Shown one piece after another: positions 1 through 32,000 of a stretch of 32,000 nucleotides of DNA. The stretch is taken from positions 2,499,279 to 2,531,278 of the forward strand of contig NZ_CP040098.1 in the NCBI RefSeq assembly GCF_005377625.1. Direction: 5' to 3'. The notes below the pieces were generated by a model, which did no database searches, was not told the origin of the DNA, and worked only from the letters and a program-made list of their open reading frames with translations. The stretch comes from Desulfoglaeba alkanexedens ALDC. Lineage in GTDB: Bacteria > Desulfobacterota > Syntrophobacteria > Syntrophobacterales > DSM-9756. The stretch's first letter is position 1, and each line of letters opens with the position of its first letter. The position numbers and the translations under genes were made by a program.

Positions 1-7
1 AATGACT

Positions 8-994
8 TCAGAACCTGGGAGGCGGAATGACCTCTTCAATCTGAATGGCCAGACTCCCTTTGTGAACTCCAGCGGCCGCCTTGTACTTCTGGACGCCTTC
101 CACGAAGACCCTCAGCGGATGTTGCACATCCTGGTCCAACACCAGCACGTCCCCCACGTGGAGCTGCAGCAGGTCCCGCCCCTTGATGGTCGCACGTCCC
201 AGCTGGACGACCACCTCGACCGGCACTTCCTGCAGCCGCCGCACGAACCGGTCGATCCACTCCTGGTCCACTTCCAGCTGGTCGCTCTGGTAGCTGGCGG
301 AAAGCTTGGAACGAATTGGTTCGATGGTTGAATAGGGGAGGCAGAGGATGATCTTTCCGATGAGGTTCTCCAGTTCCAGTTCGTAGTGAACCACGATGAC
401 CAGTTCGGTCGGCGGTACGATGCTGGCGAACTGAGGGTTGACTTCGGAGCGCACGAATTCAAATCGCACGGGCATCACCGGCTTCCATGCCTGTTCCAGG
501 TCGTTCAGAGCCATGCGCACCACCTTGTGGATCACGCGCTGCTCGATGGACGTGAAATCGCGGCCCTCGATCTTGAAGGTGCTCCGCCCTGTCCCTCCGA
601 AAAAGCAGTCGACCAGGTTGAAGATCAGCCGGCTTTCCACGACCAGGAGCACGTGGCCCCTGAGCGGGTCCATCTTCAGGATGTGCAGGCTCGTCGGCAC
701 AGGGAGCGTCCTCAGGAAGTCCCCGAACTTGATCATTTCCTTCTGGGTCACCGTAATGTCGATGATCCGCTGAAGGGTGCTCGAGAGGGTGATGCGGTGG
801 AGCCGTGCGTAGCGGTCGTTGATGATTTCGAGGGTGGGCATGCGCCCGCGGATGATCCGGTCCTGGCTCGTAAGATCGTAGGGCCGAACGCCGTCCTGGT
901 CTAGGTCCTCCTCGGCCTGCTCCGCTTCTATGGTGCCGTTGGAAAGCCCCTTGAGGAGCGCATCCACTTCCTCTTGGCTCAGGACCTGTTCCAT
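8..994 (-). CDS. fliM: Flagellar motor switch protein FliM
   Basis: 328-aa ORF. The N-terminus MEQVLSQEEVDALLKGL is the conserved FliM N-terminal motif, and the length and C-terminal SpoA-like region fit FliM. ATG 994 is preceded by AGGTGGA. It lies directly downstream of fliL, as in classical motor operons. Confidence 0.93.
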   Translation of the reverse strand: MEQVLSQEEVDALLKGLSNGTIEAEQAEEDLDQDGVRPYDLTSQDRIIRGRMPTLEIINDRYARLHRITLSSTLQRIIDITVTQKEMIKFGDFLRTLPVPTSLHILKMDPLRGHVLLVVESRLIFNLVDCFFGGTGRSTFKIEGRDFTSIEQRVIHKVVRMALNDLEQAWKPVMPVRFEFVRSEVNPQFASIVPPTELVIVVHYELELENLIGKIILCLPYSTIEPIRSKLSASYQSDQLEVDQEWIDRFVRRLQEVPVEVVVQLGRATIKGRDLLQLHVGDVLVLDQDVQHPLRVFVEGVQKYKAAAGVHKGSLAIQIEEVIPPPRF

Positions 995-1012
995 GAATCC
1001 ACCTGCGTCAAG

Positions 1013-1501
1013 TTATTGAACCAGAAATTCGGTGAAATAGATGTCTTCCACCTGGCCCTGTCGGAGCAGACGGTTCATCTGGGCCATCAGGGCTCGCTTG
1101 AGCGCCATCTTCCCGGAAAGCGTGCTGATGTCATCGCGTTCTTTGCTGGAAAGCAGCATCAGCACGGCGTCCCGAAGTTCGGAATTCCTTTCGGTGAATT
1201 CGGCCGCCGTTTGAGGGTTGCTCAGGCGGAGCCGCATGGTCAACTTCAAGTATCGTTCTCCCTGGGGATCCGAGAGGTTGACCAGAAACGTTTCCATGTC
1301 TTGAAGGACGGGCTTTGGGGACGCCGGAGCGGGACTCATGGGAAGCGGCAGACCTCCCTTGGCCGAAAAATAAGACCATGCGGCGAACCCGCCGCCGGCG
1401 AGAACCACGACTATCACCACCCCCATGACGATCTTGACCAGGGGAAACTTCTTTTTCGCCGGGGCTTCGGCGGGCTTGGCGTCCGGCTTCTTTTTTTCCA
1501 T
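1013..1501 (-). CDS. fliL: Flagellar basal-body-associated protein FliL
   Basis: 162-aa ORF with a Lys-rich N-tail and a single TM helix (IVMGVVIVVVLAGGGFAAW). This is followed by FLVNLSDPQGERYLKLTMRL...VEDIYFTEFLVQ, the hallmark FliL periplasmic domain pattern. Confidence 0.9.
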   Translation of the reverse strand: MEKKKPDAKPAEAPAKKKFPLVKIVMGVVIVVVLAGGGFAAWSYFSAKGGLPLPMSPAPASPKPVLQDMETFLVNLSDPQGERYLKLTMRLRLSNPQTAAEFTERNSELRDAVLMLLSSKERDDISTLSGKMALKRALMAQMNRLLRQGQVEDIYFTEFLVQ

Positions 1502-1564
1502 GAACTCTTACCTCCTGCGAAACCGATGGGTCCTTGCATTCCTTTGTCCAGGGCCGAGGCGACC

Positions 1565-2329
1565 TCAGTCGAAGCGGCTGGCGCGGGCTTTGGGCGGCAC
1601 GAAGGAATGCAGCTTCTGCTCTATGATCCGCGGGTTTTCCCCGTTGGCCACAGCCACGATGCCGCTGATGATCATCTCCTTGACGAGCGTCTCTTCCTGG
1701 CTGCGCTTCCTCAACTTTCCGGCCATGGGAAGGCAGACCAGGTTCGCGGCGACGGCTCCGTAGAACGTGGTGAGCAGGGCCACCGCCATGGCGGGTCCAA
1801 TGGTGCTGGGGTCCTCCATGCTTGAGAGCATCTGCACCAGGCCGATGAGGGTACCGATCATCCCCATGGCCGGAAAGAACGTGGCCATGGTGTTCAGGAC
1901 CTCAGCCCCGGACCGGTGCCGCTCTTCAAGGTATTCGATTTCCGTCTCCAGGATCTCCTTGATGGAATCGGGTTCCATCCCGTCCACCGTGAGCTGCAAC
2001 CCCTTGACCATGAAGGGATCGTCCACGTTGGCCAGCTCCGATTCCAAGGCCAGGATTCCTTCTCTCCGCGATTTGTTGGCGAATTCCACGAATCGGTCCA
2101 CCACCTCCTGGGTGCTCCACACCCGGGTGAAAAAGACGTTCTTCGCTACGTTCATGACGCTCAGGACGTCTCGGATGGGATAATGGATCATGGTGGCTCC
2201 GATGGTGCCGCCGAAGACGATGAAGATGGAAGGAATGTTGAAAAAGAGCGTGAGGCTGCCACCGATCATGATGGAGATGAGGACCAGGGCGAAGGCCGAA
2301 AAAATTCCGATCAATGTTGCGATGTCCAT
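1565..2329 (-). CDS. motA: Flagellar stator subunit MotA (MotA/TolQ/ExbB proton-channel family)
   Basis: 254-aa multi-TM ORF. It starts MDIATLIGIFSAFALVLISIMIGG and has a C-terminal LPMAGKLRKRSQEE-type plug region typical of MotA/PomA. It is positioned between flgE and fliL. ATG 2329 is preceded by AGGTGG. Confidence 0.88.
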   Translation of the reverse strand: MDIATLIGIFSAFALVLISIMIGGSLTLFFNIPSIFIVFGGTIGATMIHYPIRDVLSVMNVAKNVFFTRVWSTQEVVDRFVEFANKSRREGILALESELANVDDPFMVKGLQLTVDGMEPDSIKEILETEIEYLEERHRSGAEVLNTMATFFPAMGMIGTLIGLVQMLSSMEDPSTIGPAMAVALLTTFYGAVAANLVCLPMAGKLRKRSQEETLVKEMIISGIVAVANGENPRIIEQKLHSFVPPKARASRFD

Positions 2330-2426
2330 GAGAGTGCGCCACCTGCCGGTTAAGCCGTCGCTTTCGTGATGCCCTTCTCCGGGCGGACTGTCCGCGTCTT
2401 ACCCATGGGGGTTGAACAGGCAGAGA

Positions 2427-2441
2427 GCAACGAATGTGCCA
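2427..2441 (-). promoter_or_regulatory. Sigma-54 (RpoN) -24/-12 promoter upstream of motA
   Basis: The reverse complement reads aTGGCACattcgTTGCTc. This is a full match to TGGCAC-N5-TTGC with correct GG-N10-GC spacing, about 100 nt upstream of the motA ATG (2329). Confidence 0.7.
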
Positions 2442-2661
2442 TGGCTTTCGAAGCCAAAGCCGGTAGGCGGAAAGAAGGGGAAGGATCTGGGCCGGAGAGC
2501 CGGGGTTCGAACCGGCGGTGGAAGGCGTTTTCGCCCAAAGAGTCAAAACCGTGACTCCTTGGAGGAAGGAACCGCCGCAGCGCCCCGCCGTCCAAGGCGC
2601 AACGGCGGAGCATTACGGGGCGGCTTGGTTTCGGAGGAACGCGTCGCCGGTTCGAGCCGCG

Positions 2662-3819
2662 TTAACGAACCATGTTGACCGCGACATCCAGAAGCGCGGC
2701 AGCTGTGGTGATGGTTTTGGAGTTGGCGTTGTAGCTGGCCTGGTAGGTGATCATGTTGACCATTTCCTTGGCGATGTCCACGTTGGAACCTTCGATGGTG
2801 TAACTGAATAGGTTGCCTCGGATGCCGTCGCCGGCTGTTCCGTGGATGGGAAACTTGGACTCGGGCCCCTGGGTGTAAAGGTTGCTTCCCTGGCGGATCA
2901 GGCCGTTGTTGTTGGCGAAGGTGCTCACCCGGAGCTGACCGTCCAGGATGGGCTGCGGGTCCATGTTGGCATAAAGAAACTGAATCTCAGGCGGATCGGT
3001 GTTTGGGTTGGGAGCCGTTACTTCCATGGAATAATGTCCTTCAGGCAGGGCCGCCGGCCAGGTGATATCGCCGTTTTCCACCAGCTTGGCCAGATCGATG
3101 GTTCCGTAGAAGCAATCGTTGGTGCCGTCACCGTCGGCATCGTGGTTATAGAGGGTGTTGTTCAGGGTAATGGTGCCGGTGACGGTCGGATTTTCGCGGT
3201 CGGTGATGGTGATGGTGACGTCGCCGAAGGAAGCCGTGTCGTACGCTTCGGTGAAATAGAGTGTCCCCCCGAAAAGCTCAGGGCTCCCGGTCGCTTCCAG
3301 CGAATAATAGGTGAGGTACTGCGGATCGGTGGGTGTCCCCCAGATTTGGCCGTTGCTGTCGATGTAGTAGTTGGTGTACCAGGCGTCCTGAGGAGAATCC
3401 ACCTTGATGGCTTCCCCGGCGCGGCTGAGCACATGATAGCCCAGCTCGTTCACCAAGTATCCGTCTTTGTCCATGTGGAAGCCTCCGTCGCGCGTGTAGT
3501 AGATGTTGTTGGTGTTCGGGACCTGTACCGAGAAGAAGCCTTCCCCGTTGATGGCTACGTCCGACCAGCGCGTGGTGCTGAGAAGCGATCCCTGAGAGAA
3601 TTCGGTCACGATCCCCATAATGGCGGTTCCCGCCCCTTCACGGTCCCTGTCTCTCGACAGCGTCGGGTAGTAACCTGCCACCATGTCCCCGAACCGGGCA
3701 CTGTTCGTCTTGTACGCGGTGGTGTTGGAGTTGGCGATGTTGTCGCCGACGACCGTGAGCGCGGTGCTCGAGCTGTTCAGGCCGCTGACTCCGATGTTCA
3801 TGGCTTGACTGATTCCCAT
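2662..3819 (-). CDS. flgE: Flagellar hook protein FlgE
   Basis: 385-aa ORF. The N-terminus MGISQAMNIGVSGLNSSSTALTVVGDNIANSNTTAYK is the rod/hook N-terminal motif. The C-terminus ITYQASYNANSKTITTAAALLDVAVNMVR is the rod/hook C-terminal motif. GGGAGGT Shine-Dalgarno (SD, ribosome-binding site) sequence; the gene follows flgD. Confidence 0.9.
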   Translation of the reverse strand: MGISQAMNIGVSGLNSSSTALTVVGDNIANSNTTAYKTNSARFGDMVAGYYPTLSRDRDREGAGTAIMGIVTEFSQGSLLSTTRWSDVAINGEGFFSVQVPNTNNIYYTRDGGFHMDKDGYLVNELGYHVLSRAGEAIKVDSPQDAWYTNYYIDSNGQIWGTPTDPQYLTYYSLEATGSPELFGGTLYFTEAYDTASFGDVTITITDRENPTVTGTITLNNTLYNHDADGDGTNDCFYGTIDLAKLVENGDITWPAALPEGHYSMEVTAPNPNTDPPEIQFLYANMDPQPILDGQLRVSTFANNNGLIRQGSNLYTQGPESKFPIHGTAGDGIRGNLFSYTIEGSNVDIAKEMVNMITYQASYNANSKTITTAAALLDVAVNMVR

Positions 3820-3952
3820 GGCCTCTTACCTCCCTGTACAGTCCAAAGTTGTATAGCTTTTCAGAAAAATAATCGGTAGCGCTCTAAAGTGGAGACCTTA
3901 AGCAAAAAGGTTAACAAAGGTCAAAAAATCCCCCCTCTCCCCCTCCCCTTAA

Positions 3953-4074
3953 TCCCCTCCCACAAGGGGAGGGGAAATAGGATTTGTACTCGTTCCCAAG
4001 CTCCGGCTTGGGAACGCCCTCAATCGAAGCTGGAGCGTCTCCACAGTTGTGTTCCCAAGCTGGAGCTTGGGAAC
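3953..4074. repeat. Repeat cluster inside the flgD-flgE spacer: GC hairpin plus two type-A 24-bp palindromes
   Basis: Hairpin TCCCCTCCC-acaag-GGGAGGGGA at 3953-3975. Type-A palindromes GTTCCCAAGCTCCGGCTTGGGAAC (3992-4015) and GTTCCCAAGCTGGAGCTTGGGAAC (4051-4074), with the associated GAAGCTGGAGCgTCTCC module at 4026-4042. Confidence 0.85.
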
Positions 4075-4108
4075 AAGAAGACAAAGGCAAGCCGGCTCCT
4101 ACAAAAAC

Positions 4109-4828
4109 TCACAAGGAGGTGCCTTCCGTCGGCGTCGGTTCAGGGGTCGTGTCCCGAATGTGAAGCAATGCCCCGATGGGCACCTTCAGTCCGTCGGCGT
4201 CTCCAAGAACCAGGTAGGACTGACCTTCCTCCATGTTGAAACCGTAAACGGAATCGCTCACGGTGGTCGTCGCTTCCAGGGGCTGCCCCTGCGCGCCCGT
4301 CGCTTCCACCTGGAACGTGTAGACTCCGTCCGTAACCGTTTTGCCTTTGGAATCGGTTCCATCCCAGGCCAACGCGTGTTCACCCGCTTCCAAGACTCCC
4401 ATATCGAGCGTCCGAACCACACGGCCGTCGGCGTCCTGTATGGAAACGGTCACTTCGGCCGGCGCCTCCAGTCGGAAGCCTCCCTGGGAGACCTCACCGC
4501 CGTTCACGCGGACCCGGTCGTCTGCGGCTGTCACGTGTTTTCCGATCAGGGTGAGAAGTTGGGTGTTGTTGATGGATGACAAGTAGTTCTGCTGAGTCTG
4601 GAGCGTGCCGTTGATTTGAGTGAGCTGCTCCACCGTGCTGAATTGAGCCAGCTGGGCTGCCATTTCGTGGGATTCCATGGGATTCGTGGGATCCTGGTGC
4701 TGAAGCTGAGTCGTGAACATGAGCAGAAACGATCCCATGTCGGCGATGGTCTTCTTCGGGCCGTCCGACGGGACGGGTCCCTGAGCGGCCGGCAGCGTAT
4801 ACGACGGCTGATACGAATTGACGTTCAT
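4109..4828 (-). CDS. flgD: Flagellar hook assembly/capping protein FlgD
   Basis: The track ORF is 4109..4900. I prefer ATG 4828 (MNVNSYQPS...) because GAGGA lies about 5 nt upstream and it avoids a 32-nt overlap with fliK. The protein contains FLLMFTTQLQHQDPTNPMESHEMAAQLAQFSTVEQL (FlgD N-domain signature). It also has an Ig-like C-domain pattern (VTVSIQDADGRVV...AWDGTDSKGKTVTDGVYTFQVEA). Confidence 0.9.
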   Translation of the reverse strand: MNVNSYQPSYTLPAAQGPVPSDGPKKTIADMGSFLLMFTTQLQHQDPTNPMESHEMAAQLAQFSTVEQLTQINGTLQTQQNYLSSINNTQLLTLIGKHVTAADDRVRVNGGEVSQGGFRLEAPAEVTVSIQDADGRVVRTLDMGVLEAGEHALAWDGTDSKGKTVTDGVYTFQVEATGAQGQPLEATTTVSDSVYGFNMEEGQSYLVLGDADGLKVPIGALLHIRDTTPEPTPTEGTSL

Positions 4829-4868
4829 GACGGCATCCTCATAAAAGATTGCTTCAAAGCGCGGGTGG

Positions 4869-6869
4869 TCATGCCACCAGACTGATGGTCTGCCCGTCAT
4901 TCAGGCGGCGGGCAGTCGCGGGCAGAACGCCCGCGGACAGGGGTTTCTTCTCTGAGGCCGTCCCGGTCCCCGAGCCTGGATCGACCTTGGCCTCGTCCGG
5001 GGAAAATCGGCCATGTTCCTTTTCCTTACGCACGTCCACGGAAAAGGACCCCAAGGTGATGCCCTGTTCGGCGAGCATCTGGCGAAGAAAACCGGCGTTC
5101 CGTGCCAGAAGCTCCCGAACCTGCTCGTGCTCCGCCGTGATCCACGTACTGACCTGATCGTTTCGGGTCTCCACGCGGAGCACCAGCTTCCCCAGGTGTT
5201 TCGGTTCCACTTCCAGCGTCAGCCGATGGCGGTTTTGTCGGATCATTTCCTGGAAGCGCTCCGCCACAACAGAAGGCCACGTGGAGCTGTAGAACGGCAC
5301 CCGGGATTCAATGCTCGGTTGATTGACTGCCGGGGAAGGACCGGCACCATCCAGCTTCAGCGAGACGATCTGCCCAATGGCCCGCTGGAAACCTGACCCG
5401 GACCGCAGGTTGTCGCCGCTCCCGGGGTTCTCTCCGCCGGAGGCGGGCTCCGCCGTCAAAGGACTCCCTTTGAGACCGGCCGTTTCAGCCTCGAAAAGCG
5501 AACCGGGGGAACCGTGTCCATGGGACGGATTCTCCTGTTTCCCCGTGTTTTCATTGCCACTGGAAGACGCGGAAGGCGCCGGTGGGGTCGGTGAATCCGA
5601 TTTTTCCAGCGGGGCCCGTTCTCCGGCTTGAGCCTGTCGCGACCCATGGGTGCGCCCCAGACCTTCCATTTCAGTCGGAGCCGCCGCGGGAAGCCCGTTC
5701 TTGGCCTGATCAGCCGCTTTCACGGAGGCGTGTTCGAGCTGTTCCGGGGCTGATGCACCGCTCGGCGGCTCCGTGTTCACGGTTTCAACGAAAGCGCGGG
5801 GATTCGGTTTCACGGGATTGGCTCCTTCGGTTTGCGGCTGCGATGGAGGCGCGCCTTCTGCGCTTTCGTTCAGCGCTGCGGAATCGCCGGAGTTCAAGGT
5901 GGATTCGGCGGAGGAAGTCCCCGGGCGTTGATCGGCATGCGCGGCCAAGACCTTCGGCGCCTTGAAGTCCCGGGGTCTGGGCGGATCGGTCAATGGTTCC
6001 GACGCGAGTCCCGGTTCCGATTCAGTCCATTCCACGGGGTCCTTTGCCGTGGGTTCTCCATCCTCGGGCGCCTTGGTATCCCCGAAAAGCGATTCATCGC
6101 TCTTGGAAAAATTCGGCATGGTGTTCCACGAACGCTTGGGATTCGATGGCCCGTTCGGCGAAGGAGTGTTCCCGCTCGAATCTTCCTCCGCCCTCCCATC
6201 CGTCCGTCCGCCGGCGTCGCCCTTAAACCTCATCGCGTCGTCGTTCTCCTCACTGAAGGCGGCGTCCCGGGACACCTTGTCCGCGATCCGTTCGAGCATT
6301 TCCTTGAATTCGGCCGCGCTGTAGGAGCCGGTTTTCCTGACGGCAACGTCTTCGGAGACCCCTTCGACCGGTCCGCCGTTGTAAAGAAGTGTCTCCAGTA
6401 GATTCGCCACGTGTTCAGCCGGGGCGGCGGGGACTTCCGTTATGGACTGTGCCGCCGGCTTTTCGGAAAGCGCCGCCATGAGGGCATCCAAACGGATATG
6501 TCGGTCACCGCCGGCCGCTTCAAGGCATGCCGCCCTGCATTCAGGGGAAAAGCCTAACTGCGCCAGGATCTCCTGAAGCCCCTGAACATCCCCCAGGGCC
6601 AATTCTTCTTCGACCTTCTTCCGTTTCAACCGGAGCGCCCCGGCCAGCCGCGCTCGATCTTCGAAGTGCTGGAAGAGAGAGAGTCGCTGCGGCGCGTTCA
6701 ACGTGTCATCGTTTCCCGGGGATGCCTTCGATTTTCCAAGAAGCAGGTTCTCCTGTGTCTTCATTTCCTTGGTGAAATCGGAATCCAGGATGGTTCTTCC
6801 GATCTTTCGATGTTCGGCCGCTGTGACGTTTTCCAGAAGTTGAGCGGAGTTGAGCAGGATCGCGACCAT
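4869..6869 (-). CDS. fliK: Flagellar hook-length control protein FliK
   Basis: The track ORF starts at a TTG (7022). ATG 6869 (MVAILLNSAQ) has a GAGGAAACC SD and lies downstream of the sigma-54 promoter, so I prefer it. The middle is long and rich in Pro/Ser/Gly/Ala/Glu. The C-terminus LTLEVEPKHLGKLVLRVETRNDQVSTWITAEHEQVRELLARNAGFLRQMLAEQGITLGSFSVDV is a FliK (Flg_hook) domain. The order fliK-flgD-flgE is canonical. Confidence 0.85.
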   Translation of the reverse strand: MVAILLNSAQLLENVTAAEHRKIGRTILDSDFTKEMKTQENLLLGKSKASPGNDDTLNAPQRLSLFQHFEDRARLAGALRLKRKKVEEELALGDVQGLQEILAQLGFSPECRAACLEAAGGDRHIRLDALMAALSEKPAAQSITEVPAAPAEHVANLLETLLYNGGPVEGVSEDVAVRKTGSYSAAEFKEMLERIADKVSRDAAFSEENDDAMRFKGDAGGRTDGRAEEDSSGNTPSPNGPSNPKRSWNTMPNFSKSDESLFGDTKAPEDGEPTAKDPVEWTESEPGLASEPLTDPPRPRDFKAPKVLAAHADQRPGTSSAESTLNSGDSAALNESAEGAPPSQPQTEGANPVKPNPRAFVETVNTEPPSGASAPEQLEHASVKAADQAKNGLPAAAPTEMEGLGRTHGSRQAQAGERAPLEKSDSPTPPAPSASSSGNENTGKQENPSHGHGSPGSLFEAETAGLKGSPLTAEPASGGENPGSGDNLRSGSGFQRAIGQIVSLKLDGAGPSPAVNQPSIESRVPFYSSTWPSVVAERFQEMIRQNRHRLTLEVEPKHLGKLVLRVETRNDQVSTWITAEHEQVRELLARNAGFLRQMLAEQGITLGSFSVDVRKEKEHGRFSPDEAKVDPGSGTGTASEKKPLSAGVLPATARRLNDGQTISLVA

Positions 6870-6917
6870 GGTTTCCTCGTCTTCGAGAAGGGGGCTTCGA
6901 TTTCGACCGGATGTAGA

Positions 6918-6932
6918 GCAACGGGAGTGCCA
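6918..6932 (-). promoter_or_regulatory. Sigma-54 -24/-12 promoter upstream of fliK
   Basis: The reverse complement reads tTGGCACtcccgTTGCTc, a perfect TGGCAC-N5-TTGC match, 49-63 nt upstream of the preferred fliK ATG (6869). Confidence 0.72.
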
Positions 6933-7065
6933 AATGAGCCGGCCTATAGAAGTGGTGTGAATACAGCATCTTATCCGTGGGGTCCGGGGGTTGGCCTTCA
7001 TGAACGGACATGAGGCGGGCAACTTTTGCCGCCTCGGGCTGCAATTGCTTCCCAGCCGCCTGGAT

Positions 7066-7388
7066 GCGCCGATGCCCCGCCCGCCCCCATCGGCCCGATG
7101 GCGGGCCTCCTACAGGTGGCCCGGTGTGGGAGCGGCGCCCGGTTGTAGGAACGGCGCCCCCGCCGCGATGAACCAACGGGCGGGCGCCTTGATGAAAAAC
7201 CGGGCCAATCCCCTGTAGGAGCCGGCTTGCCGGCGATGAGGGTCAATGCGGTATTGCCGGTTTTGCGAGTCGCGGGCAAACCCGCTCCTAGAATCCCTGC
7301 GCTCTCCACATTATTCCCAAGCTCCACCACCCACCTTGTTCCCAAGCTCCAGCTTGGGAACGGCCTGCCCGGGAAGCTCCAGCTTCCC
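7066..7388. repeat. REP/MITE-like array (type-B GC hairpin units plus type-A palindromes)
   Basis: Several TGTAGGAGC/TGTGGGAGC-[GC hairpin]-GCGAT units occur in both orientations. One complete composite lies at 7213-7290: CTGTAGGAGCCGGCTTGCCGGCGAT-gagggtcaatgcggtattgccggttttgcgagt-CGCGGGCAAACCCGCTCCTA. A type-A palindrome is at 7338-7361 and GGGAAGCTCCAGCTTCCC at 7371-7388. Confidence 0.85.
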
Positions 7389-7946
7389 GTACTCAACAGA
7401 AATTTGGAAACTGAAAAATTTGACCTGACCTCTCAATAATCTCCCGAACAGCCGCAGCAACTCGGGGTAACGTAGCCTGGATTAATGTGAGGAGGCCGGG
7501 CTGCAATGGAGAAGTTCCCAAAGTCATCATTTTGAATCAAGAGTTGGTTCGTGAGAAGCTGCGTCTGAAAAAGTATGATGACGTATGCCTCAGCGATTGA
7601 GGTCGTCTTGATGAGTTTGTCCATTTCATCATCTCTTTGTAGGGGGGAGAAAGGAATCACCCCCATGCAGAATCTGAGCCTTTCAGCCGAAAAACCGACG
7701 TGGATGTGCGCCTTCAAACAAGGGATCTGACCTATTCACGCTCCAGCCGGCATCTCTCAACGGGACGTTCAGACCCTCGATCACCCCAAACGGCCCACTG
7801 GACACTTCTGTGGAAAATGGGTGTCGCTGCCATCCGAGCGCACCAGACGTGGAGATCGTATTCACGACCTTGCTGTTCGGGTCTACCTTCCATTCGATGA
7901 AGCGGGAAGCTTGACCGACAAGGAAGAGCCAACCGTGCGGATCCTT

Positions 7947-8107
7947 TGTAGGAGGGGGTTTGACCGTCGATGGGGGTCGCTTGCAGGAGCGGCCTTGGCC
8001 GCGACCAGGGTCGGCGAGAAGCCGGCTCCTGGGGACAAGGGCCTGAAACCTATTCCCGGACAAGCTCCTAGGAGCTTGTCCGGGAATGCCGGTTTTGGCC
8101 GTTTTGG
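7947..8107. repeat. Degenerate type-B units plus a 36-bp perfect palindrome
   Basis: TGTAGGAGGGGGTTTGACCGTCGAT and TGCAGGAGCGGCCTTGGCCGCGAC units. These are followed by ATTCCCGGACAAGCTCC-TA-GGAGCTTGTCCGGGAAT at 8052-8087 (17-bp arms), then T-runs on the plus strand. The region lies about 90 nt downstream of the thiolase stop. Confidence 0.75.
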
Positions 8108-8173
8108 GTACGCTAAGTGTGCTAAATTGCGCTGCCCCAAGGGGCTTTTGATGCTGAGTTCTCGGACAGGTTC

Positions 8174-9370
8174 CTAGAGGCCGAAAATGCTGACACTGCA
8201 CACGCTGAAGGAAGGGATCCCACCCAGGTTGTGGGTAAGGCCCAGGGTCGGGTTGGGGATCTGGCGCTCACCCGCCTTGTGCTGCAGCTGCTTGACCACT
8301 TCGTAGATCATCCGGATGCCGGAAGCCCCGATGGGGTGGCCGAAACACTTGAGTCCGCCGTCGCTCTGGCAGGGAATCTTTCCTTCCAGGTCGAAGAGAC
8401 CCTCATTAACGTCCAGGATGGCCCGGCCTCGCGGCGAAATCCCCAGGTCTTCGTAGGTTACGAGTTCGGTGATGGAAAAGCAGTCGTGGACTTCAAGGAT
8501 GCTCAATTCGTCCCGTGGGTTCTTGATGCCGGCTTCCGCATAGGCCCGTGCGGCCGCTTCCGTGGTGGTCTTCAAATAAGAGCCGTCCCAGGAGGTGGTG
8601 AGCATTTCTTCGCCGGATGTGGCGGCGATCTGGAGTGCTTTCACGAAGACCGGGTCCTTCCTCAAGCTGCGTGCGATTTCCGGCGTCGTAACGATCGCCG
8701 CCGCCGCCCCGTCGCTCACCCCGCAGCAGTCGAAGAGCCCCAGCGGCCACGCGATGATGGGAGCCTTGAGCACCTGTTCCGGGGTGACGGGCTTTCGAAG
8801 GTGCGCCCTGGGGTTCAGGGCCCCGGCGCGGTGGCTCTTGCTGGAAATCTTCGCGAGGGCCCGCTTTCCTTCTTCCGGGTCGATCCCGTACTTGGCGAAG
8901 TACCGGGTGGCAAGCAGCGCGAAGGCGCCCGGGGCGGTGAAGTTGGGAAGGGTGAAGTGCTGGAAGACCCCCATGGCCGTATCGAACCCGGGAAGCCCCC
9001 CATAGCCGGTGTCTTTGAGCTTTTCCACGCCGACGGCCAGGGCTATCCGGGAGGCGCCGGCCGCTACGGCGTAGCAGGCGCCGCGAAAGGCTTCCGTTCC
9101 GGTCGCGCAGAAGTTCTCCACCCGGGTGACCGGGAGGTTCGGCAGCTTCAGAGTCTGCGACAGGGGGATGCCGCTTTTTCCAACGTTCACTTCGTCGAAG
9201 CAGGTGCCGAGCCAGGCCGCGTCGATTTCGCGCCGTTCGATCCCTGCGTCTTCCATGGCTTCCATAAAGGCTTCCAGTATGAGGTCTTCAGCGGCGGCGT
9301 CCCAGCGTTCGCCGAAGCGGGTGCATCCCATGCCGATGATGGCGACTTTGTCCTTGATACCGATGGCCAT
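8174..9370 (-). CDS. Thiolase-fold acyl-CoA acyltransferase (SCP-x / DUF35-associated subtype)
   Basis: Start moved from 9424 to ATG 9370 (MAIGIKDKVAIIGMGCTRFGERW; AAGGAGGA SD). Nucleophile region NFCATGTEAFRGA. C-terminal GHPIGASGIRMIYE and HNLGG motifs fit the thiolase superfamily. Confidence 0.88.
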   Translation of the reverse strand: MAIGIKDKVAIIGMGCTRFGERWDAAAEDLILEAFMEAMEDAGIERREIDAAWLGTCFDEVNVGKSGIPLSQTLKLPNLPVTRVENFCATGTEAFRGACYAVAAGASRIALAVGVEKLKDTGYGGLPGFDTAMGVFQHFTLPNFTAPGAFALLATRYFAKYGIDPEEGKRALAKISSKSHRAGALNPRAHLRKPVTPEQVLKAPIIAWPLGLFDCCGVSDGAAAAIVTTPEIARSLRKDPVFVKALQIAATSGEEMLTTSWDGSYLKTTTEAAARAYAEAGIKNPRDELSILEVHDCFSITELVTYEDLGISPRGRAILDVNEGLFDLEGKIPCQSDGGLKCFGHPIGASGIRMIYEVVKQLQHKAGERQIPNPTLGLTHNLGGIPSFSVCSVSIFGL

Positions 9371-9386
9371 GGGCGATTCCTCCTTG

Positions 9387-10838
9387 TCATGAAACGGTGG
9401 GAACGGCTTTCCAGAAATAGACATGTATGCCGCGTTCTTTGTCTAGGTACTTGCGGCGGAAGGCAAGGCTCACCGCCATGCCCACCTGGAGGTCTTCCAG
9501 GGAGCAGTCGGTGAAATCGAGCATCATGCGGCCGCCCCCGTCGAAGTCGACGATGCCGTAGATTTGCGGCGGATCATAGGAAAAGGCCAGGTGATCGGCG
9601 GTGTAGCTGACGATGCGCCCGGTTCGAGAAGCGAACGGGTAAGGATCCATAGCATCCACGGCGTTACAATCGGGAACGGCGCAGACCCTCTGAGGCGGAT
9701 ACTGCGGCGTGCCGCAGTGGCGACATCGGCTGCCCACGAGCCCAAAGATGGTGCTCCTGTGCCGCCACATGACGGACCGGGGCGATTCCGCCTGAAATTC
9801 GCCGCGAAGACCGGTTTCCACCGGGAGGACGTTGCGGAAGGCGAGCGCCTTTTCATAGTTCGAAAGCAGCGCTTTTCGTTCGATCTGTCGGGAAAGCGGG
9901 AGCGCGGGGCGGCGATCGCGGATACGGTCCGTCGCCTGGAAATGGAGGACGTCGACGCCGCTTCCGAAGCCGACCACTAAAAGGTTGTCCCCGGGTTCGG
10001 CCTGTTCCAGAGCGTGCACCAGGAGCAGCAGCGGATGGGCGGAACCCGTATCGCCCACGGCGGCAGTGAGGGGGTCTACCACTCTTTGCGGATCGATGTT
10101 CAGCGCTTTGGCGATGGCGGCGTGTTCGCGCGGAAAGGGGCACGGGTATGCGATCTTTTGATAGGCTTGAGCGTCGGTGCCCTGCTTTTCGAAGAAGGCG
10201 GCAAGTGCCCGGGGGATGATCTTGAGGTAGCCTTCATCCCGGATCCAGCGTTCTTCCCAGGTTCGGCTGAAGCGCTGAGAGCAGTCCCGCATGCGGTCCG
10301 GGAAGTCAGCCGTGAGCGAGAGGGCGCCTCGAAAGACGGCCAGCAAGTCTTCGGTTCCCACCGCCACGGCGGCGCCCGCATCGGCCGCCACGTGTTCTTC
10401 GGCGCTCCCAGGCTTAGCGGTCCGCGCATCGGCCGCAGCGATGAGAGCGCCGCCGGAACCGCCGTTTTCGAGCGACCGGAGGGCTTGGATCAAGGCGGTG
10501 GTCCCCGAACGGAACGAGCCGGTGACGTCGGCGGTTTCGGTTTCGGGTGCCAGGTTCAGTGCGGCGGCGGCGATGGCGCTGTTCTGGCGTTCCAGGTATG
10601 GGAGTGTGGTGGAAGCGACAAAGAGTTGCGTGGGGCTCAAGTCTGGGGCGGTGGTGAGGGCGTTTCGGGCGGCGGCTACGGCGAGGGTGACCGCGTCCTC
10701 GTCCACGTTGGCCACGGCCTTTTCCCCGGCCGCCAGCCCCAGGGTCGCCAGGTTGATCCAGCTCATGGCCTGGGCGATCCGTTTTCGTTCCAGGCGATAG
10801 CGGGGGATGTGGGCGCCGTAAGCGGTAATGCCGATCAT
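9387..10838 (-). CDS. HMG-CoA-synthase-like (KAS-III fold) domain fused to a DUF35 zinc-ribbon/OB-fold domain
   Basis: Start moved from 10901 to ATG 10838 (MIGITAYGAHIPRYRL; AGGAGGTGA SD). The N-terminal ~350 aa resemble archaeal-type HMGCS. The C-terminal ~130 aa carry a CRHCG...CAVPDC zinc ribbon and an OB-fold-like segment (IYGIVDFDGGGRMMLDFTD...VGMAVSLAFRRKY), typical of DUF35. The stop lies 16 nt before the thiolase ATG. Confidence 0.85.
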   Translation of the reverse strand: MIGITAYGAHIPRYRLERKRIAQAMSWINLATLGLAAGEKAVANVDEDAVTLAVAAARNALTTAPDLSPTQLFVASTTLPYLERQNSAIAAAALNLAPETETADVTGSFRSGTTALIQALRSLENGGSGGALIAAADARTAKPGSAEEHVAADAGAAVAVGTEDLLAVFRGALSLTADFPDRMRDCSQRFSRTWEERWIRDEGYLKIIPRALAAFFEKQGTDAQAYQKIAYPCPFPREHAAIAKALNIDPQRVVDPLTAAVGDTGSAHPLLLLVHALEQAEPGDNLLVVGFGSGVDVLHFQATDRIRDRRPALPLSRQIERKALLSNYEKALAFRNVLPVETGLRGEFQAESPRSVMWRHRSTIFGLVGSRCRHCGTPQYPPQRVCAVPDCNAVDAMDPYPFASRTGRIVSYTADHLAFSYDPPQIYGIVDFDGGGRMMLDFTDCSLEDLQVGMAVSLAFRRKYLDKERGIHVYFWKAVPTVS

Positions 10839-10950
10839 GGTCACCTCCTGGACGACGGGTGTGTGGGGTGTGTGCCTAATTCTGACTGGGCGCTCATTCA
10901 TTTAACTTTGCTGCACCGGTTCTCGAGTGTCAAGCGCAAAATCGTGAGAG

Positions 10951-11390
10951 CCTGTCTAAGAATACCCTTGCCCCTTCCGGGATTGAGGGTCCGTTTCCCC
11001 TCGTTCCCAAACTCTGGCTTGGGAACGGCCTGCTTTCGATCAGTCCAATCGTTCCCAAGCTGGAGCTTGGGAACAAGGTGGATGGTGGAGCTTGGGAACA
11101 AGGTTGAAACCGGGCCGATCCCCGGTAGGAGCCGGCTTGCCGGCGATCAGGGTCAACGGGTTATTGCCGGTTTTACGGGTCGCGGTAGAGAGGACATGCG
11201 GGCGAGACGCCCGCGCTCCCAGGTCAACGCGGCATGGCCGGTTTTACGGGTCGCGGGGAAGCCCGCTCCTAGGGGGCCCCTTGTAGGAGCGGCGCCGTCG
11301 CCGCGATAAAATAAAAGTTGGAGCTTCTGCACGGTTGTGTTCCCAAGCTGGAGCTTGGGAACGAGGTGGATGGTGGAGCTTGGGAAGGAG
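10951..11390. repeat. Densest REP/MITE-like array (type C, type A x3 plus partials, nested type B)
   Basis: Type C at 10951-10996. Type-A palindromes at 11003-11026, 11051-11074 and 11339-11362, with partial arms near 11086-11099 and 11374-11386. A type-B composite runs from 11125 to about 11275 with an internal duplication of CCGGTTTTACGGGTCGCGG. TGTAGGAGCGGCGCCGTCGCCGCGAT lies at 11282-11307. Confidence 0.88.
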
Positions 11391-11518
11391 GGGGAAGCTC
11401 TGCGGCGGAAAGGACGCGCCCGTTTGGCGTTACCGGGGAAGATTTTCCGCGTTTTCTGGACCTCGGCGGGGACGCTTCCTTCAATGGCGGATGGACTTGA
11501 GGCGGTCTTCGTGTCAGA

Positions 11519-12892
11519 ATGCGCACGCTTGCGGGCCAAGACCACTCAGGAAAGGACGTTCAGGTGACGGTGCCGGACGACGACAGCCCTCGAAACCTCA
11601 GGAAAGGATTCAGCACCGGCACCGCCATGGCCGCGGCCGCCCGCGCGGCGCTCCGGCGGGCGCTCACCGGGGAAGCTCCCGCGGTCGTCGCCGTAAAGCT
11701 GCCCATGGGCTTCTACCTTCCGATTCCCGTCGCCTCTTCCGGGACGCATGGCCGTCGCGTCTGGGCGTCGGTGGTAAAAGACGGCGGGGACGATCCTGAC
11801 GTGACCCACGGTGCGAAAATCGTCGTGAGCGTAGCGGCGGGGCGGACGGCGCCGGCGGCATGTTCTTCTTCCGGAAAGCCGCCGGAACGCGCCGGGGTGC
11901 TCCTGGTGGCTGGAGAAGGGGTGGGAAAAGTCACCAAGCCGGGGCTCCCGATTCCGCCAGGCGAACCCGCCGTGAACCCGGTGCCGCGCCGATGTCTCGT
12001 GGAAAACCTGGTGGAAGAATGGAGGCGCTGGAAGCACCTTGCGCGGCCGATACAAACCGCGGAAACGAACGGCGTCGCCGAAGAACCGCCGTGGGGCGCT
12101 GAGCGAAGCGTCGCCGACCCGAAGGGTCCCCGCGTTTGGCTCCCTTTTCCGGAAAGTTCCGGCTGCAACAGGGTGTTTCTCGAAGTGATCGTGTCGGTTC
12201 CCGGCGGTGAGGCGTTGGCGCGGCGCACCTTGAACCCGCGCCTGGGGATCCTCGGCGGCATTTCCATCCTGGGAACCACCGGCATCGTCCGGCCCTTTTC
12301 CCACGAGGCCTACGAAGAAACGATCCGATCGGCGCTGCGGGTCGCCAGGGCCGCCGGCGCCACCACGGTGGTTTTGACGACGGGCGGAAAGAGTGAGAAA
12401 GGGGTGCGGGCGCTTCGACCCGACCTGCCGCCCGAGGTCTTCGTCCAGGTGGCGGATTTTTTCGCTTTTTCGGTGGAAGAATCCCGGCGGCTCGGTTTCC
12501 GAGCCGTGGTCCACGGCGCCTTTTTCGGAAAGGTGGTCAAGATGGCTCAAGGGCATCGATACACCCACGCGCACCGGGTGCCGCTGGACCTCAAGCCTCT
12601 GGCCCGGCGGGCGGCGGCGCTGGGCCACGAAGCGTCTTTATGCGAAGCCTTGGCTGCGGCCAATACCGCTCGGCATGCTTTGGAACTCTTGAAGGCAGCG
12701 GAAGCCCACGATGTGATCGAATCCATCTGCCGGGATGCGGTGGCCGCTTCCCGGGTCTTTTCCGGCGGTCGGCTCCACACCGAACTCCTCCTTTTCGACT
12801 ACGACGGGAGGCTGATCGCCCGCACGGGCGATTCCCGTATCGATTGTCGTGAAGACTCCGCCGGCGCGCTGGGGAAAGGGGCTGCCGGATGA
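11519..12892 (+). CDS. cbiD: Cobalt-precorrin-5B (C1)-methyltransferase CbiD
   Basis: LRKGFSTGTAMAAAARAAL near the N-terminus, GEGVGKVTKPGLPIPPGEPAVNPVPR, and NPRLGILGGISILGTTGIVRPFS are CbiD signatures. An alternative GTG start at 11564 (AGGAAAGGA SD) is possible. The stop overlaps the next gene's ATG (ATGA). Confidence 0.88.
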   Translation: MRTLAGQDHSGKDVQVTVPDDDSPRNLRKGFSTGTAMAAAARAALRRALTGEAPAVVAVKLPMGFYLPIPVASSGTHGRRVWASVVKDGGDDPDVTHGAKIVVSVAAGRTAPAACSSSGKPPERAGVLLVAGEGVGKVTKPGLPIPPGEPAVNPVPRRCLVENLVEEWRRWKHLARPIQTAETNGVAEEPPWGAERSVADPKGPRVWLPFPESSGCNRVFLEVIVSVPGGEALARRTLNPRLGILGGISILGTTGIVRPFSHEAYEETIRSALRVARAAGATTVVLTTGGKSEKGVRALRPDLPPEVFVQVADFFAFSVEESRRLGFRAVVHGAFFGKVVKMAQGHRYTHAHRVPLDLKPLARRAAALGHEASLCEALAAANTARHALELLKAAEAHDVIESICRDAVAASRVFSGGRLHTELLLFDYDGRLIARTGDSRIDCREDSAGALGKGAAG

Positions 12893-14172
12893 GGGACGTC
12901 CCCTCGGCCTCGGGCCCGAAAGCGTGGTCGCCGCCCCGGGTGGTGCTCGCCGGCGTCGGCATGGCGCCGGCCGATGTGACGGCGAGGGTCCGCGAATGGT
13001 TGGAACGGGCCGAAGTGTTGGCTGGCGGCAAACGGCACCTGGAATGGTTCGCGGATCTTCCGGCGGAAAAAATCCCGCTGATTTCGCCCATGGACGAAAG
13101 CCTCCGCCGGATCGTCGCGGTGTCTTCGCAGCGGAAGACCGCGGTTCTGGCTTCGGGGGATCCGCTCTTTTTCGGCATCGGGAGGCGGCTTGTGGAACGC
13201 CTCGGTCCGGAGCGGCTCATCACGTTTCCCAACGTCACGGCGGTGCAGGCGCTCTTTTCCCGCCTGGGCCTTCCCTGGGACGGTGTGGCGGTACGGAGCC
13301 TCCACGGAAGAGACGACCGATCCTGGCTGAGGGTGCTCCGCGATACCGGAAAGCTGGCGCTCTACACGGACGCGGTCCGGTCGCCGGCCGCCGTCGCTCG
13401 GGAACTCCTGGAGGCGGGGATGACGGACTGCGACCTGGCGGTGGGGGAAGACCTGGGACTTCCGGCGGAGCGGGTCCGCTGGATGTCGGCCCGGGAAGCG
13501 TCCGAATCCGACTTTTCGCCGCTCAACGTGATGGCGATCATCCGGCGCCCGGAAGCGGCGGTTCGCGGTGAGGGAGCCCTCGAAGCCCTTGAACCGGTCT
13601 TCGGCCTTCCCGACGAAGCGTTCCACCACCGGTACGGGCTCATCACCAAAATGGAAATCCGGAGCGTGGTGCTGGCGAAGCTCGGCCTGATTCCGGGTCT
13701 GGTGCTGTGGGATCTTGGAGCGGGAAGCGGTTCGGTCGCCGTCGAAGCCGCACGGACGGTGCGTCTTGCCGGGGTCTTCGCTGTGGAAAAACGTACGGAA
13801 CGGGTCGAAGATATCCGAGCCAACGTGCGGCGCCTGGCCTTGGGCGACGTCACGGTGATTTGCGGCGATGCGGTGGAAGCGGTCGCGGAACTACCGGATC
13901 CGGACCGCGTCTTCATCGGCGGAAGCGGCGGCCGCTTGGAAGCGCTCCTTGCGGCGGCGGCGTCGCGGTTGAGGGTCGGCGGGAGGATGGTCGTTACGGC
14001 TGCGACCCTGGAAACGGTGGAAACCGCTCGGTCCTTTTTCGCACGCCGCGGCTTCGCATGCGATATTACGCAGATCCAGGTGAACCGGTCGTCCCCGATC
14101 GGTTCCGCCACGCGTTTTGAGCCGCTCAACCCGGTGTTCATCGTCACGGCGGCATCGGCCGCTTCGGGTTGA
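12889..14172 (+). CDS. cbiET: Fused CbiE/CbiT (CobL-type) cobalt-precorrin-7 C5- / cobalt-precorrin-6B C15-methyltransferase (decarboxylating)
   Basis: 427 aa. The N-half is tetrapyrrole-methylase-like (VVLAGVGMAP...SGDPLFFGIGRRL). The C-half is a SAM-methyltransferase (GLITKMEIRSVVLAKLGL...VLWDLGAGSGSVAVEAA). Confidence 0.9.
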   Translation: MRDVPSASGPKAWSPPRVVLAGVGMAPADVTARVREWLERAEVLAGGKRHLEWFADLPAEKIPLISPMDESLRRIVAVSSQRKTAVLASGDPLFFGIGRRLVERLGPERLITFPNVTAVQALFSRLGLPWDGVAVRSLHGRDDRSWLRVLRDTGKLALYTDAVRSPAAVARELLEAGMTDCDLAVGEDLGLPAERVRWMSAREASESDFSPLNVMAIIRRPEAAVRGEGALEALEPVFGLPDEAFHHRYGLITKMEIRSVVLAKLGLIPGLVLWDLGAGSGSVAVEAARTVRLAGVFAVEKRTERVEDIRANVRRLALGDVTVICGDAVEAVAELPDPDRVFIGGSGGRLEALLAAAASRLRVGGRMVVTAATLETVETARSFFARRGFACDITQIQVNRSSPIGSATRFEPLNPVFIVTAASAASG

Positions 14173-14187
14173 GAGGGAGGAGGCGCC

Positions 14188-14964
14188 ATGCGTCATGCCA
14201 TCGTTTTTGTCGGGGCCGGCCCGGGCGATCCGGAGCTCATCACGGTCAAGGGGCGGCGGCTCATCGAAGAAGCCGACCGGATCGTCTACGCGGGCTCCCT
14301 GGTTCCGGAAAGGCTTCTTGCGGCGCGAAAGCCCGGCGCCGAAATCTTCGACAGTGCGCCGCTCACCCTGACCGAAACGCATGCGTTCCTCTTGGAAGGT
14401 TACCGGGCGGGCCTGCGGGTGGTGAGGCTCCACACCGGCGACCCCGGACTTTACGGCGCCGTCCGGGAACAGATGGATCTTCTGGATCGCGACGGCGTCC
14501 CCTACGAGGTGGTGCCGGGAGTGACGGCGGCCTTCGCCGCCGCGGCCGCCCTTAAGCGGCAGCTCACGCTGCCCGAAGTGTCCCAGACCGTCATTTTCAC
14601 CCGCTGTTCCGGACGGACGCCGGTCCCGGAGCGGGAATCGCTCCAGAGCCTGGCGGCTCACCGAAGCACTTTGGCCATTTACCTCAGCGTGCACCACCTG
14701 GACCGGGTGGTGGAAGACCTTTTGGTGCATTACCCGCGGGAAACGCCCGTGGTGGTGGCCTACCGGGTGGGCTGGCCGGACGAACGCCTCGTGCAGGGGA
14801 CCTTGGAAACCATCGTGGACCGGGTGCGGAGCGAAGGCATCGCCCGTCAGGCTTTGATCCTCGTGGGCGAGGTGTTGGAGATCGGCCGGCAAGCCCCCCG
14901 ATCGAAGCTCTACGACGCAGGTTTCGAGCACGGGTTTCGCCCCGGCCGAACCCGGGGGGATTGA
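14188..14964 (+). CDS. cbiF: Cobalt-precorrin-4 C11-methyltransferase CbiF/CobM
   Basis: 258 aa. VFVGAGPGDPELITVKGRRLIEEADRIVYAGSLV, RLHTGDPGLYGAVREQ, VVPGVTAAFAAAAAL and PEVSQTVIFTR...GRTPVPE track the CbiF sequence I remember almost motif for motif. GGAGGAGG SD. Confidence 0.93.
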   Translation: MRHAIVFVGAGPGDPELITVKGRRLIEEADRIVYAGSLVPERLLAARKPGAEIFDSAPLTLTETHAFLLEGYRAGLRVVRLHTGDPGLYGAVREQMDLLDRDGVPYEVVPGVTAAFAAAAALKRQLTLPEVSQTVIFTRCSGRTPVPERESLQSLAAHRSTLAIYLSVHHLDRVVEDLLVHYPRETPVVVAYRVGWPDERLVQGTLETIVDRVRSEGIARQALILVGEVLEIGRQAPRSKLYDAGFEHGFRPGRTRGD

Positions 14965-14968
14965 GGTC

Positions 14969-16111
14969 ATGGCATGGGAGGGCGACCGCCGGGACGAAAG
15001 CTCCCGTCCGGGGAGTATCGCTGTGGCGGCCATAACCGCCGGCGGCGTCCGGCTGGCGCTCCAAATCCAGGCGCAACTTCCTGGAAGCATCTGCTATGTG
15101 CCTCGACGCCATGCGTTCGCGCTCGTCATGGGCGCCCGGCCTTTCGACCGGCTGAAAGACCTGGTGCCCGAAATCTGGACGCGCCACCGGGCTATGGTGT
15201 TCGTCATGGCGACCGGCATCGTGGTGCGGCTCATCGCGCCGCTTGTCCATCAGAAGATGCGGGACCCCGCCGTGGTGGTGGTCGACGAGAAGGGGCGCTT
15301 CGTCATCAGCCTGCTTTCCGGCCATTGGGGCGGCGCCAACGCCTTGGCCGAATCGGTCGCTCGGATCACCGGCGGCCTGCCGGTGGTCACCACGGCAAGC
15401 GACGTGTGCCGGCGGCCGGCCATCGATCTTCTCGCCCGCAAGGCGGGACTCGTCATCGAAAACCCCGAAGCACTTCCGCGCATCGCCCGGGCCGTTCTGG
15501 AAGATGAACCGCTTTGGCTTTTCGACCCGGCGCGGCGCCTGGGACTTTCGCAGGCCGACCTGCCTCAGGTCCGGTTCTGGGACGAAAGCCATCCGGCTTG
15601 GGAGCCTCGGCGGACGTCGGCCACGGCGGAAGCCGGCGACGCGGCAGGGGAGGAGCCGAGCGGCTCGGCCGAACTCATCGGCGTTTGGGTGTCCGAAAAG
15701 GCTTCCAACCCCGAAGGCCTTTGGCTGCGCCTTCGCCCGCGAAGCCTGGTAGTGGGCGTCGGGTGCAACCGGGGGACCTCTGCGGAAGAGATCCTCGAAG
15801 TGGTCCGGCGGGTTCTGGACGATGCGGGGCTCGCGCCGCCGTCGATCCGAAATTTCGCCAGCGTGGACCTCAAAGCGGACGAGGCTGGGCTACTGGAAGC
15901 GGCCCGCCGGCTGGATCGGCCGCTGGAATTCTTTTCACGCAAAGACTTGAGGGACGTGGCGGTTCCGCGCCCGTCCCGTCGAGTCGCCGAACACATCGGA
16001 GTACCCAGCGTATGCGAAGCAGCAGCAATCCTGAGCGCCGGAAGCCGGAAGCTTCTCATTTCGAAGCAGAAAGCGGGCAACGTGACGGTGGCCGTGGCCG
16101 GGGTGGACTGA
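14969..16111 (+). CDS. cbiG: Cobalt-precorrin-5A hydrolase CbiG
   Basis: 380 aa. MVFVMATGIVVRLIAPLVHQKMRDPAVVVVDEKGRFVISLLSGHWGGANALA is the CbiG N-domain signature. The C-domain has VGVGCNRGTSAEEI...SVDLKADEAGL...GVPSVCEAAA. It starts 4 nt after the cbiF stop. Confidence 0.9.
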   Translation: MAWEGDRRDESSRPGSIAVAAITAGGVRLALQIQAQLPGSICYVPRRHAFALVMGARPFDRLKDLVPEIWTRHRAMVFVMATGIVVRLIAPLVHQKMRDPAVVVVDEKGRFVISLLSGHWGGANALAESVARITGGLPVVTTASDVCRRPAIDLLARKAGLVIENPEALPRIARAVLEDEPLWLFDPARRLGLSQADLPQVRFWDESHPAWEPRRTSATAEAGDAAGEEPSGSAELIGVWVSEKASNPEGLWLRLRPRSLVVGVGCNRGTSAEEILEVVRRVLDDAGLAPPSIRNFASVDLKADEAGLLEAARRLDRPLEFFSRKDLRDVAVPRPSRRVAEHIGVPSVCEAAAILSAGSRKLLISKQKAGNVTVAVAGVD

Positions 16112-16116
16112 GTCTT

Positions 16117-16923
16117 GTGAGCCTGGGCCCGGGATTCGTGGAACACATGACACCCCGGGCCTTGGCCGCGCTCGCCGACGCCGAGGTGGTTGTCGGCTAC
16201 AGGACCTACCTGGATCTGGTTTCTGAGCTGATCCAAGGCAAAAGGACCGTCGCGAGCGGTATGCGAAAGGAAGTGGCGCGCTGCCGGGCCGCCATCGACG
16301 AGGCGCTTTCGGGAAGCCGCGTGGCTCTCATTTCCAGCGGCGATGCGGGGATCTATGGGATGGCTGGCCTGGTGTTCGACATCTGCAGGGAACGCGGTGT
16401 GGCCGTGATCCCCGCAAGCGCGGACAACGACCGGGAGCCGGAGGACCGAAGTTCGGGACCGGCGGAAAGCGACGGGGTCCCGCTGAGGGTGGAAGTCATC
16501 CCGGGTGTCGCGGCCTTCAACGCGGCGGCCGCACGCCTCGGCGCGCCGCTCATGCACGATTTCGCCGCGGTGAGCTTGAGCGACCACCTGACGCCCTGGC
16601 CCGTGATCGCGGGGCGCCTGGAAGCCGCCGCCCAGGCCGATTTCGTTCTGGCCATCTACAACCCGCGAAGCGGCTCCCGGCCGCACCGGCTTTCGGAAGC
16701 CCGCGATATCCTGCTTCGCCACCGGCCGGCGGAAACTCCGGTGGGCCTTGTGCAACGCGCCATGCGAGACGGCGAAGCGCGGCGGCTGGCGACCCTTGGA
16801 ACCCTGCCGGTGGAATGGGTGGACATGCAGACGGTGGTCCTGGTGGGAAACAGCCGCACCTATGTCTGGAACGACTGGATGGTGACGCCGAGAGGCTACC
16901 TGGACAAGTACGACGTGGAGTGA
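16117..16923 (+). CDS. cbiH: Cobalt-precorrin-3B C17-methyltransferase CbiH/CobJ
   Basis: The track ORF (15514..16923) is an in-frame upstream extension overlapping cbiG. A GTG at 16117, 5 nt after the cbiG stop, gives (M)SLGPGFVEHMTPRAL, which keeps the conserved GPG. Other signatures are GYRTYLDL, ALISSGDAGIYGMAGL, GAPLMHDFAAVSLSDHLTPW, FVLAIYNPRS and MVTPRGY. Confidence 0.86.
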   Translation: MSLGPGFVEHMTPRALAALADAEVVVGYRTYLDLVSELIQGKRTVASGMRKEVARCRAAIDEALSGSRVALISSGDAGIYGMAGLVFDICRERGVAVIPASADNDREPEDRSSGPAESDGVPLRVEVIPGVAAFNAAAARLGAPLMHDFAAVSLSDHLTPWPVIAGRLEAAAQADFVLAIYNPRSGSRPHRLSEARDILLRHRPAETPVGLVQRAMRDGEARRLATLGTLPVEWVDMQTVVLVGNSRTYVWNDWMVTPRGYLDKYDVE

Positions 16924-16945
16924 CGGATAGGATGCCGTCTCATGC

Positions 16946-16980
16946 CCTGTAGGAGCCGGCTTGCCGGCGATCAGGGTCAA
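16946..16980. repeat. Solo type-B left arm
   Basis: CCTGTAGGAGCCGGCTTGCCGGCGATCAGGGTCAA, located between the convergent cbiH and HDOD gene ends. Confidence 0.8.
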
Positions 16981-17014
16981 CACGGCTTTCATGAGTTTGT
17001 TTTTGGACAAGCCC

Positions 17015-17860
17015 TCAGCTGAAGAGCGTCGTCGCCTCGGCGGCGAAGATGGTGCGGATTTCTTCCAGAAGATCTTCGATTTTCGCCGGAGACATCTTGA
17101 GGGCCTTGGCGCTTTTCACTTCGGAAAGTTCCAGGTCGGGACGCTTGGTGGGGCCGATTTCCAGCTTGTGGCAGAACGCGTTGGCCAGGTGGACGATCAC
17201 CGTTAGAGCCGGAAGCAGGCGGGCTCGGGCCGGTGCGTGGTGACAGCCGATGGCTTCTTCGATTTCTTCCGCAAACTGCCACTTGCGGGCGAGAAGCTGA
17301 CCCACCTGGGCGTGGTCGAATCCCAGCAGGCGCTGCTCCATCCTCACAAAGGAGGTTTCCGGGTCATTGTAGACTTCCTCAAGGATGGAGAGCATCTTGT
17401 CGTTGAATTTTATGAGCAGGATCATCTTTCCCACGTCGTGGAGCAGCCCCGCCAGGAAGGCTTCTTCGGCCTTGGAATACCGGAGGCTCTGCGCGATGGT
17501 TCGGGCCGCCAGGCCGCATCCCAGCGAATGCTCCCAGAGCAGCTTTTCCGTCAGCCCGAAGTTGTCGAAGATGTCCCGCGTAACGGAGGCGACCACCAGG
17601 GATCGGATGGTTCTGAAGCCGATCACCACTACGGCTTCCGTAATGGTGGCGATGGACCGGGACCGGGCGTAAAAGGACGAATTGGCCAACTTGAGGACTC
17701 GGGCGGCGAGCGACTGGTCCTGGGAAATGATGCGCTGGAGGTCCTGAGCGGTGGTGTCGGGGTTGGACACCATGGTCATGACCTGACTGGCCACGTGAGG
17801 CATGGCGGGAAGGTCGCCGGCGGTCAGTACGACTCTTTGCACGGAAGATTCGGTTGCCAT
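17015..17860 (-). CDS. HDOD domain-containing signalling protein
   Basis: Start set at ATG 17860 (MATESSVQRVVL) rather than the TTG at 17968, whose extension is Arg-rich. LPAMPHVASQVMTMVSNPDTTAQDLQRIISQDQSLAARVLKLANSSFY is the canonical HDOD N-region, followed by a later LLHDVGK. Confidence 0.85.
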   Translation of the reverse strand: MATESSVQRVVLTAGDLPAMPHVASQVMTMVSNPDTTAQDLQRIISQDQSLAARVLKLANSSFYARSRSIATITEAVVVIGFRTIRSLVVASVTRDIFDNFGLTEKLLWEHSLGCGLAARTIAQSLRYSKAEEAFLAGLLHDVGKMILLIKFNDKMLSILEEVYNDPETSFVRMEQRLLGFDHAQVGQLLARKWQFAEEIEEAIGCHHAPARARLLPALTVIVHLANAFCHKLEIGPTKRPDLELSEVKSAKALKMSPAKIEDLLEEIRTIFAAEATTLFS

Positions 17861-18097
17861 CGGCAGCGTAAGCTCCAATCTGCGGCGAAGGGAACGTCGG
17901 GCGTGGTTTGCATCACCGCTTGCCGCCGCCAAGCGGCCGGCCGACCGCCGACGGCAAAGCGACGCCAAACTCTATATCGAACAGATGCGGTGTCTTCTTG
18001 AGTCAAAAATGATGGGAGAAGCGCTCTGTGAGATGAGCCATCCTTCGAGGCGTTGGCTGCGGTGCGGGTTCAGCAGCAGGTGATCGTTTCCTTTGAG

Positions 18098-18440
18098 GCT
18101 GTCTGAGAATACCCTTCACCCTTTGGGGATTGAGTGTCCGTTTTTTTCGCGTAGGGGCGGTTCGCGAACGGCACCTAAGGAGCGATTCGTGCCCTGTAGG
18201 GGCGCAGCGGCGCTGCGCCCCTACTCGCCGGCGATCAGGGTCGATGCGGCATGGCCGGTTTACGGGTCGCGGCGAGGGTGCCGCTCCTGCGGGGTCTGGG
18301 TCGCGGGCAAGCCCGCTCCTACCGATAACGGAACAGCGGGCCAGTTGCCTTCCACCTTATTCCCAAGCTCCAGATTGGGAACACAGCTATGCACAAACTC
18401 CAGATTGGGAACACAGCTGCGCAGAAGTTCCAGCTTCGAT
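18098..18440. repeat. REP/MITE-like array (type C, type B variants, type-A with tandem duplication)
   Basis: Type C at 18098-18143. A 13-bp-arm palindrome GTAGGGGCGCAGC-ggc-GCTGCGCCCCTAC lies at 18196-18224. A type-B right arm TCGCGGGCAAGCCCGCTCCTAC is near 18301-18322. A type-A variant ATTCCCAAGCTCCAGATTGGGAAC lies at 18359-18382, followed by a ~31-bp tandem duplicate and GAAGTTCCAGCTTC. Confidence 0.85.
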
Positions 18441-18582
18441 TCCCATAAGGCCGTGATCCCCATGCGAATCCGCAACAAAATCCATACTAAAGAACCCAAA
18501 CACCCCTGCCTCGTCATATAAAGGCTGCGGCGTCCGCGCTATCCTTCCCCGCCCTGAACGACGGAGCTTGTCGCGGAACTGG

Positions 18583-18945
18583 TCAAACCCAGTGCCCGCC
18601 GGTATCGGGGGCCTTGGTCGACTGCAGTTTCCCGGCCTTGTAGTTTTCAACGGCCTGCCGGACTGTGCCGGTTACGTTGACGAAAACGGGGATCCCCGCG
18701 GCGCGCAGGGTATCGAAGGCCCTGGGGCCGCAGTGGCCGGTAAGAACGGCGTCGGGTTTGAGACGCGCCACGGCGGCTGCGGCTTGAACCCCGGCGCCTT
18801 GAGCCGCCTGAAGGTTCTGCTGGTTGGGGATTACCTCGAAGTTCATCGTTTCCGTGTCCACAATGAGAAAACTGGGCGCCCGGCCGAAACGGGCGTCGAC
18901 CGGTGCTTCCAGGTTCTGACCGCTTGATGTTACGGCGACTTTCAT
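18583..18945 (-). CDS. NifB/NifX-family (FeMo-cofactor-binding-like, MTH1175-like) small protein
   Basis: Start ATG 18945 (MKVAVTSSGQNLEAPVDARFGRAPSFLIVD; AAGGATGA SD). FGRAPxFxIVD plus ...AVLTGHCGPRAFDTLRAAGIPVF... match the NifX/NifB-C domain pattern. Confidence 0.85.
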   Translation of the reverse strand: MKVAVTSSGQNLEAPVDARFGRAPSFLIVDTETMNFEVIPNQQNLQAAQGAGVQAAAAVARLKPDAVLTGHCGPRAFDTLRAAGIPVFVNVTGTVRQAVENYKAGKLQSTKAPDTGGHWV

Positions 18946-19053
18946 AACAGATTCATCCTTTCGTTGAGGGGAGCCGCTCCTAAAGCAATCGAGTCCACCG
19001 CGCCTCAGGGGTGAACCCCTTTCCATGGGATTGCGGGCGATGGATTTCGAAAG

Positions 19054-20307
19054 TCAGTGGTCGCAGACGTTCGGGCCGGTCTCGAGAGAGCCGTCAAGGT
19101 ATTTCTGAAGCAGGGCATCGGGATCCATCACCGGGGCTCCCGTCACCACTCGGATGCCTTGTTCCGCGAACTGGCTGATGGCCCGCTGCCCCATGCCGCC
19201 GGAGATGACCACCTTGATACCCTGGTTCGCCAGCCACCGGGGAAGAAGCCCCGGTTCGTGCGGCGGCGGCGTGACCCATTCCCTGCCGTCCACGCGGCCG
19301 TCTTTCACGCTGAGGATGGCGAACTGTTCGCAATGGCCGAAATGGTTGCACAGTACTCCTTGAGCCGTGGGGATGGCCACTTTTAAGGCGTTGCCGCCGG
19401 CCGCCGAAGCGACTTCCGGCTTTGCCGCAACGGTTTTGGCGGCGGTGGGGGCTTCCGCCGGCAGGCACCGTTCTTCGACGGCGTCGATGAGTCGATTCAC
19501 GGCCTGGATGAACGGCGTGTCGCTCGGACCTTCCATGAAGGGCCGTCCCGCGTCGCCGCCTTCGACGACCCGCGGATCGAAGGGAAGGCTTCCCAAGAGC
19601 GTCAGCTGCATCCGTTCCGCGGTTCTGCGGCCGCCGCCTCTACGGAACAGGTCGATTTCCTTGCCGCAATGAGGGCACACCAGGCCGTCCATGTTTTCCA
19701 CCAGTCCCAGGATGCTCATCTGGACCTTGCGACAGAAATTGATGGATTTTCGCACATCGGCAAGGGCCACTTCCTGGGGCGTCGTGACGATCACAGCGTG
19801 AGCGTCGGGTATGGTCTGAGCCACGCTGAGCGGTTCGTCGCCGGTTCCCGGCGGGCAGTCGATCACGAGATAATCCAACTTCCCCCAGTTCACTTCGGAA
19901 ATGAATTGTTTGATAACGCCATGTTTTATAGGCCCCCGCCAGATCACCGCCGAGTCCCGGTCTTCCAGCAGGTACTCGATGGAGACCACTTCCAGGTTTT
20001 CGTTGTAGCGGTGCGGGATGAGCCGCTTGTGTTCGTCCATGCCGAACATGCCGGTGATGCCGAGCATCCTCGGGGTACTGGGGCCATGGAGGTCCACGTC
20101 CATGAGGCCCACCTTGTATCCCCTGTTGGCGAGCCCCAAGGCGATGTATACTGCGACGCTGCTTTTCCCCACCCCGCCCTTGCCGCTCATAACCAACAGC
20201 TTGTGCTGGATCTGCTGAAGTTGACGGTGAAGCTGCTCCTCTTCCTGGGACGCGGCGTTTTTCTCGGCTCCGCCGTGGCCGCAGGAACCCTTCTCGCAAC
20301 TGCCCAT
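19054..20307 (-). CDS. Mrp/ApbC/NBP35-family P-loop ATPase fused to a C-terminal NifB/NifX-like domain
   Basis: Start ATG 20307 (MGSCEKGSCGHGG; GGAGAG SD), not 20985, because that extension crosses promoter and repeat DNA. Deviant Walker A LVMSGKGGVGKSS and the Mrp CxxC motif (CPHCG) are present. The C-terminus LKVAIPTAQGVLCNHFGHCEQFAILSV...VVISGGMGQRAISQFAEQGIRVV is a NifX-like domain. Confidence 0.88.
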   Translation of the reverse strand: MGSCEKGSCGHGGAEKNAASQEEEQLHRQLQQIQHKLLVMSGKGGVGKSSVAVYIALGLANRGYKVGLMDVDLHGPSTPRMLGITGMFGMDEHKRLIPHRYNENLEVVSIEYLLEDRDSAVIWRGPIKHGVIKQFISEVNWGKLDYLVIDCPPGTGDEPLSVAQTIPDAHAVIVTTPQEVALADVRKSINFCRKVQMSILGLVENMDGLVCPHCGKEIDLFRRGGGRRTAERMQLTLLGSLPFDPRVVEGGDAGRPFMEGPSDTPFIQAVNRLIDAVEERCLPAEAPTAAKTVAAKPEVASAAGGNALKVAIPTAQGVLCNHFGHCEQFAILSVKDGRVDGREWVTPPPHEPGLLPRWLANQGIKVVISGGMGQRAISQFAEQGIRVVTGAPVMDPDALLQKYLDGSLETGPNVCDH

Positions 20308-20408
20308 GGTGCTCTCTCCTTCCTCAATGTTGAAATCGAAAGGGAACGATGTTTCGGCTGCCTTCGGACGCCGTAACCACCGGCCAACCTGGCTCACGCT
20401 GCTTTCGA

Positions 20409-20423
20409 GCAAAGTCTGTGCCA
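20409..20423 (-). promoter_or_regulatory. Sigma-54 -24/-12 promoter upstream of the mrp-nifX-like unit
   Basis: The reverse complement reads tTGGCACagactTTGCTc, a perfect TGGCAC-N5-TTGC match, about 100 nt upstream of ATG 20307. Confidence 0.75.
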
Positions 20424-20499
20424 AGACTTGCCGGAAAGGATCTTTCAGGGGAACGCGGGAGCGGCGGACGGCCGGAGGCGGTACCCGACGTGAGGGAAT

Positions 20500-20516
20500 G
20501 GGTGCAGATCGCACCC
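20500..20516. promoter_or_regulatory. Putative enhancer (UAS) palindrome GGGTGC-N5-GCACCC
   Basis: GGGTGCagatcGCACCC(gg) begins 77 nt upstream of the -24 element. The same palindrome occurs 76 nt upstream of the second sigma-54 promoter, at 25013-25029. Confidence 0.55.
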
Positions 20517-20774
20517 GGCCGGTGTGCGGCCGGTTGCAGAACGCCTCCGGCTGGAAGTGCCGGCCCTGGATGTGCCGGCCCGAGGGGGATCGTTTCCAAT
20601 AACCCCCATGACCCCGTGGGGTCACAACGAAGCATGAAAATTCGGGATACGGGGCAGTGGGGTAGAGCTCAAAAAAATGGCACAATAACCAATCGACATT
20701 ATTGGTGGATCTTCTATTTTCATACAAACGTAAGACAGGGCCGGTGCCTTGACACGGCAAACCGAGGCGATCTT

Positions 20775-20853
20775 CTGTAGTAGCCGGCTTGCCGGCGATC
20801 AGGGCCGACGAGGCATTGCCGGTTTTACGGGTCGCGGGCAAGCCCACTCCTAC
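20775..20853. repeat. Complete type-B composite element
   Basis: CTGTAGTAGCCGGCTTGCCGGCGAT-cagggccgacgaggcattgccggttttacgggt-CGCGGGCAAGCCCACTCCTAC. Its right end overlaps the stop codon of the activator gene. Confidence 0.85.
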
Positions 20854-22277
20854 AAATGAAACGAATCGGATAAAGAAGATTCGGACCGCGAGGGTGAGGG
20901 ATCGGTCAGGCGGTAGCGTTTCATCTTGCGCCGGAGGGTGTTTTTGTCGATCCCCAACTCGCGGGCGGTGGCCATGCGTCGCCACGCGTTTCGTTCCAGG
21001 GCCTCCCAGATGGCTCGGCGTTCGACGTCTTTGAGGGTGGAGCCCGGTTCGGGAGGGAGTCGCTTGCTTTGCGCGCGCAGGTGTTCCGGGAGGTGTTCGG
21101 GTCGGATGAGGCCGTCCGAACAGAGGATGAAGGCGTGTTCGATGGCGTTTTCCAATTCGCGGATGTTTCCCGGCCAGTCGTGGTGCATGAAGACGGCGAG
21201 GGTTTCCCGGCTGAGCCCGGCGACGGTCTTGTCTTGGAGGCGGTTGAAGCGATCGATGAAATGCTGAGTGAGCAGCGGGATGTCTTCGCGGCGTTCACTG
21301 AGGGGCGGAAGCCACAGCTTGACCACGTTGACGCGGTAGTAGAGGTCTTTTCGAAAGATGCCCCGTTCGACCAATTCTTCCAGGTCTTTGTTGGATGCGG
21401 CGATGATCCGGACATTGGCCTTGACGCTTTTCGACGACCCGAGCGGCTCGTAGACACGTTCTTCGATAACGCGAAGGAGCCTCACCTGGAGGGCCGGCGA
21501 GACGTCTCCGATTTCATCGAGGAGAAGAGTTCCGCCTTCCGCCAGGGCGAAACGTCCTTGCCGGGCCTTCTTCGCGTCGGTGAAGGCTCCGGCCACGTGC
21601 CCGAAAAGTTCCGATTCCAAGAGGGTGTCGGGAAGGGCCCCGCAGTTTACGGCGACGAAGGGGCCGCGGGCCCTCGGGCTCATGGAATGCAGCGTACGTG
21701 CGAGCACCTCCTTGCCCGTGCCGCTTTCGCCCTGGATGAGCACGGTGCTTTCGCTGCGGGCGATTTCCGGGAGGATAGCGAAAAGCTTCTGCATGGCGGG
21801 AGACTTGGAGACCATGTCCCCGAAGCTGTAGCGGCGGTGGAGCTCCCGGCGGAGTCTTTCCACCAGGCTGAGATCCCGGAAGGTTTCCACGCCGCCGATC
21901 ACCCGGCCTTCGGCGTCTTTGAGGAGCGCGGTGCTCACGCTGATGGGGATTTCTTTGCCTTCGGCGGTTAGGATGGCGATGGGTTTGTCGACGATGGGCT
22001 TTCCGGTCTCCAGGGTGTGGCGGAGCGCACAGGCCGTCTCGCAGATGTTGGCCCGGAAGACTTCGCAGCAGGGCCGCCCGATGGCTTCATCCTTCGGTAT
22101 GCCGGTGATGATTTCCGCGGCTCGGTTGAACCACGTGATCCGGAAATCGCGGTCCACGGTGAAGACACCGTCGGCGATGCTGTTCAGGATGATTTCCGTC
22201 GATCCGGCGCAGGAAAGGGGCGTCGCGGGGGGTTCCCGGTTTTCGGCGGGCTTCGATGAAGAGATCTTGGAGTCCAT
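20850..22277 (-). CDS. Sigma-54-dependent transcriptional activator (PAS - AAA+ - Fis-type HTH)
   Basis: 475 aa with an N-terminal PAS domain ([30 protein letters not shown]). The AAA+ sigma-54 interaction module has Walker [24 protein letters not shown] and RIIAASN. The C-terminal HTH reads [22 protein letters not shown]. Confidence 0.92.
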
Positions 22278-22322
22278 GCCGGGAATGCCCCGCGGTTCGG
22301 GAAACGGATCGACCGGTGTTGG

Positions 22323-23246
22323 TCACCGATCGAGCATGGAGGCCGGAATCGATGTCGTGGGGTTGGCTTCGGTTTCATCCGTCGATCGCGGAATGTCCGC
22401 TTCGAGGATTTCCCAGAAACGACGCACGGCATCAGCCACAGGATTCTTATCGTATTCGACGACGGTGAGGCCGTCAACCTGGGCACGGGTGACAACGGGG
22501 TCGAAGGGGATGTGCCCGAGAAAGGGGATGCCTTTCCGAGCGCAGTTTTCTTCGATTTCACGGGCGGCGTCCCAGAAGAGGTCGGCCTTGTTCACGCAGG
22601 CGAAGGCGGGGATTCCGAAATGAGCCGCCAGCTCCGCTGCGCGCGCCAGATCGTGGATCCCGGAAACCGTCGGTTCGCTCACGATGAGCACCGCGGACGC
22701 GCCTCCGATGGAGGCGATCACCGGGCAGCCGATTCCCGGCGGGCCGTCGGTCAAGATCCATTGGAGATTGCGTTCTTCCGCCAGCCGCCTGGCTTCCTTG
22801 CGAACCAGGCTCACCAGCTTTCCCGAGTTTTCTTCCGCTATGCCGAGCCGGGCGTGGATCAGCGGCCCGAAGCGCGTCTCCGAAACGAACCACTCTCCGC
22901 AGTGGTTTTCAATGAAATCAATGGCGCCGGCGGGGCAGAAGTAATAGCAGACGCCGCAGCCTTCGCAGAGGAACTCGTTCACGACGAGGTGCTCATCGAT
23001 GGCTTCAAACCGGCACCACTTCGCGCATTCACCGCATTCGATGCAGCGGTCCGCCTGGATCACGGCCTTCCGGCCGGAAACGAAATCGTGCCGCTGAACG
23101 ATGTTCGGAGCCAGCAGGAGGTGAAGGTCCGCCGCGTCCACATCGGCGTCACAGAGAACCTTGTTTTGGGCCACGGCGGCCAGAGCCCCCACCAGGCTGG
23201 TCTTGCCGGTACCGCCCTTTCCGCTGATTACAACGAGTTCTCGCAT
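22323..23246 (-). CDS. MinD/ParA/CooC-type P-loop ATPase with inserted 2x[4Fe-4S]-ferredoxin motifs (paralog B)
   Basis: Start ATG 23246 (MRELVVISGKGGTGKTS; AAGGA SD). The track extension to 23906 merely overlaps the upstream gene. Ferredoxin motifs are CIECGECAKWC and CEGCGVCYYFCP. The MinD-like core has LTDGPPGIGCPV. Confidence 0.88.
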   Translation of the reverse strand: MRELVVISGKGGTGKTSLVGALAAVAQNKVLCDADVDAADLHLLLAPNIVQRHDFVSGRKAVIQADRCIECGECAKWCRFEAIDEHLVVNEFLCEGCGVCYYFCPAGAIDFIENHCGEWFVSETRFGPLIHARLGIAEENSGKLVSLVRKEARRLAEERNLQWILTDGPPGIGCPVIASIGGASAVLIVSEPTVSGIHDLARAAELAAHFGIPAFACVNKADLFWDAAREIEENCARKGIPFLGHIPFDPVVTRAQVDGLTVVEYDKNPVADAVRRFWEILEADIPRSTDETEANPTTSIPASMLDR

Positions 23247-24103
23247 GTCCTGTCCTTTTCCGAACTTGCCTCGTGCAGGTCGAGGATGGAATCCAAGAGT
23301 TGCCGCATCATGCGGCGCCATTGCGGAAGTCGCTCCACCAGCAGTTCGCCGCGGGCGTATGCTTCGGCCGCTTTTCGGTCGAAGGGGATTTCCAGGAGCA
23401 CCGGAAGCCCTTCCCCGGCTGCATACTGCCTGACCCGGCCGTTGCCCATGTCCGAACGGTTGATCACCAGTCCCGCGGGCAGGTTCATCTTTCGAACGAC
23501 CCCAACGGCCAGTTCCAGGTCGTTCAGGCCGAAAGGCGTTGGTTCCGTTACCAGGAGTGCGAAATCGGTCCCGTAGAGCGACGTCACCACCGGGCAGGAT
23601 GTGCCCGGTGGCGCGTCGACGATGGTGAGGTCTTCGGTGACGGTGATGGATCGGATGCGGCGGATGAGCGGAGGCGCCATGGCCTCTCCGATCCTCAGCC
23701 GGCCGTGCGCGAACCGAACAGGCCCGCGCCGGCCCATCTCGAGGGTTCCTACGATCCGACGGCCCGGCTTTACGGCGTCTTCCGGGCAGACCATGAAGCA
23801 GCCGCCGCAGCCGTGGCAGAGTTCGGGGAAGGTGAGCACCGTTTCCGGTAGCACGGCGATGGCGTTGAATTGGCAGATTTCCTGGCACCTCCCGCACAAG
23901 TTGCAACGGTCCATGTCGATTTCCGGCACCTCGATGGTGACCTCTTCGCTGTGATCCAGCACCGGTTTCAAAAACAAGTGCGCGTTCGGCTCTTCCACAT
24001 CGCAGTCGAACAAAGCGACAGGCCGATCCGCGGCCACCGCAAGATTTACGGCCAGGGTGGTCTTTCCGGTTCCTCCCTTGCCGCTCGCCACAGAGATGAT
24101 CAT
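23228..24103 (-). CDS. MinD/ParA/CooC-type P-loop ATPase with inserted 2x[4Fe-4S]-ferredoxin motifs (paralog A)
   Basis: 291 aa starting MIISVASGKGGTGKTTLAVNLA. Ferredoxin motifs are CNLCGRCQEICQ and CHGCGGCFMVCP, and the core has DAPPGTSCPV. GAGGAGGGAGGA SD. The 3' end overlaps paralog B by 19 nt. Confidence 0.88.
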   Translation of the reverse strand: MIISVASGKGGTGKTTLAVNLAVAADRPVALFDCDVEEPNAHLFLKPVLDHSEEVTIEVPEIDMDRCNLCGRCQEICQFNAIAVLPETVLTFPELCHGCGGCFMVCPEDAVKPGRRIVGTLEMGRRGPVRFAHGRLRIGEAMAPPLIRRIRSITVTEDLTIVDAPPGTSCPVVTSLYGTDFALLVTEPTPFGLNDLELAVGVVRKMNLPAGLVINRSDMGNGRVRQYAAGEGLPVLLEIPFDRKAAEAYARGELLVERLPQWRRMMRQLLDSILDLHEASSEKDRTCENSL

Positions 24104-24193
24104 CAGAAGTCCTCCCTCCTCAACGGTTCCTTCAGGCCGGTGGGCCGTCCACGCCGGGTTTCTAAAACCGGTGCACCGCCGCCCGCAAGCCGT

Positions 24194-24853
24194 TCACTTG
24201 CTTACCATGGGTTTGCCGCATTCGGGGCAGGACATCTGGGTGCACGGAATGCCCAGCTGATGTTCCACCTCCCTGCCGCAGGAGGGACACACGCAAAGCC
24301 CCGAGCGATTGGCGCCTTGACGGCCGGGGCCCGTCCCCGTTCGGCGACAACCTCCTCCCTGACCGCGTCCTCCTCCTTGACCACGTCCTCCCCCTCCGCC
24401 TCCGCCTTGACCGCGTCCTCCGCCTTGACCACGTCCTCCGCCTTGACCTGGCATGACCGCTCCTTTCTGAGCGCCGAGCGCCCTCTGCCCCGACTCCCAA
24501 CAGGCCCGGTACCGGCGAAATCCCCGGCATCCCGGCAGTTGAAAGCGGGGTTGATCCAAATGTCCCCGCCGGTAGGCTTGCAGCACCTCGTCTACATCCC
24601 CAGCAACGCCGAAGACGACCGTGAGACCCAGGCCTTCCGCGTAATGGAGAAGATCCGGGCTGAGGCTCCCGCAGATGAGCTTGGTGACGCCGCGGTCCCG
24701 CAGCTGCCGAACCCGCTGAAACGGATCCGAGGAGTTCATCAACAATTCTTGGGGCGGGGCGCTGGTTTCAGTGCCGTCCGTGACCAGCAGGAGGCGTGAA
24801 CACCAATTGAGAACCGGAGCCACGCGACCGCGCAAAACGGGTATCGCCAGCAT
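24194..24853 (-). CDS. NifB/NifX-like domain fused in frame to a Gly/Arg-rich repeat and a C-terminal Cys-rich zinc ribbon (DUF5320-like tail)
   Basis: Start ATG 24853 ([14 protein letters not shown]; GAAGGAGGTG SD). The N-domain ...[40 protein letters not shown] is NifX-like. It is followed by (RGQGGG)n and then [30 protein letters not shown]. Confidence 0.75.
24351..24451 (-). repeat. 18-bp tandem coding repeat (five units, one expanded) encoding RGQGGG
   Basis: The plus-strand unit is CCTCC(G/T)CC(T/C)TGACC(G/A)CGT. Units lie at 24351-24368, 24369-24386, 24387-24416 (expanded), 24417-24434 and 24435-24451. Confidence 0.85.
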
Positions 24854-24922
24854 GCGGCCACCTCCTTCCCCCGGCGCATGGGATTGGAAAAGCCTCGATC
24901 GTCGTTGTCGAGACCTCATGGG

Positions 24923-24937
24923 GCACATATCGTGCCA
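24923..24937 (-). promoter_or_regulatory. Sigma-54 -24/-12 promoter upstream of the nifX-like/minD-fer4 unit
   Basis: The reverse complement reads tTGGCACgatatGTGCc. The -24 element is perfect and the -12 is GTGC (GC conserved, one mismatch to TTGC). It lies 70-84 nt upstream of ATG 24853. Confidence 0.62.
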
Positions 24938-25012
24938 AACGGGGGGTGCAGGGGAAGCACGGCGGCTTGGAGGCGCCCTCGGCGAATTTTCCCGGTCGTG
25001 GCGGCGGGAGAC

Positions 25013-25029
25013 GGGTGCTAAACGCACCC
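25013..25029. promoter_or_regulatory. Putative enhancer (UAS) palindrome GGGTGC-N5-GCACCC (second copy)
   Basis: GGGTGCtaaacGCACCC(gg) begins 76 nt upstream of the -24 element at 24932-24937. It matches the 20500-20516 site in both half-sites, in the spacer length and in the trailing GG. Confidence 0.55.
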
Positions 25030-25078
25030 GGTCATTCCCGCCGGCGGGTGTTTCATGTTTCCCGAACCGTCGGTCCGG

Positions 25079-25267
25079 TCATTTTTCGCTTTTGAAACTT
25101 TCTTGGAAAACCTGCGGATCGATGTTTCCCGAATCCGGCCCGCCGCATTCCGGAATGTAACAGGTAACGTCCACGAATTCGCATTTTTCCTTGCAGGACG
25201 GGCAGACGTTCGGCGGGTTCGGCATCTCCACCGTGCTACCACAATGGTTGCATTTCCAAACCGGCAT
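25079..25267 (-). CDS. Small rubredoxin-like / zinc-ribbon protein
   Basis: 62 aa: MPVWKCNHCGSTVEMPNPPNVCPSCKEKCEFVDVTCYIPECGG, with CxxC...CxxC knuckles plus extra Cys. A strong AAGGAGGA SD precedes ATG 25267. Confidence 0.75.
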   Translation of the reverse strand: MPVWKCNHCGSTVEMPNPPNVCPSCKEKCEFVDVTCYIPECGGPDSGNIDPQVFQESFKSEK

Positions 25268-25413
25268 GGGGTCCTCCTTTGAATGGGTTGGCGGTTAAAA
25301 TCATTATAAACCAAACGAGACGGGTCGCTTTCTTTCTTTTCATCGTCGTCCGGCTGGATTATTTTGGTCGCCGCTTCACGCTCCTTCTTCAACCGCGCAA
25401 GGAGACGCGCATC

Positions 25414-26127
25414 ATGGTCGGTACCATGATCAACGTGGCTTCGGTGGTGACAGGTGGTGCCTTGGGTTGCGCCATCGGGGCGCGGTTACCCGAAAACATG
25501 CAGGTGACGGTGGTCCAGGGGCTGGGGCTGGTCACCATGCTCATCGGCATTCAGGCGGCCCTGGAGACGCAAAATGTGCTCATCCTGCTCGCGTCCATCC
25601 TGACGGGAGCCGTTTTGGGCGAAGCCCTATGCCTTCAAGGCGTTCTGGACGCGTTGGGAAATCGCTTCCAGGCGGCTTTTTCCAAGAGCGCCGGCACGAG
25701 CCCGGCCGAGGGCTTCATAACGGCCAGTCTGGTGTTTTGCGTGGGCCCCATGGCGATCCTGGGATCCATCCAGGACGGACTCAAGGGGGACTTCAAGCTG
25801 CTCGCCATCAAGTCCATGCTGGACGGTTTCGCGTCCATTGCCTTTTCCGCCAGTTTGGGCTGGGGGGTGATCTTTTCCGCGGTGAGTGTTTTAGTCTACC
25901 AGGGAGCGATCACGATGGCGGCGGGGGCGTTGGACGAGGTGCTTTCTGAAGGGATGGTGACCGAAATGAGCGCTGCGGGCGGGCTGATCATCGTCGCCAT
26001 CGGACTGAAACTGCTGCGAGTGAAAGACATACGGATCGCCAATTTCCTGCCGGCGCTGGTCATCGCCCCGCTGGTGGTGGCGTTCCTTCCCACGTTGAAG
26101 ACCTGGTGGGCGGTGATTTGGGGTTGA
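25414..26127 (+). CDS. DUF554-family integral membrane protein
   Basis: Start ATG 25414 (AAGGAGA SD), since the track start at 25279 is a TTG in AT-rich promoter DNA. It encodes a 237-aa Gly/Ala/Leu-rich multi-TM protein (MVGTMINVASVVTGGALGCAIG...). The family assignment is from memory of DUF554 (YdfK/YqgA-like) proteins. Confidence 0.8.
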   Translation: MVGTMINVASVVTGGALGCAIGARLPENMQVTVVQGLGLVTMLIGIQAALETQNVLILLASILTGAVLGEALCLQGVLDALGNRFQAAFSKSAGTSPAEGFITASLVFCVGPMAILGSIQDGLKGDFKLLAIKSMLDGFASIAFSASLGWGVIFSAVSVLVYQGAITMAAGALDEVLSEGMVTEMSAAGGLIIVAIGLKLLRVKDIRIANFLPALVIAPLVVAFLPTLKTWWAVIWG

Positions 26128-26196
26128 GGATTTCTCAGCGCCGCCCTGTCCACTCCAAACGCGCACCAGCTCAACCGATTCGGGAGACATGGCCCC

Positions 26197-27705
26197 ATGA
26201 GACTGGAACAGTTCCCTCAGAACGTGCGCGAACACATCCTGCCGCAACCGGCGGGGACTTACCGCTACCGGTGCTACACGTGCCAGGCCGAATACGGTAT
26301 CGAGACCCTCCTCTACACCTGTCCGGAATGCCGCGGCGTGCTCATGATCCGTGACGTGGAATGGGAGCGGCTCAAGCAGGTTCCCGGTCCCAAGTGGCGC
26401 GAAATCTTCGACTACCGGAGCATGGTGACGGAACCGGCGCTTCGGGGCATTTATCGGTTCCACGAGTTGCTGGGTTCCATCCTGCCGCTGGACGCCGTCG
26501 TCTACCTGGGCGAGGGGCATACGCCCCTGGTCCGGGCCAACGCGAGGCTCCGTGACTGGGCGGGCATGCCGTTCGCCTTCAAAAACGACGGTCAGAACCC
26601 CAGCGCGTCCTTCAAGGATCGGGGCATGGCCAGTGCCTTCAGTTACCTCAACCACCTGATCCGATCCCGGCGGCTGGAAAAAGTCCTGGCGGTGTGCGCG
26701 TCCACGGGGGACACCTCCGCGGCTGCGGCGCTCTATGCGTCTTACCTGGTCGACGGGGTCACCTCGGCCGTGCTGCTGCCTCACGGCAAAGTGACCCCTC
26801 AGCAGCTGAGCCAACCCCTGGGAAGCGGGGCGCGGGTCATCGAAATTCCGGGGGTTTTCGACGACTGCATGAAGATCGTCGAGCACCTGGCCGACCGCTA
26901 TCCGGTGGCGCTCATGAATTCCAAGAACGCCTGGCGGATCCTGGGGCAGGAATCGTACAGCTACGAAATCGCCCAGGCCTGCGACTACGATGTGGGGCAC
27001 CTGGTCGTGGTGGTTCCCATCGGGAACGCGGGAAACATCACGGCGGTCCTCGAAGGCTTTTTGAAACTCCTGGATCTGGAGATCATCACGGCGCTTCCCA
27101 CCATCTTGGGGGTCCAGTCGGAACACGCCAACCCCGTTTACCTCTACTATCTGGAATCCGACCCGGCGCGGCGCACCTTCCGGCCGGTGACGGTGCGACC
27201 CAGCGTGGCGCAGGCGGCCATGATCGGAAACCCGGTGTCCATGCCCCGGGTGATCCGGCTGGTGGAACGGTACCGAGCCGTCGCCGGCGAACGGAGCGTT
27301 CAGGTGACGGAAGTGACCGAACAGGAAATCATGGACGCTATGCTCATAGCCAACCGAAACGGCCACATCGCCTGCACCCAGGGCGGGGAATGTCTGGCGG
27401 GGCTCAAGCGGGCCTTGCACGAAGGGCTGATTTCCGGCGACCGGGAAGCGGTGCTGGACGCCACGGCGCACGCACTCAAGTTCGCCGTTTTCCAGGAGAA
27501 GTATTTCGAAGATCGGTTCGAGCCCGATTTCGAGGTAACGCCCAGGGCCGAGCTGCGAAATGCGCCGATGCTGGTTCGGCCGCCGGAAGGGGTGGCTGAG
27601 CCGGTCCCTGGCCGTTCCATGGATCCCGATGCGTTTCGGCGATTCGTGGAGAGCACCGCCGCGGAAATCGCCGAACGGTTGAACCTGAAGGAAGTTCGGG
27701 GTTGA
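26197..27705 (+). CDS. thrC: Threonine-synthase-family PLP enzyme with N-terminal zinc ribbon
   Basis: 502 aa with a zinc ribbon (YRCYTCQ...YTCPECRG), the PLP-lysine motif NPSASFKDRGMA, and a PIGNAGNITA loop. The exact reaction (threonine synthase versus a related activity) cannot be told from sequence alone. Confidence 0.8.
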   Translation: MRLEQFPQNVREHILPQPAGTYRYRCYTCQAEYGIETLLYTCPECRGVLMIRDVEWERLKQVPGPKWREIFDYRSMVTEPALRGIYRFHELLGSILPLDAVVYLGEGHTPLVRANARLRDWAGMPFAFKNDGQNPSASFKDRGMASAFSYLNHLIRSRRLEKVLAVCASTGDTSAAAALYASYLVDGVTSAVLLPHGKVTPQQLSQPLGSGARVIEIPGVFDDCMKIVEHLADRYPVALMNSKNAWRILGQESYSYEIAQACDYDVGHLVVVVPIGNAGNITAVLEGFLKLLDLEIITALPTILGVQSEHANPVYLYYLESDPARRTFRPVTVRPSVAQAAMIGNPVSMPRVIRLVERYRAVAGERSVQVTEVTEQEIMDAMLIANRNGHIACTQGGECLAGLKRALHEGLISGDREAVLDATAHALKFAVFQEKYFEDRFEPDFEVTPRAELRNAPMLVRPPEGVAEPVPGRSMDPDAFRRFVESTAAEIAERLNLKEVRG

Positions 27706-27772
27706 GAAGGCCATGAGCTGTTCGAAACATTCCGGTCTGCGTCGCGGAGTCGGCGGCGCGGGGGAGGAAGGC

Positions 27773-28330
27773 ATGAGTTCCATACTGCCCTACAAAGACG
27801 TGTGGCCCAAGCTGGGAGACGAGGTCTTCGTGGCGCCCGGGGCCTGGGTGATCGGCGACGTGGTCGTGGGCGATCGCTCCAGCATCTGGTTCAACACGGT
27901 GGTGCGGGGCGACGTGAACACCATCCGCATCGGCTGTGAAACCAATATCCAGGACAACGCCTCGCTTCACGTGACGGAAATCCGCTTCCCGCTCATCATC
28001 GGGGACCGGGTGACCGTGGGACACCGGGCCGTCGTGCACGGCTGTACCGTCGAGGACGAGTGCCTGATAGGCATGGGGGCCATTGTCCTGGATGGAGCCC
28101 GGATCGGCAAGGGATCCATCGTGGCTGCGGGGGCGGTGGTGAGTCCGGGGATGGAAGTACCGTCCGGATGCGTGGTGATGGGCGTTCCGGCGGCAGTGAA
28201 AAAAGACTTGAGCGAGGAAGAAACGGCGCAGCTCCGGGAATCGGCCCTTCATTACGTGAAGCTTGCCGCCCACTACCTTCACCCTCAAAAGTGGCGGGGA
28301 GAAAGAAGCATAAAGGGATTTATCGGCTGA
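27773..28330 (+). CDS. Gamma-class carbonic-anhydrase-family / hexapeptide-repeat (YrdA/PaaY-like) protein
   Basis: Start ATG 27773 (GGAGGAAGG SD), 185 aa. VFVAPGAWVIGDVVVGDRSSIWFNTVVRGDVNTIRIGCETNIQDNASLH...GHRAVVHGC is the left-handed beta-helix gamma-CA pattern. Confidence 0.88.
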   Translation: MSSILPYKDVWPKLGDEVFVAPGAWVIGDVVVGDRSSIWFNTVVRGDVNTIRIGCETNIQDNASLHVTEIRFPLIIGDRVTVGHRAVVHGCTVEDECLIGMGAIVLDGARIGKGSIVAAGAVVSPGMEVPSGCVVMGVPAAVKKDLSEEETAQLRESALHYVKLAAHYLHPQKWRGERSIKGFIG

Positions 28331-28337
28331 GGGCGGC

Positions 28338-28592
28338 CGGGTAGGGCGACGAAGTTTTGCGAATCGCGGGCAAGCCCGCTCCTACCGAAAAAGGTAAACC
28401 CGGGCGGCCCCTCTCCGCTTTGTTCCCAAGCTCCAGCTTGGGAACACAAGCGTGCAGAAGCTCCAGCTTCGATATTCACCGCATCGCGATCAGCGTTGAT
28501 CTATCGAAGACCATGCAATCGTTGAAATCCTTTGCAGCGAGGCGAAGCTGGAGCTTCGCGGGCAGGGCGTTCCCAAGCCAGAGCTTGGGAAC
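28338..28592. repeat. REP/MITE-like array (type-B right arm, two type-A palindromes)
   Basis: ...TCGCGGGCAAGCCCGCTCCTAC. Type-A copies at 28422-28445 and 28569-28592. GAAGCTCCAGCTTC at 28457-28470 and GAAGCTGGAGCTTC near 28545-28558. Confidence 0.85.
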
Positions 28593-28781
28593 GAGGGGAA
28601 AAGCGCCCCGATTGCGAAGCAGGACGGGATATGGTATGCGTGCTCGCAATGGATCAGGGGTTTCGGCCGGGGATTCGTTCTGCAATGGTTGAGCGGATGG
28701 ATACGGCGGGAATTCGTGGAAATCTATCCCGGTCCTCCGGATCGATGAGTTGCAGAGGCACGACGGGAAGAAGGGAAGCAG

Positions 28782-29195
28782 GTGATGCGGGAAAGGGATT
28801 GGGAGCCGTTGAAGTCCGAATGGAAGGCTTCGCTTGAAGCGGTCTGGAGGGCGGTGCCCAAGGCTTACCGGAACGAACGTTCCATGAAGCGGACGCTGCA
28901 GTGCCATCTTTTCGGGCAGTTGAAGGCGATGGGGTTGCAGGTGGTGGCGGACTATTATCCTCCCCGGATCGCTGATCATCCGGTGGACCTCCTGGCCTTG
29001 AACGATGCGGAAGAAATCGTCTATGCCGTCTGCTTCGACAGCCTTGTGAGCCTTTATGCGGTCAAGGGCCTCTCGAGCTTCGATGCCAGGCGCAAGGTCA
29101 TCTTCACCACCGGGCCGCTGGAAAAGAAGGTCGAAGAAAGCCGCTTTTTTTTGAAGCCCGGAATCGATCACGTGCATCTCAAACCGTTCGACTGA
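28782..29195 (+). CDS. Hypothetical protein (no family recognised)
   Basis: 137-aa ORF (GTG 28782, or ATG 28785). It has GC-rich third codon positions like neighbouring genes and a balanced composition. The overlapping 277-aa minus-strand ORF is Arg/Pro-rich and looks like an antisense shadow. Confidence 0.5.
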   Translation: MMRERDWEPLKSEWKASLEAVWRAVPKAYRNERSMKRTLQCHLFGQLKAMGLQVVADYYPPRIADHPVDLLALNDAEEIVYAVCFDSLVSLYAVKGLSSFDARRKVIFTTGPLEKKVEESRFFLKPGIDHVHLKPFD

Positions 29196-29755
29196 GCGGG
29201 GAGACCCTGCGGAGTGTCGGCACAAGGGGCCTTGTATATTTGATAACAATCCGGAATGAATGACAATTTCCCCTTGACTTCCAACAACGTGCCGTGTCAT
29301 AGGAGTCAACAGATCTTTCGATTTCGGGTGACTCGAAGGTGTGTTTCGACGAAGCCACAGAAAGGAGGTGATATCGCTGGGTTAGGTTGTCATTCAAGCG
29401 TTTTCCTCTTATGAGTCTCTGTAGAAATCCCCTTTCGGCGACCTCTGAAGTGACTGCTGGATCGGAATCTCGATCGAAGTAAGCTTCTTCATCCCTTTTC
29501 GCGCCGCTGTTCTCTCTGCGATGGTTTCGGATTTTGATCCGCTTAATTCGTAGCCGTTCGTGTCGTTTCATCGTCCTTTAATGGAAACTTTTGGGTGCAC
29601 TTTTTATTTTTACTTGAACGAATGACATCCCGTGGGCACTTGGAAGGCCGCCTAACCGGGCGAGCTCCTTGGTTTTCATGGAATCGCTGCAGGGTTCGGC
29701 ACCGGAAATGGGGCGGTGGAGGGGTTGCAACCAAACAGCATGGGAGGTTTGACAC

Positions 29756-31021
29756 ATGGCAAGTGCTCAGCAACCTTTGGAGAAGGTACCCGCCAAAGCG
29801 TGGCAGGTGGTGATTGCGGGTATCGTGGTCAACCTTTGCCTCGGTTGTCTTTACGCCTGGAGTGTGTGGGTCAAGTATCTCACCGATGAGGCCCTCATGA
29901 CGCAGCAGGGCTGGGTGCCGCTCACGGCCGAGCAGGCGTCCAACCCGGCGTCTCTGTGTATCCTCTTCTTTGCACTCCTCATGATTCCCGGCGGCCGCAT
30001 TCAGGATCGGTATGGTCCCAAGATCGCGGCCAGCATCGGCGGCCTCGGCATCGGGATCGGGCTTCTCATCGCCGGTGCCACGAAGAGCTACACCGGGGTT
30101 CTGATTGGGTATGGCATTTTCGGCGGCATCGGGATGGGTGTGGGCTATGCGGCGCCGACTCCCGCCGCTCTGAAATGGTTCGGTCCTCACAAACGCGGCT
30201 TCATCGCAGGGCTTGTGGTGGGCGGCTACGGTCTGGCCGCCTTCTACGTGGCTCCCCTGGCGGACTGGCTCATCACCAGCTATAGCATGAGCACGTCGTT
30301 TTACGTGCTGGGAGTCGGTTATCTGATCGTGATCCTGATTGCGGCCCAGTTCCTGGCCTGGCCTGAACCTGGCTATGTCCCGCCGCAGCCTCCGGCCACG
30401 GCGGTGAGCGCGGCCAAGGCGGCCGCACAGACCCGCCATGACTGGAGTGCGGGCGAGGTGCTCCGGACGTGGCAGTTATATGCGCTGGTGATCATGTTCT
30501 GCATCAACACCCAGGCGGGGCTCCTGCTGATCGGTCACGCGGCCAAGATGATCTCCGTCGTTATGGCGGCGGGCTATCTGCTGGTTTCCTGGGGTGCCGT
30601 CTTCAACTCGCTGGGCAGGGTCGGAACGGGAATCATCTCCGACAAGATCGGCCGTAGCAACACCCTCATCCTGAACTACATCGCAGCCGCCGTGATCATG
30701 TTCCTCTTGCCGTATCTCTTTTCCATCAAGAACATTCCGCTGCTCTTTTTGGCCTGCGCCATCGGTTTTTGGTGCTACGGCGGCGGCCTGACGCTGTTTC
30801 CGTCGTTTACCGCGGACTTTTTCGGCCCGAAGAACCTGGGAATCAACTACGGCCTGGTGTTCGTCGGCTGGGGTCTCGGTTCGTTCATGCCCAAGCTGGC
30901 CGGCCGGATTTACGACCGTTACCAGAGCTACGATTATGCATTCTATATTGCCGGCGTCCTCTTGATCATCGGTATCGTGATAGCGCTGGTGACCAAGAGA
31001 CCGCGGTACTCGACCGAGTGA
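29756..31021 (+). CDS. MFS transporter, oxalate/formate antiporter (OFA)-like family
   Basis: 421 aa with about 12 hydrophobic segments. The OFA-like N-terminus is WQVVIAGIVVNLCLGCLYAWSVW, with a GGRIQDRYGP loop motif. A GGGAGG SD lies 8 nt upstream. Confidence 0.88.
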   Translation: MASAQQPLEKVPAKAWQVVIAGIVVNLCLGCLYAWSVWVKYLTDEALMTQQGWVPLTAEQASNPASLCILFFALLMIPGGRIQDRYGPKIAASIGGLGIGIGLLIAGATKSYTGVLIGYGIFGGIGMGVGYAAPTPAALKWFGPHKRGFIAGLVVGGYGLAAFYVAPLADWLITSYSMSTSFYVLGVGYLIVILIAAQFLAWPEPGYVPPQPPATAVSAAKAAAQTRHDWSAGEVLRTWQLYALVIMFCINTQAGLLLIGHAAKMISVVMAAGYLLVSWGAVFNSLGRVGTGIISDKIGRSNTLILNYIAAAVIMFLLPYLFSIKNIPLLFLACAIGFWCYGGGLTLFPSFTADFFGPKNLGINYGLVFVGWGLGSFMPKLAGRIYDRYQSYDYAFYIAGVLLIIGIVIALVTKRPRYSTE

Positions 31022-31066
31022 TCTGAAACCGGCGCGGTTCGAAAGCGTAGAGACCGGGATCGGCAA

Positions 31067-31096
31067 AGGGGCGGGAGACAATCCGCCCCTTTTTTT
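31067..31096 (+). terminator. Rho-independent terminator after the MFS gene
   Basis: AGGGGCGG-gagacaat-CCGCCCCT followed by a T7 run, 45 nt after the stop codon. Confidence 0.82.
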
Positions 31097-31266
31097 CGTA
31101 CGGCTCGGCCTGAGAAGGCATTTTGTGGACGAAGCGTTGAGCACTGTGCCCGCTACGACCGTGCCGATAGTTTACTGCAGCGAACTGGAAATGGAGTATG
31201 TAGCGGGGTTTCGACGGAAGAGGAGCTTCTCCGAAAACTCAGATGGATGCAGATCTTTTGCTTCTT

Positions 31267-31612
31267 GTTCCCAAGCTCCAGCTTGGGAACACAACTGTGC
31301 AGAAGCTCCAGCTTCGGTGAGGCCGTTCCCAAGTCAGGCTTGGGAACGAGCGGAAACGAGGGGGAAGACCACTTCGAGATCCTGGCGAGCTCCCTAGAAA
31401 GACAGTGCGTTTCAGCTGTAGCAGGAGGGAAGCTGGAGCTTCCCGGGTAGGGCGTTCCCAAGCCAGAGCTTGGGAACGAGGGGAAGGAGCGACTCATGCC
31501 CTGTAGGAGCCGGCTTGCCGGCGATCCCGATCGCGGCGAGGGCGCCGCTCCCACAGATGGTTTACAACGCGGCGAAGGCGCCGCTCCCACGGGGATCTGG
31601 ATCGCGGCCTTT
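31267..31612. repeat. REP/MITE-like array (three type-A palindromes, type-B units)
   Basis: Type-A copies at 31267-31290, 31325-31347 and 31453-31476. GAAGCTCCAGCTTC at 31302-31315 and GGGAAGCTGGAGCTTCCC at 31427-31444. CCTGTAGGAGCCGGCTTGCCGGCGAT at 31499-31524, followed by two GGCG(A/C)GGGCGCCGCTCCCAC units. Confidence 0.85.
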
Positions 31613-31655
31613 GCCTTGCCGTGCCGAAGGCGCTCAAGCGGGCGGCGCCCGCCGT

Positions 31656-32000
31656 TCACACCACCAGCACGGGTTCCCGAAGGATCGCTTCAATGGCCTT
31701 CTCGGCGGAAGCCGCGAGCCCGGGGTGAGTTTCCTTGAGGGATTCCACCTGGCGGAGGTGATCGGCGGTGCGGAGGACCACCATGGCCAGGTCCCCCTCG
31801 TCGATTCCGGAAAGATTTCGGACCGTATCCCAGTCTTCCCCCTTCGCCCAGTGGTACACTACCAGCACGGTCCAGAACGGGAGGGGAGGCGTCGTGAACC
31901 CTTCGTTTTGCAGCCGTTCGCGGAGTCGGTGCAGGACTTGAAGCAGCGTGAAGAAGGGTTTTGCGAGTTCGGGATACTTCCAGACAAGGGCGGACAGCTG
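31656..32000 (-). CDS. 3' (C-terminal) fragment of a Ski2/HelY-like DEAD/DEAH-box helicase; the gene continues beyond the window
   Basis: I translated the minus-strand frame by hand and it stays open from 31656 to the window edge: ...QLSALVWKYPELAKPFFTLLQVLHRLRERLQNEGFTTPPLPFWTVLVVYHWAKGEDWDTVRNLSGIDEGDLAMVVLRTADHLRQV...AIEAILREPVLVV. The W..G..W......IDEGDL.....R..D.LRQ pattern resembles the DSHCT-type C-terminal domain of Ski2-like helicases. Confidence 0.5.
   Translation of the reverse strand, partial: QLSALVWKYPELAKPFFTLLQVLHRLRERLQNEGFTTPPLPFWTVLVVYHWAKGEDWDTVRNLSGIDEGDLAMVVLRTADHLRQVESLKETHPGLAASAEKAIEAILREPVLVV

Follow-up and report, generated by a model that had tools for sequence, protein, structure and literature searches.

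The window analysed here, a 32-kb (32,000-nt) stretch of Desulfoglaeba alkanexedens DNA, carries between positions 18583 and 25267 seven ORFs, all on the minus strand and co-directional, together with sigma-54 promoters and predicted activator sites:

18583..18945, minus strand: ORP (Orp8 homologue), stand-alone NifX/MTH1175-like protein, 120 aa (Pfam, PDB match, identity to DVU2108)
19054..20307, minus strand: MrpORP (Orp9 homologue), Mrp/NBP35 P-loop ATPase plus NifX-like (Di-Nase) domain, 417 aa (NF041136, identity, motifs)
20408..20423, minus strand: sigma-54 promoter P1, -24/-12 element TGGCACAGACTTTGCT (exact consensus TGGCAC-N5-TTGCT)
20500..20516, no strand: predicted OrpR site UAS1, perfect palindrome GGGTGCGATCTGCACCC, 76 nt upstream of P1
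20850..22277, minus strand: orpR, PAS / sigma-54 AAA+ / Fis-HTH enhancer-binding protein, 475 aa (Pfam, identity, motifs)
22323..23246, minus strand: Orp3-like MinD-type ATPase with inserted 2x[4Fe-4S] ferredoxin domain, 307 aa (Pfam, identity)
23228..24103, minus strand: Orp4-like MinD-type ATPase with inserted 2x[4Fe-4S] ferredoxin domain, 291 aa (Pfam, identity)
24194..24853, minus strand: Orp7::Orp5 fusion, 219 aa (hhalign, AlphaFold fold matches, small-protein family likeness)
24922..24937, minus strand: sigma-54 promoter P2, TGGCACGATATGTGCC (2 mismatches to the extended consensus; -24 GG and -12 GC kept)
25013..25029, no strand: predicted OrpR site UAS2, perfect palindrome GGGTGCGTTTAGCACCC, 75 nt upstream of P2
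25079..25267, minus strand: rubredoxin-like protein, 62 aa (marginal Pfam match; neighbour of the orp genes)

The domains that the initial annotation assigned to these genes are backed by Pfam, homologues and AlphaFold taken together. Pfam by itself gives only generic domain names for the seven proteins, and most database homologues are likewise named in general terms ("MinD superfamily P-loop ATPase", "NifX family protein" and the like).

The 120-aa ORP matches Nitro_FeMo-Co at 77 bits (Pfam), and its best solved-structure match in a PDB sequence search is the D. gigas orange protein 2WFB (E 2e-21, full length). Over 119 aa it is 42% identical to DVU2108 of Desulfovibrio vulgaris Hildenborough (DvH) and 43% identical to the ORP of Oleidesulfovibrio (Desulfovibrio) alaskensis, and the C-terminal GHW is common to all three. 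ORP is a carrier of a non-covalent Mo-Cu-S cluster, which in D. gigas is [S2MoS2CuS2MoS2]3- (PMC6345978); the protein encoded here shares the NifX/MTH1175 fold with 2WFB, whereas the Mo-Cu-S cluster is a feature of the D. gigas protein. MrpORP scores 533 bits against the NCBIfam equivalog model NF041136 (cut-off 450) and 325 and 62 bits against the Pfam models ParA/NUBPL and Nitro_FeMo-Co; in comparisons spanning both domains, it is 49% identical to Dde_3202 and 47% identical to DVU2109. It contains all the motifs published for this Mrp-NifX fusion, namely GKGGVGKS, CPHC, CNHFGHCE, TPPPHEPGLLP and the terminal CDH; the characterised MrpORP hands its [4Fe-4S] cluster to Orp3/Orp4 (PMC6345978). 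The two MinD-like proteins each combine CbiA/ParA with two Fer4 matches (Pfam) and are 35% identical to one another, bearing out their description as a paralogous pair with two 4Fe-4S motifs apiece. They form one-to-one reciprocal best pairs with their O. alaskensis counterparts: the Orp3-like protein is 46% identical to the 308-aa paralogue as against 31% to the other, and the Orp4-like protein 44.5% to the 316-aa paralogue as against 34%.

The 219-aa protein, whose ATG is preceded by a GGAGG ribosome-binding site, comprises a divergent NifX-fold domain (residues 1-113), a disordered Gly/Arg tract (~130-182) and a Cys6-His ribbon (183-219). While Pfam supports most of the domain calls at the locus, the NifX-like call falls below threshold here (18 vs 26.3 bits). 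It is nonetheless confirmed, because 24 of 25 homologues match the NifX-like family, a profile search retrieves NifB/NifX-like PDB entries, and the AlphaFold model (N-domain pLDDT ~90) matches PH0822, TM1816, the ORP 2WFB and NifX. The N-terminal half aligns with DVU2107 (Orp7) in hhalign at 92.8% (E 3.8e-7). The C-terminal half belongs to a family of stand-alone "MPRGDGTGP...CxCPxCG" small proteins, elsewhere encoded beside Orp4-like genes; its match to Pfam DUF5320 does not reach significance, and BLAST finds no match to the 89-aa O. alaskensis counterpart. Its homology to DvH Orp5 is suggested by architecture and by a seven-residue N-terminus (MPYGDGT) deduced for the latter from a primer in the supplement of PMC6345978. 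In most other genomes the Orp7-like and Orp5-type parts are separate genes.

The Gly/Arg repeat is real: at the DNA level it corresponds to an 18-nt tandem repeat (24351-24448). The disordered tract holds 8 Arg, no acidic residues and no aromatics. This architecture recalls the thioferrate storage protein IssA of Pyrococcus furiosus, where a NifX-fold (IPR003731) domain is likewise followed by a disordered Gly-rich cationic tail, which binds anionic thioferrate (PMC5524996); the likeness is one of architecture and not of sequence-level membership in the IssA clade, as the protein belongs to the Orp7 branch and ends in the Cys6-His ribbon. By this analogy, the system might store or sequester anionic thiometallates or iron-sulfide (thiomolybdate/copper or thioferrate) in sulfidic habitats, with the NifX folds and cationic tract acting as electrostatic binders. 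The non-covalent cluster of D. gigas ORP and the confinement of DvH orp expression to very low redox potential (PMC8359166) would fit such a role. However, the tract lacks the aromatics of IssA tails and is short or missing in many homologues, genes for Mo, W or Cu transport are lacking around the locus in the 32-kb window, and passive storage would not need three ATPases. Hence, we consider storage quite improbable.

OrpR shows the PAS + Sigma54_activat + HTH_8 architecture in Pfam and is 49% identical to O. alaskensis OrpR over 481 aa. Its PAS domain bears the motif C70-x-E72-x6-C79-x3-C83, with spacing equal to that of C52/E54/C61/C65 in DvH OrpR, a [4Fe-4S] PAS redox sensor (PMC8359166), and its AAA+ domain has the GAFTDA loop of DVU2106. 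P1 precedes the start of mrpORP by ~100 nt and is kept in the relative L003; P2 lies ~70 nt upstream of the fusion gene and is identical there. The 32 kb contain just two perfect copies of the palindrome GGGTGC-N5-GCACCC, each preceding a -24/-12 element by 75-76 nt, and UAS1 is related to the DvH OrpR site GGGCGYRTTTTGCGCCC (PMC8359166). The UAS1-P1 gap of 76 nt is the same in L003 and in the more distant L076, where the palindrome has one mismatch. In ten further loci with an OrpR-like gene, a sigma-54 element immediately precedes the first Orp gene. The two sigma-54 units with the activator between them, as initially annotated, therefore hold up through P1, P2 and the position of orpR, but the rubredoxin-like gene, which lies upstream of both UAS2 and P2, is inside neither.

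The best-scoring NCBIfam model for OrpR is NifA. Together with the NifX-fold domains and weak Pfam matches of both MinD-like proteins to Fer4_NifH, this might suggest that the genes are accessories of nitrogenase FeMo-cofactor biosynthesis, with NifX/NafY-type carriers and NifH-like ATPases. Yet the NifA score (354 bits) is well under the cut-off of 529, and orp clusters are present in non-diazotrophs such as DvH. Moreover, the main ORFs of at least 150 aa across the 32-kb window include no nif genes, in agreement with the initial annotation, and nifHDK, nifEN and nifB are equally absent from the related loci examined. We find this origin barely credible.

Among 80 species-representative genome loci, the Orp3-like gene adjoins an Orp4-like gene in 77, and a NifX-like gene lies within 6 kb of the ATPase pair in 78; the Mrp gene is found in 35 and the small Cys-ribbon protein in 31. 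The rubredoxin-like gene is not co-conserved; it occurs at one of the 80 loci and on the near-identical contigs L001 and L003. Its 62-aa product scores marginally against the Rubrerythrin-type rubredoxin knuckle of Pfam (RUBY_RBDX; 26.6 vs 26.5 bits) and below the cut-off of the NCBIfam RCKP-type rubredoxin-like model. As the gene is not co-conserved and is located upstream of the first activator site, it is a neighbour outside the orp set and its regulon.

The linkage also bears on the hypothesis of the original authors, in which the ORP complex of anaerobes acts as a spatial regulator of the Min/ParA kind, governing cell division or chromosome segregation; the Fe-S and NifX-like parts would then serve only for its maturation or its redox sensitivity. 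Orp3, Orp4 and MrpORP are indeed MinD/ParA/Mrp-class deviant Walker-A ATPases; inactivation of orpR reportedly causes morphological defects, MrpORP is reported to localise to the pole, and C-terminal amphipathic helices are predicted in Orp3/Orp4 (PMC8359166, PMC6345978, PMC4672049). Against this, the ATPase pair is linked in those 78 loci with NifX-like cluster-binding proteins rather than division genes, and minC, minE, divIVA and fts genes are absent from the locus and the rest of the window. Cluster binding and transfer are the only solved ORP biochemistry, and the authors themselves call the cellular role "still unclear" (PMC8359166). Though it has something in its favour, we judge this hypothesis unlikely and do not think that the complex is a Min-type division system.

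Because ORP, MrpORP, Orp3/Orp4, OrpR, the Orp7-like domain and the Orp5-type ribbon are each matched, and the two-site regulatory architecture and synteny agree, we identify the locus as orthologous to the orp (ORange Protein) cluster, which encodes the anaerobe-specific ORP complex with its dedicated regulator, an explanation that, mechanism included, we hold to be highly probable. The cluster was first described in DvH in 2011 (Fievet et al., J Bacteriol 193:3207, as cited in PMC8359166). Hence, the set is of an already published kind and not "uncharacterised" as at first annotated: OrpR, MrpORP and the need for IHF are published, and NCBI maintains the MrpORP equivalog model. Generic Pfam and homologue names could make it look genuinely uncharacterised and unrelated to published systems, a very improbable reading that is refuted by one-to-one orthology with the orp genes investigated by experiment in DvH and D. 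alaskensis, and by the OrpR motifs and the operator.

The closest known system is the DvH cluster (DVU2103-DVU2109; Fievet 2011, 2014, 2021; Pardoux 2019). Both organisms share Orp3, Orp4, an Orp5-type protein, an Orp7-type domain, Orp8/ORP, Orp9/MrpORP (directly comparable proteins are 42-47% identical), the PAS Cys-Glu-Cys-Cys motif and GAFTDA loop of OrpR, and the division into two sigma-54 units, both preceded by a related palindrome, GGG(C/T)GC-N5-GC(G/A)CCC. They differ in that the DvH operons are divergent, whereas the D. alkanexedens genes all point the same way and orpR separates the units; the second unit is orp7-orp8-orp9 in DvH but mrpORP-orp8 here; Orp7 and Orp5 form one 219-aa protein, unlike in DvH; the promoters are of the canonical TGGCAC-N5-TTGC type, against CGGCAT-N5-CTGC in DvH; and MrpORP has only two N-terminal cysteines, without the long DvH linker. 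DvH orp transcription requires IHF (PMC3897727), whereas in D. alkanexedens neither stretch from activator site to promoter has a recognisable IHF site (E. coli consensus, up to 2 mismatches). The O. alaskensis G20 cluster (Dde_3197-Dde_3202) is co-directional as in D. alkanexedens, with 43-49% identity for ORP, OrpR, both MinD-ferredoxin ATPases and MrpORP, which is of the short type in both (415 and 417 aa). There, however, orpR comes first and is followed by a single run of six genes, and the Orp7-like protein (142 aa) and a small Gly/Arg/Cys-rich protein (89 aa), lacking the CxCPxCG ribbon, are encoded separately.

Expression, complex formation and metal content in D. alkanexedens are predicted from these homologues. 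At low redox potential, OrpR would carry a [4Fe-4S] cluster on Cys70/Glu72/Cys79/Cys83, as DvH experiments indicate, and would occupy both GGGTGC-N5-GCACCC palindromes, its AAA+ domain opening sigma-54 RNA polymerase through the GAFTDA loop at the promoters 75-76 nt downstream. This would switch on orp7::5-orp4-orp3, probably with read-through into orpR, and mrpORP-orp8; both units should go off as redox potential rises. As shown for the DvH and D. alaskensis homologues, an MrpORP dimer would hold a bridging [4Fe-4S] cluster on CPHC and pass it to the ferredoxin inserts of Orp3/Orp4. ORP, the C-terminal domain of MrpORP (with a likely [3Fe-4S] cluster) and the Orp7-like domain would offer NifX-fold pockets for metal-sulfide clusters, and the Orp5-type ribbon would bind [2Fe-2S]. 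The scaffold/carrier logic first proposed from the sequence matches the published MrpORP to Orp3/Orp4 transfer and the ORP Mo-Cu-S cluster (PMC6345978).

We infer that the ORP complex is probably an ATP-driven machine handling metal-sulfide clusters under sulfidic, strongly reducing conditions. Particular to the D. alkanexedens version are the co-directional genes with a central orpR, the fusion of Orp7 and Orp5 via an expandable Gly/Arg tract, and promoters nearer the canonical consensus than those of DvH.

Seven open reading frames (ORFs), their start codons picked from ribosome-binding sites and homologues, run one after another along the minus strand from 18583 to 25267 of the window, just as the initial annotation had described them:

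25079-25267, minus strand: gene 1, 62 aa, rubredoxin-like protein
24194-24853, minus strand: gene 2, 219 aa, NifX-like domain, Gly/Arg tract and Cys ribbon
23228-24103, minus strand: gene 3, 291 aa, MinD-type ATPase with ferredoxin insert (Orp4-like)
22323-23246, minus strand: gene 4, 307 aa, MinD-type ATPase with ferredoxin insert (Orp3-like)
20850-22277, minus strand: gene 5, 475 aa, PAS/sigma-54 activator (OrpR)
19054-20307, minus strand: gene 6, 417 aa, Mrp and NifX-like fusion (MrpORP)
18583-18945, minus strand: gene 7, 120 aa, stand-alone NifX-like protein (ORP)

Pfam recovers all the domains that had been named, weakly in the case of the NifX-like part of gene 2, which is sub-threshold at 18 bits (cut-off 26.3). 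The reported absence of nifHDK, nifEN and the radical-SAM nifB also holds among the main ORFs of the window, and none of these genes is found in the near-identical related locus L003 or in the Oleidesulfovibrio alaskensis locus L087; a role in nitrogenase FeMo-co maturation (the NifX/NafY/NifB context) is rejected for want of any such nif gene. No RNA gene emerges when the window is scanned with Rfam and for tRNAs.

By sequence comparison, the locus is an orthologue of the orp (ORange Protein) cluster of Desulfovibrio vulgaris Hildenborough (DvH), an already named system, in which DVU2103-2105 are orp3, orp4 and orp5, DVU2106 is orpR and DVU2107-2109 are orp7, orp8 (ORP) and orp9 (MrpORP) (PMC8359166). 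For these comparisons DVU2109 and its O. alaskensis counterpart Dde_3202 were rebuilt from a supplementary alignment, and the rebuilt DVU2109, used as a query, retrieved the DvH contig carrying orp7-orp8-orp9 (L084) and the complete O. alaskensis cluster (L087). The top match of gene 7 among PDB sequences is 2WFB, the D. gigas ORP (E 2e-21), and it is 42% identical to DVU2108 over the full length and 43% identical to the O. alaskensis ORP, with a C-terminal GHW common to them. Gene 6 passes the NCBIfam MrpORP equivalog model (533 bits, cut-off 450) and shows 49% identity to Dde_3202 and 47% to DVU2109. MrpORP is defined by an Mrp/NBP35 domain with a deviant Walker A and a CXXC motif, joined to a Di-Nase domain with CXHFGHCE, TPPPHXPGXXP and a terminal CDH (PMC6345978); gene 6 has GKGGVGKS, CPHC, CNHFGHCE, TPPPHEPGLLP and a terminal CDH, that is, all the motifs highlighted by the authors of that definition. 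Genes 3 and 4, which stand side by side and are 35% identical to each other, each combine a Pfam MinD-type domain with two [4Fe-4S] ferredoxin motifs and pair off with the O. alaskensis paralogues as reciprocal best matches, gene 3 with the one of 316 aa (44.5% identity) and gene 4 with the one of 308 aa (46%). Membership of the Min system itself is rejected: the NCBIfam scores are far under the cut-offs, both for archaeal MinD (60-61 bits vs 202) and for bacterial MinD (31-39 vs 213), and the window contains no minC or minE gene. Gene 5 is 49% identical to the O. alaskensis OrpR; its C70-x-E72-x6-C79-x3-C83 has a spacing identical to that of C52/E54/C61/C65 in DvH, and it carries the unusual GAFTDA loop, as listed for DVU2106.

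The window version differs from that of DvH in its co-directional order, a predicted Orp7::Orp5 fusion, canonical promoters and the lack of a recognisable IHF site. Whereas the two DvH operons are divergent, the window cluster lies on one strand throughout; since the O. alaskensis cluster is likewise co-directional, the divergent arrangement is not truly a defining feature of orp. The O. alaskensis cluster is flanked on one side by oxygen-defence genes for a desulfoferrodoxin, a rubredoxin and a flavodiiron ROO-like protein (L087 2901-4848) and on the other by a cytochrome bd oxidase (L087 11530-13906).

The fusion resides in gene 2. Its NifX-like assignment is upheld by three lines of evidence: Nitro_FeMo-Co is matched by 24/25 full-length homologues, the family profile matches NifB/NifX-like PDB entries, and the N-terminal domain of the AlphaFold model (pLDDT ~90) superposes on PH0822, TM1816, the D. 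gigas ORP and NifX. Beyond this domain the model predicts disorder for residues 114-182 and, with confidence, a small ribbon for residues 183-219. Profile-profile comparison aligns the N-terminal half with DVU2107 (Orp7; hhalign 92.8%, E 3.8e-7, residues 7-111) across the whole domain, to a common (L/M)PGC, making Orp7 a domain of a fusion protein in the window. The family of the C-terminal half occurs elsewhere as stand-alone proteins of 58-96 aa adjoining Orp4-like genes, with the form MPRGDGTGP, a Gly/Arg-rich stretch and CxCPxCG...H..G.PC....CPxCG, and in gene 2 it is placed where Orp5, a small Gly/Arg-rich protein with cysteines, is expected, ahead of orp4-orp3. The N-terminus of the DvH Orp5 is MPYGDGT, a comparison limited to seven residues taken from a cloning primer, and an O. 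alaskensis protein of 89 aa gave no alignment with the C-terminal half. We conclude from these comparisons that gene 2 is a predicted Orp7::Orp5 fusion, with the Orp5 half as the weakest link. We do not file it under DUF5320, since its C-terminal half is not significant by Pfam and the stand-alone homologues are themselves sub-threshold (17-22 bits vs 27). The fusion is common in the lineage of the window, with hundreds of full-length metagenomic homologues. In a public annotation of another near-identical locus, gene 2 is called as 241 aa (L001 3470-4195, equivalent to 24194-24919 of the window), with a start codon that falls 3 nt past the -12 element and ahead of the point where transcription is expected to begin; the true start is likely the ATG at 24853, which is preceded by a GGAGG ribosome-binding site.

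The initial annotation had also proposed two units, each with its own sigma-54 promoter, with the activator between them, and the expected elements are in place:

20408-20423, minus strand: P1, sigma-54 element TGGCACAGACTTTGCT, exact consensus, ~100 nt before gene 6
20500-20516: UAS1, GGGTGC-N5-GCACCC, predicted OrpR site, 76 nt upstream of P1
24922-24937, minus strand: P2, sigma-54 element TGGCACGATATGTGCC, -24 GG and -12 GC kept, ~70 nt before gene 2
25013-25029: UAS2, GGGTGC-N5-GCACCC, predicted OrpR site, 75 nt upstream of P2

The DvH orp genes form two sigma-54 operons that are activated by OrpR and require IHF (PMC3897727), and the OrpR operator there is the palindrome GGGCGYRTTTTGCGCCC (PMC8359166). 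Used as a query, this published operator gave a single match with 3 mismatches; re-deriving the local palindrome then yielded the two perfect GGGTGC-N5-GCACCC sites, of which there are exactly two copies in the 32-kb window. Each sigma-54 promoter is thus preceded by a palindrome that, by its sequence, is related to the DvH OrpR site. The palindrome/promoter pairs are also present in L003, and the more distant locus L076 has the palindrome with one mismatch and the 76-nt gap unchanged. Neither 75-76-nt spacer contains a match to WATCARNNNNTTR, the E. coli IHF consensus, at ≤2 mismatches; as this consensus is the E. coli one, the IHF or HU of the host may still bend the DNA there. Just upstream of UAS1 (20532-20590, minus strand) lie GGTTGCAGAACGCCTCC, a second but imperfect palindrome (3 mismatches), and direct repeats of GCCGGCAC, both kept in L003, which could represent an auxiliary OrpR or bending site. 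The orpR gene starts 45 nt past orp3 with no terminator between them, so that read-through from orp3 and, with it, positive autoregulation appear plausible. A scan for sigma-70 promoters and terminators gave no more of either than chance would, with no convincing terminator and one weak promoter candidate at 22477-22449 on the minus strand, ahead of orpR.

This layout bears on gene 1, which had been counted as part of the set. As it ends upstream of the second palindrome (UAS2), it falls outside both sigma-54 units; co-conservation is also wanting, and we rule it out as an orp member on both grounds. A rubredoxin-type gene beside orp recurs in O. alaskensis, but within a different operon.

The window is rich in intergenic REP/MITE-like repeats (3988-4108, 7197-7389, 10970-11396, 16942-16985, 18206-18440, 20759-20855, 28335-28608 and 31209-31551), which are of two types, the hairpin GTTCCCAAGCTCCAGCTTGGGAAC in 11 copies and GTAGGAGCCGGCTTGCCGGCGATCAGGGTC in 7 copies, and give rise to spurious ORFs with "AGKPAPT"-type peptides. 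Two clusters of these repeats bracket the mrpORP-orp8 unit. Relative to L003, which is 94-95% identical, the window carries an inserted repeat element in the interval from the orpR stop codon to UAS1 (20600-20860, vs L003 13250-13400). Genes for an MFS transporter, a CdhD-like protein and a 4Fe-4S ferredoxin lie between the ORP and HDOD genes in L003 (15400-18800); all three are missing from the window, where repeats alone occupy the position (18093-18521). The HDOD/HD-domain gene (17015-17968, minus strand) is directly downstream of ORP, and beyond it is a plus-strand cobalamin biosynthesis block (11519-16923) encoding CbiD, a fused CbiE/T-like methylase, other precorrin methylases and CbiG, at which no cobalamin riboswitch is detected at the Rfam gathering score. 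Two further exact sigma-54 -24/-12 matches, at 2426-2441 and 6917-6932 (both minus strand), stand ahead of flagellar genes (fliM 8-994, motA 1565-2329 and the fliK-flgD-flgE block 2662-7022) and belong to an ordinary flagellar sigma-54 regulon.

We scanned one genome per species, anchoring on an Orp4-like protein; DvH is not among the best 80 loci thus obtained. The ATPase pair and its NifX-like partner occur together in most of them: an Orp3-like gene adjoins the anchor in 77 of these best 80 loci, and at least one NifX-like gene lies within 6 kb in 78. Mrp is present in 35 of the 80, a small Cys-ribbon protein in 31 and a full-length OrpR-like activator in 14, most of the last with the cysteine motif and GAFTDA. 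Gene order varies among the loci, that of the window being common to L003 and a further related locus, L004. The phyla represented (Desulfobacterota, Planctomycetota, Omnitrophota, Chloroflexota, Bacillota and others) agree with the term "anaerobe-specific" used for the system in the literature. OrpR has been described as restricted to Deltaproteobacteria (PMC8359166). Two metagenome-assembled (MAG) contigs labelled Planctomycetes encode OrpR-like activators (L058 5175-6518 and L069 6621-8099) with Cys-x-[DE]-x6-Cys-x3-Cys and GAFTDA, and on each a sigma-54 element immediately precedes the first NifX-like gene or coincides with its predicted start. The best named homologues of the window come from Desulfobaccales, Desulfobacca, Syntrophobacterales and Desulfacinum, from which we judge the host lineage to be nearer Desulfobacca and Syntrophobacterales.

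The available biochemistry suggests how the products could work together. OrpR is a sensor of redox potential whose [4Fe-4S] cluster is bound by three cysteines of the PAS domain, and its DvH regulon consists of the two orp operons only (PMC8359166). In DvH the orp genes are expressed solely when the redox potential is low, and Orp3, Orp4, Orp5, Orp8 and Orp9 form a physical complex. [quoted passage not shown] A [2Fe-2S] cluster is bound by an Orp5 homologue. By extension from DvH, where these two steps have been demonstrated, reduced OrpR on both palindromes would activate sigma-54 RNA polymerase at P1 and P2, and MrpORP would supply the ferredoxin inserts of Orp3/Orp4 with [4Fe-4S] clusters. 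The NifX folds (ORP, the C-terminal domain of MrpORP and the Orp7-like domain), along with the Cys ribbon, would hold metal-sulfide clusters, and the two MinD-type ATPases would move or insert these at the cost of ATP. The authors of the DvH work hypothesized that the ORP complex acts in cell division, which we consider unlikely; cluster handling is favoured over it because it is NifX-fold proteins, and not division genes, that accompany the ATPase pair across genomes, and because all the available biochemistry of the ORP proteins concerns clusters.

A more speculative version of cluster handling centers on the Gly/Arg tract of gene 2 (24351-24448), which is encoded by an 18-nt tandem repeat in 5.8 copies and has 8 Arg with neither acidic nor aromatic residues. 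Its length varies widely among homologues, the tract being almost missing in some, which suggests expansion and contraction by slippage. IssA combines an IPR003731 domain with a long, positively charged tail in which Gly and aromatic residues abound, and this tail binds an anionic iron-sulfide polymer (PMC5524996). Gene 2 resembles it in joining a NifX fold to a Gly/Arg tract devoid of acidic residues but differs in having no aromatic residues there, the likeness being one of fold and composition; that the tract works like the IssA tail strikes us as quite improbable. Similarly improbable is the wider reading in which Orp7::Orp5, working like IssA, clamps an anionic linear metal-sulfide electrostatically and the ORP complex is an ATP-driven store and dispenser of metal-sulfide in sulfidic anaerobes and not a division apparatus. 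The purely cationic, repeat-encoded, length-variable tract joins a NifX-fold pocket to a Cys6-His ribbon, and the ligand could be either a thioferrate-like chain or a thiometallate, for which the Mo-Cu-S cluster of ORP would be an example.

What had been presented as an uncharacterised metallocluster-handling system is therefore a named cluster whose regulator has been characterised, whose proteins have been characterised in part and for which NCBI has a naming model; the proposed domain logic and regulation stand, while its uncharacterised status and the inclusion of the rubredoxin-like gene do not. This removes a false lead. The window locus offers no easier route than DvH to the cellular role of the ORP complex, and its contribution is comparative. 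The placing of an OrpR palindrome 75-76 nt upstream of a -24/-12 element is retained far from Desulfovibrio, in the lineage of the window, the Orp4-Orp3 pair and NifX-like partners are spread over many anaerobic phyla, and the predicted joining of Orp7 and Orp5 in one polypeptide argues for the two acting together.

Follow-up and report, generated by a model that had tools for sequence, protein, structure and literature searches.

At the glnAp2 promoter of enteric bacteria, the activator NtrC acts from paired dyads about three helical turns apart, with oligomer assembly and DNA looping. The locus described here resembles it in that dyads for an enhancer-binding protein (EBP) with a Fis-type helix–turn–helix (HTH) lie roughly 100-140 nt upstream of a -24/-12 promoter; nevertheless, the site sequence and the targets are different, and NtrC depends on phosphorylation of a receiver domain rather than on the PAS Fe-S cluster predicted for the present activator. 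The upstream activating sequence (UAS) of NifA is TGT-N10-ACA. Dyad UASs lying ~100 nt or more upstream of sigma-54 promoters, target genes related to metalloclusters and an activator that is (here by prediction) sensitive to redox state or oxygen are common to the NifA system and to this locus, although the motif and its spacing differ, and NifA has a GAF sensory domain and usually works with IHF. The closest system is that of OrpR in Desulfovibrio vulgaris Hildenborough (DvH), for which the UASs of the orp1 and orp2 operons were reportedly described by Fievet in 2011.

The orp genes of DvH (DVU2103-2109) have two sigma-54 promoters and the EBP OrpR (DVU2106), whose operator was defined by EMSA and ChIP-seq as the 17-bp imperfect palindrome GGGCGYRTTTTGCGCCC and whose regulon is limited to the two orp operons (PMC8359166). 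A redox-sensitive [4Fe-4S] cluster resides in the PAS domain of OrpR; it requires C52, C61 and C65, and D/E54 is close by (PMC8359166). The unusual loop GAFTDA has been given for DVU2106 (Kazakov 2015). Our comparison with DvH used the published consensus and residue numbers, together with Fig. S1 of PMC3897727.

Here, we describe two copies of the dyad GGGTGC-N5-GCACCC in a 32 kb stretch of Desulfoglaeba alkanexedens DNA (the window). An earlier note on this DNA had proposed that the palindrome is an enhancer site of the activator encoded beside it. The orp gene set, the OrpR features of the activator, the match to the DvH operator and the conservation of the dyad all support that proposal, and the two dyads are very probably the UASs of the D. 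alkanexedens OrpR orthologue. This extends the OrpR/orp pair of operator and activator from Desulfovibrio to an alkane-degrading sulfate reducer of the Syntrophobacterales, and thereby allows both promoters, and redox-gated expression of the orange-protein/MrpORP metallocluster machinery, to be annotated with confidence. Since the D. vulgaris system has already been worked out, the repeated palindrome is real but largely expected, and current understanding is not overturned.

The orp gene cluster and its activator

Judged by protein family assignments, the gene set is an orp cluster, with all of its genes on the minus strand (Table 1). The Mrp fusion scores 533 bits against the NCBIfam equivalog model NF041136 (MrpORP), for which the cut-off is 450, and its translation contains the CxHFGHCE and C-terminal CDH motifs; CxHFGHCE and a terminal CDH have been described for Orp9 (PMC6345978). 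The published description of Orp3 and Orp4 (PMC6345978) likewise fits the domain content of the two MinD/ferredoxin ATPases. In the product of the gene that opens the upstream operon, a Gly/Arg-rich repeat linker connects a weakly NifX-like N-terminal part to a Cys-rich C-terminus; its match to Nitro_FeMo-Co (E = 0.003) is under the cut-off, and the gene is syntenic in the relatives L001-L004 and L011 introduced below. No orp7 equivalent was identified in the cluster of the window.

In the EBP encoded within the cluster, PAS_9 covers residues 36-137, Sigma54_activat residues 156-321 (226 bits) and HTH_8 residues 414-455. The PAS domain holds a cysteine triad, C70-x8-C79-x3-C83, with Glu72 at +2, and the spacing of C70/C79/C83 and E72 equals that of C52/C61/C65 and D/E54 in DvH. 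All 17 OrpR-like proteins extracted from L001-L018 have this Cys motif as well. The EBP shows 100% identity to a Desulfoglaeba alkanexedens protein. The sigma-54 contact loop, at residue 230, reads GAFTDA instead of GAFTGA. On the basis of published motifs, domain content and synteny, we assign this EBP as the OrpR orthologue.

Table 1. Features of the D. alkanexedens orp locus, in the direction of transcription
Feature	Coordinates	Strand	Sequence or remark
Rubredoxin-like ORF	25267-25079	-	Upstream of the P1 dyad
Candidate weak distal dyad of P1	25046..25062	-	GGAAACATGAAACACCC in transcription direction; 33 bp upstream of primary dyad; tentative
Primary OrpR-type dyad (candidate UAS) of P1	25013..25029		GGGTGC-gttta-GCACCC in transcription direction; minus-strand GGGTGCgtttaGCACCC; centre ~-110 from predicted start
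Sigma-54 promoter P1	24923..24937	-	TGGCACgatatGTGC = TGGCAC-gatat-GTGC; 1 mismatch to TGGCAC-N5-TTGC
First gene of upstream operon, 219 aa	24194..24853	-	orp5 by position
MinD/ParA-type ATPase, two 4Fe-4S ferredoxin motifs	23228..24103	-	Orp4-like by position
Second MinD/ParA-type ATPase with ferredoxin motifs	22323..23270	-	Orp3-like by position
orpR orthologue, sigma-54 enhancer-binding protein	20850..22277	-	PAS, AAA+ and HTH_8 domains
Candidate weak distal dyad of P2	20532..20548	-	GGAGGCGTTCTGCAACC (GGAGGC-gttct-GCAACC); 32 bp upstream of primary dyad
Primary OrpR-type dyad (candidate UAS) of P2	20500..20516		GGGTGC-gatct-GCACCC in transcription direction; minus-strand GGGTGCgatctGCACCC; centre ~-111
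Sigma-54 promoter P2	20409..20423	-	TGGCACagactTTGC = TGGCAC-agact-TTGC(T); 0 mismatches to TGGCAC-N5-TTGC
mrpORP (orp9), Mrp/NBP35 ATPase fused to Nitro_FeMo-Co domain	19054..20307	-	
Single-domain Nitro_FeMo-Co protein (ORP/Orp8-like)	18583..18945	-	77 bits; syntenic in relatives

Two dyads upstream of two sigma-54 promoters

Both promoters are intergenic. P1 lies upstream of the operon that ends with orpR, and P2 lies just downstream of orpR, so that the two bracket the activator gene as the earlier note had indicated; they are not divergent, however, but fire in the same direction. The perfect sigma-54 promoter claimed at P2 is confirmed; the other, P1, is where it was placed but is not perfect, deviating in its -12 element. 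P1 is the sole -24/-12-like site between its dyad and the ATG (predicted start ~24911, predicted 5' UTR ~58 nt, 69 nt to the ATG at 24853). For P2, the start is predicted at ~20397 with a 5' UTR of ~90 nt, and its distance to the Mrp-fusion ATG at 20307, previously put at about 100 nt, is ~101 nt when counted from the -12 GC.

The geometry of the dyads agrees with what had been reported: measured to the T of TGGCAC, the distance is 77 nt at P2 (20500-20423) and 76 nt at P1 (25013-24937), with dyad–promoter spacers of 76 and 75 nt, respectively. The palindrome and the spacer length do recur; the trailing GG that was said to accompany them is shared by the 96%-identical relative L120 and not by more distant relatives.

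GGGTGC-N5-GCACCC has exactly two matches in the 32 kb, and still two if one mismatch is allowed, for which shuffles give an expectation of 0.20. Under a first-order Markov model, 0.0056 exact copies are expected per 32 kb and the probability of at least two is 1.6e-5; the chance expectation for 3.37 Mb is ~0.6 exact copies. Repetition by itself is nevertheless weak evidence, since some repeated 6-N5-6 dyad occurs in 7% of simulated windows. Together with the crowding of the window by REP-like repeats, one copy of which (20759-20855) sits between orpR and P2, this could mean that the palindrome is a fragment of a dispersed intergenic repeat family, or has recurred by chance, without any regulatory role. 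We consider this most improbable. A dyad followed after 60-90 nt by TGGCAC is present at two places in the window, a combination that none of 100 dinucleotide shuffles produced, and the arrangement with a sigma-54 promoter at 76/77 nt was never seen in shuffled sequence. The dyads overlap no repeat family, and no other repeat copy in the window contains the dyad. The REP copy is absent from L120, in which the dyad is kept, and the dyad is conserved in relatives despite diverged surroundings. Membership of the REP-like families was rejected, as none of their copies in the window includes 20500-20516 or 25013-25029.

A recent duplication of one promoter region from the other was also considered and rejected, because the spacers of P1 and P2 are only 31-37% identical. 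The other two perfect TGGCAC-N5-TTGC matches in the window precede flagellar genes; they suggest that sigma-54 is in use in D. alkanexedens, and both are without a dyad, which is thus no mere companion of sigma-54 promoters.

Conservation of the dyad in relatives and its shift in paralogues

A genome scan with the EBP of the window returned 80 loci. The co-directional gene order is kept in three Desulfacinum loci (L001-L003), in Desulfosoma (L004) and in a metagenome-assembled genome (MAG) of the Syntrophobacteraceae (L011), and the OrpR proteins of these five syntenic loci are 71-77% identical. The dyad GGGTKC-N5-GMACCC is found at both promoter regions of the five, with degenerate copies in Desulfosoma; the sites are GGGTGCATCTTGAACCC and GGGTGCGTTCCGAACCC in L001, GGGTGCATTTTGAACCC and GGGTGCATTTTGCCCCC in L002, GGGTGCGTTTTGAACCC and GGGTTCAACCTGAACCC in L003, and GGGTTCAAAACGCACCC and GGGTGCATTGTGAACCC in L011. 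The consensus is GGGTGC-ATTTT-GMACCC. A position weight matrix scores the orp sites at 22-28, compared with a maximum of 17.2 in 0.78 Mb around unrelated EBPs.

L120 and each of the five syntenic relatives have a dyad that aligns with the one at P2, and the dyad and GGCAY-N5-TTG stand out as the conserved islands of this alignment. L120 keeps both arms of the P2 dyad, with one change in its spacer and an equal 76-nt gap. As -12 element at P2, the relatives have TTGT or TTGA and the window has the consensus TTGC. In L001-L003 and L011, homologues of the P1 dyad precede the first orp gene; here the comparison was made by coordinates, as MAFFT misaligned P1 of the window with the relatives because the dyad–promoter spacing differs by ~58 nt. 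The dyad centres of the relatives are at -119 to -131 (P2) and at -168 to -186 (P1). The equal geometry at the two promoters flanking the activator gene, to which attention had been drawn before, is therefore true of the window and specific to this lineage, but is not a conserved property.

The same sites allow a reading at the RNA level to be weighed, namely that the palindrome is a hairpin, terminator or processing signal of the upstream gene (the rubredoxin-like ORF or orpR). Each dyad does lie downstream of a co-directional gene, that of P1 50 nt after the rubredoxin-like ORF and that of P2 after orpR, the Desulfacinum dyad is found 10-30 nt past the orpR stop codon, and a 6-bp GC-rich stem with a 5-nt loop is feasible. 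However, neither copy is followed by a U-run or was flagged by a terminator scan, and an Rfam scan of the window gave no match. Pair 5-13 is unpaired in seven of 13 homologous sites, and the covariation observed was reached by 383 of 500 shuffles; the variation obeys half-site rules (GGGTKC) and not base-pairing. With no U-run and no covariation, we rejected the hairpin or terminator, which we regard as very improbable.

Conservation of the dyad as a DNA site reaches beyond these relatives. In L016, from the phylum KSB1, a dyad directly follows the orpR-like gene, and 86 nt separate GGTTTCATATTGCACCC from TGGCACaaaccTTGC and the NifX-like/NifS-like operon that come after it. An extra GGGTGT half-site lies 23 bp from the L016 dyad, not 33 bp, and is not counted as a second site.

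OrpR-like paralogues in an Omnitrophota MAG (L015) and a Desulfovibrionaceae MAG (L017) stand beside a membrane redox-complex operon. The PAS Cys motif and GAFTDA are present in these proteins too, and their tandem dyads, 30-33 bp apart, have a TGC-N5-GCA core, immediately follow the EBP gene and precede a sigma-54 promoter; in L015, these are TCTTGC-N5-ACAAGA and TCGTGC-N5-GCAAGA, 33 bp apart. Nevertheless, there are clear differences from the orp loci. The first is in the outer triplets (TCKTGC...GCAAGA), the second is in the recognition helix (DPSTLWRK versus DKNTLRRK), and the third is in the targets, which are CCG/4Fe-4S, NrfD and cytochrome c3 proteins instead of orp genes. Outer triplets that change with the recognition helix are what cognate sites of the EBP would be expected to show.

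These observations bear on whether the dyad could be the operator of another transcription factor (for example a metal, redox or Fe-S repressor), with OrpR binding elsewhere. Sequence does not name the binding protein, a GC-rich 6-N5-6 dyad is a generic dimer site, and a position near -110 is compatible with a repressor or co-regulator. Yet the layout, 10 of the 12 arm bases and the T-rich spacer match the DvH OrpR operator known from EMSA and ChIP-seq (PMC8359166), the dyad accompanies orpR from genus to genus and even into KSB1, a different phylum (L016), its sequence in the paralogues shifts with the recognition helix of the EBP, and the cluster is without any other conserved gene for a DNA-binding protein. 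We therefore judge another factor to be improbable and retain OrpR as the likely ligand.

We also scanned metagenomes for the pattern GGGTGC-N5-GMACCC-N65-95-YGGCAY-N5-TTG, which was found at at least 80 loci. Among the matches listed, an Orp or EBP homologue was present in 4 of 80, and one recurrent match was unrelated conserved DNA; L094, L150 and L152 combine a response-regulator EBP that has a different HTH with an outer-membrane efflux gene. The pattern is too unspecific for testing the specificity of the regulon; among the matches listed, L120 alone was of use for comparison.

Predicted activation by OrpR and comparison with D. vulgaris

From the elements described above, we infer binding, looping and redox control of the following kind. 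OrpR dimers would bind each primary dyad via the C-terminal Fis-type HTH, with a weaker dyad, some three helical turns upstream, probably helping the AAA+ hexamer to assemble. The DNA between about -110 and the promoter would loop, bringing the hexamer into contact with sigma-54 RNA polymerase in the closed complex at -24/-12, and ATP hydrolysis would open the promoter through the GAFTDA loop. P1 would drive the orp5-like gene, the two MinD/ferredoxin ATPases and probably orpR as well, while P2 would drive mrpORP and the ORP-like gene. Like its D. vulgaris homologue, the PAS domain is expected to carry a redox-sensitive [4Fe-4S] cluster, and following the D. vulgaris model, activation would occur at low redox potential and cease on oxidation, with DNA binding persisting.

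The likeness to the DvH orp system is extensive. In both, a 17-bp 6-N5-6 dyad with GGG...CCC outer triplets and a T-rich spacer, centred about 90-130 nt upstream of the start, precedes each of the two sigma-54 promoters on either side of orpR; the targets are MrpORP, an ORP-like protein and two MinD/ferredoxin ATPases; and the PAS Cys triad and GAFTDA loop are shared by the activators. The dyads of the window are identical to the DvH operator at 10 of 12 arm positions and to the DvH consensus at 14 of 17 (P1) and 13 of 17 (P2) positions overall. The T-rich RTTTT spacer has the same orientation relative to transcription in the consensus given above as in DvH.

Nevertheless, several features distinguish the two systems. 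The first is in the arms, which are GGGTGC/GCACCC in the window and GGGCGY/GCGCCC in DvH, amounting to one symmetric change (T4/A14 in place of C4/G14). The second is in the geometry: the dyad centres are at -111 and -110 in the window but at -131 and -88 in DvH, where IHF sites between the UAS and the promoter are needed (PMC3897727; PMC8359166). The IHF consensus WATCAANNNNTTR is absent from both spacers of the window at up to two mismatches, a search to be read against functional DvH sites that are themselves only 67-78% similar to the consensus. The third is in the order of the genes. The operons are co-directional in the window and divergent in DvH, orpR closes the first operon of the window, and the second operon runs from mrpORP to the ORP-like gene, in contrast to DvH, with orp7 missing from the genes identified.

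The last difference concerns the control of orpR itself. In DvH, orpR has its own sigma-70 promoter, which is overlapped by an OrpR site, and is negatively autoregulated (PMC3897727; PMC8359166). In the window, the 2.7 kb upstream of orpR contains no dyad other than that of P1. As no dyad overlaps an orpR promoter, negative autoregulation of the DvH type is not apparent, and positive feedback is possible. The co-directional layout, with orpR starting 45 nt after the orp3-like gene, suggests that orpR is co-transcribed from P1, which would give positive feedback, a logic unlike that of the model organism. Divergent operons and negative autoregulation are an organizational trait of DvH and do not define the family.

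The weaker dyads invoked above are candidates of modest score. Within +/-70 bp of its primary dyad, the P2 candidate outscores every other secondary dyad, and it is conserved in L120 bar one base; the best additional dyad near the P2 site has an offset of -32 in the window, -33 in L001-L003 and +33 in L011. The P1 candidate, with an offset of -33 and a low score, resembles the distal-type GGGAAC-N5-GCACCC of the relatives. Both are weak (symmetric score 3.2 at P2 and negative at P1). Dyad pairs 31-33 bp apart are also found in L010, at P1 of L004, in L009 and in L013, so that they recur in independent lineages, and by our own count the published DvH orp1 sequence (PMC3897727 Fig. S1) contains a pair with a spacing of 31 bp. 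Such scores have a background frequency of ~1e-3 or lower per position. By analogy with NtrC, a spacing of about three turns would allow an EBP oligomer to assemble on one face of the helix.

The T4/A14 versus C4/G14 variant, together with the co-variation of helix and operator in the paralogues, provides a set for mapping the recognition code of Fis-type HTHs in EBPs. A wider reading of all of these loci, which we offer tentatively as possible rather than probable, is that the OrpR family comprises widespread [4Fe-4S]-PAS EBPs of several phyla whose operators may follow a common grammar: 6-N5-6 dyads in tandem beside the activator gene, spaced by about three helical turns, with a TGC/GCA or CGC/GCG core and outer triplets that co-vary with the recognition helix. 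In the Syntrophobacterales, the circuit would have been rewired, with orpR expressed from its own target promoter in positive feedback, as opposed to the negative loop of D. vulgaris, and with both dyads brought to -110, perhaps in place of looping aided by IHF; in other lineages, the family may gate genes for Fe-S assembly of the NifS/NifU type or membrane redox complexes.

A sigma-70-like match at 22477-22449, inside the gene preceding orpR, is a putative alternative promoter of orpR.

OrpR-like activators outside the syntenic orp loci

An OrpR-like sigma-54 activator (EBP) with 58% identity was found in a genome of the candidate division KSB1 (L016). Downstream of its gene lie GGTTTCATATTGCACCC and a perfect sigma-54 promoter, and beyond them genes for a NifX-like protein and a class-V aminotransferase (NifS/IscS-like). 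Based on this combination of activator, upstream element, promoter and NifX-/NifS-like genes, the locus is predicted to carry the same switch as orp in another phylum, with Fe–S assembly as its target. A second locus type is represented by Desulfoferrobacter suflitae (L006), in which NifX-like and NifU_N scaffold genes lie directly upstream of an orpR orthologue with 73% identity; MinD or Mrp genes were not found near this locus. Similar arrangements occur in L005, L007, L010 and L014, and in L010 two dyads, 33 bp apart, are located upstream of the NifX-like/NifU_N–orpR locus.

OrpR-like paralogues (56–58% identity) in an Omnitrophota MAG (L015) and a Desulfovibrionaceae MAG (L017) retain the Cys motif and GAFTDA unchanged and have a different recognition helix. 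Their tandem dyads, separated by 33 bp in L015 and 30 bp in L017, keep the TGC-N5-GCA core with different outer triplets. These dyads precede a sigma-54 promoter and, beyond it, a membrane redox complex operon encoding CCG/4Fe–4S, NarI-like, NrfD and cytochrome c3 proteins.

Sequence details of the orp loci

In the three Desulfacinum relatives, the distal P2 dyad, GGGAACAAAATGCACCC, lies within the final orpR codons (…GNKMHP…), so that the C-terminal tail of the activator overlaps the activator's own predicted binding site. The −12 element of the orp sigma-54 promoters reads TTGT or TTGA (GG-N10-GT/GA) at P2 of L001–L004, the Desulfacinum and Desulfosoma loci, and at P1 of L011, a Syntrophobacteraceae MAG, whereas D. 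alkanexedens P2 carries the canonical TTGC.

Immediately upstream of the distal P2 dyad in the window, a sequence is directly repeated at a period of 15 nt (GCCGGCAC ... GCCGGCAC). The core of this repeat is conserved in L120, a 96%-identical relative, and the repeat could provide additional weak EBP or sigma-54-like contacts. A sigma-70-like match, TTGACG-17-TACGAT, is located in the 3′-terminal part of the orp3-like gene, ∼170 nt upstream of the orpR ATG; its agreement with the consensus is what makes it a candidate for a separate orpR promoter. Within the orp5-position gene, an 18-nt tandem repeat encodes a Gly/Arg-rich (GGGRGQ)n linker, which joins the NifX-like N-terminal part of the protein to its Cys-rich C-terminus.

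Other pattern matches and intergenic repeats

Two more perfect TGGCAC-N5-TTGC matches are present in the window. The genes downstream are motA-like and fliK-like (flagellar), and the two sites are presumably flagellar sigma-54 promoters; the orp dyad was not found at either of them. Among the matches listed from the metagenome scan, an identical stretch, GGGTGCATGGTGAACCC-N85-TGGCACCGCTTTTG, recurs in many contigs, including human-gut assemblies, at at least 12 loci (L084, L086, L088, L100, L108, L114, L119, L126, L136, L137, L143 and L145). No orp or EBP homologue was found at these loci among the matches listed, and the stretch is probably a conserved coding region from a common organism.

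The palindromic intergenic repeat GTTCCCAAGCTCCAGCTTGGGAAC has 11 copies within the 32-kb window, and these are frequently combined with units of other repeats into composite arrays. A further REP-like family follows the pattern GTAGGAGCCGGCTTGCCGGCGATCAGGGTC...GTCGCGGGCAAGCCCGCTCCTAC. One of its copies, situated between the orpR stop codon and the P2 enhancer, is missing from L120 and therefore looks, from this sequence comparison, like a recent insertion.

Coordinates of the features described in the text (window positions unless a locus is named)
Feature	Location	Position	Strand
TGGCAC-N5-TTGC matches	window	2427-2441, 6918-6932	-
GTTCCCAAGCTCCAGCTTGGGAAC palindromic repeat, intergenic	window	3988-4081, 7334-7368, 10999-11081, 11335-11369, 18355-18389, 28418-28599, 31263-31484	
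GTAGGAGCCGGCTTGCCGGCGATCAGGGTC...GTCGCGGGCAAGCCCGCTCCTAC REP-like family	window	7197-7293, 11107-11203, 16942-16985, 18206-18249, 20759-20855 (orpR–P2 copy), 31496-31539	
GCCGGCAC direct repeat	window	20557-20580	-
TTGACG-17-TACGAT match	window	22449-22477	-
18-nt tandem repeat	window	24333-24461	
Distal P2 dyad GGGAACAAAATGCACCC	L001 (equivalent positions in L002, L003)	9312-9328	
NifX-like/NifU_N locus	L006	6618-7504	
Tandem dyads	L015	9361-9410	
Sigma-54 promoter	L015	9508-9522	
Features downstream of OrpR-like EBP	L016	9361-9478 and 9574-11126	
Tandem dyads	L017	9324-9370	
Sigma-54 promoter	L017	9469-9483
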